In this document: positions 1-64,000 of the stretch, piece after piece
How the letters are laid out: each line of letters starts with the position of its first letter
How positions within the stretch are numbered: the first letter of the stretch is position 1
Assembly: GCA_963664825.1 (NCBI GenBank)
Contig: OY761614.1
Coordinates: 2,752,001 to 2,816,000, forward strand
DNA length: 64,000 nt
Reading direction: 5' to 3'
From: an uncultured Holophaga sp.
GTDB lineage: Bacteria; Acidobacteriota; Holophagae; Holophagales; Holophagaceae
Program-made: the position numbers and the translations under genes
The notes under the pieces: generated by a model
Databases searched by the model: none
What the model was told of the DNA's origin: nothing
Seen by the model: only the letters and a program-made list of their open reading frames with translations

Positions 1-6
1 AACCAG

Positions 7-1569
7 TTGGTGGGCACCTTCGATGGCTTCGAACTCTCCCAGGAACGGCCCACGGCCCTGCAGGGGGATGCCACGGGAGCCACGGTGGATCTCCGGCTGC
101 AGGGCCGCTCCCAGACCACCTCCATCGCCTCCTTCCGCGCCTCTGGCCGGGTTCCCTTCAAGGGGGATGTGCCCCTGGGCCTGAGGCTCGAGGGCTCCGC
201 GGAGCTGGCCAACCTGAAGCCCATCGCCGACCGGCTCATGGAACTGGATTCCTACAGCCTGTTGGGGGATCTGGATGCCCGGGGCGCGGCGAGCTTCGAG
301 CTCTCCCTGGGGGGGCCCTACCGGGAGCCGACCCTGGATGGGACCCTCGGCGTCCTCGGCGGCAGCCTTCAGATGCGGGGCTATCCCCAGAGTGTGGAAG
401 ACCTCGATTTCTCCCTGCGCTTCAAGGGCCACGAGATCGAGATCCCCAAGGATGATCCGGCCCGGGGCCTGATGGCTCAAGGGGCTCTGAGCTTCTGGGG
501 CAAGGCGAATTGGGGCTTCGGCGGCTTCGGCAGCTACAACCTGGAGGCCCGGCTGGAGGAATTCGAATTCAGGGATATTCCCGAAGGCTTCGAACTCCAG
601 GGGGATCTCCAGGCGAGCCTGAAGGGCAGTGATGTGGGTGGCGGCAAGCTCACAGGCAAGCTCCAGGCCAACCAGATGCTCTACCACGCCGATATCAATC
701 TGACCGACCTCCTCCTCTCCAATGCCCTGGGGGGCCTCTCTGGGTCCTCCGGCCTGGATCCCGACGACCCCATGGCGCGCATCAAGCTGGATGTGGAACT
801 CCAGTTGGCGGAGCCCTGGACCTTCGATACGAACCTTTTGAAGCTCCAGGGGCGGCCCGTGCCCGGGAGCAGCTTCAAGGTGAAGGGTAGCCTTGCGAAA
901 CCGACCCTCCAGGGGAAGATGGACTTCCTGCCGGGAGGCCGGGTCACCAACCTGCTGCCCGCTGGAGACATCGTGGTGGAGCGGGGTTCGGTCACCTTCA
1001 GCGATCTGGCCCAGAGTTCCCTCCCTCAGCTCGATATCCTGGGGAGGGTGGACGTGTCGCCCTATGTGGTGAATCTCCAGATCCGGGGCAGCCTGGATAG
1101 GCTGGAGATGAACCCCACCTCCACCCCCTCCCTGCGCAAGGATGAGATCACGGCCATCCTCATCGATCCATCCCTGGCTTCGACCATCGGTTCCACCTCC
1201 AACGCCTCCAGCGCGATCTCCTCGGGCCTGGCCAAGACCAGCAGCGGGCTGCTGACCAGCCTCGCCCTGGCCGATCTCCAGGAGCGCTTCCGACGGATCT
1301 TCAAGCTGGATCGGATGAACGTAGCTTGGCGGGCGGGCAGTTCCGGGACTTCCGAGAGCACCATCACCGGAGGCTATACCTTCAAATTCCCTGGCTGGCA
1401 GCTGCCCCTGGTGGTCACCCAGCGGAAGGCCAGTGAAGTGACGACCCTCAGCGGCCAGTTCGAATGGCGCCTGGGGAATTTCGTCCTCCAAATGGGCGCC
1501 AGCCGCCAATCGGGCTCCACGGGCCTGAATCCGGCCTTCGAGTTCCGCCATACCTGGAGTCCCCAGTGA
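7..1569 (+). CDS. Translocation/assembly module TamB-like protein (C-terminal part; 5' end outside window)
   Basis: Long ORF of glycine-rich amphipathic beta repeats; C-terminal DUF490-like region (LDILGRVDVSPYVVNLQIRGSL...STPSL) ending in a beta strand FEFRHTW. Confidence 0.75.
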   Translation: MVGTFDGFELSQERPTALQGDATGATVDLRLQGRSQTTSIASFRASGRVPFKGDVPLGLRLEGSAELANLKPIADRLMELDSYSLLGDLDARGAASFELSLGGPYREPTLDGTLGVLGGSLQMRGYPQSVEDLDFSLRFKGHEIEIPKDDPARGLMAQGALSFWGKANWGFGGFGSYNLEARLEEFEFRDIPEGFELQGDLQASLKGSDVGGGKLTGKLQANQMLYHADINLTDLLLSNALGGLSGSSGLDPDDPMARIKLDVELQLAEPWTFDTNLLKLQGRPVPGSSFKVKGSLAKPTLQGKMDFLPGGRVTNLLPAGDIVVERGSVTFSDLAQSSLPQLDILGRVDVSPYVVNLQIRGSLDRLEMNPTSTPSLRKDEITAILIDPSLASTIGSTSNASSAISSGLAKTSSGLLTSLALADLQERFRRIFKLDRMNVAWRAGSSGTSESTITGGYTFKFPGWQLPLVVTQRKASEVTTLSGQFEWRLGNFVLQMGASRQSGSTGLNPAFEFRHTWSPQ

Positions 1570-1796
1570 GCGTCCGCCTCCGTGCCTTCGCCCGCTATCG
1601 CGATCTGCTGGGCTTCGAGAGCCTCGAACTGGCCCTGCCGGAGCCGCCGACCCTGGATAGGCTCTTGGCAGACCCGCGCCTGGTGGCCCTCCCCCGGGAG
1701 GCCCTGCTGGCCGTGAACCAGGCCTTCGCCACCCGCCAAAGCCCCCTGGCCGAAGGTGACGAGGTGGCCCTTATGCCCCCTGTGAGCGGCGGCTGA
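1566..1796 (+). CDS. moaD: MoaD/ThiS family sulfur carrier
   Basis: GTG start overlaps the upstream stop; AVNQ...EGDEVALMPPVSGG with C-terminal di-glycine. Confidence 0.85.
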   Translation: MSVRLRAFARYRDLLGFESLELALPEPPTLDRLLADPRLVALPREALLAVNQAFATRQSPLAEGDEVALMPPVSGG

Positions 1797-1838
1797 ACTC
1801 TGGGAATGGCTTTCAGCCAATGTTTCACGCCCTTGGCT

Positions 1839-2222
1839 TCAGTCCTTATCCCCAGAGGGATGGCTGCTGAGTTTGAAGTAGCCATCCCTTCGCATGGGGC
1901 GGATCTCCACCGTGAGATCGCAGCGCTGGGCCTCCAGGGACAGGGCGTAGAACTCCTGCATCAGTTCCAGGCAGGCCTCGCCAAGGGCCTGGAGGGCTTC
2001 CGGGTCCCGGCCCTCCAGGACGAGGATCGTGAGATGGGCGAAAGCGTTCCGCGGGTCCCCGTCGCCCACGCGGAAGTGTTCGCAGCCGATGGCGCGGCTC
2101 TTGATGTCATCCAGGCGGCACTTCCCGGTCTCCGCCAGCAATTGGTGGAGCCGGGCGAACATGTGCGGGAAATCGGCGTCGTCCAGGATATTGGCGGAGT
2201 ATTCCAGGATTGCATGGGGCAC
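1839..2222 (-). CDS. 5-carboxymethyl-2-hydroxymuconate isomerase family (tautomerase superfamily)
   Basis: N-terminal catalytic Pro (MPHAILEYSANI), DIKSRA and FAHLTILVLEGR motifs. Confidence 0.8.
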   Translation of the reverse strand: MPHAILEYSANILDDADFPHMFARLHQLLAETGKCRLDDIKSRAIGCEHFRVGDGDPRNAFAHLTILVLEGRDPEALQALGEACLELMQEFYALSLEAQRCDLTVEIRPMRRDGYFKLSSHPSGDKD

Positions 2223-2245
2223 GGGGTCCCCTCCTTCAGCGCCTT

Positions 2246-2712
2246 TCAGCCCTCGGGCGCGGTCATGCGGTTGCGGTAGTGCTCGTAGTCCGGAAGAAGG
2301 CGCTCGTAGGTCTCGTCCATGAGGGGGCTCGATATCAAGAAATCTGCCGAAGCCCAGTTGCAGGCCACGGGGATGTTCCAGACCACGGCCAGGCGTAGGA
2401 GCGCCTTCACATCGGGATCGTGGGGGGCGGGTTCCAGGGGATCCCAGAAAAACACCACGAAGTCGATGACCCCTTCGGCGATCTTGGCGCCGATCTGCTG
2501 ATCCCCCCCAGGGGGCCGCTCTGGAATTTCGTCACCGGGATGCCCAGCAGTTTCTCCACCATGCGGCCCGTCGTGCCCGTGGCGTAGAGCTCGTGCTTGC
2601 AGAGGAGCCCCTTGTTGAATTCGATCCACTCCAGGAGATCCCGCTTCTTGTGGTCGTGGGCCACCAGGGCGATCTTCTTGCGGGGCTGCATGGTGATGGA
2701 TGGCCGTGTCAT
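2246..2712 (-). pseudogene. mgsA: Methylglyoxal synthase split by a one-base frameshift in a G7 run
   Basis: IALVAHD, ATGTTG and SGPLGG are in one frame; DQQIGA, FFWDP and [11 protein letters not shown] are in another; the junction is the C7 run at 2503-2509. Confidence 0.9.
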
Positions 2713-2776
2713 GAAACCCCCTGAGGCCCGTGCCGGGTCCCTCCCAGTCTATCCCTCCAGGCCCTGAAAGCCCGTA

Positions 2777-3337
2777 TCAGCCTTCGGGTTCGACCTCGGG
2801 CAGGGAGGACCAGGCCGAGAAGCGCTGGAAGAGGCGGGTCCCCCCCGCCAGGAGGAGGCCCGGTCCACCGATCCAGAGCGCTTCGCCCAGCAGGGCCCCC
2901 AGGAAGGGCAGCCTCAGACCCGGCCAGAAGGGCAGGGGGGCGTCCCTGAAGGGTTGCCAATAGCAGCCCCAGCGGCTGGTGGAGAAGGGGTAGAAGAAGG
3001 CCACTCCCACCGGGCCCGAGGTGCAGGCATCCAGCATTCCATGGGAGAGGGAGGCCAGGAGCAGGTAGGCCCCGATCCTCGGATTGCGCTGTTCCTGCTT
3101 GAGCCCGAGCACATAGACGGCGAGGGCCAGCAGCACGGCTCCCAGCAGGGAATGGGTGATCCCGCGGTGGGCCAGAAAATTGCCGGGGTGCACCCGCAGG
3201 AAGGCCGTGAACCAGTCCAGGTCGGGCGCCGTGGCGCAGAGGGCCCCCAGGATCCAGGTCCGGCGCGGGGTTCTTTCGTCCGTGAAAGCGGCGCCCAGGG
3301 CGATACCGGCGGCCGCGTGGCCGAAAAAGGAGGGCAA
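2777..3337 (-). CDS. Metal-dependent hydrolase, YbcI/YdjM-like inner membrane protein
   Basis: GH...APDLD...HRGITHSL...SHGMLD motifs, hydrophobic segments. Confidence 0.8.
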   Translation of the reverse strand: MPSFFGHAAAGIALGAAFTDERTPRRTWILGALCATAPDLDWFTAFLRVHPGNFLAHRGITHSLLGAVLLALAVYVLGLKQEQRNPRIGAYLLLASLSHGMLDACTSGPVGVAFFYPFSTSRWGCYWQPFRDAPLPFWPGLRLPFLGALLGEALWIGGPGLLLAGGTRLFQRFSAWSSLPEVEPEG

Positions 3338-3346
3338 GGGTGGCTC

Positions 3347-4639
3347 CTAGCGCCGGGGCGCCGGTTCCTGGAGATTGGCCAGGAATTCGTCGTTGGTCTT
3401 GGTCTTGGCCAGGCGATCGAGCAGCAGTTCCATGCTCTCCACGGGGCCGGAACCGGCCAGCACCTTGCGCAGCACCCAGATCTTCTGGAGCCTGGGCGCA
3501 TCGATGAGGAGATCCTCCTTGCGGGTGCCGCTCTTGAAGATATCCATCGAAGGGAAGATGCGCTTGTCGCTGAGCTTGCGGTCCAGCACGATCTCGCAGT
3601 TGCCGGTGCCCTTGAATTCCTCGAAGATTACGTCATCCATGCGCGATCCGGTCTCGATGAGGGCGGTGGCCACGATGGTGAGGCTACCCCCACCTTCGAT
3701 ATTGCGGGCCGCGCCGAAGAAGCGCTTGGGCCGCTGGAGGGCGTTGGAATCCACGCCGCCGCTGAGCACCTTGCCGGAGGGCGGCACCACGGTGTTGTAA
3801 GCCCGAGCCAGGCGGGTGATGGAATCCAGCAGGATCACCACGTCCTTCTTGTGCTCGACGAGGCGCTTGGCCTTTTCGATGACCATCTCGGCCACCTGGA
3901 CGTGGCGGGTGGCGGGCTCGTCGAAGGTGCTGGAAATCACCTCACCCTTCACATGGCGCTCCATGTCGGTGACTTCCTCGGGGCGCTCGTCGATGAGCAG
4001 CACGATGAGGAAGACTTCCGGATGGTTGGCTGTGATGGAATTGGCGATGTTCTGGAGGAGCACCGTCTTGCCTGTGCGGGGCGGGGCCACGATGAGGGCG
4101 CGCTGGCCCTTGCCCAGGGGCGTCATCAGGTCCATGACCCGGGTGGAATGTTCCTGGGCGTCCCGCTCCATCTTCAGGTGCTGGGTGGGGTAGAGGGGCA
4201 CCAGGTTATCGAAGTGGATGCGCTCCTTGACCGAATGGGGGGGATCGAAATTGATGGCGTCGATGCGGAGCAGGGCGAAGAATTTCTCCTCCCCCTTGGG
4301 GGGGCGCACCATGCCGGAGATGGTGTCCCCGCTGCGCAGCCCGAACTTGCGGATCTGGCTGGGGGAGACGTAGATGTCGTCCACACCGGCCAGGTAGTTG
4401 AAATCCGGGGCCCGGAGGAAGCCGAAACCCTCGGGGAGGACCTCCAGCACGCCCTCGGCGAAGAACATGCCCTCCTGAGTGGCCTGGGCCTCCAGCAGTC
4501 GGAAGATGAGTTCCTGCTTCCTCAATGACAGAGGGCTTTGGATCCCGTAGGCCTTGGCCATCTCAGCGAGGCGGCCGATGGATTGCTCCTTCAGCTCCTG
4601 CAGATTGAGAACAGTGGGAACGGTGGTTTCATTTGGCAT
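3347..4639 (-). CDS. rho: Transcription termination factor Rho
   Basis: [43 protein letters not shown] motifs; start placed at MPNETT. Confidence 0.98.
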
Positions 4640-4718
4640 AAAGAACTCCCCTTCCAGGGGGAACAATCAAGTCGAGCTTGGTTTTGGAGAGATTCAAGTA
4701 TGCGGCAAGAGCCGGATT

Positions 4719-5594
4719 TCAGCCACGGGTTAAGGGAATATTGGCCAGACCGTCAATAAACTCGGAGACTCGCTTGGTGAAATCCTTGGGGGCTTCCACC
4801 GGGAACGAGTGCCCGATGCCTAGCACCACCTCGAAGCGGCTTTGGGGCACCAGGCGCGCCGTCTCCAGGCACTTCCAAGGGGGCGTCAGCAGGTCCTCGG
4901 CTCCCGCCAGGAAGAGCACGGGATCCTTCAGGGCCCCCAGGCGGTCCCGGATATCCCATTCCAGGAGGCCCTCCATCTGGCGCGTACTGGCCGCAGCGTC
5001 CACGCCCTGGGAGGAACGGAGGTCCCCCCGCCCGGAGGTGATGGCCTGGTGGTAGGCCCGCAGGACTCCGTGGCGCTGGGCCAGGAATCGGTCCCCCCAG
5101 AGGTAGGGCGCCACCGCGTCGAATTGCATGAGGGGGCCGCCGACGTGGAGGCATTCGATCCAGTGGAGGATCCTCAGCCGGGTGGAGAAATCCACCCAGG
5201 GCGCGCTGCTGGTGAGGATGGCCCCGGCGAAGGCTCCGGGATGGGCCACCAGGAGTTCCAGGGAGATGTTCGACCCGTTCGAAAGCCCCAGGAGCCAGGG
5301 CCTCTGGATGCCCAGGTGGCCCAGCAAGGCCCATCCATCCTCCGCCAGGATTTGGGGGGTATAGGCCCCCTCGGGCGCATCCGAATGCCCCTGGCCTCGG
5401 CCATCGAAGGTGAGCACATGGAAGCGCGGCACTAGCCCGGGCAGGACGCCCGCCCACATGGTGGTATCCGAAAGCAGCCCATTGACCAGGACGATCCAGG
5501 GCCCCTGGGGGTTGCCCTGAATGCGGTAGTGGAGCCTGATGCCAGAGGGGAGCGTGGCGAAGCGGCGCTCGGATTTCCGGGTAGGCTCTCCCAT
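4719..5594 (-). CDS. Alpha/beta fold hydrolase (enol-lactonase-like)
   Basis: DGRGQGHS, nucleophile elbow GLSNG, AGAEDLLTP, GHS; ATG overlaps the stop of the upstream gene. Confidence 0.85.
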   Translation of the reverse strand: MGEPTRKSERRFATLPSGIRLHYRIQGNPQGPWIVLVNGLLSDTTMWAGVLPGLVPRFHVLTFDGRGQGHSDAPEGAYTPQILAEDGWALLGHLGIQRPWLLGLSNGSNISLELLVAHPGAFAGAILTSSAPWVDFSTRLRILHWIECLHVGGPLMQFDAVAPYLWGDRFLAQRHGVLRAYHQAITSGRGDLRSSQGVDAAASTRQMEGLLEWDIRDRLGALKDPVLFLAGAEDLLTPPWKCLETARLVPQSRFEVVLGIGHSFPVEAPKDFTKRVSEFIDGLANIPLTRG

Positions 5595-6076
5595 CACAAG
5601 CCCTCCCATCGTTCCGCGGCCTTGAGGTGGGCGGCTAGGCTGAAACGCCCGCCCTCGAAGTGGAGTACGGCGCAGGCGGCATTGGGGAAGGCCACCTCCT
5701 GCCCCGTGAGGTGCAGGATCAGGTCCGAGCAGAAGGGCTGATGGCTCACCAGAGCGAGGGTCAGGGTCGAGGCCTCGGAACAGGCTCCGCGCAGCCAGTC
5801 CTCGGCTTGGCTCGGATGGCCCTGGGGCAGGAGGCCCTCCCATGAATCCACGGGGAAGCCCACCTGGGCGGCCTCCTGGAGGCATTGCAGGGTTTCCACC
5901 GCGCGCCGGTAGGGGCTGCTCACGGCCCGGGTGGGCACATAGCCCCGGGCCACCAGACCCTTCATGGCGGCGCGGGTTCTCTTCCAGCCCTGGGTCGTCA
6001 AGGAACGCTCCTCATCGCATAGCCCTCTCCTAGGGTCTTCGGCGAGGCCGTGGCGGATCAAGAGAATGGTGATCAT
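5594..6076 (-). CDS. sixA: SixA-like histidine phosphatase
   Basis: LIRHG, R.LT..G, SSPYRRAVET, LVSHQP motifs. Confidence 0.8.
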   Translation of the reverse strand: MITILLIRHGLAEDPRRGLCDEERSLTTQGWKRTRAAMKGLVARGYVPTRAVSSPYRRAVETLQCLQEAAQVGFPVDSWEGLLPQGHPSQAEDWLRGACSEASTLTLALVSHQPFCSDLILHLTGQEVAFPNAACAVLHFEGGRFSLAAHLKAAERWEGL

Positions 6077-6218
6077 GGAGGACCATTGTAAACGGAAGCG
6101 TCCCCTGGGGTTTTATTCCTGGTGGAGGATGGGCTTTCATGGGATACTTCAAGATTGGGCCAGGACCGGAGGGCGTCTTTCTGCCATTCACAACCCGGCG
6201 AACGCCCGGGAGAAATTC

Positions 6219-7751
6219 GTGACCGATCTGACTTTCGCAGCCCTAGGCTGCGCCGAACCCTTTGTGGAAGCCCTCGAGAAGCGCGGCTTCACCTCCCCCA
6301 CCCCCGTCCAGGCCGAGTGCTTCAAGCCGGGCCTCGAAGGCCGCGACCTTTTGGTGCAGAGCCGCACCGGCAGCGGCAAGACGCTGGCCTTCGGCCTGCC
6401 GATCATGCATCGCCTCACACCGGAACGCCATGCCCAGGTGATCATCCTGGCGCCCACCCGGGAATTGGCCCAGCAGGTGGCCACGGAACTGGAGAGCGTC
6501 CGGCCCCATCTGTCCACGGCCCTGCTGGTGGGCGGCCTCAGTTACGTGCCCCAGCTCAAGGCCCTGCACTTCGGCGCCCAGGTCATCGTGGGCACGCCGG
6601 GCCGGGTGATGGATCACCTGGACCGCAAGTCCCTGGATCTCTCCAAGGTCTCCATGGTGGTGCTCGACGAATGCGACGAGATGCTCAATATGGGCTTCCT
6701 GGAAGACGTGGAGAAGATCCTCTCCCAGGCCACCGGTGACCGCCAGACCTACCTCTTCAGCGCTACCCTGCCTGGTCCCATCGCCACCCTGGCCCAGCGC
6801 TTCCTGAAGAATCCCCACAGGGTCGAACTGAGCGGTTCCCACGGCAGCACCCAGCACGCCGATATCGCCCACACGGCATCTCTGGTGGCCGATCATCTCC
6901 AGACCAAGGCCCTCGTGAACTTCCTGCTCACGGATGAACCCAGCGGCGCCCTCATCTTCACCAAGCGCAAGCAGCAGGCCGAAGATGTCGCCGATGTGCT
7001 GCGGGCTGCCGGACTCTCGGCTGAGCATCTCCACGGGGACCTGGCCCAGGCCACCCGCAACCGCATCCTCACGAGCTTCAAAGAAGGCAAGCTGCGCTAC
7101 CTGGTGGCCACCGATGTGGCCGCCCGGGGTCTCGATGTGGAGGCTCTGCCCCTGGTCATCCACATGGGCATCCCCACCCAGATGGAGAGCTACATCCACC
7201 GCTCCGGGCGCACCGGACGCGCCGGGCTCAAGGGCACTTCCCTGGCCCTGGTGGACTTCAAGGAATCCCGCATCCTGCTGGCCTGGGGACGCCGCGGCGG
7301 CCTGAAATTGGACTGGCGCCCCGTGCCCACCCAGGAGGAGATCCGCCTGGGACGCATCCAGAACCTCCACGCCGAACTCACGGCCCTGGAGGCTCCGGCC
7401 TTCCTGGAACAGGCCAAGACCCTGCTGGCCGGTCGCGGCGCCGAGGAATTGGTCGCGGCCCTGCTCTCCCTGGTGCAGAAGGAGAGCCACGGGGGATTCT
7501 TCATCCCCGAGCCCCCCAAGGTCGCCTACAAGACCGAAAAACCGGCCCGGCCTCGCTTCTCGGAGCATTCCTTCACGCCCCGCAACGATGCCCCCCGGGA
7601 CGAGCGTCCCCGCAAGCCCTACCAGGATCGCCCCTCGGCCCCCCGCAAGGCCGATGACAAGGCTTTCGGTCCTCGCAAGCCCTTTAACAAGACCGCCAAG
7701 CCCGCCTTCCCCAAGCCGAGCGGCGAACCCTTCAAAAAGCGGAAAGTCTGA
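6219..7751 (+). CDS. DEAD/DEAH-box RNA helicase
   Basis: Q motif PTPVQ, TGSGKT, PTRELA, TPGR, DECD, SAT, ARGLD, HRSGRTGR; basic C-terminal tail. Confidence 0.95.
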   Translation: MTDLTFAALGCAEPFVEALEKRGFTSPTPVQAECFKPGLEGRDLLVQSRTGSGKTLAFGLPIMHRLTPERHAQVIILAPTRELAQQVATELESVRPHLSTALLVGGLSYVPQLKALHFGAQVIVGTPGRVMDHLDRKSLDLSKVSMVVLDECDEMLNMGFLEDVEKILSQATGDRQTYLFSATLPGPIATLAQRFLKNPHRVELSGSHGSTQHADIAHTASLVADHLQTKALVNFLLTDEPSGALIFTKRKQQAEDVADVLRAAGLSAEHLHGDLAQATRNRILTSFKEGKLRYLVATDVAARGLDVEALPLVIHMGIPTQMESYIHRSGRTGRAGLKGTSLALVDFKESRILLAWGRRGGLKLDWRPVPTQEEIRLGRIQNLHAELTALEAPAFLEQAKTLLAGRGAEELVAALLSLVQKESHGGFFIPEPPKVAYKTEKPARPRFSEHSFTPRNDAPRDERPRKPYQDRPSAPRKADDKAFGPRKPFNKTAKPAFPKPSGEPFKKRKV

Positions 7752-7991
7752 TGCTCTGGGGCAGGGGGGCCTTCGCTCCCCCGCCCTTGGGTTTTGAGAG
7801 AAACTTGTCATCTTCCCCGAATTTGGTAAGCTTTCATCCGTAGCAATGGATCCATGAGGCCCCTTGGCCATGGTTCCTTGTACCCTGGCTGATACGTTCC
7901 CTCCCGCCGCCCTTGTCTGGGATGCAGGGCGGAAGGCCCCGTCTCAGCTAGGTGCGAGTCGAATGCGCTGGATCCGTTTGGAGTGACTCCG

Positions 7992-9398
7992 ATGCCAAAG
8001 CTGCTCGTCAATAACAGGGAAGTCGAAACCGACCTCCCCCTGGGCAGTTCGCTGGTGGACTTCCTGCGCAACGAGATGCATCTCTACGGCACCAAGATCG
8101 GGTGCCGGGAGGGGGATTGCGGCGCCTGCACGGTGCTGGTGGGCAGCCTCGTGGAGGGCGCCATGGGCTACCGGGCGATGGCCTCCTGCCTGACGCCCCT
8201 GGGCAATGTCGTGGGGAAGCACCTGGTGACCATCGAAGGCATCAACCAGCCGGAGCTCACCGTCATCCAGGAAGCCTTCGTGGAGGCGAATGGCACTCAG
8301 TGCGGGTTCTGCACGCCGGGCTTCATCCTGTCCGTCTATGGCTTCTGCCTTAGCGACAAGGCCTTCACCCTGGAGAACGTCCTGGATTCCGTGGCTGGGA
8401 ACGTCTGCCGCTGCACTGGCTACGCCTCCATCAAGCGCGCCCTTCAAGTCATCGTGGACAAGCTCCAGCCCATGGATCGCAAGAACCCCGTGCAGTGGTT
8501 GGTGGAGAACCGCTTCCTCCCCGAATACTTCCTCGGGATTCCGGAACGCATGAAGGTCATCGCTCTTTCCGAAGAGCCCTCGATGGAGGCTCCAGGCTAC
8601 GTCATCGCCGGGGGCACGGATCTCCTCATCCAGGATTTCCAAGGAGCCCAGGACGCAGGTCAGGTGCGGCTCCTTTCCCGCAGGCCGGAGTACCGGCAGA
8701 TCCAGATCCAGGGCGGGTGGTGCGAGCTCGGCGCCGCCTGCACCATCTCCCAGGTCTTGGAATCCCGGGAACTCAATGAGGCCCTCCCGGGGCTGGGAGA
8801 GTACCTGAACCTCATGGCCTCCCACCCCATCCGCAATATGGGCACCATCGGGGGCAATATCGCCAATGCCTCTCCCCTCGGGGATATGTGCGTGATCCTC
8901 ATGGGCCTGGGCTCCACGCTCACCCTCTCCCTCCGGGGGCGGATCCGGGAGCTGCCCCTCCGGAAATTCTTCGCCGGATACAAGCAGACGGTCCTGGAAC
9001 CCGGGGAGATCATCACCCATATCGGTTTCGAAATGCCCGATGGGAATACCCGCTTCAGCTTCGAGAAATCGAGCAAGCGCAAGCATCTGGATATGGCCAC
9101 GGTGAATTCAGCCCTGCGGATCACCTTCGAGGGAGAGCTCGTCCGGAAGGCGATCCTGGCCGTGGGTTGCATGGGGCCCACCGTCCTTCCCCTGAAGGAG
9201 ACCTCGGCCTTCCTCCTGGGCCGGAGACTCGATAACGCCACCTTCAAGGAAGCCAACCGCATCGCTCAGACCGAGGTCTCGCCTGTCAGCCGCCACCCGG
9301 GGGATGGGGACTACAAGCGCGCCCTCCTGAGGCAACAGATCCTGATCCACTTCATGAAATTCTCCCCCCATACCCTCACCCGGGAGGCCCTGGCATGA
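7992..9398 (+). CDS. xdhA: Xanthine dehydrogenase small subunit (2x[2Fe-2S] + FAD)
   Basis: GCREGDCGACT, QCGFCTPG, NVCRCTGY, AGGTDL, IRNMGTIGGNIANASP. Confidence 0.9.
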   Translation: MPKLLVNNREVETDLPLGSSLVDFLRNEMHLYGTKIGCREGDCGACTVLVGSLVEGAMGYRAMASCLTPLGNVVGKHLVTIEGINQPELTVIQEAFVEANGTQCGFCTPGFILSVYGFCLSDKAFTLENVLDSVAGNVCRCTGYASIKRALQVIVDKLQPMDRKNPVQWLVENRFLPEYFLGIPERMKVIALSEEPSMEAPGYVIAGGTDLLIQDFQGAQDAGQVRLLSRRPEYRQIQIQGGWCELGAACTISQVLESRELNEALPGLGEYLNLMASHPIRNMGTIGGNIANASPLGDMCVILMGLGSTLTLSLRGRIRELPLRKFFAGYKQTVLEPGEIITHIGFEMPDGNTRFSFEKSSKRKHLDMATVNSALRITFEGELVRKAILAVGCMGPTVLPLKETSAFLLGRRLDNATFKEANRIAQTEVSPVSRHPGDGDYKRALLRQQILIHFMKFSPHTLTREALA

Positions 9399-11668
9399 AG
9401 AATATCGATTCATCCATCCATGTGCGGGGCGAATCCACCTACATCAACGATCTCCCGGTCCTGGAGAGGACCCTCTACGCCGCCGTCTTCGGTTCCCCCG
9501 TGGCCCACGGGAAGATCCGGAACCTGGACCTCTCGGAGGCCCTCGGCTGCGAAGGGGTGGAAGCCATCCTCACGGCCCAGGACATTCCCGGCGAGAACCA
9601 GATCGGCAATATCCTCCCCGACGAAGAATTGATGGCCGATGGGGAAGTCCATTTCCGGGGCATGCCCGTCGCCCTGGTGCTGGCCCGCACCGAGGATCTG
9701 GCCCTCCGGGCCCGGAAGAAGATCCGGGTCGAGATCGAGGAGTTGCCCCCCCTGGTGACGGCCCGCCAGGCCTTTGAGGCCAAGAGCTTCATCCTCCCCT
9801 CCCGCACCTTCCACCTGGGGGACACCGAAAACGCCTGGCAGGACTGCGCCCATATCATTGAAGGCCAGGCGGAGATGGGGGGCCAGGAGCACGTCTACCT
9901 GGAAACCCAGGCCTCGTACGCCTACCCCGCCGAGAACGGGGGCATGAAGGTCCATTCCTCCACCCAAGCCACCAAGGCCGTCCAGCGCGGCATCTCCCGG
10001 GTCCTGGGCCTGCCCATGCACCGGATCGAAGTCGACACCATTCGCCTGGGGGGCGGCTTCGGCGGCAAGGAGGATCAGGCCACCTCCTTCGCCTGTCTGG
10101 CCGCCATGGGCGCTCAAATCCTCAAGAGGCCCGTGAAGCTCGTCCTGTCCAGGGCCGACGATATCGTCATGACGGGCAAACGCCATCCCTATTCCTTCGA
10201 TTTCAAGATCGGCCTGGACCGGGAACTCCGGATCCTCGCCTACGATCTGACCGCCTACCAGGACGCGGGGGCCTCGGCGGACATGTCCCCGGGGGTCATG
10301 GAGCGAACCCTCCTCCACGGGACCAGCTGCTACGGCATCCCCAATGCCCGCATCACCTGCCATAGCTGCCGCACTCACCTGCCCCCCAATACGGCCTTTC
10401 GGGGCTTCGGCGCCCCCCAGGCCATGTTCGCCATGGAGGCCGCCATCATGGCGGCGGCTTCCAAGCTGGGCGTGGAGCCCTTGGAGATCCAACGGCGGAA
10501 CCTGCTCCGGGAAGGGGATCCATTCCCCTATGGCCAGAAGACCGAGCGCTGCAATGCCATCCCGTGCTGGGAGAGTGCGACGAGTCTCTTTGAGGTCGAT
10601 AGGCTCCGGGAGGAGGTGGCCGCCTTCAATGGGGAGCAGGCCTTCTTCAAGAAGGGGCTCTCCATGTTCCCCCTCTGCTTCGGCATCTCCTTCACCACCA
10701 TCAGCCTCAACCAGGGCCGCTCCCTGGTGCATGTCTACACCGATGGTTCGGTGAGCGTGACCACCGGCGTCATCGAGATGGGCCAGGGGGTCAACACCAA
10801 GCTCGTCCAGGCCGCCGCTCAGACCTTCTCCATCGCCCCCGAACGCATCACCATCCACAGCACCAACACCACCCGCATCGCCAACGCCTCTCCCACCGCC
10901 GCCAGCACCGGGGCGGACCTGAATGGCAACGCCACCATCCTGGCCTGCCGGGCCATCCTGGAGCGCATGAAGATCGGCGCCTCCAGGACCCTTGGCATCG
11001 AGGACCCGCAGCGGATCACCCTGAAGGACGAGGTCGTCCACCTGGATGGCCAACCCACGGAGTTGGGCTGGGAGCGCCTGGTGGCTCTCGTGCAGGACAT
11101 GCGCCTGGGCCTTTCCGAACACGCCCACTACGCCACGCCGGAGATCTACTTCGACAAGACCAAGGAGAAGGGGCACCCCTTCGCTTACCACGTCTACGGC
11201 ACGGCCGTGACTGTGGCCACCGTGGACTGCCTGCGGGGCACCTACGAGATCGATCTCGTGAAGATCGTGCACGATTTCGGGACCAGCATGAACCTGGATA
11301 TCGATATTGGTCAGGTCGAAGGGGGGCTCCTCCAGGGCATCGGCCTGATGACCATCGAGGAACTGCTCTACAATCCAAGCGGCAGGAATATCTACGCCTC
11401 CCTCTCGGGCTACAAGGTGCCGGATATCCACTTCACACCCAAGACCCTCGAGGTGAGGCCCCTGAAGACGGTGCCCGATCCGCTGGCTCTGCTGGGCTCC
11501 AAGGCCGTGGGGGAGCCGCCCCTGAGCTACGGCATCGGCGCCTACTTCGCCATTCTCAACGCCATGAGGGCCTATAACCCGGGTCTCAAACTGGAATTAT
11601 CCGCCCCCCTGACGCCCCAGAAGTGTCTGATGTCCCTCTACGATGACTACGGGGATTTGATGCGGTAG
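9395..11668 (+). CDS. xdhB: Xanthine dehydrogenase molybdopterin-binding subunit
   Basis: GQEHVYLETQ, GGGFGGKE, TAFRGFG, EMGQG, SPTAAS, SKAVGEPP. Confidence 0.9.
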   Translation: MKNIDSSIHVRGESTYINDLPVLERTLYAAVFGSPVAHGKIRNLDLSEALGCEGVEAILTAQDIPGENQIGNILPDEELMADGEVHFRGMPVALVLARTEDLALRARKKIRVEIEELPPLVTARQAFEAKSFILPSRTFHLGDTENAWQDCAHIIEGQAEMGGQEHVYLETQASYAYPAENGGMKVHSSTQATKAVQRGISRVLGLPMHRIEVDTIRLGGGFGGKEDQATSFACLAAMGAQILKRPVKLVLSRADDIVMTGKRHPYSFDFKIGLDRELRILAYDLTAYQDAGASADMSPGVMERTLLHGTSCYGIPNARITCHSCRTHLPPNTAFRGFGAPQAMFAMEAAIMAAASKLGVEPLEIQRRNLLREGDPFPYGQKTERCNAIPCWESATSLFEVDRLREEVAAFNGEQAFFKKGLSMFPLCFGISFTTISLNQGRSLVHVYTDGSVSVTTGVIEMGQGVNTKLVQAAAQTFSIAPERITIHSTNTTRIANASPTAASTGADLNGNATILACRAILERMKIGASRTLGIEDPQRITLKDEVVHLDGQPTELGWERLVALVQDMRLGLSEHAHYATPEIYFDKTKEKGHPFAYHVYGTAVTVATVDCLRGTYEIDLVKIVHDFGTSMNLDIDIGQVEGGLLQGIGLMTIEELLYNPSGRNIYASLSGYKVPDIHFTPKTLEVRPLKTVPDPLALLGSKAVGEPPLSYGIGAYFAILNAMRAYNPGLKLELSAPLTPQKCLMSLYDDYGDLMR

Positions 11669-11714
11669 ACGTGGTTTCCTTCGGGTGTCACACACGGAAA
11701 AGGGCGCAACAACC

Positions 11715-14276
11715 ATGTTTTCTCTATCGATCAACGGCGAGGACCATCGCACCGATCAGACCGTCAATCTGTTGGCCTTCCTCAGGGATGAGCTCCGATT
11801 GACCTCGGTGAAGGATGGCTGTTCCGAGGGGGCCTGCGGCGCCTGCATGGTCCTGGTGGACGGCAAGGCCAGCCGGGCCTGCCTGTTCACCACCGCCAAG
11901 CTGGATGGCCGCAAGGTGATCACCGTCGAAGGACTCTCCCCCAGGGAGCAGGAGATCTACGCCCGCGCCTTTGCCGATGCGGGCGCCGTCCAGTGCGGCT
12001 TCTGCATCCCCGGCATGGTCATCAGCGCCAAGGGACTGCTGGACGCCAACCCCGATCCCACCCCGGCGGAGGTGAAGAGGGCCATCCATGGCAACATCTG
12101 CCGCTGCACAGGCTACCTGAAGATCGAAGAGGCCATCCTCCGGGCCGCGCGGCTCCTCCGGGGGGAGGAAACGCTTCCGGAATTGGTTCCAGGGGCCTGC
12201 GGGATCGGGGACCGGATGCCCCGGCCGGATGCCCGGGGCAAGGTCCTGGGCACCAGCGATTACGTAGGCGATATGGCCGTGCCCGGCATGCTCCACGGGG
12301 CCGCGCTCCGGGCCCCCAAGCCCCGGGTGCGGGTCAAGTCCATCGATATTTCGGAAGCCCAGGCCATGCCCGGCGTCGTGCTGGTGATCACGGCCCAGGA
12401 CGTGCCCGGCGAGCGCTTCCAGGGCCACATCGTGCCCGATTGGCCCGCCATGATCGCCGTGGGAGAAGAGACCCGCTACGTGGGGGACGCCCTGGCGCTC
12501 GTGGCCGCGGAAACGGTCCAGCAGGCCCGGGCCGCCGCGGCCAGGATCCAGGTGGAATATGAAGAACTGCCGCCCCTGATCACGCCCGAGGCGGCCCTTC
12601 GGGAGGATGCGCCCAGGCTGCACCCCAAGGGCAATGTGCTGGCCCGCACCGAGCTCTCCCGGGGGGATGTGGAGACCACCATCGCCGCTTCGGCCCACGT
12701 GTCCCACCACGTCTTCCGCACGCCCCCTACGGAACACGCCTTCCTGGAGCCGGAGAGCGCCCTGGCCGTGCCCGAGGCGGATGGCAGCCTGACGGTCTAC
12801 ACGGGCACGCAAAGCATCTACGACGACTACCACGGCATCCTGGGGGTGCTGGGCCTGCCCAGTGACCGGGTCAAGGTGGTCAGCGGCCTGGTGGGCGGCG
12901 GCTTCGGCGGCAAGGAGGACCTCACCGTCCAGCACCATGCGGCCCTGCTGGCCTGGATCTCCCAACGGCCCGTGAAGCAGACCCTGGCCCGCCAGGAGAG
13001 CATCCGGGTCCACCCCAAGCGCCATGCCATGGAGATGGACTTCACGGTGGCCTGCGATGCCGAGGGCCATCTCACGGCCATGAAGGCCAGCCTCCTGGCC
13101 GATACCGGCGCCTATGCCTCCCTGGGGGGGCCTGTGCTGCAGCGGGCCTGCACCCACGCTGCCGGGCCCTACAAGATCGCCAATGTTTCCATTCTGGGCC
13201 GGGCCATCTACACCAATAATCCCCCCGCCGGGGCCTTCCGGGGCTTCGGCGTGACCCAATCCTGCTTCGCCATGGAATGCTGCCTCAACGACCTGGCCAC
13301 TCAAGTTGGCCTCAGTCCCTGGGAATTCAGGTTCCGCAACGCGGTGGAAGCCGGGGATGTGCTGCCCAATGGTCAGATCGCCGACGGGGATACCGCCCTC
13401 AAGGAGACCCTCCTGGCCGTGAAGGAGGCCTTCGAGAGCCGACCCGACGCGGGCATCGCCTGCTGCATGAAGAATTCCGGCATCGGCGTGGGCCTTTCCG
13501 ACGTGGGGCGCGTGAGGATCCGGGTGGAGAAGGGCAGGGTGGGGATCTACACCAGCGCCGCCTGCATCGGCCAGGGACTGGCTTCGGTGCTCGTCCAGTT
13601 CGTGGGGGAGACCACGGGCCTATCCTGGGATCTCATCGACGTGGCCACGCCCGACACCTCCACCACCCCCGACGGGGGCACCACCACCGCCTCCCGGCAG
13701 ACGGTGTTCAACGGGGAGGCCGCGCGTCTCGCGGCCCAGGACCTGAAGAAGGACCTGGACGCCTTGCCCCTGGAGGCCCTGGAAGGCCGGGAATACTACC
13801 GGGAATATTCCGGCGTGACCGATCCCTTCGGTTCCACTAAGGCCCATCCCGTGAGCCATGTGGCCTATGGCTATGCCACCCAGGTGGTGCTCCTGGATGA
13901 GTCTGGCAAGGTGGAAAAGGTCATCGCCGCCCATGATGTGGGCCGGGTGGTGAACCCCACCAATGTGGAGGCCCAGATCGAGGGGGGTGTGGTCATGGGC
14001 CTGGGCTACGCCCTCACCGAGGATTACCCCCTGAAGGATGGGGAGCCCACGGCCAAGTTCGGCACCCTGGGTCTCTTCCGTGCCGCCCAGGTGCCCGAGA
14101 TCCTGAGCCTCCTGGTGAACTCCAAGCCCAGCGACCTGGCCTTCGGCGCCAAGGGGGTGGGGGAGATCGTCACCATCCCCACGGCCCCGGCGGTGGCGGG
14201 GGCCTATTTTCGCAGGGATGGTCTTTTCCGCACCCAGCTGCCCCTGGAGGGCACGCCCTACAGCCGCAAGAAGTAA
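11715..14276 (+). CDS. xdh: Selenium-dependent xanthine dehydrogenase-type molybdenum hydroxylase (2Fe-2S + Mo domain fusion)
   Basis: KDGCSEGACGAC, QCGFCIPG, GGGFGGKED, AFRGFG, TTASRQT, SHVAYGYATQV, GAKGVGE, C-terminal TPYSRKK; Se-utilisation genes downstream. Confidence 0.85.
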   Translation: MFSLSINGEDHRTDQTVNLLAFLRDELRLTSVKDGCSEGACGACMVLVDGKASRACLFTTAKLDGRKVITVEGLSPREQEIYARAFADAGAVQCGFCIPGMVISAKGLLDANPDPTPAEVKRAIHGNICRCTGYLKIEEAILRAARLLRGEETLPELVPGACGIGDRMPRPDARGKVLGTSDYVGDMAVPGMLHGAALRAPKPRVRVKSIDISEAQAMPGVVLVITAQDVPGERFQGHIVPDWPAMIAVGEETRYVGDALALVAAETVQQARAAAARIQVEYEELPPLITPEAALREDAPRLHPKGNVLARTELSRGDVETTIAASAHVSHHVFRTPPTEHAFLEPESALAVPEADGSLTVYTGTQSIYDDYHGILGVLGLPSDRVKVVSGLVGGGFGGKEDLTVQHHAALLAWISQRPVKQTLARQESIRVHPKRHAMEMDFTVACDAEGHLTAMKASLLADTGAYASLGGPVLQRACTHAAGPYKIANVSILGRAIYTNNPPAGAFRGFGVTQSCFAMECCLNDLATQVGLSPWEFRFRNAVEAGDVLPNGQIADGDTALKETLLAVKEAFESRPDAGIACCMKNSGIGVGLSDVGRVRIRVEKGRVGIYTSAACIGQGLASVLVQFVGETTGLSWDLIDVATPDTSTTPDGGTTTASRQTVFNGEAARLAAQDLKKDLDALPLEALEGREYYREYSGVTDPFGSTKAHPVSHVAYGYATQVVLLDESGKVEKVIAAHDVGRVVNPTNVEAQIEGGVVMGLGYALTEDYPLKDGEPTAKFGTLGLFRAAQVPEILSLLVNSKPSDLAFGAKGVGEIVTIPTAPAVAGAYFRRDGLFRTQLPLEGTPYSRKK

Positions 14277-14290
14277 TCCCAGGGATCTGA

Positions 14291-15346
14291 ATGGGAGGGC
14301 ATATGGAACTCAATCTGTTCAAGGCCATCGCCGAGGGCGCGGAGCCCATGGCGCTCGCGACGCTCCTGGCTGTGAAGGGCTCCTCCCCCCGTCATGCCGG
14401 TGCCAAGATGCTCCTGGGGGCGCGCAGCGGCCGCCTGGGCACCGTGGGGGGCGGCCAGGGGGAGGCCCGGGCCCTGGAGGCCTGCCGGAGCTGCTTGGAG
14501 GGCGGCCTCCCGACCCTGCTCCGGGTGGAGATGACGGGGACCGATGTGAATGCTCCGGCCATGGTCTGCGGCGGCACAAGCACCATGCTCGTGGAATCCT
14601 TGGAGGACAGGACCCCCTATCGGGCAGCGCTGGAGCGGCTCTCCAGGGGCGAGCGCGTGCTCTTCGTCAAACGCATCCTGGACGGTGCCCCTGTGGAGAC
14701 GGCCCTCTTCGATCAGGACGGGAAGGCGCTCCATGGCCAGGCCAGGGCCACCGAGGCCCAGGGGATCGCCCGGGCCCTGGGCGCGGGCCAGCCCCGCTTC
14801 GAGGAGGATCCCGGGGTCTTCTTCGATCCCCTGTGCCCGGAAGAAAAGCTGCTGATCCTGGGCGCCGGTCATGTGGGCAAGGCCATGGCGGCCTTGGCCC
14901 CGGCCCTGGGTTTCCGGGTCACGGTGGTGGATGATCGCCCGGAATTCCTCGCCCCCTCGAACTTTCCGGCAGGGGTCCAGACCCTCCAGGCCGGTTTCGA
15001 GGAGGCCATCGGGGCATTCCCCTTCGATGGGGCGACCTACGCCGTGGTGGTCTCCCGGGGGCATTTGCAGGACCTGGAGTGCGTGCGGGCCCTGCTGAAG
15101 CGGAAGTACCGCTACGCGGGCTTCATCGGCAGCGCCCGCAAGACGCGCTTCATCTTCGACCAGGTGCTCCAGGACGGGCATGATCCCGCCCAGGTGGAGG
15201 CCCTCTGGGCTCCCATTGGCCTCGATATCGCCGCGGAGACCCCTGCGGAACTGGCCATCGCCATCCTGGGGGAGCTGATCGCCGTCCGGAGGAATGCCGG
15301 GATCCTGCCCGAATTGAAGCGCGCCCTTTCGGCCCGCAGGGCCTAG
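14291..15346 (+). CDS. xdhC: XdhC/CoxI family Moco maturation factor
   Basis: GSSPR..GAKML, GTVGGG, CGG, GAGHVG, APIGLDIAAETPAELAIAI. Confidence 0.9.
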   Translation: MGGHMELNLFKAIAEGAEPMALATLLAVKGSSPRHAGAKMLLGARSGRLGTVGGGQGEARALEACRSCLEGGLPTLLRVEMTGTDVNAPAMVCGGTSTMLVESLEDRTPYRAALERLSRGERVLFVKRILDGAPVETALFDQDGKALHGQARATEAQGIARALGAGQPRFEEDPGVFFDPLCPEEKLLILGAGHVGKAMAALAPALGFRVTVVDDRPEFLAPSNFPAGVQTLQAGFEEAIGAFPFDGATYAVVVSRGHLQDLECVRALLKRKYRYAGFIGSARKTRFIFDQVLQDGHDPAQVEALWAPIGLDIAAETPAELAIAILGELIAVRRNAGILPELKRALSARRA

Positions 15347-15350
15347 CCTC

Positions 15351-16130
15351 GTGAAGCTCCTGGAGGCTCTTCTGCCCTTCCTTCCCCCGACAGGTGGCGT
15401 GATCGCCCTGGTGGGGGCCGGGGGCAAGACCCGCGCCCTGTTTGCTCTCGCCGAGGAGCTTTCGGAGAGGGGCGCCGATGTGCTCCTGACCACCACCACC
15501 CATATCTTCGATCCCCGGCTGGAGGAGGGCAGGGGCTTCGATCGGGTGCTGATCGATCCGGCCTATGCCCAACCCGGAAAGGCCTCGGCATCCGATCCAT
15601 GGGAGGGCATCCCAACTCTTCCCGGCCGGGGACGCCGCCTCGTCCTGGCCTCCAGCGAGGAACCCGGTGGCAAGCTGAAGGGCCTCCATCCCACCCGCGT
15701 CGCCGGACTCGCCCGGGGTGGGGCCTTCGTGCTGGTGGAAGCCGATGGGGCCAAGGGGCGCCCCCTCAAGGCCCCGGCCGAATGGGAACCGGTCCTGCCG
15801 TCGGAGACTTGCCTGGTACTGGGCCTGGTGGGGCTGGATTGCCTGGGACGCCCCATGGACGAGGCCACCGTCCATCGCCCCCAATGCTTCGAGGCCCTCA
15901 CCCACTGCCCCCCGGGAGCGCCGATCCGCTGGGAGCACATCGAAGCCCTGGCCCTTTCGCCCCAGGGCCTCTTCAAGGGGGCGCCCCCGGGGGGCCGCCG
16001 GGTGCTCCTGCTCAACAAGGCCGACCTGGGCCCTGGGGAGCCGGTGGCTCTGTCCGCCGCCTGCGCCGACAGGATCCTGGTCTGCTGCCTTCGGGATCCG
16101 AATCCGGCAGCGCGAGTCCTGCCCCTATGA
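15351..16130 (+). CDS. yqeC: Selenium cofactor biosynthesis protein YqeC
   Basis: LVGAGGKT, TTTTHI, VEADGAKGRPLKAP..EP, LNKAD. Confidence 0.85.
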   Translation: MKLLEALLPFLPPTGGVIALVGAGGKTRALFALAEELSERGADVLLTTTTHIFDPRLEEGRGFDRVLIDPAYAQPGKASASDPWEGIPTLPGRGRRLVLASSEEPGGKLKGLHPTRVAGLARGGAFVLVEADGAKGRPLKAPAEWEPVLPSETCLVLGLVGLDCLGRPMDEATVHRPQCFEALTHCPPGAPIRWEHIEALALSPQGLFKGAPPGGRRVLLLNKADLGPGEPVALSAACADRILVCCLRDPNPAARVLPL

Positions 16131-16960
16131 TGGGGATCCGCGGGGAACTCGTGGTGGTGCGGGGCGCCGGGGATCTGGCCACGGGCTGCATCCTGCGTCT
16201 GGTGCGTTCGGGCTTTCGGGTGGCGGCACTCGAGGTCCCCGGCCCCAGCGCCATCCGGAGGACGGTCTGTCTCTCGGAGGCCATGTACGAGGGCAGCGCC
16301 GAAGTGGAAGGGCTCCGGGCCATCCGCGTGGGTACGCTCCAGGAACTCCTGGCCGCCCTGGAGGCCTTCGGCCCGGAGGGGCCCGTGCCCATCCTGGCCG
16401 ACACGGAGGCTGCGGTGCTCCCCTTCCTTCGCCCCTTGGCCCTGGTGGACGCCATCGTGGCCAAGCGCAATCTGGGCACGCGCCTCGACATGGCCCCGGT
16501 GGTGGTGGCCCTGGGACCGGGCTTCGAGGCTGGGGTAGACGCCCATGCCCTGGTGGAGACCAACCGGGGCCATGATCTGGGGCGGGTGATCCTGAAGGGC
16601 AGGACCGAGCCCAATACCGGGATCCCGGGCCTCATCGGCGGCATGGGGGCCCAGCGGGTGCTGCACGCCCCCGTCCCTGGGCGGGTGGAGAACCTGAAGC
16701 GCATCGGGGACCCTGTGCGGGCCGGGGAACCCATCCTGGAGATCCTGGGCCCGGAGGGAAGGACTGCCCTGGCCCCTTCCATTGATGGCACCCTGCGGGG
16801 CCTGATCCGCCCCGGTTTCCAGGCCTGGAGGGGCCTCAAGGTGGCCGATGTGGATCCCCGCTGCATCCGGGAGCACTGCTTTTCCGTCTCCGACAAGGCG
16901 CGCGCCATCGGCGGAGGCGTGCTGGAGGCCATCCTGGGCCTGGGGGGAGGGCGCTCGTGA
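16127..16960 (+). CDS. yqeB: YqeB/EF2563 family selenium-dependent molybdenum hydroxylase system protein
   Basis: [47 protein letters not shown]. Confidence 0.9.
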
Positions 16961-18087
16961 TCTACCTGGACAATGCCGCCACCAGCCACCCCAAGGCCCC
17001 CGGCGTGGCCGATGCGGTGGCGGGCTGCATCCAGGCCGGCACCTGCAGCCCTGGGAGGGCCAGTCACCCCTTGGCCCGGGAGGCCAGCCGCCTGCTCTTC
17101 GAGGCCCGGGAGGCCTGCTGCACCTTCCTGGGTGGCACGCAATCCGAGCGCCTGATCTTTACGCCGAACGCCACGGAAGCCCTCAATCTGGTCCTCCTGG
17201 GGAGCCTCCCCCCGGGGGCCACGGTGGCCCTCAGCTCCCTGGAACACAATGCGGTCATGAGGCCCCTCCGGCATCTGGAGGCCACCCGGGGCGTGCGCCT
17301 CCTGGTGATCCCCTTCGATGGTTGCGGGAGGCCCGATCCCCAGGCCTTGAAACAGGCCCTGGAGGCCAGGCCCCAACTCATGGTGCTGAACGCCGCCAGC
17401 AACGTCACGGGCTGTCTCACGCCCTTTTCCGACGTGGCCGAACTCTGCAAGCGGCAGGGCGTTCCCCTCTGCCTGGATGCTAGTCAGCTGGCGGGCCACG
17501 TTCCCATGCCTGCTGGATGCGATTTCATCTGCTTTCCCGGCCACAAGGGCCTGCTGGGACCCACGGGCACCGGAGGCCTCCTCCTGGGGCCGGGGGCGAA
17601 CCCCGCTCCCTTGATACGAGGCGGCACGGGCAGCGCCTCCGAGCGGGAAAGCCAGCCCCCCTTCCTCCCGGATCGCTATGAATCCGGCACGCCCAATGTG
17701 CCGGCCCTGGCGGGACTCCTCGCCGCCCTGCGCTTCCTGGCCACGCCGGAGGCTCTGGCGCGACAGGTGCGAGCGCTGGCCCTCTGCGACGAACTCCTCC
17801 GGGGCCTCCGGGCCCTCCCGGGCGTCGTCTCCCAGGGGCCTGGTCCCGGCCAGGCGCGGGTTCCCGTCGTCTCCATCACCGTCGCCGGAAGGGATCTGGG
17901 GGAACTTGCGCTCGAATTGGACCGTCGCGAGATATGTGCCCGGGTGGGCCTCCACTGCGCCCCTTCGGCCCACCGGAGCCTGGGCACCCTCGATTCGGGA
18001 GGCACCCTCCGCTTCTCGCCGGGCCTCTTCACGACCCCAGAGGAGATCCGGGAGACTCTTAATGTCATGGAGGAACTCCTCACGTGA
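16957..18087 (+). CDS. Class V aminotransferase / cysteine desulfurase (selenocysteine lyase-like)
   Basis: [40 protein letters not shown]. Confidence 0.9.
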
Positions 18088-19103
18088 AGCTCACGGCCTA
18101 TACGAAATTCTCGGGATGCGGCGCCAAGCTGGGACCGGGTGTGCTGGAGAAGGCCCTCTGCGGCCTCTCCCAGCCCGCCTACCCCGAACTCCTCGCCGAT
18201 TTCAAGGGCAGCGAGGATGCCGGGCTCTTCCGCATCGGGCCTGATAGCGCGCTGGTGCAGACGGTGGATTTCTTCCCGCCCATCGTGGATGACCCCAGGC
18301 TCTTTGGCCGGATCGCCGCGGCCAATGCCCTGTCGGACATCTACGCCATGGGGGGGCGGCCCATCTCGGCCCTGGCCCTCGTGTGCCACCCCCTCAAGGC
18401 CCTCGGACTCGCGCCCCTCCGGGCCATGCTGGAGGGGGGACTGGAGGCGCTCGTGGAAGCGGGTTGCGCCCTTCTCGGGGGCCATAGCATCGAGGATTCC
18501 GAGCCCAAGCTGGGATACGCCGTCACGGGGCTGGTGGACCCGGCCCGGGCCTGGCGCAATAACACACTCCGCCCCGGCGGCAGGCTGATCCTCACCAAAC
18601 CCATCGGCACGGGACTGGTGAACATGGCCTTCCGCGCCCAGTGCGCCTCGCCTGAGGCCGAAGCCGCCGCCCAGGCCTTCATGGGCACCCTCAACCGGAG
18701 CGCCGCGGAGGTCCTCGCTCGTTTCCACGTGCAGGCCTGCACGGACGTGACGGGATTTGGCCTGGGGGGACACGCCGCCGAGATGGCCTCCGGGGAGGCC
18801 TGCGGCCTCTCCATCCACTTCGAGCGGGTGCCCCTCCTGCCCGATGTGCGGGAATACGCCGCCATGGGCCTCGTGCCGGAAGGCACCTACCGGAACAGGG
18901 AAGGGCGCGGGGGCTGCGTGGTCGGGGCGGTCTCCCCCCTGATGTTGGATCTCCTCTTCGATCCCCAGACTTCCGGGGGCCTGCTGGCGGCCCTGTCTGA
19001 AGAGGAAGCGGGGGCCGCCCTCGGGGCCCTGAAGGGGGCGGGTGTCGCGGCCTGGATCATCGGAGAAACAGGCGGCGCGCCTGGCCAGGTGCGGATCCTG
19101 TGA
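18084..19103 (+). CDS. selD: Selenide, water dikinase (Cys form)
   Basis: [45 protein letters not shown]; the catalytic codon is TGC, not TGA. Confidence 0.95.
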
Positions 19104-19345
19104 GACTCCTGGCCACCTTTGAATCCAGCCATGCCGCCCTCCGGGCCGAAGGCGCGCTGAAGGCCGCGGGGCTCCCGGTGGAGCTCATCCCCGTGCCCCG
19201 TCAGATCAGCAGCGATTGCGGCTTCTGCCTGCTCTGCGAGATCGAGAACCCCGAACTTCTTCAGGGAAGCGGCGCCAAGGGGTTCTGGCGGGTCCTGGAA
19301 CCCGATTCCCAACACACCTGGAGGCGCTATGAGCCCTATCCATAG
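19100..19345 (+). CDS. DUF3343-like small protein
   Basis: F.S.H.AL.AE..LK, IPVPRQISSDCG; typical position between selD and yedF. Confidence 0.75.
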   Translation: MRLLATFESSHAALRAEGALKAAGLPVELIPVPRQISSDCGFCLLCEIENPELLQGSGAKGFWRVLEPDSQHTWRRYEPYP

Positions 19346-19946
19346 AACGATCGACGCGAGAAACCTGCCCTGTCCCCAGCCGGTGATCCTCCTCCGAAAG
19401 GCTCTCGCGGAGCTCGGCTTCGATACGCTAGACATCACCGTGGACAACGAGGCGGCCCGGGAGAACATCCTGAAATTCGCCGAGTACGCCCATTGCCCCG
19501 TGGAGGGCGTGGCTTCTCAAGGGCGTGAACACCGCATCCGCCTGGTGCCAGACGGGAGCACGGGTGTGGTGGCCTCCCCAGAAGGGGACGTCTGTCCCTC
19601 CCCCCAGCAGCTCTCGGGCGCGACGGTTCTGCTCAGCTCCGATGGCATAGGCCAGGGGGATTCCGACTTGGCCCACCTCCTCATGCGGGGCTTCGTCTAT
19701 ACCCTCGTGGAATGCGAGATTCCCCCGAGGCGGATCATCCTCATGAATGCCGGCGTGAAGCTGGCCATCGAAGGCTCCCCTTCCCTGGAGCACCTTCGCA
19801 AGCTCGCGGAGCTCGGCGTGGAGGTGCTCGCCTGCGGCACCTGCCTGGAGTTCTTCAAGCTGAAAGAGGCCCTGGGCGTGGGGCGCGTCACCAACATGTA
19901 CGAGATCGCCAACCTCCTCCTCCAGGGCCCCACCCTGGCCCTTTGA
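19329..19946 (+). CDS. yedF: Sulfurtransferase-like selenium metabolism protein YedF (TusA + DsrE domains)
   Basis: IDARNLPCPQPVI, NAGVKL, ACGTCL, GRVTNMYEI. Confidence 0.9.
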   Translation: MSPIHRTIDARNLPCPQPVILLRKALAELGFDTLDITVDNEAARENILKFAEYAHCPVEGVASQGREHRIRLVPDGSTGVVASPEGDVCPSPQQLSGATVLLSSDGIGQGDSDLAHLLMRGFVYTLVECEIPPRRIILMNAGVKLAIEGSPSLEHLRKLAELGVEVLACGTCLEFFKLKEALGVGRVTNMYEIANLLLQGPTLAL

Positions 19947-19967
19947 GGCCCGGGCCTTGCAAGGCTC

Positions 19968-20969
19968 TTGCTACCCTGGATCTGCGAGGTTTCATTGAGC
20001 TTTCCGGTCACCCCCTTCTCCATTGGTTCCATCCAGGTGTCCCCCCCCCTGGTCATGGCGCCCCTGCATGAAATTACCGACCAGCCCTTCCGGCGCATGA
20101 TCCGGGAGGTGGGGGGCGTGGGCCTCACAGTCTCCGAGATGATCAGCAGTGAGGCCCTGGTGCGGCGCGCCCGCAAGGCCGAGCGCATGATGGCTGGCGA
20201 AGGCGAACGCCCCTACGCCATGCAGCTATCGGGCTCCCACCCCGAGCACCTGGCCGAATGCGCCCGGCTCTGCGAGGAGGCCGGCGCCGATATGGTGGAC
20301 CTGAACATGGGATGCCCGGCCAGCAATGTCACCAAGGGGGGCGCGGGCAGCGCCCTGCTGCGGGATATAAGCCTAGCGGAAGCCTGCGTGAAGGCCATGG
20401 TGAAGGCAGTGAAGGTGCCCGTCACCGTCAAGATGCGGGCGGGCTGGGACGCCAGCCAAAAGGAGCGGGAGGACTACCGGGATTTCCTGAAAATGTTCGA
20501 GGATGCCGGGATCCAGGGCCTGGCCATCCATCCCCGCACCCGAGCCGAGCAGTACGAGGGCCATTCGGACTGGAGCCTCATCGCTCGGGCCGTGGAGGCG
20601 GGGATGTCCTACCCCATCATCGGCAATGGCGACATCCTCGAGGCCGAGGATGCCCATCGCATGGTGCGGGAGACGGGCTGCCAGGGCGTGATGATCGGGC
20701 GGGGCGCACTCTACAATCCCTTCCTCTTCCGACAGGTGCTGGATCCGACATTCGTGGTCTCTACCGAGATGCGCATCGATGTCACCCTGCGCTTCTTCCG
20801 CCTCCTGCTGGAACTGCTGGAGGAGCGGGAAGCCTTGCACAAGATCAAGAAGATCGGGGCCTGGTTCACCAAGGGCATTCCCGGAGGGGCCAAGTTTCGC
20901 CAGCGCCTCAACGAGCGCAACGATCCCCGGGAGCTGATCAACGAGATCGAGGCCCTGCGGCAGGTCTGA
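19968..20969 (+). CDS. dusB: tRNA-dihydrouridine synthase (DusB-like); true start may be a few codons downstream
   Basis: MAPL..ITD.PFR, DLNMGCP, GAGSALL, VTVKMR, HPRT, IGNGD, MIGRGA. Confidence 0.85.
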   Translation: MLPWICEVSLSFPVTPFSIGSIQVSPPLVMAPLHEITDQPFRRMIREVGGVGLTVSEMISSEALVRRARKAERMMAGEGERPYAMQLSGSHPEHLAECARLCEEAGADMVDLNMGCPASNVTKGGAGSALLRDISLAEACVKAMVKAVKVPVTVKMRAGWDASQKEREDYRDFLKMFEDAGIQGLAIHPRTRAEQYEGHSDWSLIARAVEAGMSYPIIGNGDILEAEDAHRMVRETGCQGVMIGRGALYNPFLFRQVLDPTFVVSTEMRIDVTLRFFRLLLELLEEREALHKIKKIGAWFTKGIPGGAKFRQRLNERNDPRELINEIEALRQV

Positions 20970-21082
20970 TCTTTGGAACGGCACCGGGAGCCTCGTTGCG
21001 GCATCGAAGGGCTTAGAACGGCTATGATGCTCGTGCTCCGTGCGCAATGACGAGGCCCTTGATTTTATCCCGAGAGGAAGCC

Positions 21083-21733
21083 ATGACGACGATCCCTGAA
21101 AGCCAACTCACAACCCAATTGAAGTGGCGCTACGCCACCAAGAAGTTCGATCCCGCCCGCAGGATCGCACCTGCCACCTGGGCGGCGTTGGAGGATGCCC
21201 TTGTGCTTTCCCCGAGTTCCTTCGGGCTCCAGCCCTGGAAGTTCCTGGTGATCACGGACCCCGCCCTCAAGGCCAAGCTGCGCCCGGCCTCCTGGAACCA
21301 GGCCCAGATCGAAGACTGCTCCCATCTCGTGGTCTTCCTGGCCCGGCAGAACCTGGGCCTCCCGGAGATCGAACGCTTCGTGGATCGCCTCGCCGAGGTG
21401 CGCGGCGTGCCCAGGGTTTCCCTGGAGATGTACCGCGGTTTCATGGTCAGTAAGCTGGTGGAGGGTCCCGGCGCCCAGAGGATCAACGAATGGGCCGCCC
21501 GGCAGGTCTACATCTCCCTGGGCGCCTTCACCAGCGCCGCGGCCATGCTGGGCGTGGACGCCTGCCCCATGGAGGGGCTGGACCCGGTCCAATACGACGA
21601 AATCCTGGGGCTCACGGGCGGCCCCTGGACCACCATCTGCGTCTGCCCTGCGGGCTACCGTGCCCTGGATGACAAGTACGCCGAGCTTCCCAAGGTGCGC
21701 TTCAAAGCCGAAGAACTCATCGAACACAGGTAA
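21083..21733 (+). CDS. NAD(P)H nitroreductase (NfsB-like)
   Basis: WRYATKKFD, LSPSSFGLQPWKF, ACPMEG, PKVR. Confidence 0.9.
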   Translation: MTTIPESQLTTQLKWRYATKKFDPARRIAPATWAALEDALVLSPSSFGLQPWKFLVITDPALKAKLRPASWNQAQIEDCSHLVVFLARQNLGLPEIERFVDRLAEVRGVPRVSLEMYRGFMVSKLVEGPGAQRINEWAARQVYISLGAFTSAAAMLGVDACPMEGLDPVQYDEILGLTGGPWTTICVCPAGYRALDDKYAELPKVRFKAEELIEHR

Positions 21734-21763
21734 AGGAAGGGGCCCGCAAGGGCCCCATTCCTT
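21733..21763. terminator. Hairpin between convergent nitroreductase and tolC genes
   Basis: AAGGAAGGGGCCC-GCAA-GGGCCCCATTCCTT. Confidence 0.65.
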
Positions 21764-21781
21764 ACTCAAGCGCGTGGGGGG

Positions 21782-23290
21782 CTACTTCACTTCGAGCTTG
21801 CGGGCTTCCAGCAGGTTGCCCAGGGACTTCTCCAGGGTCGTGACAGCCTTGGCATAGCTGATCTGGGACTGGAGTTCGGTGCTCTTGGAGGCGTCGAGAT
21901 CGTTCTGCTTGGAGAGCACGAGGAAGTTGGTGCTCATGCCGTTCTCGTATTTCTTCTGCTCGGCGTCGAGATCCTTCTCCCGGAAGATGCGGGTCTTCTC
22001 GGCGGCCTTGACGGCCTTCTCGTTGGCATCGACGTTGCGGAAGGCCGTGCGCACTTCCAGCATGATGGCGAGTTCCTGGTCGCGCAGGCTCAGTTCGCTG
22101 CTGCGGCGATTGGCCCTGGCCTGGGTCATGAGGCCCTTGGAGGCGCGGTTGGGAAGGGGCATGGAGAAGGTGAGGCCCACGCTGTATCCGGGGTTCTTGG
22201 CCTGCCACAGATCGGTGTTCACGGGAGAGATGGCGTCATGATTGGCTGCCGTGCCATTGTAGCCCAGGTTCAGGTCCAACTGGGGCTTCAGGCGGTTCTT
22301 CGCCACGCCCTCGAGGATCTGCTTGGATTCCACATCGAGCCTTGCGCTCTTGAGCTCCACCCGGCGATCCAGGGCCATCTTCTCGGCGCCCTTCTCATCG
22401 GTGGCGATGTGGCTCAGGGTGGGGGCGTCGGTCAGTTCCAGGCCCGCCGGGCGCTCACTGGAGGGATAGAGGGCCCGGATGAGGGCGTCCTTGGCATTGG
22501 CAAAGTCGGCCTCGGCGGCGATGATCTCCTGCTGACGCTGGGCCTCGGCGGCCTCGGCGCTGGTGACTTCGATGGGCGCCAGGGTGCCCACTTCCACCCG
22601 GATCTGGTTCTCCCGGAGTTGCTTCTGGGCCAGGGTCAGGGCCTGCTGCTTATTCTCCAGGTTGTGCTGGGCATAGACCACATCCCAGTAGAGGGATTCG
22701 GTGGTGGCCACCAGATCGATGATGGTCTTCTGGTAGGCGTAGTCTGCGGCGATAGCGCCCTTCCTGGCCACGATCACATTGGCTTCGGTGACCTGGCGTC
22801 CGAAGCCCTTCAGCAGGGATTGTGTGTAGCTGGCGCTGATGGCGCCGGCGTAAGGGTTCGAAGTGGTTGTGCTGTAGAGGCCGGTGTAGTTCGTGGTGGT
22901 GGCTTCATAGGTGGGGTTGTAGGTGAGGGCGAAGCTGCCGCCCCACTCGAAGGGCTTCACCACGCCGATGCTCAGGTTCTTGGCATTGGTGGTGGAATTG
23001 CCGCTGTAGAGTGACCCCCCTGCCGAAAAGAGCTTGTCATCGAAGGAGGATTTGTTGTGGCCGTAGGAGGCGTTGCCGTTCAGCGTGAAGTCGAAGGCGC
23101 CCTGGGAGATGATGACCCCGGCCTTGGTGTAGTCCCGGGTCTCCACCGCCACCTTGACTTGGAGGTTGTTCTCCAGGGAAGTCCGGATGGCTTCCTGGAG
23201 GGATAGCTTCACCGGTCCCGCGGGAGCAGGGCTCTGCGCCACGAGGCCGAAGCAGACCATCAGGGTTGGAAACACGCGGGCTCGTAGCAT
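21782..23290 (-). CDS. TolC family outer membrane efflux protein
   Basis: Signal peptide, LSLQEAIRTSLENN, two OEP-like repeats (YWDVV..., KYENGMSTNFLVL). Confidence 0.85.
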   Translation of the reverse strand: MLRARVFPTLMVCFGLVAQSPAPAGPVKLSLQEAIRTSLENNLQVKVAVETRDYTKAGVIISQGAFDFTLNGNASYGHNKSSFDDKLFSAGGSLYSGNSTTNAKNLSIGVVKPFEWGGSFALTYNPTYEATTTNYTGLYSTTTSNPYAGAISASYTQSLLKGFGRQVTEANVIVARKGAIAADYAYQKTIIDLVATTESLYWDVVYAQHNLENKQQALTLAQKQLRENQIRVEVGTLAPIEVTSAEAAEAQRQQEIIAAEADFANAKDALIRALYPSSERPAGLELTDAPTLSHIATDEKGAEKMALDRRVELKSARLDVESKQILEGVAKNRLKPQLDLNLGYNGTAANHDAISPVNTDLWQAKNPGYSVGLTFSMPLPNRASKGLMTQARANRRSSELSLRDQELAIMLEVRTAFRNVDANEKAVKAAEKTRIFREKDLDAEQKKYENGMSTNFLVLSKQNDLDASKSTELQSQISYAKAVTTLEKSLGNLLEARKLEVK

Positions 23291-23499
23291 CGCCACTCCT
23301 CGAAAGGATCGAAAGAACTGTTTTGAACGGACGAGGGGCCTACGTATGGGGGCGACCAGTGGTTTAGACCTTGTCCATCTTGCAGAATGAACACCTCGCG
23401 ATCCGAGGGCAAGTGCAAGGCTCGGCAGGCGTTGAATCTGGGTCCAACGGTCGTTTTGGGGCGCTGGAATGCACCTTGGCCTAGGGTTTGCCGGGACCT

Positions 23500-26253
23500 T
23501 CAAAGCTTTCCCAGGCGCTCACGGAGGCCGGGCACCTCCTCGGGGGCTCCCTTGGTCGCCAGGGACAGGGCCTTCTCCAGTCTTCGGCGCGCTTCGCTCC
23601 GCAGGCCCTGCAAGGCCAGCGCCCGGCTCTCGGCCCGATTCACGAAGGGATTCTCCGCATCCTTCTCTCGGGCCTCTTTCAGGAGGGCCAGGGCCTTGGG
23701 GGTGGGTTTGACGCGCATCAGGGTCTCGGCCTGGCCCGCCAGATCCTGGGCCAGGCCCGTGGCGTCCCGCAGGGTCAAGTGGAGGGCCGCGGCGCCCTGA
23801 AAATGACGGGAAGCCACCTCGGGTTTCCCGGCTTCCAGTTCCAGGCAACCCATCTGGAAGTGCACCATGGCTTCCATGGGAGGGCGTTTGAATTCCTGGC
23901 AGAGGGCAAGGGATTCCTCGAAGAGGGCGCGGGAGGCCTCCCATTTCCGCTGCACCCGTCCCAGGATGCCCAGATTGGCCAAGGGGATCAGGGTGCCGGC
24001 CCGGTGGCCGATCTCCCGCTTGATGCGAAGGGAATTCTGGAAGTATGTCTCGGCTTTGGGGAAGGCCCCCTTGCCGATGGCCACATCCCCGAGGTTATTG
24101 AGGGCCATGGATTCGGCCCAGCGGTCTCCCATGCGCTGGGCGCCGCTCAGAACCTGGAGGTAGTGCTGTTCGGCGATCTCGAAATCGCCCCGTTCCTTGG
24201 CGATCACGGCCAGGTTGTTGAGCGTGAGGATCTCGTCGGCGCGATTGCCCAGGCGCCGCTCGAGGATGAGGGCTTGGCCCAGGCATTGTTCGGCTATCTG
24301 GGGACGCTTCCGCTCCAGGGCCAGGAAACCCTGATTATTGAGGATGGCGCTTTGGAAGTCCTCATCGCCCAGGGCGCGGGAGATGCCCAGGGCTTCGGCA
24401 AAGGCGGCCTGGCTTTCATCCCACCGGCCCTGTTCCATCCGCAGGAGTCCCAGTTGCGTGAGCGCCTTGATCTCGCCCCGGCGATTGCCGAAGGCGCGCC
24501 CCGCCCAACGCCCCCACTGGATCGCCATATCGCAGGCTGGATCCCCCAGCTTCTGGAGACAGATTCCGTACTGCACCACGGCCCCCACGAAGTGAGGCGC
24601 GCTTTCGGCGGCGGCCCGCAGGGGGGCGAGAGCCTCCTTGAAATTGCCCCGGGCCATGAGTTCCTTGCCCCTCGCGTAGTCGGCGAAGGCCGTGGGGGGG
24701 ATCTGGAGTTCCTCTTCCCGAGGGCGCTTTCTCAGTGGATCGACGGCGCGGAGGAGATCCTGGGCCACTTGTCGCGCCAGGGGCTGCAGATCCGGGACGC
24801 CCCCCTTCTCCTGGGTATCCCGTCCCTGGAAGCGCACTTTGCCGTTCCGGTCCAGGAGGCGGAAGATGAGCAGCCATCCCCCCTGGGGGGTGCGGTGGAG
24901 TTCTGAAACCAGGCAGAGTTCGGCGCCGAGTCGGTTCTGGAGGCGTTGGGTCTCCTCCCTTGAGATCGGTGTCTCCTGGGATGGCCGCTGGGCGATGACC
25001 GCTTCCATGGACAGCACTCTCAGCTTGGGGCTGCTCTGGAGTCCCGAGCCCAGGAGGTCCGGGATGACCCAGCGCAGCTCGGGAAGCAGGGCGGGGTCCC
25101 CCGTGCAATTGAGCACGGGCAGGACCACGATGCCTGCGGGGTGCGGGCCGACGAGATCGGCGACCACACCGCGGCCCAGGAGCAGGTAGCCGAGGAGGCC
25201 CAGGATCACGGTGAAGGCGACGCTCCGTCCGGCCACTCCCATGGGGCCCAAGGGGCGCAGGATCTTCCGAATCTCCTGGGCCACTTCGGTAGCCTTGAGC
25301 CGGTCCTTGGGGCGCATGGCGAGCATGCCATCCAGGAGGGCCCTTAGCCGCCGCGAAGCCTTGGCCTTCAGCGGCTTCCGCCGATTGGCGACCACGGCCT
25401 CGAAACGTGTCTGGCCCTCGCCCGGGAAGGGATGCTCCTGGGCCAGGAGCTCCCACAGGAGGATGCCCAGGGCAAAGACATCGCTCGGAGCGCCCGCGAG
25501 ATTGCCGCGGATCTGCTCTGGGGATGCGTAGCGGGGGCTGCCCATGAAGAAACCCTGCTGGGTCAAGGGCTCCGAGAGGCGAGAGGAATTGGAAGAGGAT
25601 TCTCCGAGGGTGCGGAGGAGACCCGTGGGCAGTTCGCCCTCCCTCAGCGCCGTGTGGCTGCAATCGATGGATGAAGAGGCACGGGGCGTCGGTGGATCGG
25701 CGGGGGGGGCCGAGGACTCCGCGAGGTGGCGGGCGAGGCCGAAATCCAGGATCTTGGCGTGTCCGTCGGCGCTGACCATGATATTGCTGGGTTTCAGGTC
25801 CCGGTGAACCAGGTCCTTGGCGTGGGCCGCCGCAAGGCCTTCGGCCACTTCCTGCACCAGGCGCAGCCTCTCCCGGCGATCCCTATGTTTCACAGCCACA
25901 TCGAGGGTCTCGCCCTCCATCCACTCCATGGCGATGAAGGTGCCCGCTTCCGAGGTCACCAGATCGTAGACCTGGCAGACATGGGGATGGCTGAGCTGGG
26001 CCAGGGCCAGGGCTTCCCGACGGAAGCGTTCGAGGTTCTCCTCGGGGGCCTGGCGGCTGGGGCGCACCGCCTTGAGGGCCAGATAGCGCTCCAGGAGCGG
26101 GTCCCAGGCCTGGTAGACCTCCCCCATGCCTCCCATGCCGGCCAGCTTCCGGATGCGGAATCGCGCGATCACTCGGCCTGGGTCAAGGATCTCCGGGGAG
26201 GGCGCGGCGGGAAGCGTAGGACCGGAGACGGGTTCCGGAGGGAGTTCGGTCAT
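23500..26253 (-). CDS. Membrane Ser/Thr protein kinase with TPR repeats
   Basis: GMGGMGEVY, ALK, HRDLKPSN, DFG, GSPRYASPE, DVFALG; TM segment; NNLG-type TPR repeats. Confidence 0.92.
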   Translation of the reverse strand: MTELPPEPVSGPTLPAAPSPEILDPGRVIARFRIRKLAGMGGMGEVYQAWDPLLERYLALKAVRPSRQAPEENLERFRREALALAQLSHPHVCQVYDLVTSEAGTFIAMEWMEGETLDVAVKHRDRRERLRLVQEVAEGLAAAHAKDLVHRDLKPSNIMVSADGHAKILDFGLARHLAESSAPPADPPTPRASSSIDCSHTALREGELPTGLLRTLGESSSNSSRLSEPLTQQGFFMGSPRYASPEQIRGNLAGAPSDVFALGILLWELLAQEHPFPGEGQTRFEAVVANRRKPLKAKASRRLRALLDGMLAMRPKDRLKATEVAQEIRKILRPLGPMGVAGRSVAFTVILGLLGYLLLGRGVVADLVGPHPAGIVVLPVLNCTGDPALLPELRWVIPDLLGSGLQSSPKLRVLSMEAVIAQRPSQETPISREETQRLQNRLGAELCLVSELHRTPQGGWLLIFRLLDRNGKVRFQGRDTQEKGGVPDLQPLARQVAQDLLRAVDPLRKRPREEELQIPPTAFADYARGKELMARGNFKEALAPLRAAAESAPHFVGAVVQYGICLQKLGDPACDMAIQWGRWAGRAFGNRRGEIKALTQLGLLRMEQGRWDESQAAFAEALGISRALGDEDFQSAILNNQGFLALERKRPQIAEQCLGQALILERRLGNRADEILTLNNLAVIAKERGDFEIAEQHYLQVLSGAQRMGDRWAESMALNNLGDVAIGKGAFPKAETYFQNSLRIKREIGHRAGTLIPLANLGILGRVQRKWEASRALFEESLALCQEFKRPPMEAMVHFQMGCLELEAGKPEVASRHFQGAAALHLTLRDATGLAQDLAGQAETLMRVKPTPKALALLKEAREKDAENPFVNRAESRALALQGLRSEARRRLEKALSLATKGAPEEVPGLRERLGKL

Positions 26254-26274
26254 GATCGGTTTTTCCTGGACTTT

Positions 26275-27255
26275 CTATAGTTGCGCGAGGGCGGTCTGGA
26301 GTTCCTTTAGCTGGGGATAGAGGGAGAGCTGGGCCTTCAGAAAGATCCTGGCGACCTCTGGTCCTTCGGCCCCGGCCAACACCTGGGCGAGCAGGGCGAG
26401 GGTGCGCCCATCCTTCGGTTGTCGCTCCAGGATCGTCCCCAGGTAGCGTTTGGCCTCGAGGTATTCCTTTCGCTGGATGGAGACCCGAGCCAGTCCCAGT
26501 AGGGCCGATTTGTCGTACCCCGGTTGGAGGGCCTCCCGGAAGAGCTCCTCGGCCTGGGGGAGACGACCCAGACGGAAGAAACAGTCTCCGGCCCGGGTGA
26601 GCACCTGCTTATTGTGGCGGTCGAGTTTCAGGATGGCTTCCCAGTAGGGCGCGGCCTGTTCGAAGCGGCCTTGGCCTCGCAGGGCGTCGGCCATGCCGAA
26701 GATGGCGTAGGGGTTCTCGGGCGCGGCCTGGAGGGCCATCCCAAAGCATTCGACGGCCTTCTGGAAATTGAATTTCCGACGGTGGATGTTGCCCACCATG
26801 GTCAAGATATTCACCAGCGTCGGATCGAGCCTCAATAACGGTTCCCAGTAGGCCAGGGCTTCCTCGAAGGCCTGGTCCTTGTAGTAGAGGTCGCCCATTC
26901 CCATCAGCGCATAGCGGCTGCTGGGATCGATCTGGAGGGCCCGCGTGTAATGCGCGATGGCTAAGTTGTGCCGTCCTGTCTTCTTGTAGGCATCGGCCAC
27001 CCGGGAGTGAATCCCGGCGTCCTTCGGGTGGGCCTCCAGGTATTTATGCCAGTAGAAGAGGCAGTTCTCGAGATCCTTCAGGCCGCGATAGGCATCGGCC
27101 AGGTGCAGCAGCAGGGGGCCGTGGCTGGGATCCAGCGCGAGGGCCTCCAGGTAGAAGGGCAGGGCCGCGGCAAAGGCGTGTGCCTTGCGGTGGGTTTCCC
27201 CAGTTCGGATAAGGCGCTGGATGGCAGTCTTGGGATTGTCCAGGAGGGGCTCCAT
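26275..27255 (-). CDS. Tetratricopeptide repeat protein
   Basis: About 8 consecutive TPR-like helical repeats (ALQIDPSSRYALMGMGDLY...). Confidence 0.85.
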   Translation of the reverse strand: MEPLLDNPKTAIQRLIRTGETHRKAHAFAAALPFYLEALALDPSHGPLLLHLADAYRGLKDLENCLFYWHKYLEAHPKDAGIHSRVADAYKKTGRHNLAIAHYTRALQIDPSSRYALMGMGDLYYKDQAFEEALAYWEPLLRLDPTLVNILTMVGNIHRRKFNFQKAVECFGMALQAAPENPYAIFGMADALRGQGRFEQAAPYWEAILKLDRHNKQVLTRAGDCFFRLGRLPQAEELFREALQPGYDKSALLGLARVSIQRKEYLEAKRYLGTILERQPKDGRTLALLAQVLAGAEGPEVARIFLKAQLSLYPQLKELQTALAQL

Positions 27256-27410
27256 CGCTAGGGTTCCGTTCGAGGTGTATGAAAAAAAACGCAAATAACT
27301 TGGTGACAACCGATGGGGGCGGTAAACTCCATCCAACTCCCCTAAGTCGTGGTGCCCGGTTGATTGTAAGGCCCAGAACCGCGACTTTTCATGACGGAAT
27401 GGCTGGAACC

Positions 27411-28169
27411 ATGAAAAATCCAATCCCGTCCCATCACGCTCAGGCCGTTTCCACTCCTGGTCCGTCTTCGGATGCGCCCAGGAGCGGGATCGCGATCACG
27501 GTGCTAGTGGTGGAAGACGAACCCACCACGCGCAAACTCCTCCAGAAGAGCCTCGAAAAATCGGGGTTCCAGGTGCGAGTGGCCGAGGATGGGGAGACGG
27601 CCATCCAGATGTTCCAGCGGGAACCCTCCCAGGTCGTGGTCCTGGATATCATGCTGCCGGGCATGGACGGCTTCGAAGTCTGCCGCCGCATGCGGATGCA
27701 TCGGGAAGGCGCCGCCATTCTGATGCTTACGGCAAAACGTGAGGACGATGACAAGATCAATGGCCTTGATCTGGGCGCAGACGACTACATGGTGAAGCCC
27801 TTCAACCCCAGAGAGCTCGTGGCGCGCATCAACGCCATTCTGCGGAGATGCCTGCCGCGGGGGGGCTCTGCGGACTCGCTCGCGTTCAAGGATCTCCGCA
27901 TCGATTTCAGGGCCCAGAAGGCGTTCAAGGGGGGCACCGAATTGGACCTCACGCCTCGGGAATTCGCCCTGCTGGCCACCTTTCTCCAGAACCCTGGCAC
28001 GGTGCTCACGCGCGATGAGCTGAACGAGAGAATCTGGGGCAAGGATCATCACGGCTCTTCCAAGAGCCTGGATGTCTACATGCGCAAACTCCGCCAGAAG
28101 ACGGAGGAGGACCCCTCCCATCCCACACGGCTCAGGACCGCCTGGGGTGTGGGCTACATCTGCGAATAA
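27411..28169 (+). CDS. OmpR/PhoB family response regulator
   Basis: VLVVEDE, LDIMLPGMDG, LTAK, GADDYMVKPF, LTPREF, winged helix TAWGVGY. Confidence 0.95.
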   Translation: MKNPIPSHHAQAVSTPGPSSDAPRSGIAITVLVVEDEPTTRKLLQKSLEKSGFQVRVAEDGETAIQMFQREPSQVVVLDIMLPGMDGFEVCRRMRMHREGAAILMLTAKREDDDKINGLDLGADDYMVKPFNPRELVARINAILRRCLPRGGSADSLAFKDLRIDFRAQKAFKGGTELDLTPREFALLATFLQNPGTVLTRDELNERIWGKDHHGSSKSLDVYMRKLRQKTEEDPSHPTRLRTAWGVGYICE

Positions 28170-28550
28170 CGAGGAGCTTCCCGCGCTCAAGAAGGCCTCG
28201 ATAGCAGCCTCTTGGGGGTCCGGAACCCTTTGTTCATGGGATTGGAAATCGTGCTCGGGCATCCCACCGCAGGCCGATTTTTTAATAAATATTTACCAAA
28301 TCCCTGCTTGACCCATGCCGATGAAGAAGCCATTCTTGGGTTTTCACAGCACAATAGAGGGTTCACCCTCGAAACGTTGTCGGTAATACACAAGTCAATG
28401 CCTGTAGATACCACATACATATATGAATGTGGCAGATGTAGGTTTGTCCCTTTATCCCGGGGACCCCGATCGCCGGGGTTATTCGGGCCACTTAATATCG
28501 TTCGGACGAACATATTGTTCATTGTCCGGGCACTCGCTCAAGGAGTTACC

Positions 28551-29135
28551 ATGCGTAACCTCATCACCCTCGCGCTCGTCGCCGCCACCCTCCCCATGAT
28601 GGCCGCCAATACCACGACCTCCGTCAAGACCTCCGCCACGGCTCCCGTCAAGGTGAAGATCGTGGCCCCCTGCCACATCGAAACCACCGGCACGCTGGAT
28701 TTCGGCACTGTCATGATGAACGAGTACTACCAAGACGGCGCGGTGGGCATCCTGCCCAAGACAACGGCTGGTGGCACTTCTCAGGTCGCTGCTGCTGGCG
28801 TATTCAACTGTGTGAACATGGCTAGCACGCAGTCTGTGGCCGAGTTCCATTATCGCCACGATGCGACCATGCCCGTCACCGTCACCATCGATGGCAACGT
28901 GATCAAGCCAGCAACGGGTGACATCATCAACCACGTTACTGATCACAAAGTCCACATGTCCAATGGACTCTATCTGATGCCCGCCACCGATCTGCCCTCC
29001 GATTCCTGCGGCCTGTTCACACCCATCGCTGGCGTCGCGGATCGTCATTTCGGCCTCGGTGGCGTCCTGTTCATTCCCAAGACCACCTTCGGAGCTCAGA
29101 CTGGCTCCGTCACCGTTACAATCGCTTACCTGTAG
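28551..29135 (+). CDS. Secreted DUF4402-like pilin/fimbrial subunit
   Basis: AGGAG RBS, signal peptide, LDFG motif, C-terminal FGLGGVL...GSVTVTIAY strand. Confidence 0.65.
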   Translation: MRNLITLALVAATLPMMAANTTTSVKTSATAPVKVKIVAPCHIETTGTLDFGTVMMNEYYQDGAVGILPKTTAGGTSQVAAAGVFNCVNMASTQSVAEFHYRHDATMPVTVTIDGNVIKPATGDIINHVTDHKVHMSNGLYLMPATDLPSDSCGLFTPIAGVADRHFGLGGVLFIPKTTFGAQTGSVTVTIAYL

Positions 29136-29160
29136 TCTGATCTTTTCCCAGTAATCCGCG

Positions 29161-29200
29161 AATGAAGGCCGCTCTATCCGGAGTGGCCTTCATTTCGTTT
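29161..29200 (+). terminator. Hairpin after the major pilin-like gene (terminator or mRNA stabiliser)
   Basis: AATGAAGGCCGCTC-TATCCG-GAGTGGCCTTCATT followed by T-rich bases. Confidence 0.6.
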
Positions 29201-29217
29201 CTCACGGGTGCTCGACC

Positions 29218-30135
29218 ATGATCCGCCGCATTCTGTTTTCCGTGCTTGCCATCGCCTTCGCCTTTGCGCAGGAAGTTGCTCCACCAGTGCCCCCTGCTCC
29301 TTTGGCTCCTCCTGTGGTGGCGACGGGGGCTGCTCCAGTGATCACGACGGAAAAACCGGGCAGCAATCTCTCCATATTCCCTACGCGACTGGTGCTGGAG
29401 GGGCGTTCACGCTCCGAGGAGATCGTGCTCCGCAATTCTGGAAAGGCGGCGGCCACCTACCGGATCCTGTTCAAGGAAATGGAGATGAACGAGAACGGCG
29501 AGATTCAGGAACGTCCGAGGAAGGAGGGTGAGATCACGGCGGCCGATCTCATCCGCTTCAGCCCCCGGCAGGTCGAACTTGCTCCCGGCGAGACGCAGAC
29601 GGTGCGCATCCAAGTACGCAAGCCCGAAGGGTTGGTGGATGGGGAATACCGTTCCCATCTACTCTTCCAAGCCGTCCCGGTGGCAGAACCCCCGGCCCCC
29701 CTCGGAGGTGAGGTCGAAAGGGCGCTCTCCGTGAAGATCACCACCCTCCTGGGGATGTCCATCCCCATCATCCTTCGCCATGGCGAGACCCAAGGGAAGC
29801 TTGCGATCTCCGAATTGCGCTTCTGGAGGCCCGGTCCCAAGGTGACGCCGGGTGCTCCTCCTGTCCTGAGCCTCCGAATGACGCGGGAGGGCAACCGCAG
29901 CCTCTCCGGGGCCTTCACCGCCGTGGTGGAATCCGGGGGAAAACTCAAGAAGGGGACCCTCCTCTGGGAATTGCCGGTGGTTCCCATCTACACCAGCATG
30001 CCCTGGCGGAATGTCCATATGCCGATGTATCAAGGGAAGAACGGAGAACTCAACGGGGCTCGGGTGAAGATCACCTGCACACCCGTCGATTTCAAGGGGG
30101 CGCCGATCGTGGCCTACCTGGATATTCCGGCCTGA
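29218..30135 (+). CDS. Fimbrial chaperone-like periplasmic protein (PapD_N-like)
   Basis: IFPTRLVL, IRFSPRQVELAPGETQTVRI, GEYRSHLLF, SIPII. Confidence 0.8.
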   Translation: MIRRILFSVLAIAFAFAQEVAPPVPPAPLAPPVVATGAAPVITTEKPGSNLSIFPTRLVLEGRSRSEEIVLRNSGKAAATYRILFKEMEMNENGEIQERPRKEGEITAADLIRFSPRQVELAPGETQTVRIQVRKPEGLVDGEYRSHLLFQAVPVAEPPAPLGGEVERALSVKITTLLGMSIPIILRHGETQGKLAISELRFWRPGPKVTPGAPPVLSLRMTREGNRSLSGAFTAVVESGGKLKKGTLLWELPVVPIYTSMPWRNVHMPMYQGKNGELNGARVKITCTPVDFKGAPIVAYLDIPA

Positions 30136-30145
30136 TGCCTGCGGA

Positions 30146-33016
30146 ATGCCTTATCAACCCACACTCACGAGCCTAGCTTGCCTCCTGCTCGGTGCCTCCC
30201 TGGCGGCCCAGGTGCCCCCCGGGCACCTCGATCCAGCCGATGCCATTCTGTTGCAACCCTTCCTGGGGAAGATCCCCTTGGCGGATTCACTCAATGCCTT
30301 TCCCGCTCCCGGAGGCGCCATGGTGCCTCTTGGGGAGTTGTGCAGCATGCTCGGCTTCGGAATTCAGGTAGTTGCTGAGAAGGGCCGTGCCGAAGGCTTC
30401 TTTGTCTCACCCAAGCGCCGTTTCCTGCTCGATCTCAACGCGGGGGTAGCCGAAGTGGAGGGACGGCGCCTGCCTCTGGGTTCACTGCTGGCGGTCCGGG
30501 AAGGTCAGGAGATCTTCGTCGATGCCCGGTTGCTCGCACTCTGGTTCCCCTTGAAGGTGGTTGTGAATACCAAGGCCGCTGTCTTGCGGCTTACCAGCAC
30601 TGAAAAATTGCCTGTGGAGGCGGAATGGGAGCGGGAGGGGAAAGCTGGCTACCTCGCCCAGAATCCCGGGGGCGCGAGTGATAGCCCGGTGGGCACCTTC
30701 AAGGACTTCCCATACAGTTTCCTCGATATGCCCTTCGCGGATGTTTCCACATCTTGGTCCAAGAGCCAGCATGGAGCCTCCGGTCCCCCGAGCATTTCGA
30801 CCAATTTGGCCGGGGATTTTCTCTGGATGAGTGCCAATTTCTACGCCGCCCGGGACAACAACGGCCAGATCAAGAATACGAGTCTCTCCCTCTTCCGGGA
30901 GGATCCCAATGCAGCACTGCTGGGCCCCCTGCATGCCACGCATGTGGAACTGGGGAACCTCATGCGTTCTGCCTCCCTCGAAATAGCCGGGGATTTGCCT
31001 CGGGGGCGAGGCCTCCTGGTGGATAACTACCCCATGAATTACCGATCCAAGTTCGCCAGCCGCACCTTCCAGGGTTACCTGCAGGAGGGCTGGTCTGTGG
31101 AGCTTTACCAAAACAAGGCTTTGTTGGGCTACCAGCGTTCCAGGCCCGATGGGCGCTATGAGTTCCCCGATACTCCGCTCCGTTTCGGCCTGAACCAGTT
31201 CAAGCTGGTCTTCCATGGTCCTTTCGGCCAGATCCGCGAAGAAAGCTACCGGGTGGAGATCTCCAGCGATCAGCCTCCACCAGGGGCCTTCTATTACCGC
31301 CTAGCGGGTTCGAGACCTAGCTCGGTCGATCAGACCTCAGGGGGACAGCCCGGTGCAACCCTGCCTGAGTCCAGAATCAATAGCATGGCCGAGATGGAGT
31401 ATGGCCTCACCCCCTACTTGGCGGCCAACGCAGCGGTTTCCAAAATCGCGGATTCGAACGATGTGCTGCACACCTACGATGTGGTCGGGCTTCGCAGCCT
31501 CTTCTCGTATCTCTCCCTCCAGGGCAATGCCGCCCAGGATGTGGTCCAGGGCCGTGCCTCGGGCGTGGCTGCCCAGGGCATCCTTCGAACCGGGTATGAG
31601 TACTCCAGCCTGACGCTGGAACGCTCCGAATACCGACGAGGCTTCGAGCAGATTGGTTACCAGGTTTACGGCGCAACGCCTCAGCATCTGCGCTCCGTCA
31701 CCATGCTCCAGTGGGATGGCAGTTGGACCATGCGGAAAACGCCCATCAATCTGGCCTTTTCGAGGCGGGATCTTCGCTACGCCGAAGGGGGCGGAAGTAC
31801 CACCGATACTCTTCGTAGCACCCTCACTTTCCCCGCCTTCGTTGTGGCTCCTTCCTTGAGTCGAACGGTGAATCTGGGGTGGAACGGCACCACTAATCTG
31901 AATGGGAATGTCTACGTCAGCTTCCGAAAAGGCGAATACGATCTGCAAGGACAGATGAACGCCACGCATTCCCAAGGCAAGACGGAACTCAGTGGCTGGA
32001 GCGCCGAAGCCAACCGGACCCTGCCTTCGGGCCTAGCTTTTCGTCTGGGCATTGGAGGGCGAGATCTGAAACCTCAAAATGTGGAAATCAAAGGAAATCT
32101 CAGCAAGCAGACTGGGGCCTTCGCTTATGGCGTTGATCTCCAGTTCGCGAAGGCCTCCGGCTATTCCCTGGGCTTTCGCATCCAGGCCTCCTTTGGCCGG
32201 GAACCTCGCACGGGGAAATGGGCCATGGATGGCCGTTCCATGGCGGGTCAGGGAGCCGTCTCCCTGGTCGCCTTCAAGGACAATAATGGCAACAAGGTCC
32301 TGGATCCGGGAGAACCCGTGCTCCCAGAGACGCAGTTCAAGGTGGGCACGGCGGCCATCGAGAACGCCATCCAGGATTCGAAGGTCGTGTTCCGGCCCCA
32401 ACTCTCCCGAGGCCAGGACACGCTGATCCGGGTGAACGAATCCAGTCTGGAGGATTCCTCTTTCCAGTCCACTGTGAAGGCTTATCGCATTCTGCCCAGA
32501 TCCGGAAAGGTCATGCGCCTCGATTTCCCAATCACGGTGTTCGGCGAGATCAATGGCACGACTCGCATCCGCCGCACCCAAAAGCCTGAGGAATTCGGGG
32601 GCCTCGAACTCGAACTCCTCCGGGCCAATGGCCAGCGGGTGAAGCTCTTCCGCAGTGCCTACGATGGTTTCTTCGAACTACGAGATTTGCCCATTGGAGA
32701 CTATGTGCTCCGGGTGAGCTCCCAAGAAATTGAACGTTTAAAGATCCAGGAACCCCCCGCCAGGAAATTCCATATCACGAATGAGAAGAGTCTTTTCGAG
32801 GGGCAGGACTTCATCGTCGAGGCTCCACAGCCCGCTCCGGATCCAACCCCCGCTGCGATGCCAACACCAACGGTCTCAGCGGACCCAGCCTCCGCGCCGT
32901 CTGCCCCCAAAATCGTTCTCAATCCGGTTCCCGCTTCAGCAACCGATTCAAGACCACGTACAACCCCGATGCCAAGCCCGACACCGGATTCACCCGCACC
33001 CGGAGGAAAACCATGA
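30146..33016 (+). CDS. Usher-like outer membrane protein
   Basis: Signal peptide, beta-rich body, GWSVELYQN...GRYEF plug-like motif, FKDNNGN..LD.GE, SAYDGFFELRDLPIGDYVL. Confidence 0.7.
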   Translation: MPYQPTLTSLACLLLGASLAAQVPPGHLDPADAILLQPFLGKIPLADSLNAFPAPGGAMVPLGELCSMLGFGIQVVAEKGRAEGFFVSPKRRFLLDLNAGVAEVEGRRLPLGSLLAVREGQEIFVDARLLALWFPLKVVVNTKAAVLRLTSTEKLPVEAEWEREGKAGYLAQNPGGASDSPVGTFKDFPYSFLDMPFADVSTSWSKSQHGASGPPSISTNLAGDFLWMSANFYAARDNNGQIKNTSLSLFREDPNAALLGPLHATHVELGNLMRSASLEIAGDLPRGRGLLVDNYPMNYRSKFASRTFQGYLQEGWSVELYQNKALLGYQRSRPDGRYEFPDTPLRFGLNQFKLVFHGPFGQIREESYRVEISSDQPPPGAFYYRLAGSRPSSVDQTSGGQPGATLPESRINSMAEMEYGLTPYLAANAAVSKIADSNDVLHTYDVVGLRSLFSYLSLQGNAAQDVVQGRASGVAAQGILRTGYEYSSLTLERSEYRRGFEQIGYQVYGATPQHLRSVTMLQWDGSWTMRKTPINLAFSRRDLRYAEGGGSTTDTLRSTLTFPAFVVAPSLSRTVNLGWNGTTNLNGNVYVSFRKGEYDLQGQMNATHSQGKTELSGWSAEANRTLPSGLAFRLGIGGRDLKPQNVEIKGNLSKQTGAFAYGVDLQFAKASGYSLGFRIQASFGREPRTGKWAMDGRSMAGQGAVSLVAFKDNNGNKVLDPGEPVLPETQFKVGTAAIENAIQDSKVVFRPQLSRGQDTLIRVNESSLEDSSFQSTVKAYRILPRSGKVMRLDFPITVFGEINGTTRIRRTQKPEEFGGLELELLRANGQRVKLFRSAYDGFFELRDLPIGDYVLRVSSQEIERLKIQEPPARKFHITNEKSLFEGQDFIVEAPQPAPDPTPAAMPTPTVSADPASAPSAPKIVLNPVPASATDSRPRTTPMPSPTPDSPAPGGKP

Positions 33017-33942
33017 ACCGATCGCTTCTGTTCCGGATCATGTTCGGCGCACTGGCCTGTGCACCCGCATTCCCTCAGGCCAAGATGCTCCCACCCGAAA
33101 TTCAGATCATCCAGTCTATGAACTTTGCTGGGTTGCTGGTGAGCCCCTTGGGGGGTAGCATCACCCTGACTTCGGATGGTGCGCTCATCCCCGATGGTGA
33201 TGGCATCGTGCCAAGTTCCCAATCGACCTGCACCGAGGCTAGGTTCCGGCTCACCGGGCCTCCGGGGGCCACGTTCACCCTCCAGGTGGAACCCTCAACC
33301 CCCGTTCTCGTGGCTGCTGGGCGCTCTATTCGCCTGGCAGAATTTCACGCTTCTCTGCCATGGGCGCGAGGCACGGAGTTGCGAGGAACCTTCGATGCCA
33401 CAGGACAGGCCGAAGTTAAGCTCGGGGGCCGCCTCGATATACCCGCCGGAACCCCTCCTGGGCTCTATCGCGCGGCTCAGGTGAAGCTCCAACTCCAGGT
33501 TCCCGGCAGAGATGCGGCGAACCTGCCCTTCTTGATTTCTGCCCTGTTGCGGGCACCTTTATTCCTGACCTCCACAGGCACCTTGGATTTTGGAAGCATC
33601 ATCCCTGGCGACCAGATCGGGCGTTTCGATGTTTTGCCCTCAGGAGGCCATCAATCCCAGACCTCTGGACCGAGCCTATTCAGGGGTCTGCCTGCTCCTG
33701 CTTCTTTCCAACTCGATGGGCCCGTCGGCACGAGCTATTCCATTCAGCTGCCCAAGGGTGTTCAACTGCTGGGCCGCGGTCAATCACTTCGAGTTGAGAA
33801 CTTCACATGCAGCACGCCAATGAGCGGAGTCTTGCCTCCAGGTGGCCTCCGGTTCGGAGTCGGTGCCGGACTAGTCGTTCCTCCTGATCAGGTGCCAGGG
33901 GTTTATCGTAGTGTCTTTACGGTGACGGTGAATTACCTGTAA
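33013..33942 (+). CDS. Tandem DUF4402-like minor pilin/adhesin
   Basis: Two repeats, each with MNFA/LDFG, A.F.L.G and VG..L...PG.Y motifs; ends FTVTVNYL. Confidence 0.7.
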   Translation: MNRSLLFRIMFGALACAPAFPQAKMLPPEIQIIQSMNFAGLLVSPLGGSITLTSDGALIPDGDGIVPSSQSTCTEARFRLTGPPGATFTLQVEPSTPVLVAAGRSIRLAEFHASLPWARGTELRGTFDATGQAEVKLGGRLDIPAGTPPGLYRAAQVKLQLQVPGRDAANLPFLISALLRAPLFLTSTGTLDFGSIIPGDQIGRFDVLPSGGHQSQTSGPSLFRGLPAPASFQLDGPVGTSYSIQLPKGVQLLGRGQSLRVENFTCSTPMSGVLPPGGLRFGVGAGLVVPPDQVPGVYRSVFTVTVNYL

Positions 33943-33979
33943 TAAGATCAGGGGCCTCCACGGAGGCCCCTGATCTTAT
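33942..33979. terminator. Bidirectional terminator
   Basis: Perfect 18-bp inverted repeat ATAAGATCAGGGGCCTCC-AC-GGAGGCCCCTGATCTTAT between convergent genes. Confidence 0.8.
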
Positions 33980-34005
33980 GGGGAACGATTCCAAATTGGG
34001 AACAG

Positions 34006-34587
34006 TTACTGGGTCGTGAGGGTGCCAATCTTGAGGTCTGGCAAGGGGCCGATTGTATTGGTGGTGCCGTGGCTCAGAATTTGAGATTTGGTCAGATCCG
34101 GGGTCAGGGTGATGACCGAGCCGATGGCTTGACCGGTTTCCAGATCCAGGGCGATCTGGAGCAGGGGGCCGTTCAGAGTCTTGGTGGAACCGACACCGCG
34201 CTCGGTCACCACTACTTGCAGGCAGCCGCCGCTGAGTTTGCCTTTCACGATGGCGTTGCTGGCGAAGACGTTGCCATTGGTCACCAGCGCGGTGCCAGAG
34301 ACATTGCCCCAGGTCGCCTTGGTCGTGTCCAGGTTCAGCGTAAGCACGACTCCGCTGCCCGTGACAGGGGTGACTGGGCCATAGAGGTCCAACACCAGGT
34401 GAGTGCCGGAAATACTGTTCTTCTTTAAACAGAAAGACGTAGCCGGGACGCCCGCAGGGTCGGTGTAGGCAATCACCGTAGCGATTGGCGTGGGAGGAGG
34501 TGTCGACTTGCTGCTGCCACCTCCGCAGGCTAGGAGATACAGCAAGGAGATCGAAGGAAAGGCGAGGATGCGAAGGCGCTGGGTCAT
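34006..34587 (-). CDS. Lipoprotein, possibly cohesin-like beta sandwich
   Basis: Lipobox LLAC followed by a GGGS/PT linker; all-beta pattern. Confidence 0.6.
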   Translation of the reverse strand: MTQRLRILAFPSISLLYLLACGGGSSKSTPPPTPIATVIAYTDPAGVPATSFCLKKNSISGTHLVLDLYGPVTPVTGSGVVLTLNLDTTKATWGNVSGTALVTNGNVFASNAIVKGKLSGGCLQVVVTERGVGSTKTLNGPLLQIALDLETGQAIGSVITLTPDLTKSQILSHGTTNTIGPLPDLKIGTLTTQ

Positions 34588-34598
34588 GGGTTTCTCGA

Positions 34599-37466
34599 TC
34601 AGAAGCCGAGGCTCTTGAGTAGCAGGTTGAGATCGGCTTCGCCGACGGTGGCATCTCCATTCAGGCGAGAACGGCTGGTCGTTGTGCCCCAGTCCAGCGC
34701 CAGGGTGAGGATATCCCTGAGATCGAAGACCGCATCCCCATTCACATCCAGCGTCTTGACTGTGAGGACCGAGGTGGCGGTCTTGGTGGGGTATAGAGAA
34801 TTGGTGAGGGTCACTGTGGCGCTGGTATCGGTGAGTTGATTGGCAAAGGGGGGGGCCGTGTATGTGTTACTGAGTCCTGAGTCGGCACTCAGTGAACCCG
34901 GGCCTGAAAGGCTCCATCGGATGGTTCCGTTGCTGGTGGTGCCCGCGAGGGCCAAGGCTGCACCGTAAACCAGGGTGGCGGTGGGATGATCCACAGAGAG
35001 GGCTATTGTGGTCGGCTCCACCAGGGTGAGCGTGGCCGTGCCTGGCACATTGGGAGTCTCCACGGGTGTGGCCGTCAGGGTATAGATCCCGGCCGTGTTG
35101 CTGGTCGTCAGTGTGGTTGCCACGCCACTGGCGGTCTGGGGAGCATTGAAACTGCCCCCGCCAGCGCTGATGGTCCAGTTGACCCTGTTATCACTCTGGA
35201 AGTTGGAAAGGGTCGCAGTGAAGGGCAGCAATGCGCCGATGAGGGCCGTGGTGCTCGCGGGCAGGATGGTGGCCGTGGTGTTTGTGGTCCAGGAAACGTT
35301 ATCCACCCAAGCGCCATCGTTATCGGGAGCGCTAGCAAGATCCTTGGCGTAAGTCCAACGAAGCAAATGCGAACCTGCAGGAATGTTAAAGGTCTGCTGG
35401 GCAAAGTCGATGGTACCGCTGATTTTTCCGATCAATCCTCCTCCATCGACATTTGCGCTCTTTCCATCCACGTTAAAGGTGAGAAAGTCATAGTCGAGTT
35501 CGGAGTTTACTTTCCAGTAGAACGTCAGGATGCCCGGTCCTGTGACTCGTGTCTGGAGGTAGGTGCGGCTGCTATTCGGAATGACCGCGCTCCGGGCGCA
35601 ACTGCCGCCCAGATGTGAGGTGCTGGTGGTGGCGGTCCAGGGGCCCAGACTCGTGAACGTAAGATTGGCATTATCCAGCACCGCACGATCGAAGACGGGC
35701 AGCGCAATAGCTAGCGGGGCACTGGAATCGGACCAAGCGCTCTCCATGGAAAGACCATTCAGAACCGTCACCCGAGCATAAAGGGGAACGCCATCCTGCA
35801 CGCCCAGATCGGTGAGAGTCTTGGTCAGCGCATTGAATATGCGGCCATTGAAAATATCGCAGCCACCCAGCGATGTGCCCACCTGAAGGTGGTAGCCGGA
35901 GATGCCGGAATCGAGATCTACCGCATTCCCTTGGTTCCAGGTGAAGGTCATGGTGTCTTGCACGGTGGAAGCCACGGGCGCACTGGGGCGTCCCGTTGGC
36001 GGCGTCGGGTCGATGATCTGGGAAACATCGAAGGTCATGGTTGCGCCCGGATCCGAGATATTCTTTACGCCCATCCCCGTTGAAGCGCCGTCGTAGCGCA
36101 TGCTGTTGGGCAGGCTTGCGGGGCCAAAGGTCTTGCCGTTGATCCAGTAATCCCCGGCATTGACGTCAGCGGACAATGTTTCGATTTCCTCCAGGCCATC
36201 GGCCTCCATGAGACGTAGCAGCTTGTGGGCCGTGTAGGAGTTGTCGAATTGATAATCTGTGCCCGCGCTATTCAACCGCGAATCCACATGCCAGATCAGC
36301 AGGCCATCCGCAGGGTATTCCCTACTGGGATCGTTATCGTTCTGCACGCGCTGGCGGTTCTGGACCATGAAGAATTCTCCGAAGCTGCCGCCCGGATTGG
36401 TATCCATGATGACGGCGGCCTCGGGGGTGCTTCCTGAGGCCTGCAATGTCACACCTGGGGCGCCAGCGGTATAGACCGTGGGGGTGATCCAGTCTAATAA
36501 CCATTTGCTGAAGCAGTTATGGTCTCCCCAGTTGCCATGCATCATGTCCAGGCTTCCCACACCTCCCCCAGGGCCGACGGCGGTGTCGTAATCGTAGTAG
36601 TCGGGTAGGCCCAAGGCATGGCCCGTCTCATGGATGAGTACCCAGGGATCAAAATTTGGTGCCTTCCGGGTGGGGTAGCCCGCGTTGGAGACCCACTGCC
36701 AGACGTATTTCCCGAGAGTCTTTCCATTCAGCACGGGAGATGGGGTTTCGCTCCAGGCTGTCTGGTAGGCCCACCAGAAGTTGGCCCACCCGTTGTCGGG
36801 GCCTGTCCAGAGCACGGCGAAGAAATCAATCACGCCATCTCCGTTGTTGTCGTAATGGCTAAAGTCGTGTCCCACCTGAGCCTGCAAAGCCTCCCGGATG
36901 AGGTTCTCGCGCTGGGCATCCGTGGGATTGGTGCCCATGCTGGCACGGGTGTAGGAGGGCCGGTAGTAGGCCAGTACGTTTCCCGTCAGGGTGAGCAGAC
37001 CGTAGGAGGACCGGTAGTAGAAGCTCTTCAGGCTCTCGTAGGGAGCCGCCTGCACGCCATCGCCATCTCCGAAGATCCGCGAATCAATAGTCGCCGCCGT
37101 ATTGGCGGGGTCCGCGGGGTAGTCACTGAAATCGATCAGGAGCACGAACATCTTCGGCGTGCCCTTGGTGGGCATGCCTCGCCAGCTGCTGGGAGGGGCC
37201 GACAGGATCGAGGCTTGGTTGGGTATTTGCACGCCCTGGCTGGTCGCGAGGCTGCGCAAGCGCCGCTCCGCATCCAGAACCAGCTGGGGATCCACCCGAT
37301 GGTTCCCGATCCGTTCGGCCCGTTCCAGCCGTTTCTTCCATGTGCCATCGGCCTTGTACTGCCGGACCATCTCGGGGGTGGGGGGTGGCATGGCGGGCAG
37401 CCGCTGACCCAGGAGAACCATGAGCATTACGCCCACACTGAATAGGAATGACTTGGTGAGTTCCAC
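34599..37466 (-). CDS. M6 family (immune inhibitor A-like) metalloprotease with Fn3/Ig-like modules and dockerin-like C-terminus
   Basis: VLLIDFSD, HYDNNGDGVID, HETGHALGLPDYY, SLDMM, FSKWLLDW, GLLIWHVD, LMEADG; GTG start with GGAG RBS and signal peptide. Confidence 0.88.
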   Translation of the reverse strand: MELTKSFLFSVGVMLMVLLGQRLPAMPPPTPEMVRQYKADGTWKKRLERAERIGNHRVDPQLVLDAERRLRSLATSQGVQIPNQASILSAPPSSWRGMPTKGTPKMFVLLIDFSDYPADPANTAATIDSRIFGDGDGVQAAPYESLKSFYYRSSYGLLTLTGNVLAYYRPSYTRASMGTNPTDAQRENLIREALQAQVGHDFSHYDNNGDGVIDFFAVLWTGPDNGWANFWWAYQTAWSETPSPVLNGKTLGKYVWQWVSNAGYPTRKAPNFDPWVLIHETGHALGLPDYYDYDTAVGPGGGVGSLDMMHGNWGDHNCFSKWLLDWITPTVYTAGAPGVTLQASGSTPEAAVIMDTNPGGSFGEFFMVQNRQRVQNDNDPSREYPADGLLIWHVDSRLNSAGTDYQFDNSYTAHKLLRLMEADGLEEIETLSADVNAGDYWINGKTFGPASLPNSMRYDGASTGMGVKNISDPGATMTFDVSQIIDPTPPTGRPSAPVASTVQDTMTFTWNQGNAVDLDSGISGYHLQVGTSLGGCDIFNGRIFNALTKTLTDLGVQDGVPLYARVTVLNGLSMESAWSDSSAPLAIALPVFDRAVLDNANLTFTSLGPWTATTSTSHLGGSCARSAVIPNSSRTYLQTRVTGPGILTFYWKVNSELDYDFLTFNVDGKSANVDGGGLIGKISGTIDFAQQTFNIPAGSHLLRWTYAKDLASAPDNDGAWVDNVSWTTNTTATILPASTTALIGALLPFTATLSNFQSDNRVNWTISAGGGSFNAPQTASGVATTLTTSNTAGIYTLTATPVETPNVPGTATLTLVEPTTIALSVDHPTATLVYGAALALAGTTSNGTIRWSLSGPGSLSADSGLSNTYTAPPFANQLTDTSATVTLTNSLYPTKTATSVLTVKTLDVNGDAVFDLRDILTLALDWGTTTSRSRLNGDATVGEADLNLLLKSLGF

Positions 37467-38013
37467 GGAGCATCTCCGAGAGGCTTGGGCAAGTGGGAAA
37501 CCAGGGGAGCGGAATGGGGTCGAGGGCCATTTCTGGGCATCCTCGGAGGGAATTTGCTTTTGCCCAGGGAACGATTTGGGCGACCCACGGGATTGGATGC
37601 CGACCCTAAGCATATGTGAAAAACCTAATCGTAAATACGAATTTCGACTGCCTAATTCCTAACTCAAGGAAGGATCTTGAAGGCCTTTCCCGTGGATCAG
37701 GATCATCCTCCGGATCGAAGCACCGTCTCGTGATCTAGGGCCCGGAGTCTTGTGTTCTTCAAGTCATTCACCGACACGGCCTTTCGGGGATCTTTTCCGC
37801 AATGGTCGCGGATAACGGCGCGGAGCTGGGGATAAGGTGGTGCGATTTCAAGTCGGAAGGACACTGCACAGTTGCGAGTGCAGTGCCATCCCCGCGACCA
37901 TCGGCTAGCGGCAGGTTCCAGGTAGGGCACGGAGGGCAGCGCCGAATGAGCCCCGCCTCTACCGTCAAAATGCGGCAAATGCAGCCCTAGTCAAACCGGC
38001 TACATAGGCATCG

Positions 38014-38047
38014 AAAAGCCCCGAAACCAAGCGGTGACGGGGCTTTT
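38014..38047 (-). terminator. Hairpin downstream of the displaced tRNA 3' fragment (likely original tRNA terminator)
   Basis: AAAAGCCCCG...CGGGGCTTTT. Confidence 0.65.
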
Positions 38048-38050
38048 GAT

Positions 38051-38099
38051 TGGAGCCAACTATAGGATTCGAACCTACGACCTTCTGATTACGAATCAG
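38051..38099 (-). repeat. att site: 49-bp copy of the tRNA-Thr 3' end
   Basis: Matches 45963-46011 with a single mismatch at 38084. Confidence 0.95.
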
Positions 38100-38260
38100 A
38101 AAGTCATGTTTCAATCATAATTGATAAAAGTTGAAAGTGTTGATACTGAAGATGTTATTTCGTTCAATATCGCAACTGTGTTCACCTTGGAACCGGTGGT
38201 TCCACCATGAAAGTGGAACCAGAGTAGAATTCAAAGTGGAACCAGGAGGCTGGAGGGGGC

Positions 38261-39562
38261 ATGAGAAAGTCCGACCAAGAACTGACCACGACCATCTGCG
38301 AACGGACCAAGGCGACGGCCAAAAAACAATCCCTCTGGGATTCGAAAACCACCGGTCTTTGCCTGGTCATCACACCGATGAGGGAAGAGAAACGGGGCGG
38401 GAAGACCGTGACCATCGGCGGGGCCAAGACGTGGTATTTCGTGGCGCGCCGTGCTGATAAGCAGCTCTGGGTGAGGATTGGGGGCTTTGTCCCGAGGGGT
38501 GAGGGCTGGACGCTGGCGAGAGCCAGAACAGAAGCGGATCGCCTGCGCCTCATCCATGACCAGGGGCATGACGTGAAGGCGGCGAAGGCGAAGGAACGCA
38601 CACTTCCCACGGTGGCCAAGCTTGTTGAGGAATATAAAGAGGAGCTGCTTGGCAAGCTCAAGCCCAAGTCCCAGAAATGCGCAGAGGGATACCTGACACG
38701 CGAAATCCTGTCTCGCTTCAAGAATCGGTTGGTGGCTGAAATCGGCGTGGCAGACCTTCAGAAGATGCATGATGAGATTGCCGGGGCAGGGAAGCCATAC
38801 GCCGCCAATCGTGTGATAGCCGCTATGAGCAGGCTCTTGAACGTCGCGGAGAAGAAGGGTTGGCGTTCGATGGGGACGAACCCCACGACGCACGTCGAAC
38901 GAAGTCCTGAAACGGCGAGAAAGACGGTTCTTGATGTTGAGGGCTACGCTGCCACGGAGGTGGCCCTGGTGAAGCTTTGTGCCAAACCAGGGAAGCTTGA
39001 AGGACGCCGCCCATTCCGTCCCGCCGCCGCTGATGCGATTCGCTTCCTTGCCCTGACAGGGCTACGGCTGAATGAAGCTCTGCACCTGACATGGGCCGAT
39101 GTGGATCTGGTGAAGGGTTTCATGGTCATCCGTGACCACAAGACGGTCAAACAGCATGGGGAACGAACCCTTCCGCTCAACTCTCACGCCCTGGCCATCG
39201 TGAAGGCGCGAGAGGGGAAGAGCGTTAGCCCTTACATCTTCTGGGGCAAGCCCAGCGCCAAACAGGTGTTCAAGCCCTTCGTGGGGCTCCAACATGCCTG
39301 GGAACGTGTTCGAGAAGAGGCGAAGCTAGGCGATCTTCGGCTTCACGACTTCCGCAGGAGCTTCAACAGCGTGGCCGCAGAGCTGGGATACCCCGCCGCT
39401 GTGTTTGATACCCTTCTGGGCCATGCTCTGCCTGGAGTCCAGCAGGTCTACACCCGCTTGAATGTGGCTGGCATCCTCGCCACTGCCTCTCAGGACGTGG
39501 GCGACTGGATCAAGGCCGCGATGGATGGGCAGGCGCCGAAGCTGGGAGAGAAGCGGGTCTGA
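38261..39562 (+). CDS. int: Tyrosine recombinase/integrase with N-terminal arm-binding domain
   Basis: LWD....GL, TLARAR, TGLRLNE, HKT, HDFRR, LLGH, QVY: catalytic set intact. Confidence 0.95.
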   Translation: MRKSDQELTTTICERTKATAKKQSLWDSKTTGLCLVITPMREEKRGGKTVTIGGAKTWYFVARRADKQLWVRIGGFVPRGEGWTLARARTEADRLRLIHDQGHDVKAAKAKERTLPTVAKLVEEYKEELLGKLKPKSQKCAEGYLTREILSRFKNRLVAEIGVADLQKMHDEIAGAGKPYAANRVIAAMSRLLNVAEKKGWRSMGTNPTTHVERSPETARKTVLDVEGYAATEVALVKLCAKPGKLEGRRPFRPAAADAIRFLALTGLRLNEALHLTWADVDLVKGFMVIRDHKTVKQHGERTLPLNSHALAIVKAREGKSVSPYIFWGKPSAKQVFKPFVGLQHAWERVREEAKLGDLRLHDFRRSFNSVAAELGYPAAVFDTLLGHALPGVQQVYTRLNVAGILATASQDVGDWIKAAMDGQAPKLGEKRV

Positions 39563-39689
39563 AGCCCAAGAAGGCACAAAGTAGGCCCCCATCCGACGAA
39601 GGACTGGGGGCCAATTTAGGGTTGTGATGAGAACCACGGAACCATAAGTTCAGAAAAACAGGATGGATGTGAATCACGCAAAAAAGCGC

Positions 39690-39718
39690 TTGCATCTATT
39701 CTTGATCGATCCTATCTT
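39690..39718 (+). promoter_or_regulatory. Putative sigma70 promoter
   Basis: TTGCAT-17 bp-TATCTT, 21 nt before the ATG at 39740. Confidence 0.45.
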
Positions 39719-39739
39719 TAGGTGTCGAGAAGGATTCGA

Positions 39740-40201
39740 ATGGGAAGGAAGAAGCTCGAAGAGGACCAAAAGAGGGTTTCTATTACGGTTCGTCTCCATC
39801 CAGAGGCACGAGAAATTGTAGAATCAATTTTGGATGCATTTAATAAAATAGCAATTGCATGCCCAGGACTACCATTGCTCTGGAAGGATTCACCCGCAGG
39901 GGAATGGCCTAATTCGAGATCCGATGCTGTAAATTGGTTATTGAGAAGAAGTGATCATACCGTTAATTGGATATTGAGACCACTAGCATCAGCCGCTATA
40001 GCTGGATTGGAAAATCAAAAAACTATCAAAATTATTAAAATATTAAAAGATGCTCTTGCTGATGGCAAAGACACTGAGCTTAAAACAATGGTTAACGCTG
40101 TAGAAATGTTCCTTGTGAATAAGGATGAAAACATAAGGGCAGACAAAGAACGGGTAAAGCAGTTGATAATAATATCAAAACAAGTTCAAGAGGAGACGTA
40201 A
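39740..40201 (+). CDS. Hypothetical AT-rich protein, possible ribbon-helix-helix regulator
   Basis: N-terminal GRKKL..KRVSITVRL.PE pattern; markedly AT-rich codons. Confidence 0.5.
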   Translation: MGRKKLEEDQKRVSITVRLHPEAREIVESILDAFNKIAIACPGLPLLWKDSPAGEWPNSRSDAVNWLLRRSDHTVNWILRPLASAAIAGLENQKTIKIIKILKDALADGKDTELKTMVNAVEMFLVNKDENIRADKERVKQLIIISKQVQEET

Positions 40202-40359
40202 ATAAAAGCTTCCCCCCATATCTGCCCAGTCTTGGCGGACGACAGAAGTGGGGGGGACCGAGCAGCACACCAAAGCACTAGCACCGGCTCCCCAATGATG
40301 GGCCAAGGGAACACCCGGTGCAACCTTCACGGCCCATCATCGCGGAAGGAATACCATCA

Positions 40360-40584
40360 ATGAAACCTCTCACCCCCAACATCCCGGCCCTGCCGACCCC
40401 GCAGGACTACCTGACCAGTCGTGAACTGGGCCTTCAATACCGCATGTCCTGAGCCTACCTGAGCATGATGAGGTGCCGTGGCGAAGGCCCCCGCTTCATG
40501 CGTCTTGGAGTGCGGAAGGTGCTCTACCTCCGTGCGGATGTGGAAGCCTGGATCCAGGCCCACGCGGTCGAAACGGCGAGCTAG
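40360..40584 (+). pseudogene. AlpA/excisionase-like HTH protein with in-frame TGA at 40450-40452
   Basis: My translation (absent from the ORF track): MKPLTPNIPALPTPQDYLTSRELGLQYRMS*AYLSMMRCRGEGPRFMRLGVRKVLYLRADVEAWIQAHAVETAS*; AAGGA RBS. Confidence 0.85.
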
Positions 40585-40597
40585 GGGGATCACGACA

Positions 40598-41023
40598 ATG
40601 ACGACCACGAATAGCAAGACCACGCCGAAGGCCTGCCCGGAATTGAACACCATCACCCAAGGGGCCAGAAAGGGACTGCCCCTCTCCCGTCCTTGGGATG
40701 GGATCGGGATCAATACCTTCAGCCGAACCCATAGGAAGGTTCCAGCGCCTCAGACCTGCATCATTCCCGAACTCTGGGAAGCCGGAGAGGAACACTCGGT
40801 GATCTTGGCAGGTGACCGCGGTTCCCTTCCAGGGTGGCTCTTCGTCCCTGGTGACACGCTGCTTGACGGCTCTCCCGCCGTGCTTCTACTCCCGCGCCGA
40901 GCGACCCGAGCAACCCAGCGTGAAGCCCTCTTTGCGATCCGAGATTTCTACCACGCTCAGAACCTCATGGAGCGAAGACGCCAGAAAGCGGAACTGCTCG
41001 ACGTTGAAGTTGACCCGGGCTGA
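40598..41023 (+). CDS. Hypothetical protein (mobile element)
   Basis: ORF with GGGGGA RBS, co-oriented within the element operon. Confidence 0.5.
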   Translation: MTTTNSKTTPKACPELNTITQGARKGLPLSRPWDGIGINTFSRTHRKVPAPQTCIIPELWEAGEEHSVILAGDRGSLPGWLFVPGDTLLDGSPAVLLLPRRATRATQREALFAIRDFYHAQNLMERRRQKAELLDVEVDPG

Positions 41024-41072
41024 GAAGCACACGCATTCAATCGAAATCAATCATCCAATCGGAGAGATACCA

Positions 41073-41369
41073 ATGAAGACCATCACCGCTTACCGCTGCG
41101 AACACTGTGCCCCTGGACACGGCAGGCCCTATGCCTCCGCAAGCTCCTGCAAGGCCCATGAGGCCCGGTGTCATGACAACCCGGCCTCCCACTCCTGCGC
41201 TACCTGCCGGTTTAAGGCACAGCGTGATGTCGGTGCCCCGGCCGCATTCCAAAAGGAATACCCGGGCGCGACGACGCTGGAATACTTCTGCCAGGCCAAG
41301 AAGCCCGGAAAGTGCCTCACCACGCTTTGCCCGTCCTGGAAGCTGCGAGTGGATGAGGTCTCGGAATGA
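41073..41369 (+). CDS. Cys/His-rich putative zinc-binding protein
   Basis: YRCEHC...C..HE..C..NP...CATC; GGAG RBS; stop overlaps the next ATG. Confidence 0.65.
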   Translation: MKTITAYRCEHCAPGHGRPYASASSCKAHEARCHDNPASHSCATCRFKAQRDVGAPAAFQKEYPGATTLEYFCQAKKPGKCLTTLCPSWKLRVDEVSE

Positions 41370-42310
41370 GGGACCTTCCAATCAGTTCAATCCGCATGGA
41401 TGGAGGCACTCAAACCCGCGCCGCCTTGGATTCAACGACCTGTGCTGAATACGCCGATGCGATGAAGGCCGGGGCCATCTTCCCGCCCGTCACCGTGTTC
41501 CATGACGGCACCGATTACTGGCTTGCCGACGGCTTCCATCGTGTGGAAGGGGCCCGCCTAGCAGGGCTCCAGGACATCCCCGCCGAGATCCGGCAGGGAA
41601 CCCAGCGCGATGCCCGTCTCTTCGCCGTGGGGGCCAATCAGACCCATGGCTTGCGCCGGACCAATGCCGACAAGCGCCGCGCCGCCTCCGCCCTCCTCGA
41701 TGACCCCGAGTGGAGCCAATGGTCAGACCGGGAGATTGCCCGCCGATGCGGAGTCTCCAATCAATTTGTCTCAAACATGCGATCCGAGCGGGTGTCAACC
41801 GTTGACACCCCGAGGGTGTCATCCAATGACACTCCCGAGGTGGCCACGGTTGAAGCCTGGATCCCTGCCCCCAACTTTGGGGCGCATGGAAAGTGCGCGG
41901 TGGATGGGGTGCGATGGGACGCCTTCATCATGCCCTCAGAATCTTTCGAGTCATCGTCCCGTAGGAATGTGGATGGAAACGACTACCTGTATGTCGTGGT
42001 GACGAAGATTGCCCCCAGCGGAGCAGGTGAAGTCATGGGCACGAAGAGGCCGATCCATAGGAACTTCGTCACTCGAGGGCTTAAAGAAGAGTCCTTCCCC
42101 CTCGCGGAGGCTGCATGGGATCAATTCCCCGTGTCCGACGAACCCGATGGTGAGGAATTGACCTTCGAGAAGCGCTGGTCATGGCCTCACCTGGTTTTTG
42201 AAACCCATCGGGATTGGATGGATCAAGAGCGTTGGTGGACGCTACCCCATGACGACCCGGCCTATCTGGACGCAATCAAGGCTCGAACGCTTTCAGGAGC
42301 GCCGGAATGA
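41366..42310 (+). CDS. ParB N-terminal-like domain + HTH protein
   Basis: GGTQTR, FPPVTVF, LADGFHRV, AN..HGL.RT.ADKR, WSDREIARRCGVS. Confidence 0.8.
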   Translation: MRDLPISSIRMDGGTQTRAALDSTTCAEYADAMKAGAIFPPVTVFHDGTDYWLADGFHRVEGARLAGLQDIPAEIRQGTQRDARLFAVGANQTHGLRRTNADKRRAASALLDDPEWSQWSDREIARRCGVSNQFVSNMRSERVSTVDTPRVSSNDTPEVATVEAWIPAPNFGAHGKCAVDGVRWDAFIMPSESFESSSRRNVDGNDYLYVVVTKIAPSGAGEVMGTKRPIHRNFVTRGLKEESFPLAEAAWDQFPVSDEPDGEELTFEKRWSWPHLVFETHRDWMDQERWWTLPHDDPAYLDAIKARTLSGAPE

Positions 42311-42519
42311 GCGGATCCAGACTTCTTCTTCAGCCCGCCGTCTGGCCACACCTCGCGCTCAATCCCGAGCCCTTCGGCACCTCCATGGACCCGGATTCCA
42401 TCGAACGCTGGTATCAGGAGATCCTGCACATGGAGCCCGAACCCGCCCCCTGTCACCTCCCGAAGCCGCAACCCGTTCGCCGCTCGGGAGGTGGCCACTA
42501 CTTTCAGCGGAGGCGGTGA
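42307..42519 (+). CDS. Hypothetical protein
   Basis: Translationally coupled on both sides (ATGA, TGATG). Confidence 0.45.
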   Translation: MSGSRLLLQPAVWPHLALNPEPFGTSMDPDSIERWYQEILHMEPEPAPCHLPKPQPVRRSGGGHYFQRRR

Positions 42520-43598
42520 TGGCGAGACGACCTAGCTTCCAGTTTTACCCTGGCGATTACGCAGCCAATACCAACTTGCGCCGCTGCACCCATGAGGAGA
42601 AGGGGGTCAACATGGACTTCCTTTGTCTCGCACATGACAGCGATGAATACGGGATTGTGCGCTGGCCCTTGAAGGAACTGGCCCAGGCCATCGGCTGCAA
42701 GGCATCAATCCTTGTCGCTCTCGTGAACAAGAACGTCATCAAGGGAGCCGACGAAGGGACGATGTGTGATGTCTTCGTGTTCACCCCTTGCCATGCGGGG
42801 CAGCGTGGGCTTCCTGTGGAGCTGATACCAGAGCAGCCGGGACCACTCTGGTATTCCAGTCGCATGGTGCGAGACGAATACGTGAGGCAGAACCGAGGGA
42901 AGGCCAGCCGGTTTATCAGTGAAGGTGGACAACCCCCCGATGACTCACCCAACCCGTCACCAATGCCCCCACCAATGCCCCCCTTTGGAGACGGCTCTTC
43001 ATCTTCATCTTCATCTTCATCTTCATCTTTTAATCCTTTGCTTCGCTCGGATTCTGCCCCCAGCCAGGGAGGGGAAAATCATGGGTCGAACCCCGATCCC
43101 GTGCTCCTGGCTCTTCTCTGGTTTGCGAAGGTGGCAGACGCCCGCCGTCAAGTTGAGAGCCTGGACCGTTCCAAAGTGGTCCAGGCCGCATTCGCCCTTG
43201 CGGATCGCGGGGATGAGGTATGGCCTGAAGTGTTCTTGAACTCAGTCACAGTGACACTTCCCGGTAATACCGCCGTTGAAATTACAGCGCGCTACCAGAA
43301 GGCCGTAGCCGGTGAACAGGTCGCCATTCTCGAACAGGCTGAAGATGCCCTTGCGGAAGTGAAGACCATCATTGGTTGTGCCGAACTCTCGTTATCGGTT
43401 GCGTTCAATCGGGTGGGACTCGGAAGCGACTGGAAGCAGGTTCGAACCGCCGACATCGTGAAGGCTTGGCCCCAGGCCACGAAGGCTTCGTTCATCGCCG
43501 CCAATGGCGAGGAAGCCTATACCGCGCTCTTGCAGGGCAGGCTTGGCCTTGAAGCCGCATTGGGCCTGTTCCGGCCCGGACTCGTGAAGGAGAACTAG
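42519..43598 (+). CDS. Phage-type replication initiator (YdaU/DUF1376-like N-terminus)
   Basis: RPSFQFYPGDY...EKG..MD.LC, YSSRMVRD, Pro/Ser linker. Confidence 0.7.
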   Translation: MARRPSFQFYPGDYAANTNLRRCTHEEKGVNMDFLCLAHDSDEYGIVRWPLKELAQAIGCKASILVALVNKNVIKGADEGTMCDVFVFTPCHAGQRGLPVELIPEQPGPLWYSSRMVRDEYVRQNRGKASRFISEGGQPPDDSPNPSPMPPPMPPFGDGSSSSSSSSSSSFNPLLRSDSAPSQGGENHGSNPDPVLLALLWFAKVADARRQVESLDRSKVVQAAFALADRGDEVWPEVFLNSVTVTLPGNTAVEITARYQKAVAGEQVAILEQAEDALAEVKTIIGCAELSLSVAFNRVGLGSDWKQVRTADIVKAWPQATKASFIAANGEEAYTALLQGRLGLEAALGLFRPGLVKEN

Positions 43599-43600
43599 CC

Positions 43601-43894
43601 ATGGCCATTGACTGGGAAAATGCCAAGACAGTCTACCGGAAAGACACCGGTGAAGCGTGTTCCTTGCCTGAGAGTGAATTCAATAAGCTTCGGGATATGC
43701 CTTGGCTGTACTCGAACGGCCTGCTTTCAATCCATCCGGTGAAAAATCCGCCGAAGAAGGCCCCTCATAGCTGGATTCCGAAATTGGATGACTCGCCCAA
43801 GGCCCCACAGGTCAAAACGGAACCCGAGAACCCGCTCGACCCCCCGCCCATGGACCCGAAGCCAGGTGCCGACTGGAAAGACTTGGTGGGCTGA
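43601..43894 (+). CDS. Hypothetical protein
   Basis: AAGGAG RBS, co-oriented. Confidence 0.5.
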   Translation: MAIDWENAKTVYRKDTGEACSLPESEFNKLRDMPWLYSNGLLSIHPVKNPPKKAPHSWIPKLDDSPKAPQVKTEPENPLDPPPMDPKPGADWKDLVG

Positions 43895-43899
43895 TTCGC

Positions 43900-44148
43900 A
43901 TGAGCCGCCGCGCCTGGGCCTTCGCATCCACCACACCGCCGCCCCGCTTCGTCCTGGTGCCCTCGTTTAATGACGGGACACCAGAGGCACAGGCAGAACT
44001 TAGCGCCTTCCTGGAGGCTCACCAGGGAGCCCAGGTGCTGGTTTGCCGAAGGGTGGACGGGCGCATCAATCGAGAAAAGAGGAACCCATGGCGTCACTGC
44101 CCGGAGGGATACGGGTTTAGGGCTTGCATCATGTGTGACAATCTCTGA
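43900..44148 (+). CDS. Hypothetical protein
   Basis: Co-oriented short ORF. Confidence 0.35.
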   Translation: MSRRAWAFASTTPPPRFVLVPSFNDGTPEAQAELSAFLEAHQGAQVLVCRRVDGRINREKRNPWRHCPEGYGFRACIMCDNL

Positions 44149-44185
44149 TAGCCAACCTGCCTAACATGGATCTGGAGGAGCATCC

Positions 44186-44635
44186 GTGACCGCCCCCAAG
44201 TATCAAGTGCAAGACGTTGCTAAGTATTTCCTCGCTTTGGTTGATCGTGAGGTGGACGCAATCGACCACCTCAAGCTTCAGAAACTGTGCTATTACGCCC
44301 AAGGCTTTCACCTTGCCTTGACTGATGCTCCTCTTTTCCCAGAGGCCATCGAGGCTTGGCCTCATGGTCCCGTGTGCCCCGATCTCTATCATCAATTCAA
44401 AGAATATGGGCGGGGGCCAATCCCGGAGGATCCTGATTTTGACACGTCTCTCTTTGATGACACCGCTAAGTCAATCATCGAGGAGGTTTACGATGTGTAT
44501 GGGCAGTACACCGGGTGGAAGCTCCGGAACATCACCCACGCAGAGCCTACCTGGAAGTCTGCAATTGCTCGGGATAACAAAACAATTACCTTCGAAGAGA
44601 TGGCGACATTTTTTAAGACCCAAATTGAAGCGTAA
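44186..44635 (+). CDS. Panacea (DUF4065/SocA-like) antitoxin
   Basis: VAKYFL, LKLQKLCYYAQG, IEAWPHGPV, LRNITHAEPTW; GGAGG RBS. Confidence 0.92.
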   Translation: MTAPKYQVQDVAKYFLALVDREVDAIDHLKLQKLCYYAQGFHLALTDAPLFPEAIEAWPHGPVCPDLYHQFKEYGRGPIPEDPDFDTSLFDDTAKSIIEEVYDVYGQYTGWKLRNITHAEPTWKSAIARDNKTITFEEMATFFKTQIEA

Positions 44636-45042
44636 TGAACCAAATTAAGCGCCCCAAATCCAACGACGGTCAACGGATCAAAAGCCCTACCATAGGAGTC
44701 TCATCGGACGATCAAAAGCCTGCGTTTTCTCTTGAGCACATGGTCTCGGGTCGGTGCCTCAGAGACTGTATAAAAGACGAAAAAGCCGCTTTTGCAATGG
44801 CCCTTCTGGAAAGAAGTTCAAGCACATGGAAGGAGTTGCGCATGGCACCCCGTCACGGGTTGGGGTACGAGCGCATTGAGAAAAATGCAATAAAGTGTGG
44901 GATCCCCTCGGTGGTCCCAGACGACACAGACCTCATCGCCTTTCGTTTTGCAGGGAACGCGCCGATGGTCGGCTATAGGAAAGAACGGACGTTTTTCATT
45001 CTATGGCTGGACCGTGACTTTACGCTCTACGACCACGAATAG
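44635..45042 (+). CDS. Putative toxin partner of the Panacea antitoxin (possibly RelE-like fold)
   Basis: TAATG coupling to the DUF4065 gene; RHGLGYE, IAFRF...MVGYR...FFILWLD...LYDH pattern. Confidence 0.65.
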   Translation: MNQIKRPKSNDGQRIKSPTIGVSSDDQKPAFSLEHMVSGRCLRDCIKDEKAAFAMALLERSSSTWKELRMAPRHGLGYERIEKNAIKCGIPSVVPDDTDLIAFRFAGNAPMVGYRKERTFFILWLDRDFTLYDHE

Positions 45043-45083
45043 GAAGTGATGGGGGCGGATGAAATTCCGGTCACCAATAGGCA

Positions 45084-45108
45084 GAGGCCCCCAGTGATGG
45101 GGGCTTTG
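45084..45108 (+). terminator. Hairpin after the TA operon
   Basis: AGAGGCCCCCA-GTGA-TGGGGGCTTT. Confidence 0.55.
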
Positions 45109-45278
45109 TCGTGCTGGGAGTTCTCCCCAAATTCGGAAGAAACCTTGCCCCTGGAACTTCTGCTCATTTTTGAGAAAAAGCCCATGCGCGCGCGGGGACG
45201 GCAAAGGACGGATAATCCGGCCTTTGAACCCGCACCGCCGTGGTGTTCCCAAATGTGGGATATTCCCACATTTGATCC

Positions 45279-45583
45279 GTGAGCCCCCTCGCCTATGCGT
45301 TCTCCCGGCAGGCGGATCGTCGGAATACCACCGATGCCGACATCATGCGGGCGGTGGGGGTCATCGATAACCGGAAGAGCCGGACGGACAACCTGAAGCA
45401 CGGCCAAGAAACCCCCGATACGCCATGTGGCGTATCGGGAAACCCCGCACCACCATTGGATCTACAAAACCAGGCATCGGCCAAAAAACCCCGCTCCAGC
45501 TCCCAGACCGCCAAGATTATCGGGGTATCCGAGCGCAAGGTGGAGCGGGTTCGGACAATCGCGGATCGTGCGCTATTTGAAGC
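45279..45583 (+). pseudogene. Fragment of a ParB/KorB-like HTH gene that runs into the repeat array
   Basis: AYA..RQ.DRRN.T..., TAKIIGVSERKVERVRTI HTH; no N-terminal domain; frame continues without a stop into repeat 1. Confidence 0.55.
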
Positions 45584-45856
45584 CCTTCGCCCGCGCGCGC
45601 GGGGATGGTCCGACCTGCATCGCGCCCCGCTACGGATCCTGGTTCCTTCGCCCGCGCGCGCGGGGATGGTCCGTCTGAGCCCACCCGGGAAGCAACCCCA
45701 GGACCCCTTCGCCCGCGCGCGCGGGGATGGTCCCCAGGAGTTCCATCATTTGAAATGACGGAACCCCTCCTCTCCCCTCGCCCGCGGGGATAGGGGGATA
45801 ACATCCGTAGTTTGGATGTCATCGGTAGGCCTCTCTCCGCGCGCGGGGATGCTGGG
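45584..45856 (+). CRISPR. Cas-less type I-E-like CRISPR mini-array: 3 conserved + 2 degenerate repeats, 4 spacers
   Basis: 29-nt repeat CCTTCGCCCGCGCGCGCGGGGATGGTCC(G/C) at 45584, 45645, 45706 (61-nt period, 32-nt unique spacers); degenerate copies at 45769 and 45830. Confidence 0.9.
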
Positions 45857-45917
45857 TGCTCACCGAATCCGGGGACCTCAAAACCAGCCTGCCTGAAAGT
45901 GGAATGGAAGTGGAACC

Positions 45918-45948
45918 AAAACAAAACAGCCACCCGGGCGGTGGCTGT
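45918..45948 (-). terminator. Element-supplied intrinsic terminator for tRNA-Thr
   Basis: ACAGCCACC-CGGGC-GGTGGCTGT with a T-tract on the minus strand. Confidence 0.7.
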
Positions 45949-45962
45949 AAGTGTTGTAATGA

Positions 45963-46038
45963 TGGAGCCAACTATAGGATTCGAACCTACGACCTGCTGA
46001 TTACGAATCAGCTGCTCTACCAACTGAGCTAAGTTGGC
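45963..46038 (-). tRNA. tRNA-Thr (anticodon CGT)
   Basis: GCCAACTTAGCTCAGTTGGTAGAGCAGCTGATTCGTAATCAGCAGGTCGTAGGTTCGAATCCTATAGTTGGCTCCA: 76-nt cloverleaf with encoded CCA. Confidence 0.97.
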
Positions 46039-46225
46039 CCGGACGAGCCAGTGTGCCAGAAGAGTCACCCGGGCTCAAGGGGTGAGTGATCGGGGCCTCG
46101 AAGGGGGCTCGAGAGGAATGCGCTCTCAGAGAGGGCTCCTTGTGACCTCTCGTCACGAAGTCTATACGTGCCTGTCACGAGGTGGTGCTAGGCTTCGTCC
46201 CATCACCACTTCAATGGGGAGTCCC

Positions 46226-47554
46226 ATGGTCGCATCCGCCAAGAAGGTCTTCGTCCTGGACACCAATGTCCTGCTTCATGATCCCCAGGCGATCTTTCAC
46301 TTCCAGGAGCACGACATCGTGATCCCCATCGTCGTGATCGAGGAAATCGATACCTTCAAGAAGGACCAGACCGAGATCGGACGGAACGCCCGCTCCGTTT
46401 CCCGGCAGTTGGACAAACTGAGGGCCCTCGGCACCCTCAGTCAGGGTGTGACCCTGGAAGGGGGTGGGATCCTGAAGGTGGATGTAACGCCCTATCGCCA
46501 GGATCTGGGTTTCTCCACCCTGGACAAGCACAAGGCGGATAACCAGATCTTGGCCTGCGCCATGGCCCTGCTCAAGGAACGCAAGGAGAAGGTGATACTG
46601 GTCAGCAAGGATACGAACGTGCGCATCAAGGCCGATGCTGCGGGGCTGTTGGCCGATGACTACAACACGGACCGGGTGGAGATGGACGGGCTCTATACGG
46701 GCACGGCCCAGTGGGATGTGGAAGGGGTTCAGATCGATCTCGTCTATGAAGGTGGTTTGGTGCCCGATGAGGCACACCCCCTCCATCCCAATCAGTTCGT
46801 CACGCTGGTGGATCGCGCCAATGACAGCCATACGGCCGTGGGGCGCTTCTACGCCGCCGATAACCGCATCCATCCCCTCAAGCGCACGGAACAGCCGCCC
46901 TGGGGCATCAAGGCCCGGAATCGGGAGCAGCAGTTCGCCCTGGAACTCCTCCTGGATGATTCGATCCAGGTCGTCACCCTGCTGGGCAAGGCAGGCACCG
47001 GCAAGACTCTGCTCGCCATCGCCGCGGGCCTGCAACAAGTGGTGGACGACGAACGCTACAACAAGCTCCTGGTGAGCCGTCCCGTGATGCCCATGGGCCG
47101 CGACCTGGGCTTCCTCCCCGGGGATATTGAGGAGAAGCTCCGGCCCTACATGCAGCCCATCTACGACAACCTGGATTTCATCGTGTCGGCCAATACCGAG
47201 ATGAGGCGGCGTTCCACCATGACCGTGGGCCAGCTGGAGGAAGGCGGCTATCTCAGCGTCGAGCCCCTGACCTATATCCGCGGCCGCAGCATCCCGAATC
47301 AGTATCTCATCGTAGACGAGGCCCAGAACCTGACGCCCCATGAGATCAAGACCATCCTCACCCGGGCCGGGGAGGGCACGAAGATCGTGCTCACCGGTGA
47401 CCCTCACCAGATCGACAACCCCTATGTGGATGCCAGCACCAACGGCCTCAGCTACCTAGCCGAGCACTTCAAACACCTAGCCCTCTCGGGCCATGTGACC
47501 CTGACCAAGGGCGAACGCTCCCCCATGGCCGAACTGGCCAGCAATCTCCTCTGA
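46226..47554 (+). CDS. PIN-PhoH family protein (PhoH2/YlaK-like)
   Basis: VLDTNVLLHDP PIN domain, GKAGTGKT, YIRGRS, DEAQN, GDPHQID, ERS. Confidence 0.92.
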   Translation: MVASAKKVFVLDTNVLLHDPQAIFHFQEHDIVIPIVVIEEIDTFKKDQTEIGRNARSVSRQLDKLRALGTLSQGVTLEGGGILKVDVTPYRQDLGFSTLDKHKADNQILACAMALLKERKEKVILVSKDTNVRIKADAAGLLADDYNTDRVEMDGLYTGTAQWDVEGVQIDLVYEGGLVPDEAHPLHPNQFVTLVDRANDSHTAVGRFYAADNRIHPLKRTEQPPWGIKARNREQQFALELLLDDSIQVVTLLGKAGTGKTLLAIAAGLQQVVDDERYNKLLVSRPVMPMGRDLGFLPGDIEEKLRPYMQPIYDNLDFIVSANTEMRRRSTMTVGQLEEGGYLSVEPLTYIRGRSIPNQYLIVDEAQNLTPHEIKTILTRAGEGTKIVLTGDPHQIDNPYVDASTNGLSYLAEHFKHLALSGHVTLTKGERSPMAELASNLL

Positions 47555-47566
47555 GGGAAGGGTTTC

Positions 47567-48061
47567 ATGGGTGATGGCAGCTGGGATAACTCCGGGGTTC
47601 CCCTTTCCAAGAAGGGGATGCCCCTCTGGGGCAAGATCCTCACGGGCTGTGGGCTGGTCCTCCTGCTGCTCCTGGGGAGTTGCGTGGGACTGGCCTGTTG
47701 GGGCATTCACAGGGTTGGAAGCCTGGCCGACAAGACCTGGGGCGAGATGGACAGGTCTGTGCGCGGCCTGAAGACTCCGGAAGGCGCCCGGGACCTCTAC
47801 CGGGCCAATCCAGGCCTAGCCGAGAACTACCCGACCGAGGAGGATTTCCTCAAGGCTGCCGAAGGGTGGCGGTCCAATCTGGGGGAATTTCCCTCTCGGC
47901 GACCGAATCTCCGCGACCTGATGCAGGAGCAGAAGGTGGGGGGGCATTTCACGGTCAGCACCCAGAATCACACCACTCGGATCGAGTACCAGATTCCCAA
48001 GGGGGGGCGGCTCTACCTCCAAATGGAGTCGGAGCGACTGGTGGATCTTCGAGTGGAGTAG
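47567..48061 (+). CDS. Hypothetical membrane-anchored protein
   Basis: N-terminal TM helix ([17 protein letters not shown]). Confidence 0.6.
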
Positions 48062-48093
48062 CAAGGCGGGCCATTTTCAGCGAAGATGCTCAC

Positions 48094-49287
48094 ATGAGCA
48101 CTGATTCCATAAGCGATGCCCTCGAACTTCTGCTCAAGGGCACGATCACCTGTCACACCACGGCCATGCTTGAGGCTCGATTGAAGGCGGGCCGCCCGCT
48201 TCGCGTGAAGGCTGGCTTCGATCCCACGGCTCCCGATCTCCATCTGGGCCATGGGGTGCTGCTCCGGAAGATGGCCCAGTTCCAGAAATTGGGTCATACG
48301 GTGATCTTCCTGGTGGGGGACTTCACCGGCATGATTGGCGATCCCACGGGGAAGAAGGCCGCTCGCCCCCCCCTCACCCGGGAGGCGATCAACCTCAACG
48401 CGGAGACCTACAAGGCCCAGGTCTTCAAGATCCTGGACCCCGAGAAGACCGAGGTTCGCTTCAACAGTGAGTGGATGGATCCCCTGCATGGTCCCGACTG
48501 GATCCGATTGGCCTCCAAGTTCACCGTGGCCCAGATGCTGGAACGCAACGATTTCCAGAAGCGCATGGCGGCCAGCGAGCCCATCAGTTTCCATGAACTC
48601 CTCTATCCGCTGGTGCAGGCTTACGATTCCGTGGCCCTTCATACGGATGTGGAACTGGGCGGCAATGATCAGCTCTTCAATCTCATGCGGGGGCGAGATC
48701 TCCAGGAATCCTTGGGACAGCCGCCCCAGGTCGTGCTGACGGTGCCCCTGCTGCTGGGCCTGGATGGCGTGGAGAAAATGTCCAAGTCCATGGGCAACTA
48801 CATCGGGTTCTGCGAGAGCCCCGATGACCAGTTCGGCAAAGCCATGAGCATCTCGGACGCCCTGATGTGGGAGTGGTATCTGCTTCTCACCGACAAACTG
48901 CCCTCCGAGATCGAGGCCATGAAGATGGGCCACCCCATGGACGCCAAGAAGGGGTTGGCCCGAGAGATCGTGGCCCAGTTCCACGGCATCGCCGAAGGGC
49001 GGGGGGCCGAGGAACGCTGGGTGCGCCGCTTTTCCGAGCGGAAGGTGGAGGATGCTCCCGAGACCTCCGTGTCTGCCACCGGAGGCAAAGTCCCCCTCAG
49101 CCGCCTGCTGGTGGAGCGCGGCATGGCGGCGTCTCGCAAGGAGGCCGAGCGGCTCATGGCTCAAGGGGCCGTGAGCCTGGATGGCCAGAAGGTGTCCGAC
49201 CCGCAGCACAGGCTCGATCTCCGTTCCGGCGATCAGGTGTTGGTCCGGGCCGGGAAACTGAAACTCGAACGGTGGGTGGTGAAATGA
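48094..49287 (+). CDS. tyrS: Tyrosine--tRNA ligase
   Basis: [38 protein letters not shown]4 domain. Confidence 0.97.
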
Positions 49288-51023
49288 GCGCAAAGGCCCT
49301 CCAGGACCTCTTCCGGCGCCACCGAGAGAAGGCCACGGGCCTCTGGAAACTGGGGCAGGATCCCAGTCGCACGGTCTACTTTGATTCAGGGGATATCGTG
49401 TTCGCCCAGAGCACCCACCCCATGGACCGCCTGACGCATCTCCTGGTGGAGCGGGGCAAGCTCACACAGACCCAGCTCGATTACGCCTTGGCCAATCTGC
49501 GCCAGGGCATCAGCATCGGCAAGAACCTGATCGAGATGGGCTTCATCACCCAGCGGGACCTCCTGGAGGTGGCCCGGGCCCAGGTGGAACGGGTCGTCAG
49601 CGGATCCCTGGCCACGACGGACCTGGAGCCGGCTTTCGAGGCCAAAGAGTTGGATGCCACGGTCGTTCGCTTGCCCTTCGATACCCCCGAGCTCCTCCTC
49701 AATGGTCTCCTGGGCCTCAAGGATCGAGAGGGGCTCCTGGAACTGTTGGGGCCGCTGAACCAGGTGGTGGTCCTGCAGGGACGGCGGCTCCTGGAGATGA
49801 CCCTGCCCGCAGACCTCATCAAGCTGCCCCCCTTGTTGGACGGCACCCACACGCTGCTGGAACTGAGCCGCGAATCCCTGGCGGAGCCTCTGCGCCTGGG
49901 TATCTTCGCGCTCTTCCTGCGGGAGATGGGGTGGGCGCGGCTCCATGAGATGCCCGCCATGGATCGGAGCGCCCTGGCTCTAGCCCTGACTCCCGAGCCG
50001 GAGCCTCTCTCTGCCCCCCTCCCGGCTATCGAAACGGTTCCTTCCCTCTTCTCCTCCATTCAGGCGGCGGCCAAACCGACCACCAATCTGGAACATCTTT
50101 CCCAGGCCTTCGATGCCCTTCCGGAATCGCAGGCTCTTTCGGGCCCCGGAGCGGAAGAGGAGGGCTCGGGATTCTCCGTGGAAAGCGGGCAGGCCTTCCT
50201 GCCGACGCCCCAGGCCCTGTCTGAGCTCCAGAAACCGGCTTCCCAGGCTTTCGAACCCGAAGCACCTATCGCGCCTGTGGAACCCGCGGTGACCATTCTG
50301 CCTTCCACCCTCACAGGCCCCGGTCCCACGCCCACCGAACCCGTCCCCGATTTCGAAGAGGAATTGCCGAAGAGCCACGGGGGCCTCCTGGGAGTCGTTC
50401 TGGGACTGCTGATCTTGGGTGTGGCGGGCACCTTCATCTGGTCCAGGTTGCGACACCGTAGTCCCAGGCCGGCGGTGCCCGTGGCGCCGGTGAAGCGGCC
50501 CGAGCCTCCCAAGGTGGAAACGCTTCCTGGGGCGATGCCCCAGGAGGTCGTTCCCGAACCCCTCTCCGAGACCAAGCCTCCCGAGAAACCTGAACCTAAG
50601 CCGGAACCCAAACCTGAACCTAAGCCTAAGTCTGAACCCAAGCCCATGGCTTCCAAGGAAGCGGGGACTTCGGTGGGGGAGCGGGTGGCGGCCCTGCGGA
50701 AGGGGGATGCGGCGCTGGCCGTGCGTCAGGGGCAGAAACTCGCCAAGGGATTGCCGAAGGGCCACTGGACCCTCCGCCTGGAGATCGCATGCCAACCGGA
50801 AACCCTCCGCCGGGCTGTAGATCTCTTCGGGGATTCCAAACCCGATCTCTGGGTGCTGCCCATGAGCCTTCGCGATGGTCGGAGCTGTTTCCAGGTGTTC
50901 CATGGCCACTATGCCAGTCGAGCCCTGGCGGAGAAGGCCATCCGGAAACTGCCGGTGGCCTTCCGGGGCGGGGGAAGTCGGCCCAAACCGTTCAAGATTG
51001 GGGAGATAGCGCTCAAGCAATGA
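49284..51023 (+). CDS. DUF4388-like N-terminal domain, TM helix, PEPK linker and SPOR-like C-terminal domain
   Basis: TG...[15 protein letters not shown] segment; (PEPK)n at ~50590-50643; [18 protein letters not shown]. Confidence 0.65.
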
Positions 51024-51266
51024 GGTAGGTTCCCCTAGCAACCTGTCAAGGCGAATGGAAGTCGTTTGGGGTCAATGCCCTTCGTCTCAGGGGCATTGCG
51101 GGGACAATACTTTACATTTTGGAAGATTTGGTTATAATAATGGATACGGTCAAACAGACCCCGATCTTTCTGGAGCGTCATGGAATTCAACCCTCTATCC
51201 ACTCAAAACTGGAGCCGTGCCTTCAATGTCTGGATTGAAGACATCCAGATTCAATTCCAACCTGTG

Positions 51267-52031
51267 ATGGAATTGGAACGGGCGCTCATTCGGGGTGGCT
51301 TGCTGAGGAGGGTCCGCAGTGTCACGCGGGTTTCGGCCGCTCTTGTCGCACTCTTTTTTACAATCCATTGCACCAAGGCTCAGGTGCTACCCCGCATCTC
51401 AAGTCCTGAGCCCATTCCCATGGGGGGATTCACCCCTGGTGAGTATTCCGAACTGGGGGAGGCCAGCTGGTACGGGGGCGGTGAGGATGGATTCGAGGGC
51501 AAGTCCACGGCCAACGGGGATATCTTCGACTCGAATCGATTCACCTGCGCTCACCGCACGCTGCCGCTCGGGAGCTACGTCGAGGTGCAGAACCTCGATA
51601 GCGGGAAGAAGGCCACCTTCCGGGTCAACGACCGGGGTCCCTTCGCACGAAGCCGTGTGCTCGATGTTTCCAGGCAAGGGGCGAAAGAACTCGGATTCCT
51701 CGGGGAGGGTGTGGCCAGGGTCAAGCTCCGGGCGGTCAATCTCGATGGCAGTCCCGCGCTCCTCGATCCCTTTATCGATCAGGAGAACCCCTTCACCGTC
51801 GAGGTCGCGGCCCTGACCGAACCGAACAACCTTGAGCGTCTCAGCCGTGATCTGGAAGATACCTTCGGCCCCGTCACCCTCCAGGACGGGCATGCCCCCG
51901 GTGAGGGAGACGTGAAGCGGGTCCGGGTGGGATCCAATACGCGCATCGAGGATGCCCAGAAGGCCGCAGAGGAGATCGTCAAGCATTTCGGAGATCGTGG
52001 TGTCGAACCCTTCATTGCCAGGCGACGCTAG
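51267..52031 (+). CDS. rlpA: Septal ring lytic transglycosylase RlpA
   Basis: GEASWYG, TANG, TCAHRTLP, VNDRGPF, LDVS; SPOR-like tail; start uncertain. Confidence 0.88.
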   Translation: MELERALIRGGLLRRVRSVTRVSAALVALFFTIHCTKAQVLPRISSPEPIPMGGFTPGEYSELGEASWYGGGEDGFEGKSTANGDIFDSNRFTCAHRTLPLGSYVEVQNLDSGKKATFRVNDRGPFARSRVLDVSRQGAKELGFLGEGVARVKLRAVNLDGSPALLDPFIDQENPFTVEVAALTEPNNLERLSRDLEDTFGPVTLQDGHAPGEGDVKRVRVGSNTRIEDAQKAAEEIVKHFGDRGVEPFIARRR

Positions 52032-52695
52032 GCCCTATCTGTTGATACCGGCCGGGGGCCAAGGACTCCGAATGGGGGGCGGTATCCCCAAACAGTTCAG
52101 GGACTGGGGAGGCGTTCCGCTCCTGCGCGCGACCGTCCAGGCCTTTCTCGCGGAGGGCATGTCCCCTCTTGCCGGTATCGCCCTTTCGGTGCCTGAAACG
52201 CGTGTGGCTGAGGTGCGGAGCTGGGACTTCGGTTGCCCCCTCTGGGTGACCGAGGGGGGTGCCACTCGCCAAGCCTCGGTGGCGGCCGCACTGGCCCTAT
52301 TGCCCGCTCAACCCGACGGCCCGGTCATGATTCACGATGGGGTGAGGCCCTTTCCTCCCGCGGATTCCATCCGATTAGCCTTGGCGGCTCTGGCATCTGC
52401 CGATGGCGCCCTTCTGGCGGAGGCTTCCACGGACACTCTGAAACGGGTGGATGCCCAGGGCTGGGTGGTGGCCACGGAGCCTCGAGAATGTATCTTCCGC
52501 GCCCAGACCCCCCAGGTGGCCCTGCTCTCCACCTGGCGTCGCGCCTTTGCCTGGGCTTCCGCGCAGGGATTCGTTGGAACCGATGATGCTTCGATCCTCG
52601 AGGCCATGGGGTTGCGGGTGAGGGTCATCGCGGCCTCGGCCTCCAATCTCAAACTCACGACTCCGGAAGACTGGGACCGAAACGCTCCCCGGTGA
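51997..52695 (+). CDS. ispD: 2-C-methyl-D-erythritol 4-phosphate cytidylyltransferase
   Basis: PAGGQGLRMG..PKQF, GGATRQASV, IHDGVRP, AQTPQ, TDDAS, NLKLTTPED. Confidence 0.9.
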   Translation: MVSNPSLPGDARPYLLIPAGGQGLRMGGGIPKQFRDWGGVPLLRATVQAFLAEGMSPLAGIALSVPETRVAEVRSWDFGCPLWVTEGGATRQASVAAALALLPAQPDGPVMIHDGVRPFPPADSIRLALAALASADGALLAEASTDTLKRVDAQGWVVATEPRECIFRAQTPQVALLSTWRRAFAWASAQGFVGTDDASILEAMGLRVRVIAASASNLKLTTPEDWDRNAPR

Positions 52696-52808
52696 CCACA
52701 TGCGTGGTGGACTCGCCCACAGGATGAATTTAGATTACATGCGTAAGCGTTATAAAAAGAGGTTTTGCACATAGGCACGGCTTTTGCTTAAACAGCTTCG
52801 AGGCCCCT

Positions 52809-53729
52809 ATGCCCCGAAGCCGTCATCCCCAGACTCTGCGCCAACCGGTTACCGTGACCGGGCATGGGCTCCATTCCAACCGACCCTGTCGCGTGACCAT
52901 CCATCCGGTCGAGCAGGCCTCTGGCTTGCGCTTCCTGCACACGCCCACGGGCATTGAAATCCCTGCCAAGGTGGACCTGGTGGGAGACCTGAGCCTGGCC
53001 ACGACGCTGGTCAAGGATGGCCTGCGCTTCGGCACGGTCGAACATTTGCTCGCTGCCCTGGCCGGGTTGGAGATCGAGCATGCCCTGATCGAGGTGGATA
53101 GCGAGGAACTGCCCATCCTGGACGGCAGCGCCGCGCCCTGGGTCGAAGCCATCGTCGCCGCAGGCGCGAGGGATCTTCCGGGCTTCCGGCGTTTCATCAA
53201 GATTCTCCGCCCCGTCGAGTTGATGGGAGGGGATAAATGGATGCGCGTTTCCCCTTACCCGGGTTTGCGCCTCCGCTATGCCATCGATTTCGCGCATCCT
53301 TCCATTGGTCGGCAGAGCCGGGAACTGAGCCTGGATCCCGAGAAGTTTCGCCGGGAGCTGGCCTCGGCCAGGACTTTCTGCATGGAGAAGGACATCGAGT
53401 TCATGCGAGCCCATGGTCTAGCGCTGGGTGGGAGCCTGGCGAATGCCATTGTCTTTTCCGCCACAGGGCCCCTCAACGAGACCCTGCGCTATGAAGACGA
53501 GGCTGTGCGCCACAAGATGCTCGATCTCGTGGGTGACTTGGCTCTGCTGGGGGCACCTCTCCTGGGGCTCGTGGAGGCTCATGCCGCAGGGCATGCCCTG
53601 CATGTGGCCTTGGTGAAGGCTCTATTGGCCGACACCGAGGCCTGGACCTGGAGCGAGGGCGGTGAGATCACGGCCACCCGGCCGATCTTTGGTCAGCGGA
53701 TCCCCTCCGCGCACCCGATTCCCGCCTGA
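52809..53729 (+). CDS. lpxC: UDP-3-O-acyl-N-acetylglucosamine deacetylase
   Basis: GHGLHS, TVEHLLAAL, PILDGSA, ARTF, GGSL.NA, RHKMLDLVGD, GH. Confidence 0.97.
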   Translation: MPRSRHPQTLRQPVTVTGHGLHSNRPCRVTIHPVEQASGLRFLHTPTGIEIPAKVDLVGDLSLATTLVKDGLRFGTVEHLLAALAGLEIEHALIEVDSEELPILDGSAAPWVEAIVAAGARDLPGFRRFIKILRPVELMGGDKWMRVSPYPGLRLRYAIDFAHPSIGRQSRELSLDPEKFRRELASARTFCMEKDIEFMRAHGLALGGSLANAIVFSATGPLNETLRYEDEAVRHKMLDLVGDLALLGAPLLGLVEAHAAGHALHVALVKALLADTEAWTWSEGGEITATRPIFGQRIPSAHPIPA

Positions 53730-53888
53730 TACTAGGGTGCGATCAAGGATAGCGATCTGCGTTAGCAGATTGCGTAGAGCGGCAGCTCTGGAATCGGCCC
53801 ATAGGGCCCATTCCAGAGCAGAGCGGCTTTGATCGCCCGGACTTCATTCCTCTTCTTTTGAACGCAACTTAGTATGATTCATCGCAAT

Positions 53889-53928
53889 CCATAAGAAAGG
53901 CCCTTCCGTGGAAGGGCCTTTCTTATGG
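53889..53928. terminator. Bidirectional terminator
   Basis: Perfect 19-bp inverted repeat CCATAAGAAAGGCCCTTCC-GT-GGAAGGGCCTTTCTTATGG. Confidence 0.8.
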
Positions 53929-53946
53929 TGGGTGTCGTGATTCGGC

Positions 53947-54360
53947 TTAGAAGATGGGATCACCGGGCTTGCGGCGCCAGGCTTCGGCCTTTTGCTTACC
54001 CTTGCCATCGGCCTTGGCCTTGAGGTCCTTGACATCCTTGGCGCCCGCGAGGGTTTCCAGGAGTCCCACCCCTACCCGTGTGGCGACGGCCTTGGTCATG
54101 GCGGGTTTCACCGCGAGTTCTGGAAGGGGCGCTTCCGCTCGCGCCGGGTCCAGCTTCTCGGTCTGTTCTCGAAGGCGCTTTTGATACCAGGCCTTTCGTT
54201 TGGGGTCGATCCTCCGAACTCCCAAGAGGCTACCGGCCTTGCGCGTGAGCATTTTGGGCTTGCTCTCTTTGCGGTCCTCGCGGACTGCGGATTCAGGATT
54301 GGAGGCTTCCTCCAGGATCTTTGCCAGGTCCGCCAGGCTTCCGAGGCCGCGTTTACTCAT
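53947..54360 (-). CDS. Hypothetical basic protein
   Basis: AAGGAG RBS upstream, host-like codon usage, Lys/Arg-rich. Confidence 0.65.
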   Translation of the reverse strand: MSKRGLGSLADLAKILEEASNPESAVREDRKESKPKMLTRKAGSLLGVRRIDPKRKAWYQKRLREQTEKLDPARAEAPLPELAVKPAMTKAVATRVGVGLLETLAGAKDVKDLKAKADGKGKQKAEAWRRKPGDPIF

Positions 54361-54551
54361 GGGTGGTCACTTCTCCTTGTGGGGCATCTGCGCGCCCAAC
54401 CTTTAAGCCTACCGGCTGAAGCCTCTTCATCCAAGCCCAGAACCTACATCTGTCGACGGGAATTCGTGAATCGATAAAACAACCTGCATTTTCTCCGTTG
54501 AAGGCGATAGGCTTGCAATCAGTCCCAATCCCAATGCACAGATGGAATTCC

Positions 54552-57500
54552 ATGATCCCAAGTCTCCGTGAATTCGCCAAACAGCTGATCCTGTTGGTAA
54601 TCCTATCGCTGGCTTGGGCCGGTATCGCCTTGGCAAGCCCTCCCGGGAGAATTTCCTTCAAGGCCTATGGGGCAGAGCAGGGGCTCAGCAATTCCTCCCC
54701 ATGGGCGCTCGCCCAGGATGGTCAGGGATTCATCTGGGTGGGGACAGAAGGGGGGCTCTATCGTTTCGACGGCCAGCGATTCCAGGCCTTTGGACTAAAG
54801 GATGGCCTGCCCTCGGTCTTCGTGAAGGCCCTCCATGTGGATGAGGAAGGCTTACTGTGGGTGGGGACCTATAAAGGGTTGAGCTGCCTCCGGGAAGGCC
54901 GGTTCCAGGCCGCAGCGCTGCCCCAGGCTCAAGTGAACGCCATCAGCAGCGGACCGGATGGCCAGGTCTGGGTGGGGATGACTGAGGGACTGTTCCGGCG
55001 CCTCCCGGATGGGCGTTTCCAGGGCGTGCCGGGATGGCCCGGCGGCGCCGTGACCGCCCTCTGGAGTCGGCCCGGCAGCGAGGCCGTTTGGGTTGCCTCC
55101 TGGCTCGATTCCCGGGCCACCGTCCTGCGTTGGGATGCCAAGGGGTGGCGTCCCTGCGAAGGAGGGAAGGCTTTTACCCAGGAGAGGATCGACGCCCTGG
55201 CCGTGGATGGACGCGGCAGCGTCTGGGCTCGCTCCCTTGATCACCTATGGTGCCTGAACGCGGGCAAGGGAGTGTTCGAGCACTCCAAGCCTACACTCCC
55301 CTCCGCCCGTCAGAAGGGGAACCTCTATGTGGATCCCCGGGGCCGACTCTGGGTGACCACGGACCAGGGGCTCTTCCTGAATACAGGGGGGAAATGGACG
55401 CGCATGGGATTAGCCGAGGGGCTTCCCAGGACCACGCTCCTTTCGATCCTGGAGGACCGGGAAGGTTCGCTTTGGATTGCGGGCGAGGGGCTGTGTCGCC
55501 TGCTGGGAGGGGGTGTGCTGAGGTCCTATACGGAGACCGAGGGACTGCCCAATGACGCCGTGTGGTGCATCTTCCGGGACAAGGCAGGGGCTCTATTCCT
55601 GGGGACTGATGACGGTCTCGCCCAGGCTCAGGAGAGGGGATGGAAGGCGGTTCCAGGCACGCGCAATTTTCAGGTCCGCAGCATCGTGCAGGGGCCCGAT
55701 GGGGCCCTGTACCTGGGGGGTGGGCCCCAGATCCTGCGCCTGGACCCGAAGGGGAGCATCCGGCGCTTCGGAAGCGCGGAGGGCATCGCCACCTCGGGCC
55801 GGATCTTCCGCCTCCTCTTCGACAGACAGGGGAACCTCTGGGTGGCCACGGATGGGGGCGGACTGCTGAAGGGGCAGGGCCTCGGAAATCAATGGCGCTT
55901 CCGGCGGCAGGACATTCCCGGAGGGACGAGCACGGAGCGCTTCAGTGACCTCTTCCAGGACGTTTCTGGCCGCCTCTGGGCCACCGGTGAACGGGGGCTG
56001 GCCATGTGGGACGGGAATGCTTGGCGGCGCTTCACCGTTCAGGACGGTCTGCGGAGCGATCACATTTCCCATATACGTGCCAATGGGAAAGGAGAACTGC
56101 TCATCTCCTATTTCGATCCCTATGGGCTGTGCCGGGCTGCCTATACCCAGGGCGCGTTCAGGGTCCTGGGACACATGGATCAGATCTTCCCCCAGGGGCA
56201 GCAGGTCTATCTCTATGAGGAGGATCCCCGGGGCAATCTCTGGGTGGGCACCGGCCAGGGGCTGGATATGGTGAGTCCGGAGGGGCGGGTCGAACACTTT
56301 GGCCGTGGGGAAGGTCTGGTGGGTGAGGACACCAACGCCATGGCCATCCTGCCTGAGGCCAATGGTGATGTGTGGATCGGCACCAGCAGCGGCCTGGCTC
56401 GGTTCGATGCGGGCTCCTACAAGGGCGTACCCAAGCCTCCCGGAACCGTCTTCCTGGAATGTCGTCTGGGCACCCAGGAATATGCCAGTTCTCCTTCCTC
56501 GGACGTGGTCCGGATTCCCCATGGGGCCAGCACCTTTGTCGTGAAATTCGCGGGGCTGAGCTACATCCGAGAAGGCAAGGTCCAGTATCAGGTGCGCCTG
56601 GAAGGCCTCGAACACGACTGGCATTTTTCTGAAACGCGCGAAGAACGCTATCCAGCCTTGTCTCCCGGGAAATACCGCTTCGATGCTCGTTCTCGGGTCG
56701 GGCAGGGGGAATGGGGCCCCATCTCCTCCTTCGCGTTCCAGGTCCTGCCTGCCTGGTGGCAGACGTGGTGGTTCCGGGCCCTCATGTTGCTGGGTGGCGC
56801 GGGGGCCCTGGCGCTCGTCATCCGGTGGCGGGTGGATGCCCTTCATCGCCGCAACCATGCCCTTGAGGGTATGGTGGCCGCGCGCACCCATGAAGTGGAA
56901 GCCAAGGCCAAGGAACTCGAACAGGCGAACGAGGCCCTGAGGAACCAGAGCCTCACGGATCCCTTGACGGGACTGCGCAACCGCCGCTACCTCGGCGTCT
57001 GCATGCCCAAAGATGTGGCCCAGGTGCAGCGCGTCCACCGGGATGTGGTCGCCACCCGGACCAACAGGGTCCTGCTCAATATCGACCTCGTCTTCCTGAT
57101 GGTGGATATCGATCACTTCAAGTTTGTCAATGATCACTACGGTCATGCCGCCGGTGATCAGGTCCTCCAGCAGGTGGCCGAGATCCTCCGGCAGGTCACC
57201 CGGGATTCGGATACGGTGGTGCGCTGGGGGGGCGAGGAATTCCTGGTGGTGGCCCGCAATGCCGCGAGGCGGGAATCGGTCATCCTAGCGGAGCGCATCC
57301 GGAAGCAGATGGCGGAGCATGACTTCCTGCTGGAGGATGGGACGACCCTGCATCGGACCTGTTCGGTGGGATTCACGTTCTATCCCTTCGTGCCCGAGAA
57401 CCCGAATTTCCTGCCCTGGGAACAGGTGTTGGATATCGCCGATCACTGTCTCTTTGCGGCCAAGCGAGGAGGGCGGGACGCCTGGGTGGGGTTGTTCCCC

Positions 57501-57635
57501 CGGGATGGCTGTGACACGACCAGACTCCAGGCGGGTCTGCCCATGGATATTCCCGGCCTTCTGGGATGTGGGGAGGTTACCGTCGCGACTTCCCTGCCGG
57601 ATACCTGCGGGTTGGATTGGGATTTGAGGACCTGA
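54552..57635 (+). CDS. Diguanylate cyclase with periplasmic beta-propeller (Reg_prop) and Y_Y_Y sensor
   Basis: Repeated D..G.LW.GT blades, Y.Y.L.G...W/PG.Y.F, PAWWQTWW TM, TDPLTGL.NRR, DIDHFK, RWGGEEF with RDSD I-site. Confidence 0.93.
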   Translation: MIPSLREFAKQLILLVILSLAWAGIALASPPGRISFKAYGAEQGLSNSSPWALAQDGQGFIWVGTEGGLYRFDGQRFQAFGLKDGLPSVFVKALHVDEEGLLWVGTYKGLSCLREGRFQAAALPQAQVNAISSGPDGQVWVGMTEGLFRRLPDGRFQGVPGWPGGAVTALWSRPGSEAVWVASWLDSRATVLRWDAKGWRPCEGGKAFTQERIDALAVDGRGSVWARSLDHLWCLNAGKGVFEHSKPTLPSARQKGNLYVDPRGRLWVTTDQGLFLNTGGKWTRMGLAEGLPRTTLLSILEDREGSLWIAGEGLCRLLGGGVLRSYTETEGLPNDAVWCIFRDKAGALFLGTDDGLAQAQERGWKAVPGTRNFQVRSIVQGPDGALYLGGGPQILRLDPKGSIRRFGSAEGIATSGRIFRLLFDRQGNLWVATDGGGLLKGQGLGNQWRFRRQDIPGGTSTERFSDLFQDVSGRLWATGERGLAMWDGNAWRRFTVQDGLRSDHISHIRANGKGELLISYFDPYGLCRAAYTQGAFRVLGHMDQIFPQGQQVYLYEEDPRGNLWVGTGQGLDMVSPEGRVEHFGRGEGLVGEDTNAMAILPEANGDVWIGTSSGLARFDAGSYKGVPKPPGTVFLECRLGTQEYASSPSSDVVRIPHGASTFVVKFAGLSYIREGKVQYQVRLEGLEHDWHFSETREERYPALSPGKYRFDARSRVGQGEWGPISSFAFQVLPAWWQTWWFRALMLLGGAGALALVIRWRVDALHRRNHALEGMVAARTHEVEAKAKELEQANEALRNQSLTDPLTGLRNRRYLGVCMPKDVAQVQRVHRDVVATRTNRVLLNIDLVFLMVDIDHFKFVNDHYGHAAGDQVLQQVAEILRQVTRDSDTVVRWGGEEFLVVARNAARRESVILAERIRKQMAEHDFLLEDGTTLHRTCSVGFTFYPFVPENPNFLPWEQVLDIADHCLFAAKRGGRDAWVGLFPRDGCDTTRLQAGLPMDIPGLLGCGEVTVATSLPDTCGLDWDLRT

Positions 57636-57654
57636 GTATTCCTACCTGCGGGGT

Positions 57655-58938
57655 TTACCTCATGGCTTCCATGGGAGATAGCCGCATGGCGCGGAAGGCC
57701 GGGTAGAGGCCGAAGAGGATGGCGAGGCTCAGCGCGACGGCCCAGGCCGTGACTAGGCCATAGGTATTCACCACCAGCCCCCAGGGGAAGCTCGAGGAGA
57801 GCACACGGCAGAGGACGGAGCCCGCCACCGCCCCTGCGAGGGCGCCTAGGGCGGCCAAGACCACGGCTTCCAGGAGGAACTGGATGAAGATCTGGTGGTC
57901 GGTGGCGCCCATGGCCTTGCGCAGTCCGATCTCGTAGCGGCGGTCGGAAAAAGAGATGAGCATCACGCTGAGGACGCCCACACCCCCCACCAGGAGCACG
58001 GTGGCCGCAAGGCTCTGAAGGACCACCTTCCAGCCCCAGATCTGGTCCTCGAATTGCTGGTAGGCGCGCACCAGTTCGGCGGCGAGATCGGTGGTCTCCA
58101 CATCGTCGATGCCATGATGGGCCTGCCTGGCCCGGGAGAGCAGGGCCGAGGTCACTTCGTTGAGGTCCTCCTTGTGGGCCATCTTGACGTAGAGGCGGTC
58201 CAGGGCGTGTTTGGTGTCCATGCGGTCCATGTAGGCTTCGATGGGCATGAGGAGGCCGTTGGCGTCCAGCCAGGTATCGTCGCTCATGATCTGGAGAGGC
58301 GCCAGCACACCGATGACCTGGAAACTCTGGCCATCGGCGGTGACGGTGCGTCCCACGGGATCGGTGCCGCCGAAGAGCTTGGAAGCCAGGCTGCCCCCCA
58401 GCACCACCACGGCGCTGCGGCGGCGGGCGTCGTCCTCGGTGAGGGCGCGACCGCTAGCGATGGGGCGGTTCTGCCAGGGGAAGTACTCGGGCGTGACTCC
58501 GGTGGCGAAGGTGCGTTCCAGTCCCGTGCCGATGCGGATGCTGGCCTGCTTGGTGGCTCGGGGCAGGAAGGCCTTGACTGCGGGGTGGGGCGCGGTGAGG
58601 CGGGTGAGATCCTCGTAGCGCAGGCCTGGACTGAGGGCAAAGCGCTTCTGCTCTTCAGTGGTCTCAGGGGCCTTCTCGCTGAGCTGGATGGTGCCATCGA
58701 AAGACAGGCCCTGGAAGCCCAGGGAGACCTTGTCCACGATGCCATCCATCACGCTGGTCATCACCACCAGCGCGAAGACGCCTAGCGTCAGCAGGGTCAG
58801 CGTGAGCAGGGACCTCAGGCGGTGGGACCAGAGTTCGCTCAGCCCGCTGAGGACCACTTCCCACAGCAGCCCTGCCCAGGCGAAGTGCGATGGCTTCCGG
58901 AGGGCGGGAAGGGCCATGGAAACGGCAGACTCACTCAT
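57655..58938 (-). CDS. MacB/FtsX-like ABC transporter permease
   Basis: RSLLT, VGGVGV..VML, EIGLRKAMGA, QFLLEA, LYPA.RA..LSP.EA. Confidence 0.9.
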   Translation of the reverse strand: MSESAVSMALPALRKPSHFAWAGLLWEVVLSGLSELWSHRLRSLLTLTLLTLGVFALVVMTSVMDGIVDKVSLGFQGLSFDGTIQLSEKAPETTEEQKRFALSPGLRYEDLTRLTAPHPAVKAFLPRATKQASIRIGTGLERTFATGVTPEYFPWQNRPIASGRALTEDDARRRSAVVVLGGSLASKLFGGTDPVGRTVTADGQSFQVIGVLAPLQIMSDDTWLDANGLLMPIEAYMDRMDTKHALDRLYVKMAHKEDLNEVTSALLSRARQAHHGIDDVETTDLAAELVRAYQQFEDQIWGWKVVLQSLAATVLLVGGVGVLSVMLISFSDRRYEIGLRKAMGATDHQIFIQFLLEAVVLAALGALAGAVAGSVLCRVLSSSFPWGLVVNTYGLVTAWAVALSLAILFGLYPAFRAMRLSPMEAMR

Positions 58939-59074
58939 AGTGCAGCGCCTCCATGGTCGCGACCATGTGGGTCGCTCCGCACGCTCCGGTGGAGCGTGCG
59001 GAGCGGGGCCCCACAGGGAGCGAATCACGTTGAGGGGATTCCAGGCGTCTACTCATAGTGCAGGGCCTCCATGG
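58933..59074. repeat. 24-bp direct repeat flanking a strong hairpin (118-bp period)
   Basis: ACTCATAGTGCAG(C/G)GCCTCCATGG at 58933 and 59051; 15-bp stem CGCTCCGCACGCTCC-GGT-GGAGCGTGCGGAGCG between them. Confidence 0.85.
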
Positions 59075-60302
59075 GGGAGAGCTTGCTGGCCTTCCACGCC
59101 GGATAAAGCGCGAAGAGGAAGCCGCAGACGGCCGCCAGCAGGTAGGCCCAGAGGAAGCTCGCCAGGTTCATGGCCAGGGGCACGCCCAGGACATGGGTGA
59201 TGGCCCAGGAGAAGGCCACTCCCAGGCCGAGACCCACGAAACCGCCCAGGGCCGTGAGGAGCAGGGCCTCGGTCATGAAACCCTTGAAGATCTCCGAACC
59301 CGGGGCGCCGATGGCCATCTTGATGCCCACTTCCCGCACCCGTTCCTTGAGGCCCGCCAACTGGATATTCACGTTGACGAGGCCCCCGCCCAGCAGCGCC
59401 AGCACGCCGCTGAGCATGAAGATGATGTTGTAGGCGTCGCCATTGTTGTCCCGCTTGCGGATGCGGGCCTGGACATCATCGAGGCGGAAATCCTCCTCCA
59501 GTCGGTGATTGGGCTTGAGGATGCCCTGCAGGGCCTGAGTGAAGGCGGGCATGGCGTCGATCTTGGGCAGACGGTAGGTGATGCGGTCCAGCCGGGCGTG
59601 GACATCGCCCTGGAGGCGCCGCTGCACGAGGCTTGCGGGCACGGCGATGATCCGGTTCTGGCGCCGGAACATGTTGTGGCGCCCCTCCACCTTGCTGAAG
59701 CGGAAGAACCGCTCCTGCAGCACGCCCACGACCTGTACGGGCGAATCGCCCACGCGCATCGTGGACCCCACGGCATGGCCCGATGGGAAGAAGGTCAGGG
59801 CGGCTTCGCTGCCGAGGAGGACCACCGGCGCCGCCGAAGTCAGGTCCTGGGTCGAAAGGGCGCGGCCCTGGGCCACTTCGTAGCCCTCCATGGCCAGGAA
59901 ATCGCCACCGATGCCGCTCACGGAACGCTCCTGGTCCCCCTCGGCGGAGCGCACCCGGGCGCGCAGGCTCTTCATCATGGAGATGCCCTGGACATCCTGG
60001 GGGGACACCTGCTCGGTGTCATCCCGATCCTCCTGGCGCAGTCCCAGGTTGGCGGCGCGCAGGGCCGTGGGTTGGCCCTCCGGGGCCGTGGGATTGTTCT
60101 GCACGGTGAGCTTGTCCAGGCCGCCGAGCTTCACGTAGAGCTGCTCGCTGCGCTGGCGGAAGGAATCGGTGATGGAGAACCCACCCAGCACGGAGGCCAC
60201 TCCCAGCATGACGCCGAGGCTCTGGAGGGAGGCGCGGCCAAGATTCTCCCGGATCTCCGTCCAGGCTTCGAAAACCCGTTCCCGGAGGACGCCGCGGTTC
60301 AC
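59049..60302 (-). CDS. MacB/FtsX-like ABC transporter permease
   Basis: ERVREVGIKMAIGA, F.TEA, LYPAWKASKLSPMEAL. Confidence 0.9.
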   Translation of the reverse strand: MNRGVLRERVFEAWTEIRENLGRASLQSLGVMLGVASVLGGFSITDSFRQRSEQLYVKLGGLDKLTVQNNPTAPEGQPTALRAANLGLRQEDRDDTEQVSPQDVQGISMMKSLRARVRSAEGDQERSVSGIGGDFLAMEGYEVAQGRALSTQDLTSAAPVVLLGSEAALTFFPSGHAVGSTMRVGDSPVQVVGVLQERFFRFSKVEGRHNMFRRQNRIIAVPASLVQRRLQGDVHARLDRITYRLPKIDAMPAFTQALQGILKPNHRLEEDFRLDDVQARIRKRDNNGDAYNIIFMLSGVLALLGGGLVNVNIQLAGLKERVREVGIKMAIGAPGSEIFKGFMTEALLLTALGGFVGLGLGVAFSWAITHVLGVPLAMNLASFLWAYLLAAVCGFLFALYPAWKASKLSPMEALHYE

Positions 60303-60985
60303 GGTTCGGTCTCCATGCGGGCGATGAGGCCGTCGGAGATCTCGACGCGGCGCCTGGCCTGGGAGGCGATGCCGAGATCGTGGGTCACCAGGATCACCGT
60401 GTTGCCTGCGGCATTGAGATGGCCGAAGAGTTCGAGAATCTCCGCACCGGTCTTGGAATCCAGGGCGCCGGTGGGTTCGTCGGCCAGCAGCAGGGCAGGG
60501 CCCGCCGCCAGGGAACGGGCGATGGAGACCCGCTGCTTCTGGCCGCCGGAGAGTTCGCCCGGTAGTTTGGTGGCCTTGTCGGGGATGCCTACCTGTTCCA
60601 GCAGGTGCTGGGCGCGCTCCCGGCGCTCCTTGCGGCCCACTCCCGCGTAGAGCAGGGGCAGTTCGATATTGCGAAGCACGGAGGCCTTGGGGAGCAGGTT
60701 GTAGGCCTGAAAGACGAAGCCGATCTTGCGGTTGCGGATGGCGGCCAGTTCCCGGCCCGAGAGGCCCTGGACTTCCACGCCATCGAGGGTATAGGTGCCG
60801 GAGGTGGGGCGATCCAGGCAGCCCAGAATGGCCATGAGGGTGGACTTCCCGGAGCCGCTGGGGCCGATGAGGGCCAGGAATTCGCCTCGCTGGACCTCGA
60901 GATCGATGCCCCGGAGGGCATGGACCGCCGTGCCGTTGTTGCCGAAGGTCTTGGTGATGGCTAGGGTCTGGATGACGGGCTGCAT
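60299..60985 (-). CDS. ABC transporter ATP-binding protein (MacB/LolD-like)
   Basis: GPSGSGKST, LSGGQKQRV, LLADEPTGALD, VTHD. Confidence 0.95.
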   Translation of the reverse strand: MQPVIQTLAITKTFGNNGTAVHALRGIDLEVQRGEFLALIGPSGSGKSTLMAILGCLDRPTSGTYTLDGVEVQGLSGRELAAIRNRKIGFVFQAYNLLPKASVLRNIELPLLYAGVGRKERRERAQHLLEQVGIPDKATKLPGELSGGQKQRVSIARSLAAGPALLLADEPTGALDSKTGAEILELFGHLNAAGNTVILVTHDLGIASQARRRVEISDGLIARMETEP

Positions 60986-62196
60986 CACATGTCCTCGTCC
61001 TTCTCGACCTTCTTGCGGGTGGGATCCTCCAGGCAGATCTGATCGCCTTCGCCGAGGCCCGAAAGCACTTCCACGCGTTCCAGTGTGGCTAGACCGGCCT
61101 TGACGTTGACCGATTCGAAGAACTCCCTCCAGTGCTCCGAGAGCCAAGTGAACTTGCCCCGGCCCCCGAGTCCTTCCTTGGCTCTCTTGAAATCCTCGGG
61201 CTTGAGGCCCTTCTTCAGCCGGTAGGCCACGGTCTGACCCTCCTTGCGGTGGAGGGCCTCCAGGGGGATGGAGAGGGCCTTGGTCCGGCGTTCGCCCAGG
61301 ATCTCCACATTGGCGCTCATGCCGGTGCGGAAGGCCTCGGTGAGTTCATCGAGGGCCACTTCCACCTCGAAGACCTTGATCTTCTCGGCCAGCTTGGCGG
61401 CCGGGGCCACGAAGCGCACCTTGCCGGTGAAGGTCTTCTGGGGATAGGCGTCCAGGGTGACGCGCACGGGGAGGCCCACCTGGACCTTGGCGATATCGAC
61501 CTCGTTGAGGTTGACGCGGATGATGAGGCTCTTCAGATCGGCCACGGTGAAGACGATGGTGCCTGCGCTGAAGCTGGAGACGCCGCTGGTGATGGTGTCG
61601 CCCAGTTCCACGCCCTTCTTGATCACGACTCCATCCATGGGGGACGTGACCCGGGCCCGCTGGCTGGTGGCGTTTCCGCCGATGGGAATGCCGCGATCCT
61701 CCACGATCTGGTAGCGGATCTCGGCGGCCTTGAAGACTTCTTCGGCCAGATCCCGGGTGGTCTTGGCGGCGCGGTAGGCCTGTTCGGAGACGAGGCCCTC
61801 CTTGTAGAGGGAAGCCTGCTGGACAAAATCGCGCTCGGCGTTCTTGAAACTGACCCGGGCCTGGGAGAGGCTGCCCTTCACATCGGAAAGGGTCTGGGCC
61901 TGGTTCACGTCCGGCTCCACCTCCGCCAGCACTTCGCCCGCCCTCACCACGGCCCCCTCCCGCACCTTCAGGCTGAGGATCTTGCCGCTGACGGTGCTCT
62001 TCACGTCCACCTTGGTGACGGGGTCCACGGCACCCACTTCCCGGACACTGATCTGCAGATCCTCCAATTGGACTTTGCCCAGACGGAAGGGAGTGGCCTC
62101 CTCTCCCTTGGTCGATTTCCCGGCCCTGCCCGCCGCGAGCAAGGCCGCCACCACCAGGACGCTGGAAGCCCCCACGATCCACCACCGTTTTCTCAT
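60985..62196 (-). CDS. MacA-like periplasmic adaptor subunit
   Basis: N-terminal TM, VKSTVSGKI..L.V.EG..V, SPMDGVV, EVDIAKV..G, GMSANVEI. Confidence 0.9.
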   Translation of the reverse strand: MRKRWWIVGASSVLVVAALLAAGRAGKSTKGEEATPFRLGKVQLEDLQISVREVGAVDPVTKVDVKSTVSGKILSLKVREGAVVRAGEVLAEVEPDVNQAQTLSDVKGSLSQARVSFKNAERDFVQQASLYKEGLVSEQAYRAAKTTRDLAEEVFKAAEIRYQIVEDRGIPIGGNATSQRARVTSPMDGVVIKKGVELGDTITSGVSSFSAGTIVFTVADLKSLIIRVNLNEVDIAKVQVGLPVRVTLDAYPQKTFTGKVRFVAPAAKLAEKIKVFEVEVALDELTEAFRTGMSANVEILGERRTKALSIPLEALHRKEGQTVAYRLKKGLKPEDFKRAKEGLGGRGKFTWLSEHWREFFESVNVKAGLATLERVEVLSGLGEGDQICLEDPTRKKVEKDEDM

Positions 62197-62381
62197 GGCA
62201 CCCCCCGCTAAGACAGATCTCGAGCCCGTCGATAAAGAGCCTACGAGGGGAGGATGGCATCGTTTAGGCCGCTGGCTCGGGCCATTCGGCCACAGCCCCG
62301 GGAGCACCGGCGAATGGTTCCGGGCGGGCGGGGAATGGAAAACGGGGCCCGGAGGCCCCGCTTATGAGGATTCCGATGGGT

Positions 62382-63560
62382 TCAGATGAACTTGGCTGTG
62401 TAACGGGCGATCATCAATTCCTCGTTCGTGGGCACAACGGCCACGGCCACCCGGGAATCGGGCGTGGAGATGAGGCGATCGTCCTTGCGGCGAGTGTTAT
62501 TGATGCCCTCATCCAGCTTCAGGCCCAGCAGGCGTGTGAGGCGGTTGCAGACCCAGGAGCGGAGGGCAGGGGCGTTCTCCCCGATGCCGGCGGTGAAGGT
62601 GATCGCATCCAGGCCGTTCATGGCCGCGGCGTAGGAACCGATGTACTTCAAGACGCCGTAGCAGAGCACATCGTGGGTGAGGCGCGCACGATCATCGGTG
62701 TCCATGGCGGCCTCGATCTCGCGGCAATCGGAGGAAATGCCGGAGAGGCCCAGCATGCCGGATTGTTTGTTGAGCAGATGGTTGAGGCCCTTGACGTCCA
62801 GGTTTTCCTTTTCCATCAGCGTGATGAGGGCGCCGGGGTCCACATTACCGCAGCGGGTGCCCATGATAAGGCCTTCCAGGGGCGTGAGGCCCATGCTGGT
62901 GTCCACGCTCTTTCCGCCATCCACGGCCGTGACGGAGCTGCCATTGCCCAGGTGGCAGGTGATGATCTTGAGCTGCTCGAGGGGCTTGCCCAGCAGGGCT
63001 GCCGTGCGCTCGGCCACGTAGCGGTGACTGGTGCCGTGGAATCCGTAGCGACGCAGGCCCAGCTTGGCATTGAGCTCATGGGGCAGGCCGTAGGTGTAGG
63101 CGTAGTCGGGCATGCTGTGGTGGAAGGCGGTATCGAAGACGGCCACGTGAGGCACGCCAGGGAACATCTCCTGGGCGGTGCGGATCCCCATGGCGTTGGC
63201 GGGATTGTGGAGGGGCGCGTAGAAGGCCAGTTCCTCGATCTCCTGGAGGATCTTGGGGGTGACGATCATGGGTTCGCCAAAGTGGGGGCCTCCGTGGGTC
63301 ACGCGATGGCCGACGCCAGCCACGTCCTGGTCCTTCAAGACGGTGGCCTGGAGCCTCTCCATGATGTGTCCCAGGGCCTGGCGGTGGTCGTTCATATCCA
63401 CTTCCAGGCGACCCTTCTCGCCCTGGATGCTCCAGCGGAGGAAACTGCCTTGGATCCCGATGCGCTCGACGATGCCCTCGGCGAGGGATGCCTCGGTGGC
63501 CACGTTGATGACGTTGAACTTCAGGGAACTGGAGCCTGCGTTCAGGGTCAGGACGATCAT
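62382..63560 (-). CDS. ackA: Acetate kinase
   Basis: NAGSSSLK, GHRVTHGG, APLHNP, FDTAFH, RYGFHGTSH, HLGNG, GTRCG, FTAGIGEN, PTNEE. Confidence 0.97.
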   Translation of the reverse strand: MIVLTLNAGSSSLKFNVINVATEASLAEGIVERIGIQGSFLRWSIQGEKGRLEVDMNDHRQALGHIMERLQATVLKDQDVAGVGHRVTHGGPHFGEPMIVTPKILQEIEELAFYAPLHNPANAMGIRTAQEMFPGVPHVAVFDTAFHHSMPDYAYTYGLPHELNAKLGLRRYGFHGTSHRYVAERTAALLGKPLEQLKIITCHLGNGSSVTAVDGGKSVDTSMGLTPLEGLIMGTRCGNVDPGALITLMEKENLDVKGLNHLLNKQSGMLGLSGISSDCREIEAAMDTDDRARLTHDVLCYGVLKYIGSYAAAMNGLDAITFTAGIGENAPALRSWVCNRLTRLLGLKLDEGINNTRRKDDRLISTPDSRVAVAVVPTNEELMIARYTAKFI

Positions 63561-63712
63561 GGGGTTCTCCTTGGATCAAGACGGCAAAGGGTCTGACAGG
63601 CAAGAGCCTAGCCCCTACGATAGCCCCGAGGGCTGTGCATCCTTGCTGGGCCGTTCTTCCAAGTGTAGGAGTGATTCCTCCCTCAAGGCAAAGAGGGGGA
63701 AGGGTTTTGCGT

Positions 63713-64000
63713 TTAATCACTCGCCCCGCACAGCTCCACCAGAGGGCAGGCGGCGCAGCCTGGCAGGGAGCGGAGCCCTGGGCAGTCTCCGAGGATGCCC
63801 AGGTGGGACAGGGGGAAGTCGAAGCGGAGGGGATCCAAGGGGTCCAGGGCTTGAAGGGCCTGGGTGATCTCCAGGGCCATCCGGCCATCCGGCGTGGCTC
63901 TCGAGGTGAGGCCGATGAGCCGGGAGATCCGGGCCACATGGGTATCCAGAGGGATCACGAGGGCCTCCCGGGGGTAGGCTCGCCATAGGCCGAGATCGGG
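63713..64000 (-). CDS. TIGR02757/DUF2400-like protein (C-terminal part; start outside window)
   Basis: DLGLW...IPLDTHVAR...EIT..L...DP.DP.RFDF.L.HLG. Confidence 0.75.
   Translation of the reverse strand, partial: PDLGLWRAYPREALVIPLDTHVARISRLIGLTSRATPDGRMALEITQALQALDPLDPLRFDFPLSHLGILGDCPGLRSLPGCAACPLVELCGASD

Follow-up and report, generated by a model that had tools for sequence, protein, structure and literature searches.

The Sulfolobales viruses SPV1 and SPV2 are said to carry mini-arrays with which host Cas proteins are turned against related viruses. Mini-arrays of this kind, as well as mimics of CRISPR repeats, are already known from mobile elements. Those of viruses and other mobile elements treated in PMC11656645 have one or two spacers, no cas genes, a mobile carrier and a subtype that matches that of the host, and in the viral cases described there the repeats are identical to the host's and the spacers are directed against related viruses. 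Racr solitary repeats, as presented in PMC10651486, are mimics of host-subtype repeats which are found on mobile elements and have variant bases in the hairpin. The Cracr arrays of phages are mobile I-E arrays of two or three spacers with imperfect repeats, and the feature given there as their own is the possession of pseudo-spacers of 21-24 nt with at least nine PAM-proximal matches to a cas or CreT promoter (10.1101/2024.10.29.618823). Self-targeting spacers flanked by degenerate repeats have been described for chromosomal arrays in the presence of cas genes (Stern et al. 2010, as cited in PMC3338789). Finally, off-target integration by host Cas1-Cas2 can add spacers away from the host's own array, giving "neo-CRISPR" arrays (Nivala et al. 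2018; 10.1101/148544), and the repeats of such arrays are described as exact duplicates of local sequence (10.1101/148544).

The locus reported here is a cas-less type I-E mini-array from an uncultured Holophaga species. It was analysed together with its surroundings in a stretch of 64,000 nucleotides, which is referred to as the window. With the mini-arrays of viruses and other mobile elements it shares the small number of spacers, the lack of cas genes, the mobile carrier and the subtype of the host. It differs from them in its repeat, which is identical to that of the host at 23 of 29 positions and has a bulged stem base, in its sole identified target, which is the host chromosome, and in its carrier, an integrative element of 8 kb among whose genes no structural gene of a phage was recognised. 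Like a Racr, it presents a variant of the host-subtype repeat hairpin on a mobile element and by analogy could sequester Cas6 or Cas7, but it is not solitary: two decayed repeats follow three intact ones, and the spacers have the canonical length of 32 nt. Like the Cracr arrays it is a short, mobile I-E array with imperfect repeats; however, its spacers are 32 nt in length and none has a match of the Cracr kind to the host cas locus, and a regulator of the Cracr/CreR type is not supported. The perfect self-match, the presence of cas genes in the host and the repeat defect recall the cases of Stern et al. (2010), although here the self-spacer lies in a separate, element-borne array and not in a chromosomal one. 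In common with neo-CRISPR arrays, it would have received its spacers from host Cas1-Cas2 away from the host's own array, but its repeat is of bona fide I-E type and is followed by older, decayed units in register, so that it was not created de novo. Searches of the openly accessible literature (supplements aside) gave no description of an I-E mini-array that is carried by an element and perfectly targets its own host.

Host type I-E system

The host genome (G000) has one I-E operon, which is complete and is located at G000 461-469 kb, 2.3 Mb from the mini-array. Eight open ORFs were found at this operon, encoding Cas3, Cse1, Cse2, Cas7, Cas5, Cas6e, Cas1e and Cas2e, and they are followed by the main array of 109 repeats and 108 spacers, with every spacer being 32 nt. 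A preliminary description of the mini-array, made from the window alone, had recommended looking in the host for an I-E locus with a repeat of matching type; this complete operon is such a locus, the host repeat CCGTTCCCCGCACACGCGGGGATGATCCG being identical to the mini-array repeat at 23 of 29 positions. Genome-wide searches gave one Cas1, one Cas6e and one Cas3, solely at G000 461-469 kb, and no match to the type IV protein Csf2. The missing Csf2 and the single Cas1 and Cas3 were taken to rule out that the mini-array belongs to a second system, be it of type IV or another type.

With regard to the PAM of the host, no reliable protospacers were obtained for its 108 spacers or for 443 spacers from the arrays of relatives, and two leader-proximal host spacers gave no matches among viral contigs. 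None of the 443 spacers of relatives matches the element that carries the mini-array. Just past the trailer of the main array (L068 6740-6792) a G+C-rich dispersed repeat of ~50 nt was observed, which also occurs in tandem copies at G000 856064-856344 and at many contig ends in relatives of the family.

Carrier element

The mini-array is carried by a 7.9-kb integrative element that lies between 49-nt duplications of the 3' half of tRNA-Thr. The array is situated at the right end of this element, 107 nt from attR. The features of the element and its right boundary, in window coordinates, are as follows.

38051-38099, unstranded: attL; the 3' half of tRNA-Thr in a displaced copy, with 48/49 identity to attR
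38261-39562, plus strand: tyrosine integrase, 433 aa, PF00589 (1.9e-18) with an Arm-DNA-binding domain
41366-42310, plus strand: ParB N-terminal-like protein, phrog_1033 (3.6e-26); Pfam ParB_N at 22.8 bits, below cut-off
42198-43598, plus strand: 466-aa ORF, no family by Pfam, PHROGs or NCBIfam
44186-44635, plus strand: SocA/Panacea antitoxin, PF13274 (1.6e-22), phrog_1281
44635-45042, plus strand: 135-aa partner of the antitoxin, phrog_8366, overlapping the SocA/Panacea gene
45279-45758, plus strand: small ORF without its own stop, running through repeats 1-3; no family matched
45926-45948, minus strand: terminator-like hairpin and T-run downstream of tRNA-Thr, supplied by the element
45963-46038, minus strand: tRNA-Thr(CGT), of which the 3' half (45963-46011) is attR

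The placing of the array within an integrated element, as in the preliminary description, is borne out by the 49-nt att repeats on either side and by the integrase. The element is also cas-less, as had been stated, with no Cas family detected among its ORFs by Pfam, PHROGs and NCBIfam (Pfam was applied to 14 ORFs, among them the 12 of the element, PHROGs to 10 and NCBIfam to 10). Its G+C content is 0.52-0.61, compared to mostly 0.62-0.71 elsewhere in the window. A low G+C content (0.56-0.61) was also observed to the left of attL, at about 27000-38000, across a gene resembling that of an M6 peptidase, and suggests a further island beside the element. The left flank of the tRNA-Thr is not conserved in congeners. 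In four species of the genus (L105-L109), ~2.2 kb was observed between tRNA-Thr and a PhoH/PIN gene, and in the present genome the two are adjacent (window 45963-46240).

A 2.5-kb module of the element (window 40606-43114), which comprises a 185-aa ORF, the ParB-like gene and the first half of the 466-aa gene, has a second copy at G000 2524837-2527333 with 98.5% identity. This second copy is found in a putative third element near tRNA-Ser(GGA), from which the array is absent, indicating that the array is accessory cargo and not a part of the module. The 466-aa protein has relatives in 2 of 132 genomes of the family, their loci ending 1.5 kb downstream, too early to reveal an array, and no viral locus was found for it.

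The small ORF upstream of the array has one database relative, a protein of 108 aa that is 70% identical over 90 aligned residues and ends about where the array begins. Among 156 other genomes of the class, two gave weak relatives of the small upstream protein, the loci of which contain no repeats, and 400 genomes of the phylum gave none. The translation of the ORF has a helix-turn-helix look, and its product is possibly a DNA-binding protein. The stretch 44900-46100 yielded no sigma-70-like promoter and the ORF reads through repeats 1-3, which makes co-transcription the likeliest source of array expression, and the array is probably transcribed together with this ORF. An inverted repeat of 13 pairs with two perfect arms of 12 nt was also observed within the small ORF, upstream of the array (45412-45441); it has a terminator-like score on the minus strand and could be an operator.

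Structure of the array

The 29-nt repeat, CCTTCGCCCGCGCGCGCGGGGATGGTCCG, is identical at 45584-45612 and 45645-45673, while at 45706-45734 its final base is C. The start-to-start distances of these three intact repeats are 61 and 61 nt. The units of the array, in window coordinates, are as follows.

45584-45612, plus strand: repeat 1, leader-proximal, last base G; covariance model 35.8 bits, E 5.6e-9
45613-45644, plus strand: spacer 1, 32 nt; no significant match in any collection searched
45645-45673, plus strand: repeat 2, last base G; covariance model 33.3 bits, E 3.5e-8
45674-45705, plus strand: spacer 2, 32 nt; equal to host chromosome G000 1700705-1700736 (minus strand), with an AGG PAM
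45706-45734, plus strand: repeat 3, last base C; covariance model 34.4 bits, E 1.6e-8
45735-45768, plus strand: hairpin ("spacer 3") directly 3' of the last intact repeat; -13.1 kcal/mol, z -4.08
45769-45797, plus strand: decayed unit 1, 69% identity; covariance model 9.4 bits, E 1.8 (not significant)
45798-45827, plus strand: hairpin 2 ("spacer 4"), between the decayed units; fold z -2.35
about 45828-45856, plus strand: decayed unit 2; no match by the covariance model

Repeat 3 is probably the oldest of the intact repeats. The preliminary description had delimited the two ordinary spacers exactly as here (45613-45644 and 45674-45705, 32 nt each) and had reported a decay of the array in the 3' direction, with palindromic third and fourth spacers. 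Two decayed units were indeed found in register, and the stretches termed "spacers" 3 and 4 fold as hairpins (z -4.08 and -2.35), unlike spacers 1 and 2, for which folding gave no structure. The motif GCGGGGAT has been kept in both of the decayed units at no more than 2 nt from the positions predicted by the period, and the chance of its occurring in register in both, calculated from its genome-wide frequency, is ~7e-8.

A 24-nt core of the repeat, with up to 3 mismatches allowed, was found in the 3.47-Mb genome at these three sites only, and a scan for repeats of at least 26 nt with a period of 50-75 gave two period-61 loci outside the main array, one of which is the mini-array. The mini-array is neither a chance pattern nor a dispersed repeat. 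The findings named beforehand as speaking against the earlier reading included a REP-like element scattered over the genome, of which the confinement of the core to the three array sites is the opposite, and the lack of an I-E system in the host, which has a complete one. No array was reported by TRF at the mini-array locus. Rfam gave only tRNA above the gathering score, with no CRISPR-repeat family in the region of this mini-array or of the second one described below, and a loose regular expression for solitary I-E-like repeats gave noise only across the genome. Wherever it is covered, the array sequence is identical, with no variants, in contigs of four public runs from two studies.

Repeat class and stem base

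A covariance model was constructed from 13 native I-E repeats, namely that of the host, those of six relatives and those of six actinomycete arrays sharing a 22-nt core. The three intact repeats matched this model with 33.3-35.8 bits (E 3.5e-8 to 5.6e-9, in 82 kb). Taken with the architecture of 29 + 32 nt and the 61-nt period, this match supports the earlier identification of the locus as a genuine I-E-type mini-array. The 8-nt 3' handle that had also been claimed, ATGGTCCG, is correct as the 3' end of the repeat, but in the crRNA this end becomes the 5' handle. The 80 nt upstream of the mini-array gave no alignment with the host leader.

The covariance model fits the mini-array repeats only when the G at position 6 is treated as an insertion in the stem. 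The occurrence of this G in all three intact repeats, with a bulge or mismatch at the stem base, had been pointed out in the preliminary description, and RNAfold likewise leaves the G unpaired or bulged. By RNAfold, the host repeat forms a 6-bp stem and the mini-array repeat a 5-bp stem with the bulged G, the hairpin of the latter still being stable at -13.3 kcal/mol. What is absent from the mini-array repeats is the closing C-G pair of positions 6 and 21, located beside the Cas6e cut. Position 6 is C in all 13 repeats of the alignment, including those of the host and its six relatives, and in 180/180 native repeats that share the 22-nt core, taken from a collection of 185,579 species genomes. 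The exact variant repeat gave no matches in viral contigs, metagenome contigs or 60 relatives.

Origin of the spacers

Spacer 2 matches the genome at 32 of 32 positions at one other place, G000 1700705-1700736 on the minus strand. The target consists of the last bases and stop codon of ahpC (peroxiredoxin) and of the left arm and loop of a hairpin between ahpC and ahpD, the gene after the hairpin belonging to the AhpD family (E 4e-54; core domain above cut-off). The neighbouring genes encode iPGM, aspartate carbamoyltransferase (pyrB) and a chemoreceptor, which places the target in the core chromosome. With up to 3 mismatches allowed, the target was found in none of 60 relatives, including eight species of the genus, and this indicates that spacer 2 was taken from the present lineage.

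Read in spacer orientation, the target has AGG at its 5' side, and with the G of this motif the match reaches into the final repeat base. Such a flank, with the G continuing into the repeat, is a signature of I-E acquisition. The last repeat base in I-E systems is described as PAM-derived (PMC3338789), which is consistent with repeats 1 and 2 ending in G and with repeat 3, which precedes a hairpin and not a spacer, ending in C. In E. coli, AGG is given as an interfering PAM and as being among the commonest non-AAG PAMs of naive adaptation (PMC6568314). Within the cas locus (G000 456-470 kb), no mini-array spacer has a seed-plus-PAM match in the promoter region, and the best matches of the spacers are of 8-10 nt, lie in coding sequence and have non-PAM flanks. 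Outside the main array itself, the genome contains no match to any of its 108 spacers (the best agrees at 23/25 bases), compared to one of the two spacers in the mini-array, a contrast for which post hoc arithmetic gives 2/110 = 0.018.

For spacer 1, no significant match was obtained in 50,697 phage records (best E 3) or in 72,556 plasmids (best E 0.2), and there was no match in viral contigs, metagenome contigs or the 60 relatives. The comparison with phage and plasmid databases that had been advised in the preliminary description thus left this spacer unmatched. The suggestion made there that the array targets competing or helper elements was not supported, as the sole identifiable target is the core chromosome of the host (spacer 2, 32/32, AGG). 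An exact match of spacer 1 over 17 nt (19/32 overall) was observed at G000 1694881-1694897, 5.8 kb from the spacer-2 target, and a 22/32 match with AGG occurs in a host ORF which by eye has a GAF/HD-GYP look. Both of these partial matches were put down to chance, as matches of 17 nt were also obtained with several of the 108 host spacers and the motif concerned is frequent as a word in coding sequence.

A second mini-array

The other period-61 locus outside the main array is located at G000 1873469-1873620 (L100 11469-11620) and has three identical repeats and two spacers, again with no cas genes. It is carried by a 9.1-kb element (L100 4542-13667) which is bounded by a 51-nt repeat of tRNA-Arg(TCT) and contains an integrase and a RepB-primase/DUF3631 protein. 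The two array-bearing elements are unrelated to each other. Only the 5' half of the second repeat is I-E-like; it has no hairpin and fails the covariance model. This array ends in an 11-bp hairpin (z -4.57), has an AT-rich, leader-like region upstream, and its spacers have no other match in the genome. It looks like off-target "neo-CRISPR" growth, a picture that it fits better than the tRNA-Thr mini-array does. Together the two elements make up ~0.5% of the genome. That both period-61 mini-arrays are found in this fraction is not random and is the main argument against a purely accidental origin.

Function of the mini-array

The explanation that we prefer, with a probability of about 0.45, is that the mini-array is dead with respect to interference but is still fed in trans by host Cas1-Cas2. 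It probably collects spacers without being able to direct cutting. It is a genuine I-E array, originally of at least five units, which is cargo at the right end of the 7.9-kb tRNA-Thr element and is probably transcribed by read-through from the small upstream gene. The Cas1-Cas2 of the host I-E system would use the first repeat as an integration site in trans, and spacer 2 would have been added first, from the host chromosome beside AGG, with spacer 1 following later. The extra or bulged G at the stem base, beside the Cas6e cut, would result in poor processing or loading, and no interference-competent Cascade would be formed. With poor crRNAs, the perfect self-target would be harmless and spacers would be gathered without selection. 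The array would then have no present role, or at most one of incidental titration of Cas proteins. Acquisition of spacers in trans by host Cas1-Cas2 has reportedly been seen in the type IV-A3 arrays of plasmids.

The perfect self-target beside an intact I-E system argues against interference-competent crRNAs, as with a functional crRNA and a plausible PAM it would be lethal. Its toleration could possibly be due to array RNAs that are unfit, to a host system that is silent or inhibited, or to AGG not being a licensing PAM here. The mini-array has a self-spacer in one of two cases and the main array in none of 108, a difference which suggests that selection is relaxed on the mini-array specifically, and the bulged G beside the Cas6e cut is the obvious candidate for its cause. 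Poor processing by Cas6e is described as the result of a change of one base in a repeat-like hairpin of a phage I-E array (10.1101/2024.10.29.618823). Counting against a dead array are the strong hairpins in which both mini-arrays end after the last repeat (z -4.08 and -4.57), which hint at function, and AGG, which may not be a licensing PAM in this host. The stable hairpin of -13.3 kcal/mol was likewise counted against a defect of the repeat, and if the host system is silent or inhibited, the toleration of spacer 2 would say nothing about the repeat.

A rather unlikely alternative, related to the decoy crRNAs that the preliminary description had also proposed, is that the bulged repeats are RNA decoys similar to Racrs, namely selected mimics which would bind Cas6e and Cas7 unproductively, blunt the host I-E system and so shield the element, with both spacers being incidental insertions by host Cas1-Cas2. 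Inhibition of I-E, I-F, I-C and V-A systems by repeat mimics that are located in mobile elements and match the subtype of the host is documented (PMC10651486). A decoy would be in keeping with a subtype that is the same as that of the host, with a repeat 23/29 identical to the host's, with the variant stem base common to all three copies and with the toleration of the self-target, and two unrelated elements of the genome bear such arrays, each with a terminal hairpin. The array also adjoins a small gene that possibly encodes a DNA-binding protein. Anti-CRISPR loci often adjoin a small gene for a protein of this type. Racrs are, however, defined as solitary repeats, whereas three intact and two decayed repeats are present here, and the repeat of the second element, which has no I-E hairpin and fails the covariance model, means that mimicry cannot explain both arrays. 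In addition, no anti-CRISPR family was detected in either element with general family libraries, and the variant repeat has no matches in viral contigs, metagenome contigs or the 60 relatives.

We consider it improbable that this is a working mini-array for competition between elements, the main proposal of the preliminary description, in which the crRNAs would be loaded by host Cascade and spacer 1 would serve to keep out a rival or helper element. Spacer 2 would then be tolerated owing either to AGG not being licensing or to the system being off in the integrated state. That viral mini-arrays of one or two spacers employ host Cas proteins against related viruses is established (PMC11656645), and the canonical architecture of the present array, the recent look of its acquisition and the complete host I-E system would all suit such a role. 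The repeats differ from those of the host, unlike in the viral mini-arrays described there, and they have a bulged stem base that is absent from native arrays (180/180 with C). The self-target of spacer 2 is perfect, and its PAM is one with which interference occurs in the E. coli model. Spacer 1 has no match in phages, plasmids (best E 0.2), viral and metagenome contigs or the 60 relatives; the databases are poor for this lineage and the unmatched spacer 1 is therefore weak evidence.

It is very doubtful that spacer 2 is itself the payload, by which the element would program host Cascade-Cas3 against the ahpC-ahpD locus. Such a deliberate self-match, equally doubtful, would supply a crRNA that turns Cascade-Cas3 on this locus and is checked by the bulged repeat or by an unrecognised inhibitor. 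Variants of this explanation are an action conditional on induction, an addiction device with an element-encoded inhibitor, and a Cascade roadblock that tunes ahpD. The match is perfect, has a PAM and falls at a unique site in a peroxide-defence operon, the interference genes of the host are intact, and the array has an operon-like position behind genes of the element. On the other hand, the crRNA and the ahpCD mRNA agree in sense, and so the crRNA would pair with the template strand. Pairing with the template strand gives weak roadblocks in I-E systems. A full match would also recruit Cas3 instead of repressing, no seed-plus-PAM match to the cas promoter region was found, unlike in regulators of the CreR or Cracr type, and none of the 60 relatives searched yielded the target. 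Accidental uptake is the simplest reading of the self-spacer. If the self-match were deliberate, and were unleashed on induction or loss of the element, the array would constitute an element-owned CRISPR device for addiction or host killing.

That the locus is not CRISPR at all, and consists of a chance repeat, iterons or a coding repeat, is scarcely credible, for although ORF 45279-45758 continues through the repeats and TRF reports no array, the period of 61 is not divisible by 3, the covariance-model E is ~1e-8, the boundaries of spacer 2 are exactly those of an acquired spacer of 32 nt, and the 108-aa relative of the ORF stops near the array start.

On the preferred explanation, that of an interference-dead array fed in trans, the locus would be a natural instance of what resembles adaptation in trans, with the host I-E system acting on an array borne by an element. 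Tolerated self-targets beside intact CRISPR systems led to the discovery of CRISPR inhibitors, and in the present case, where an intact I-E system tolerates a perfect self-target with a good PAM, either the bulged repeat or a protein of the element is a candidate. Should the repeat variant alone disarm the crRNA, it would represent a simple natural off-switch for I-E guide processing. The two unrelated elements with their hairpin-ended 61-nt mini-arrays may also offer a natural view of the birth and decay of arrays. A 63-nt unit repeated three times in tandem was also observed upstream of the tRNA-Arg region at which the second of these elements is located (L100 1982-2170).
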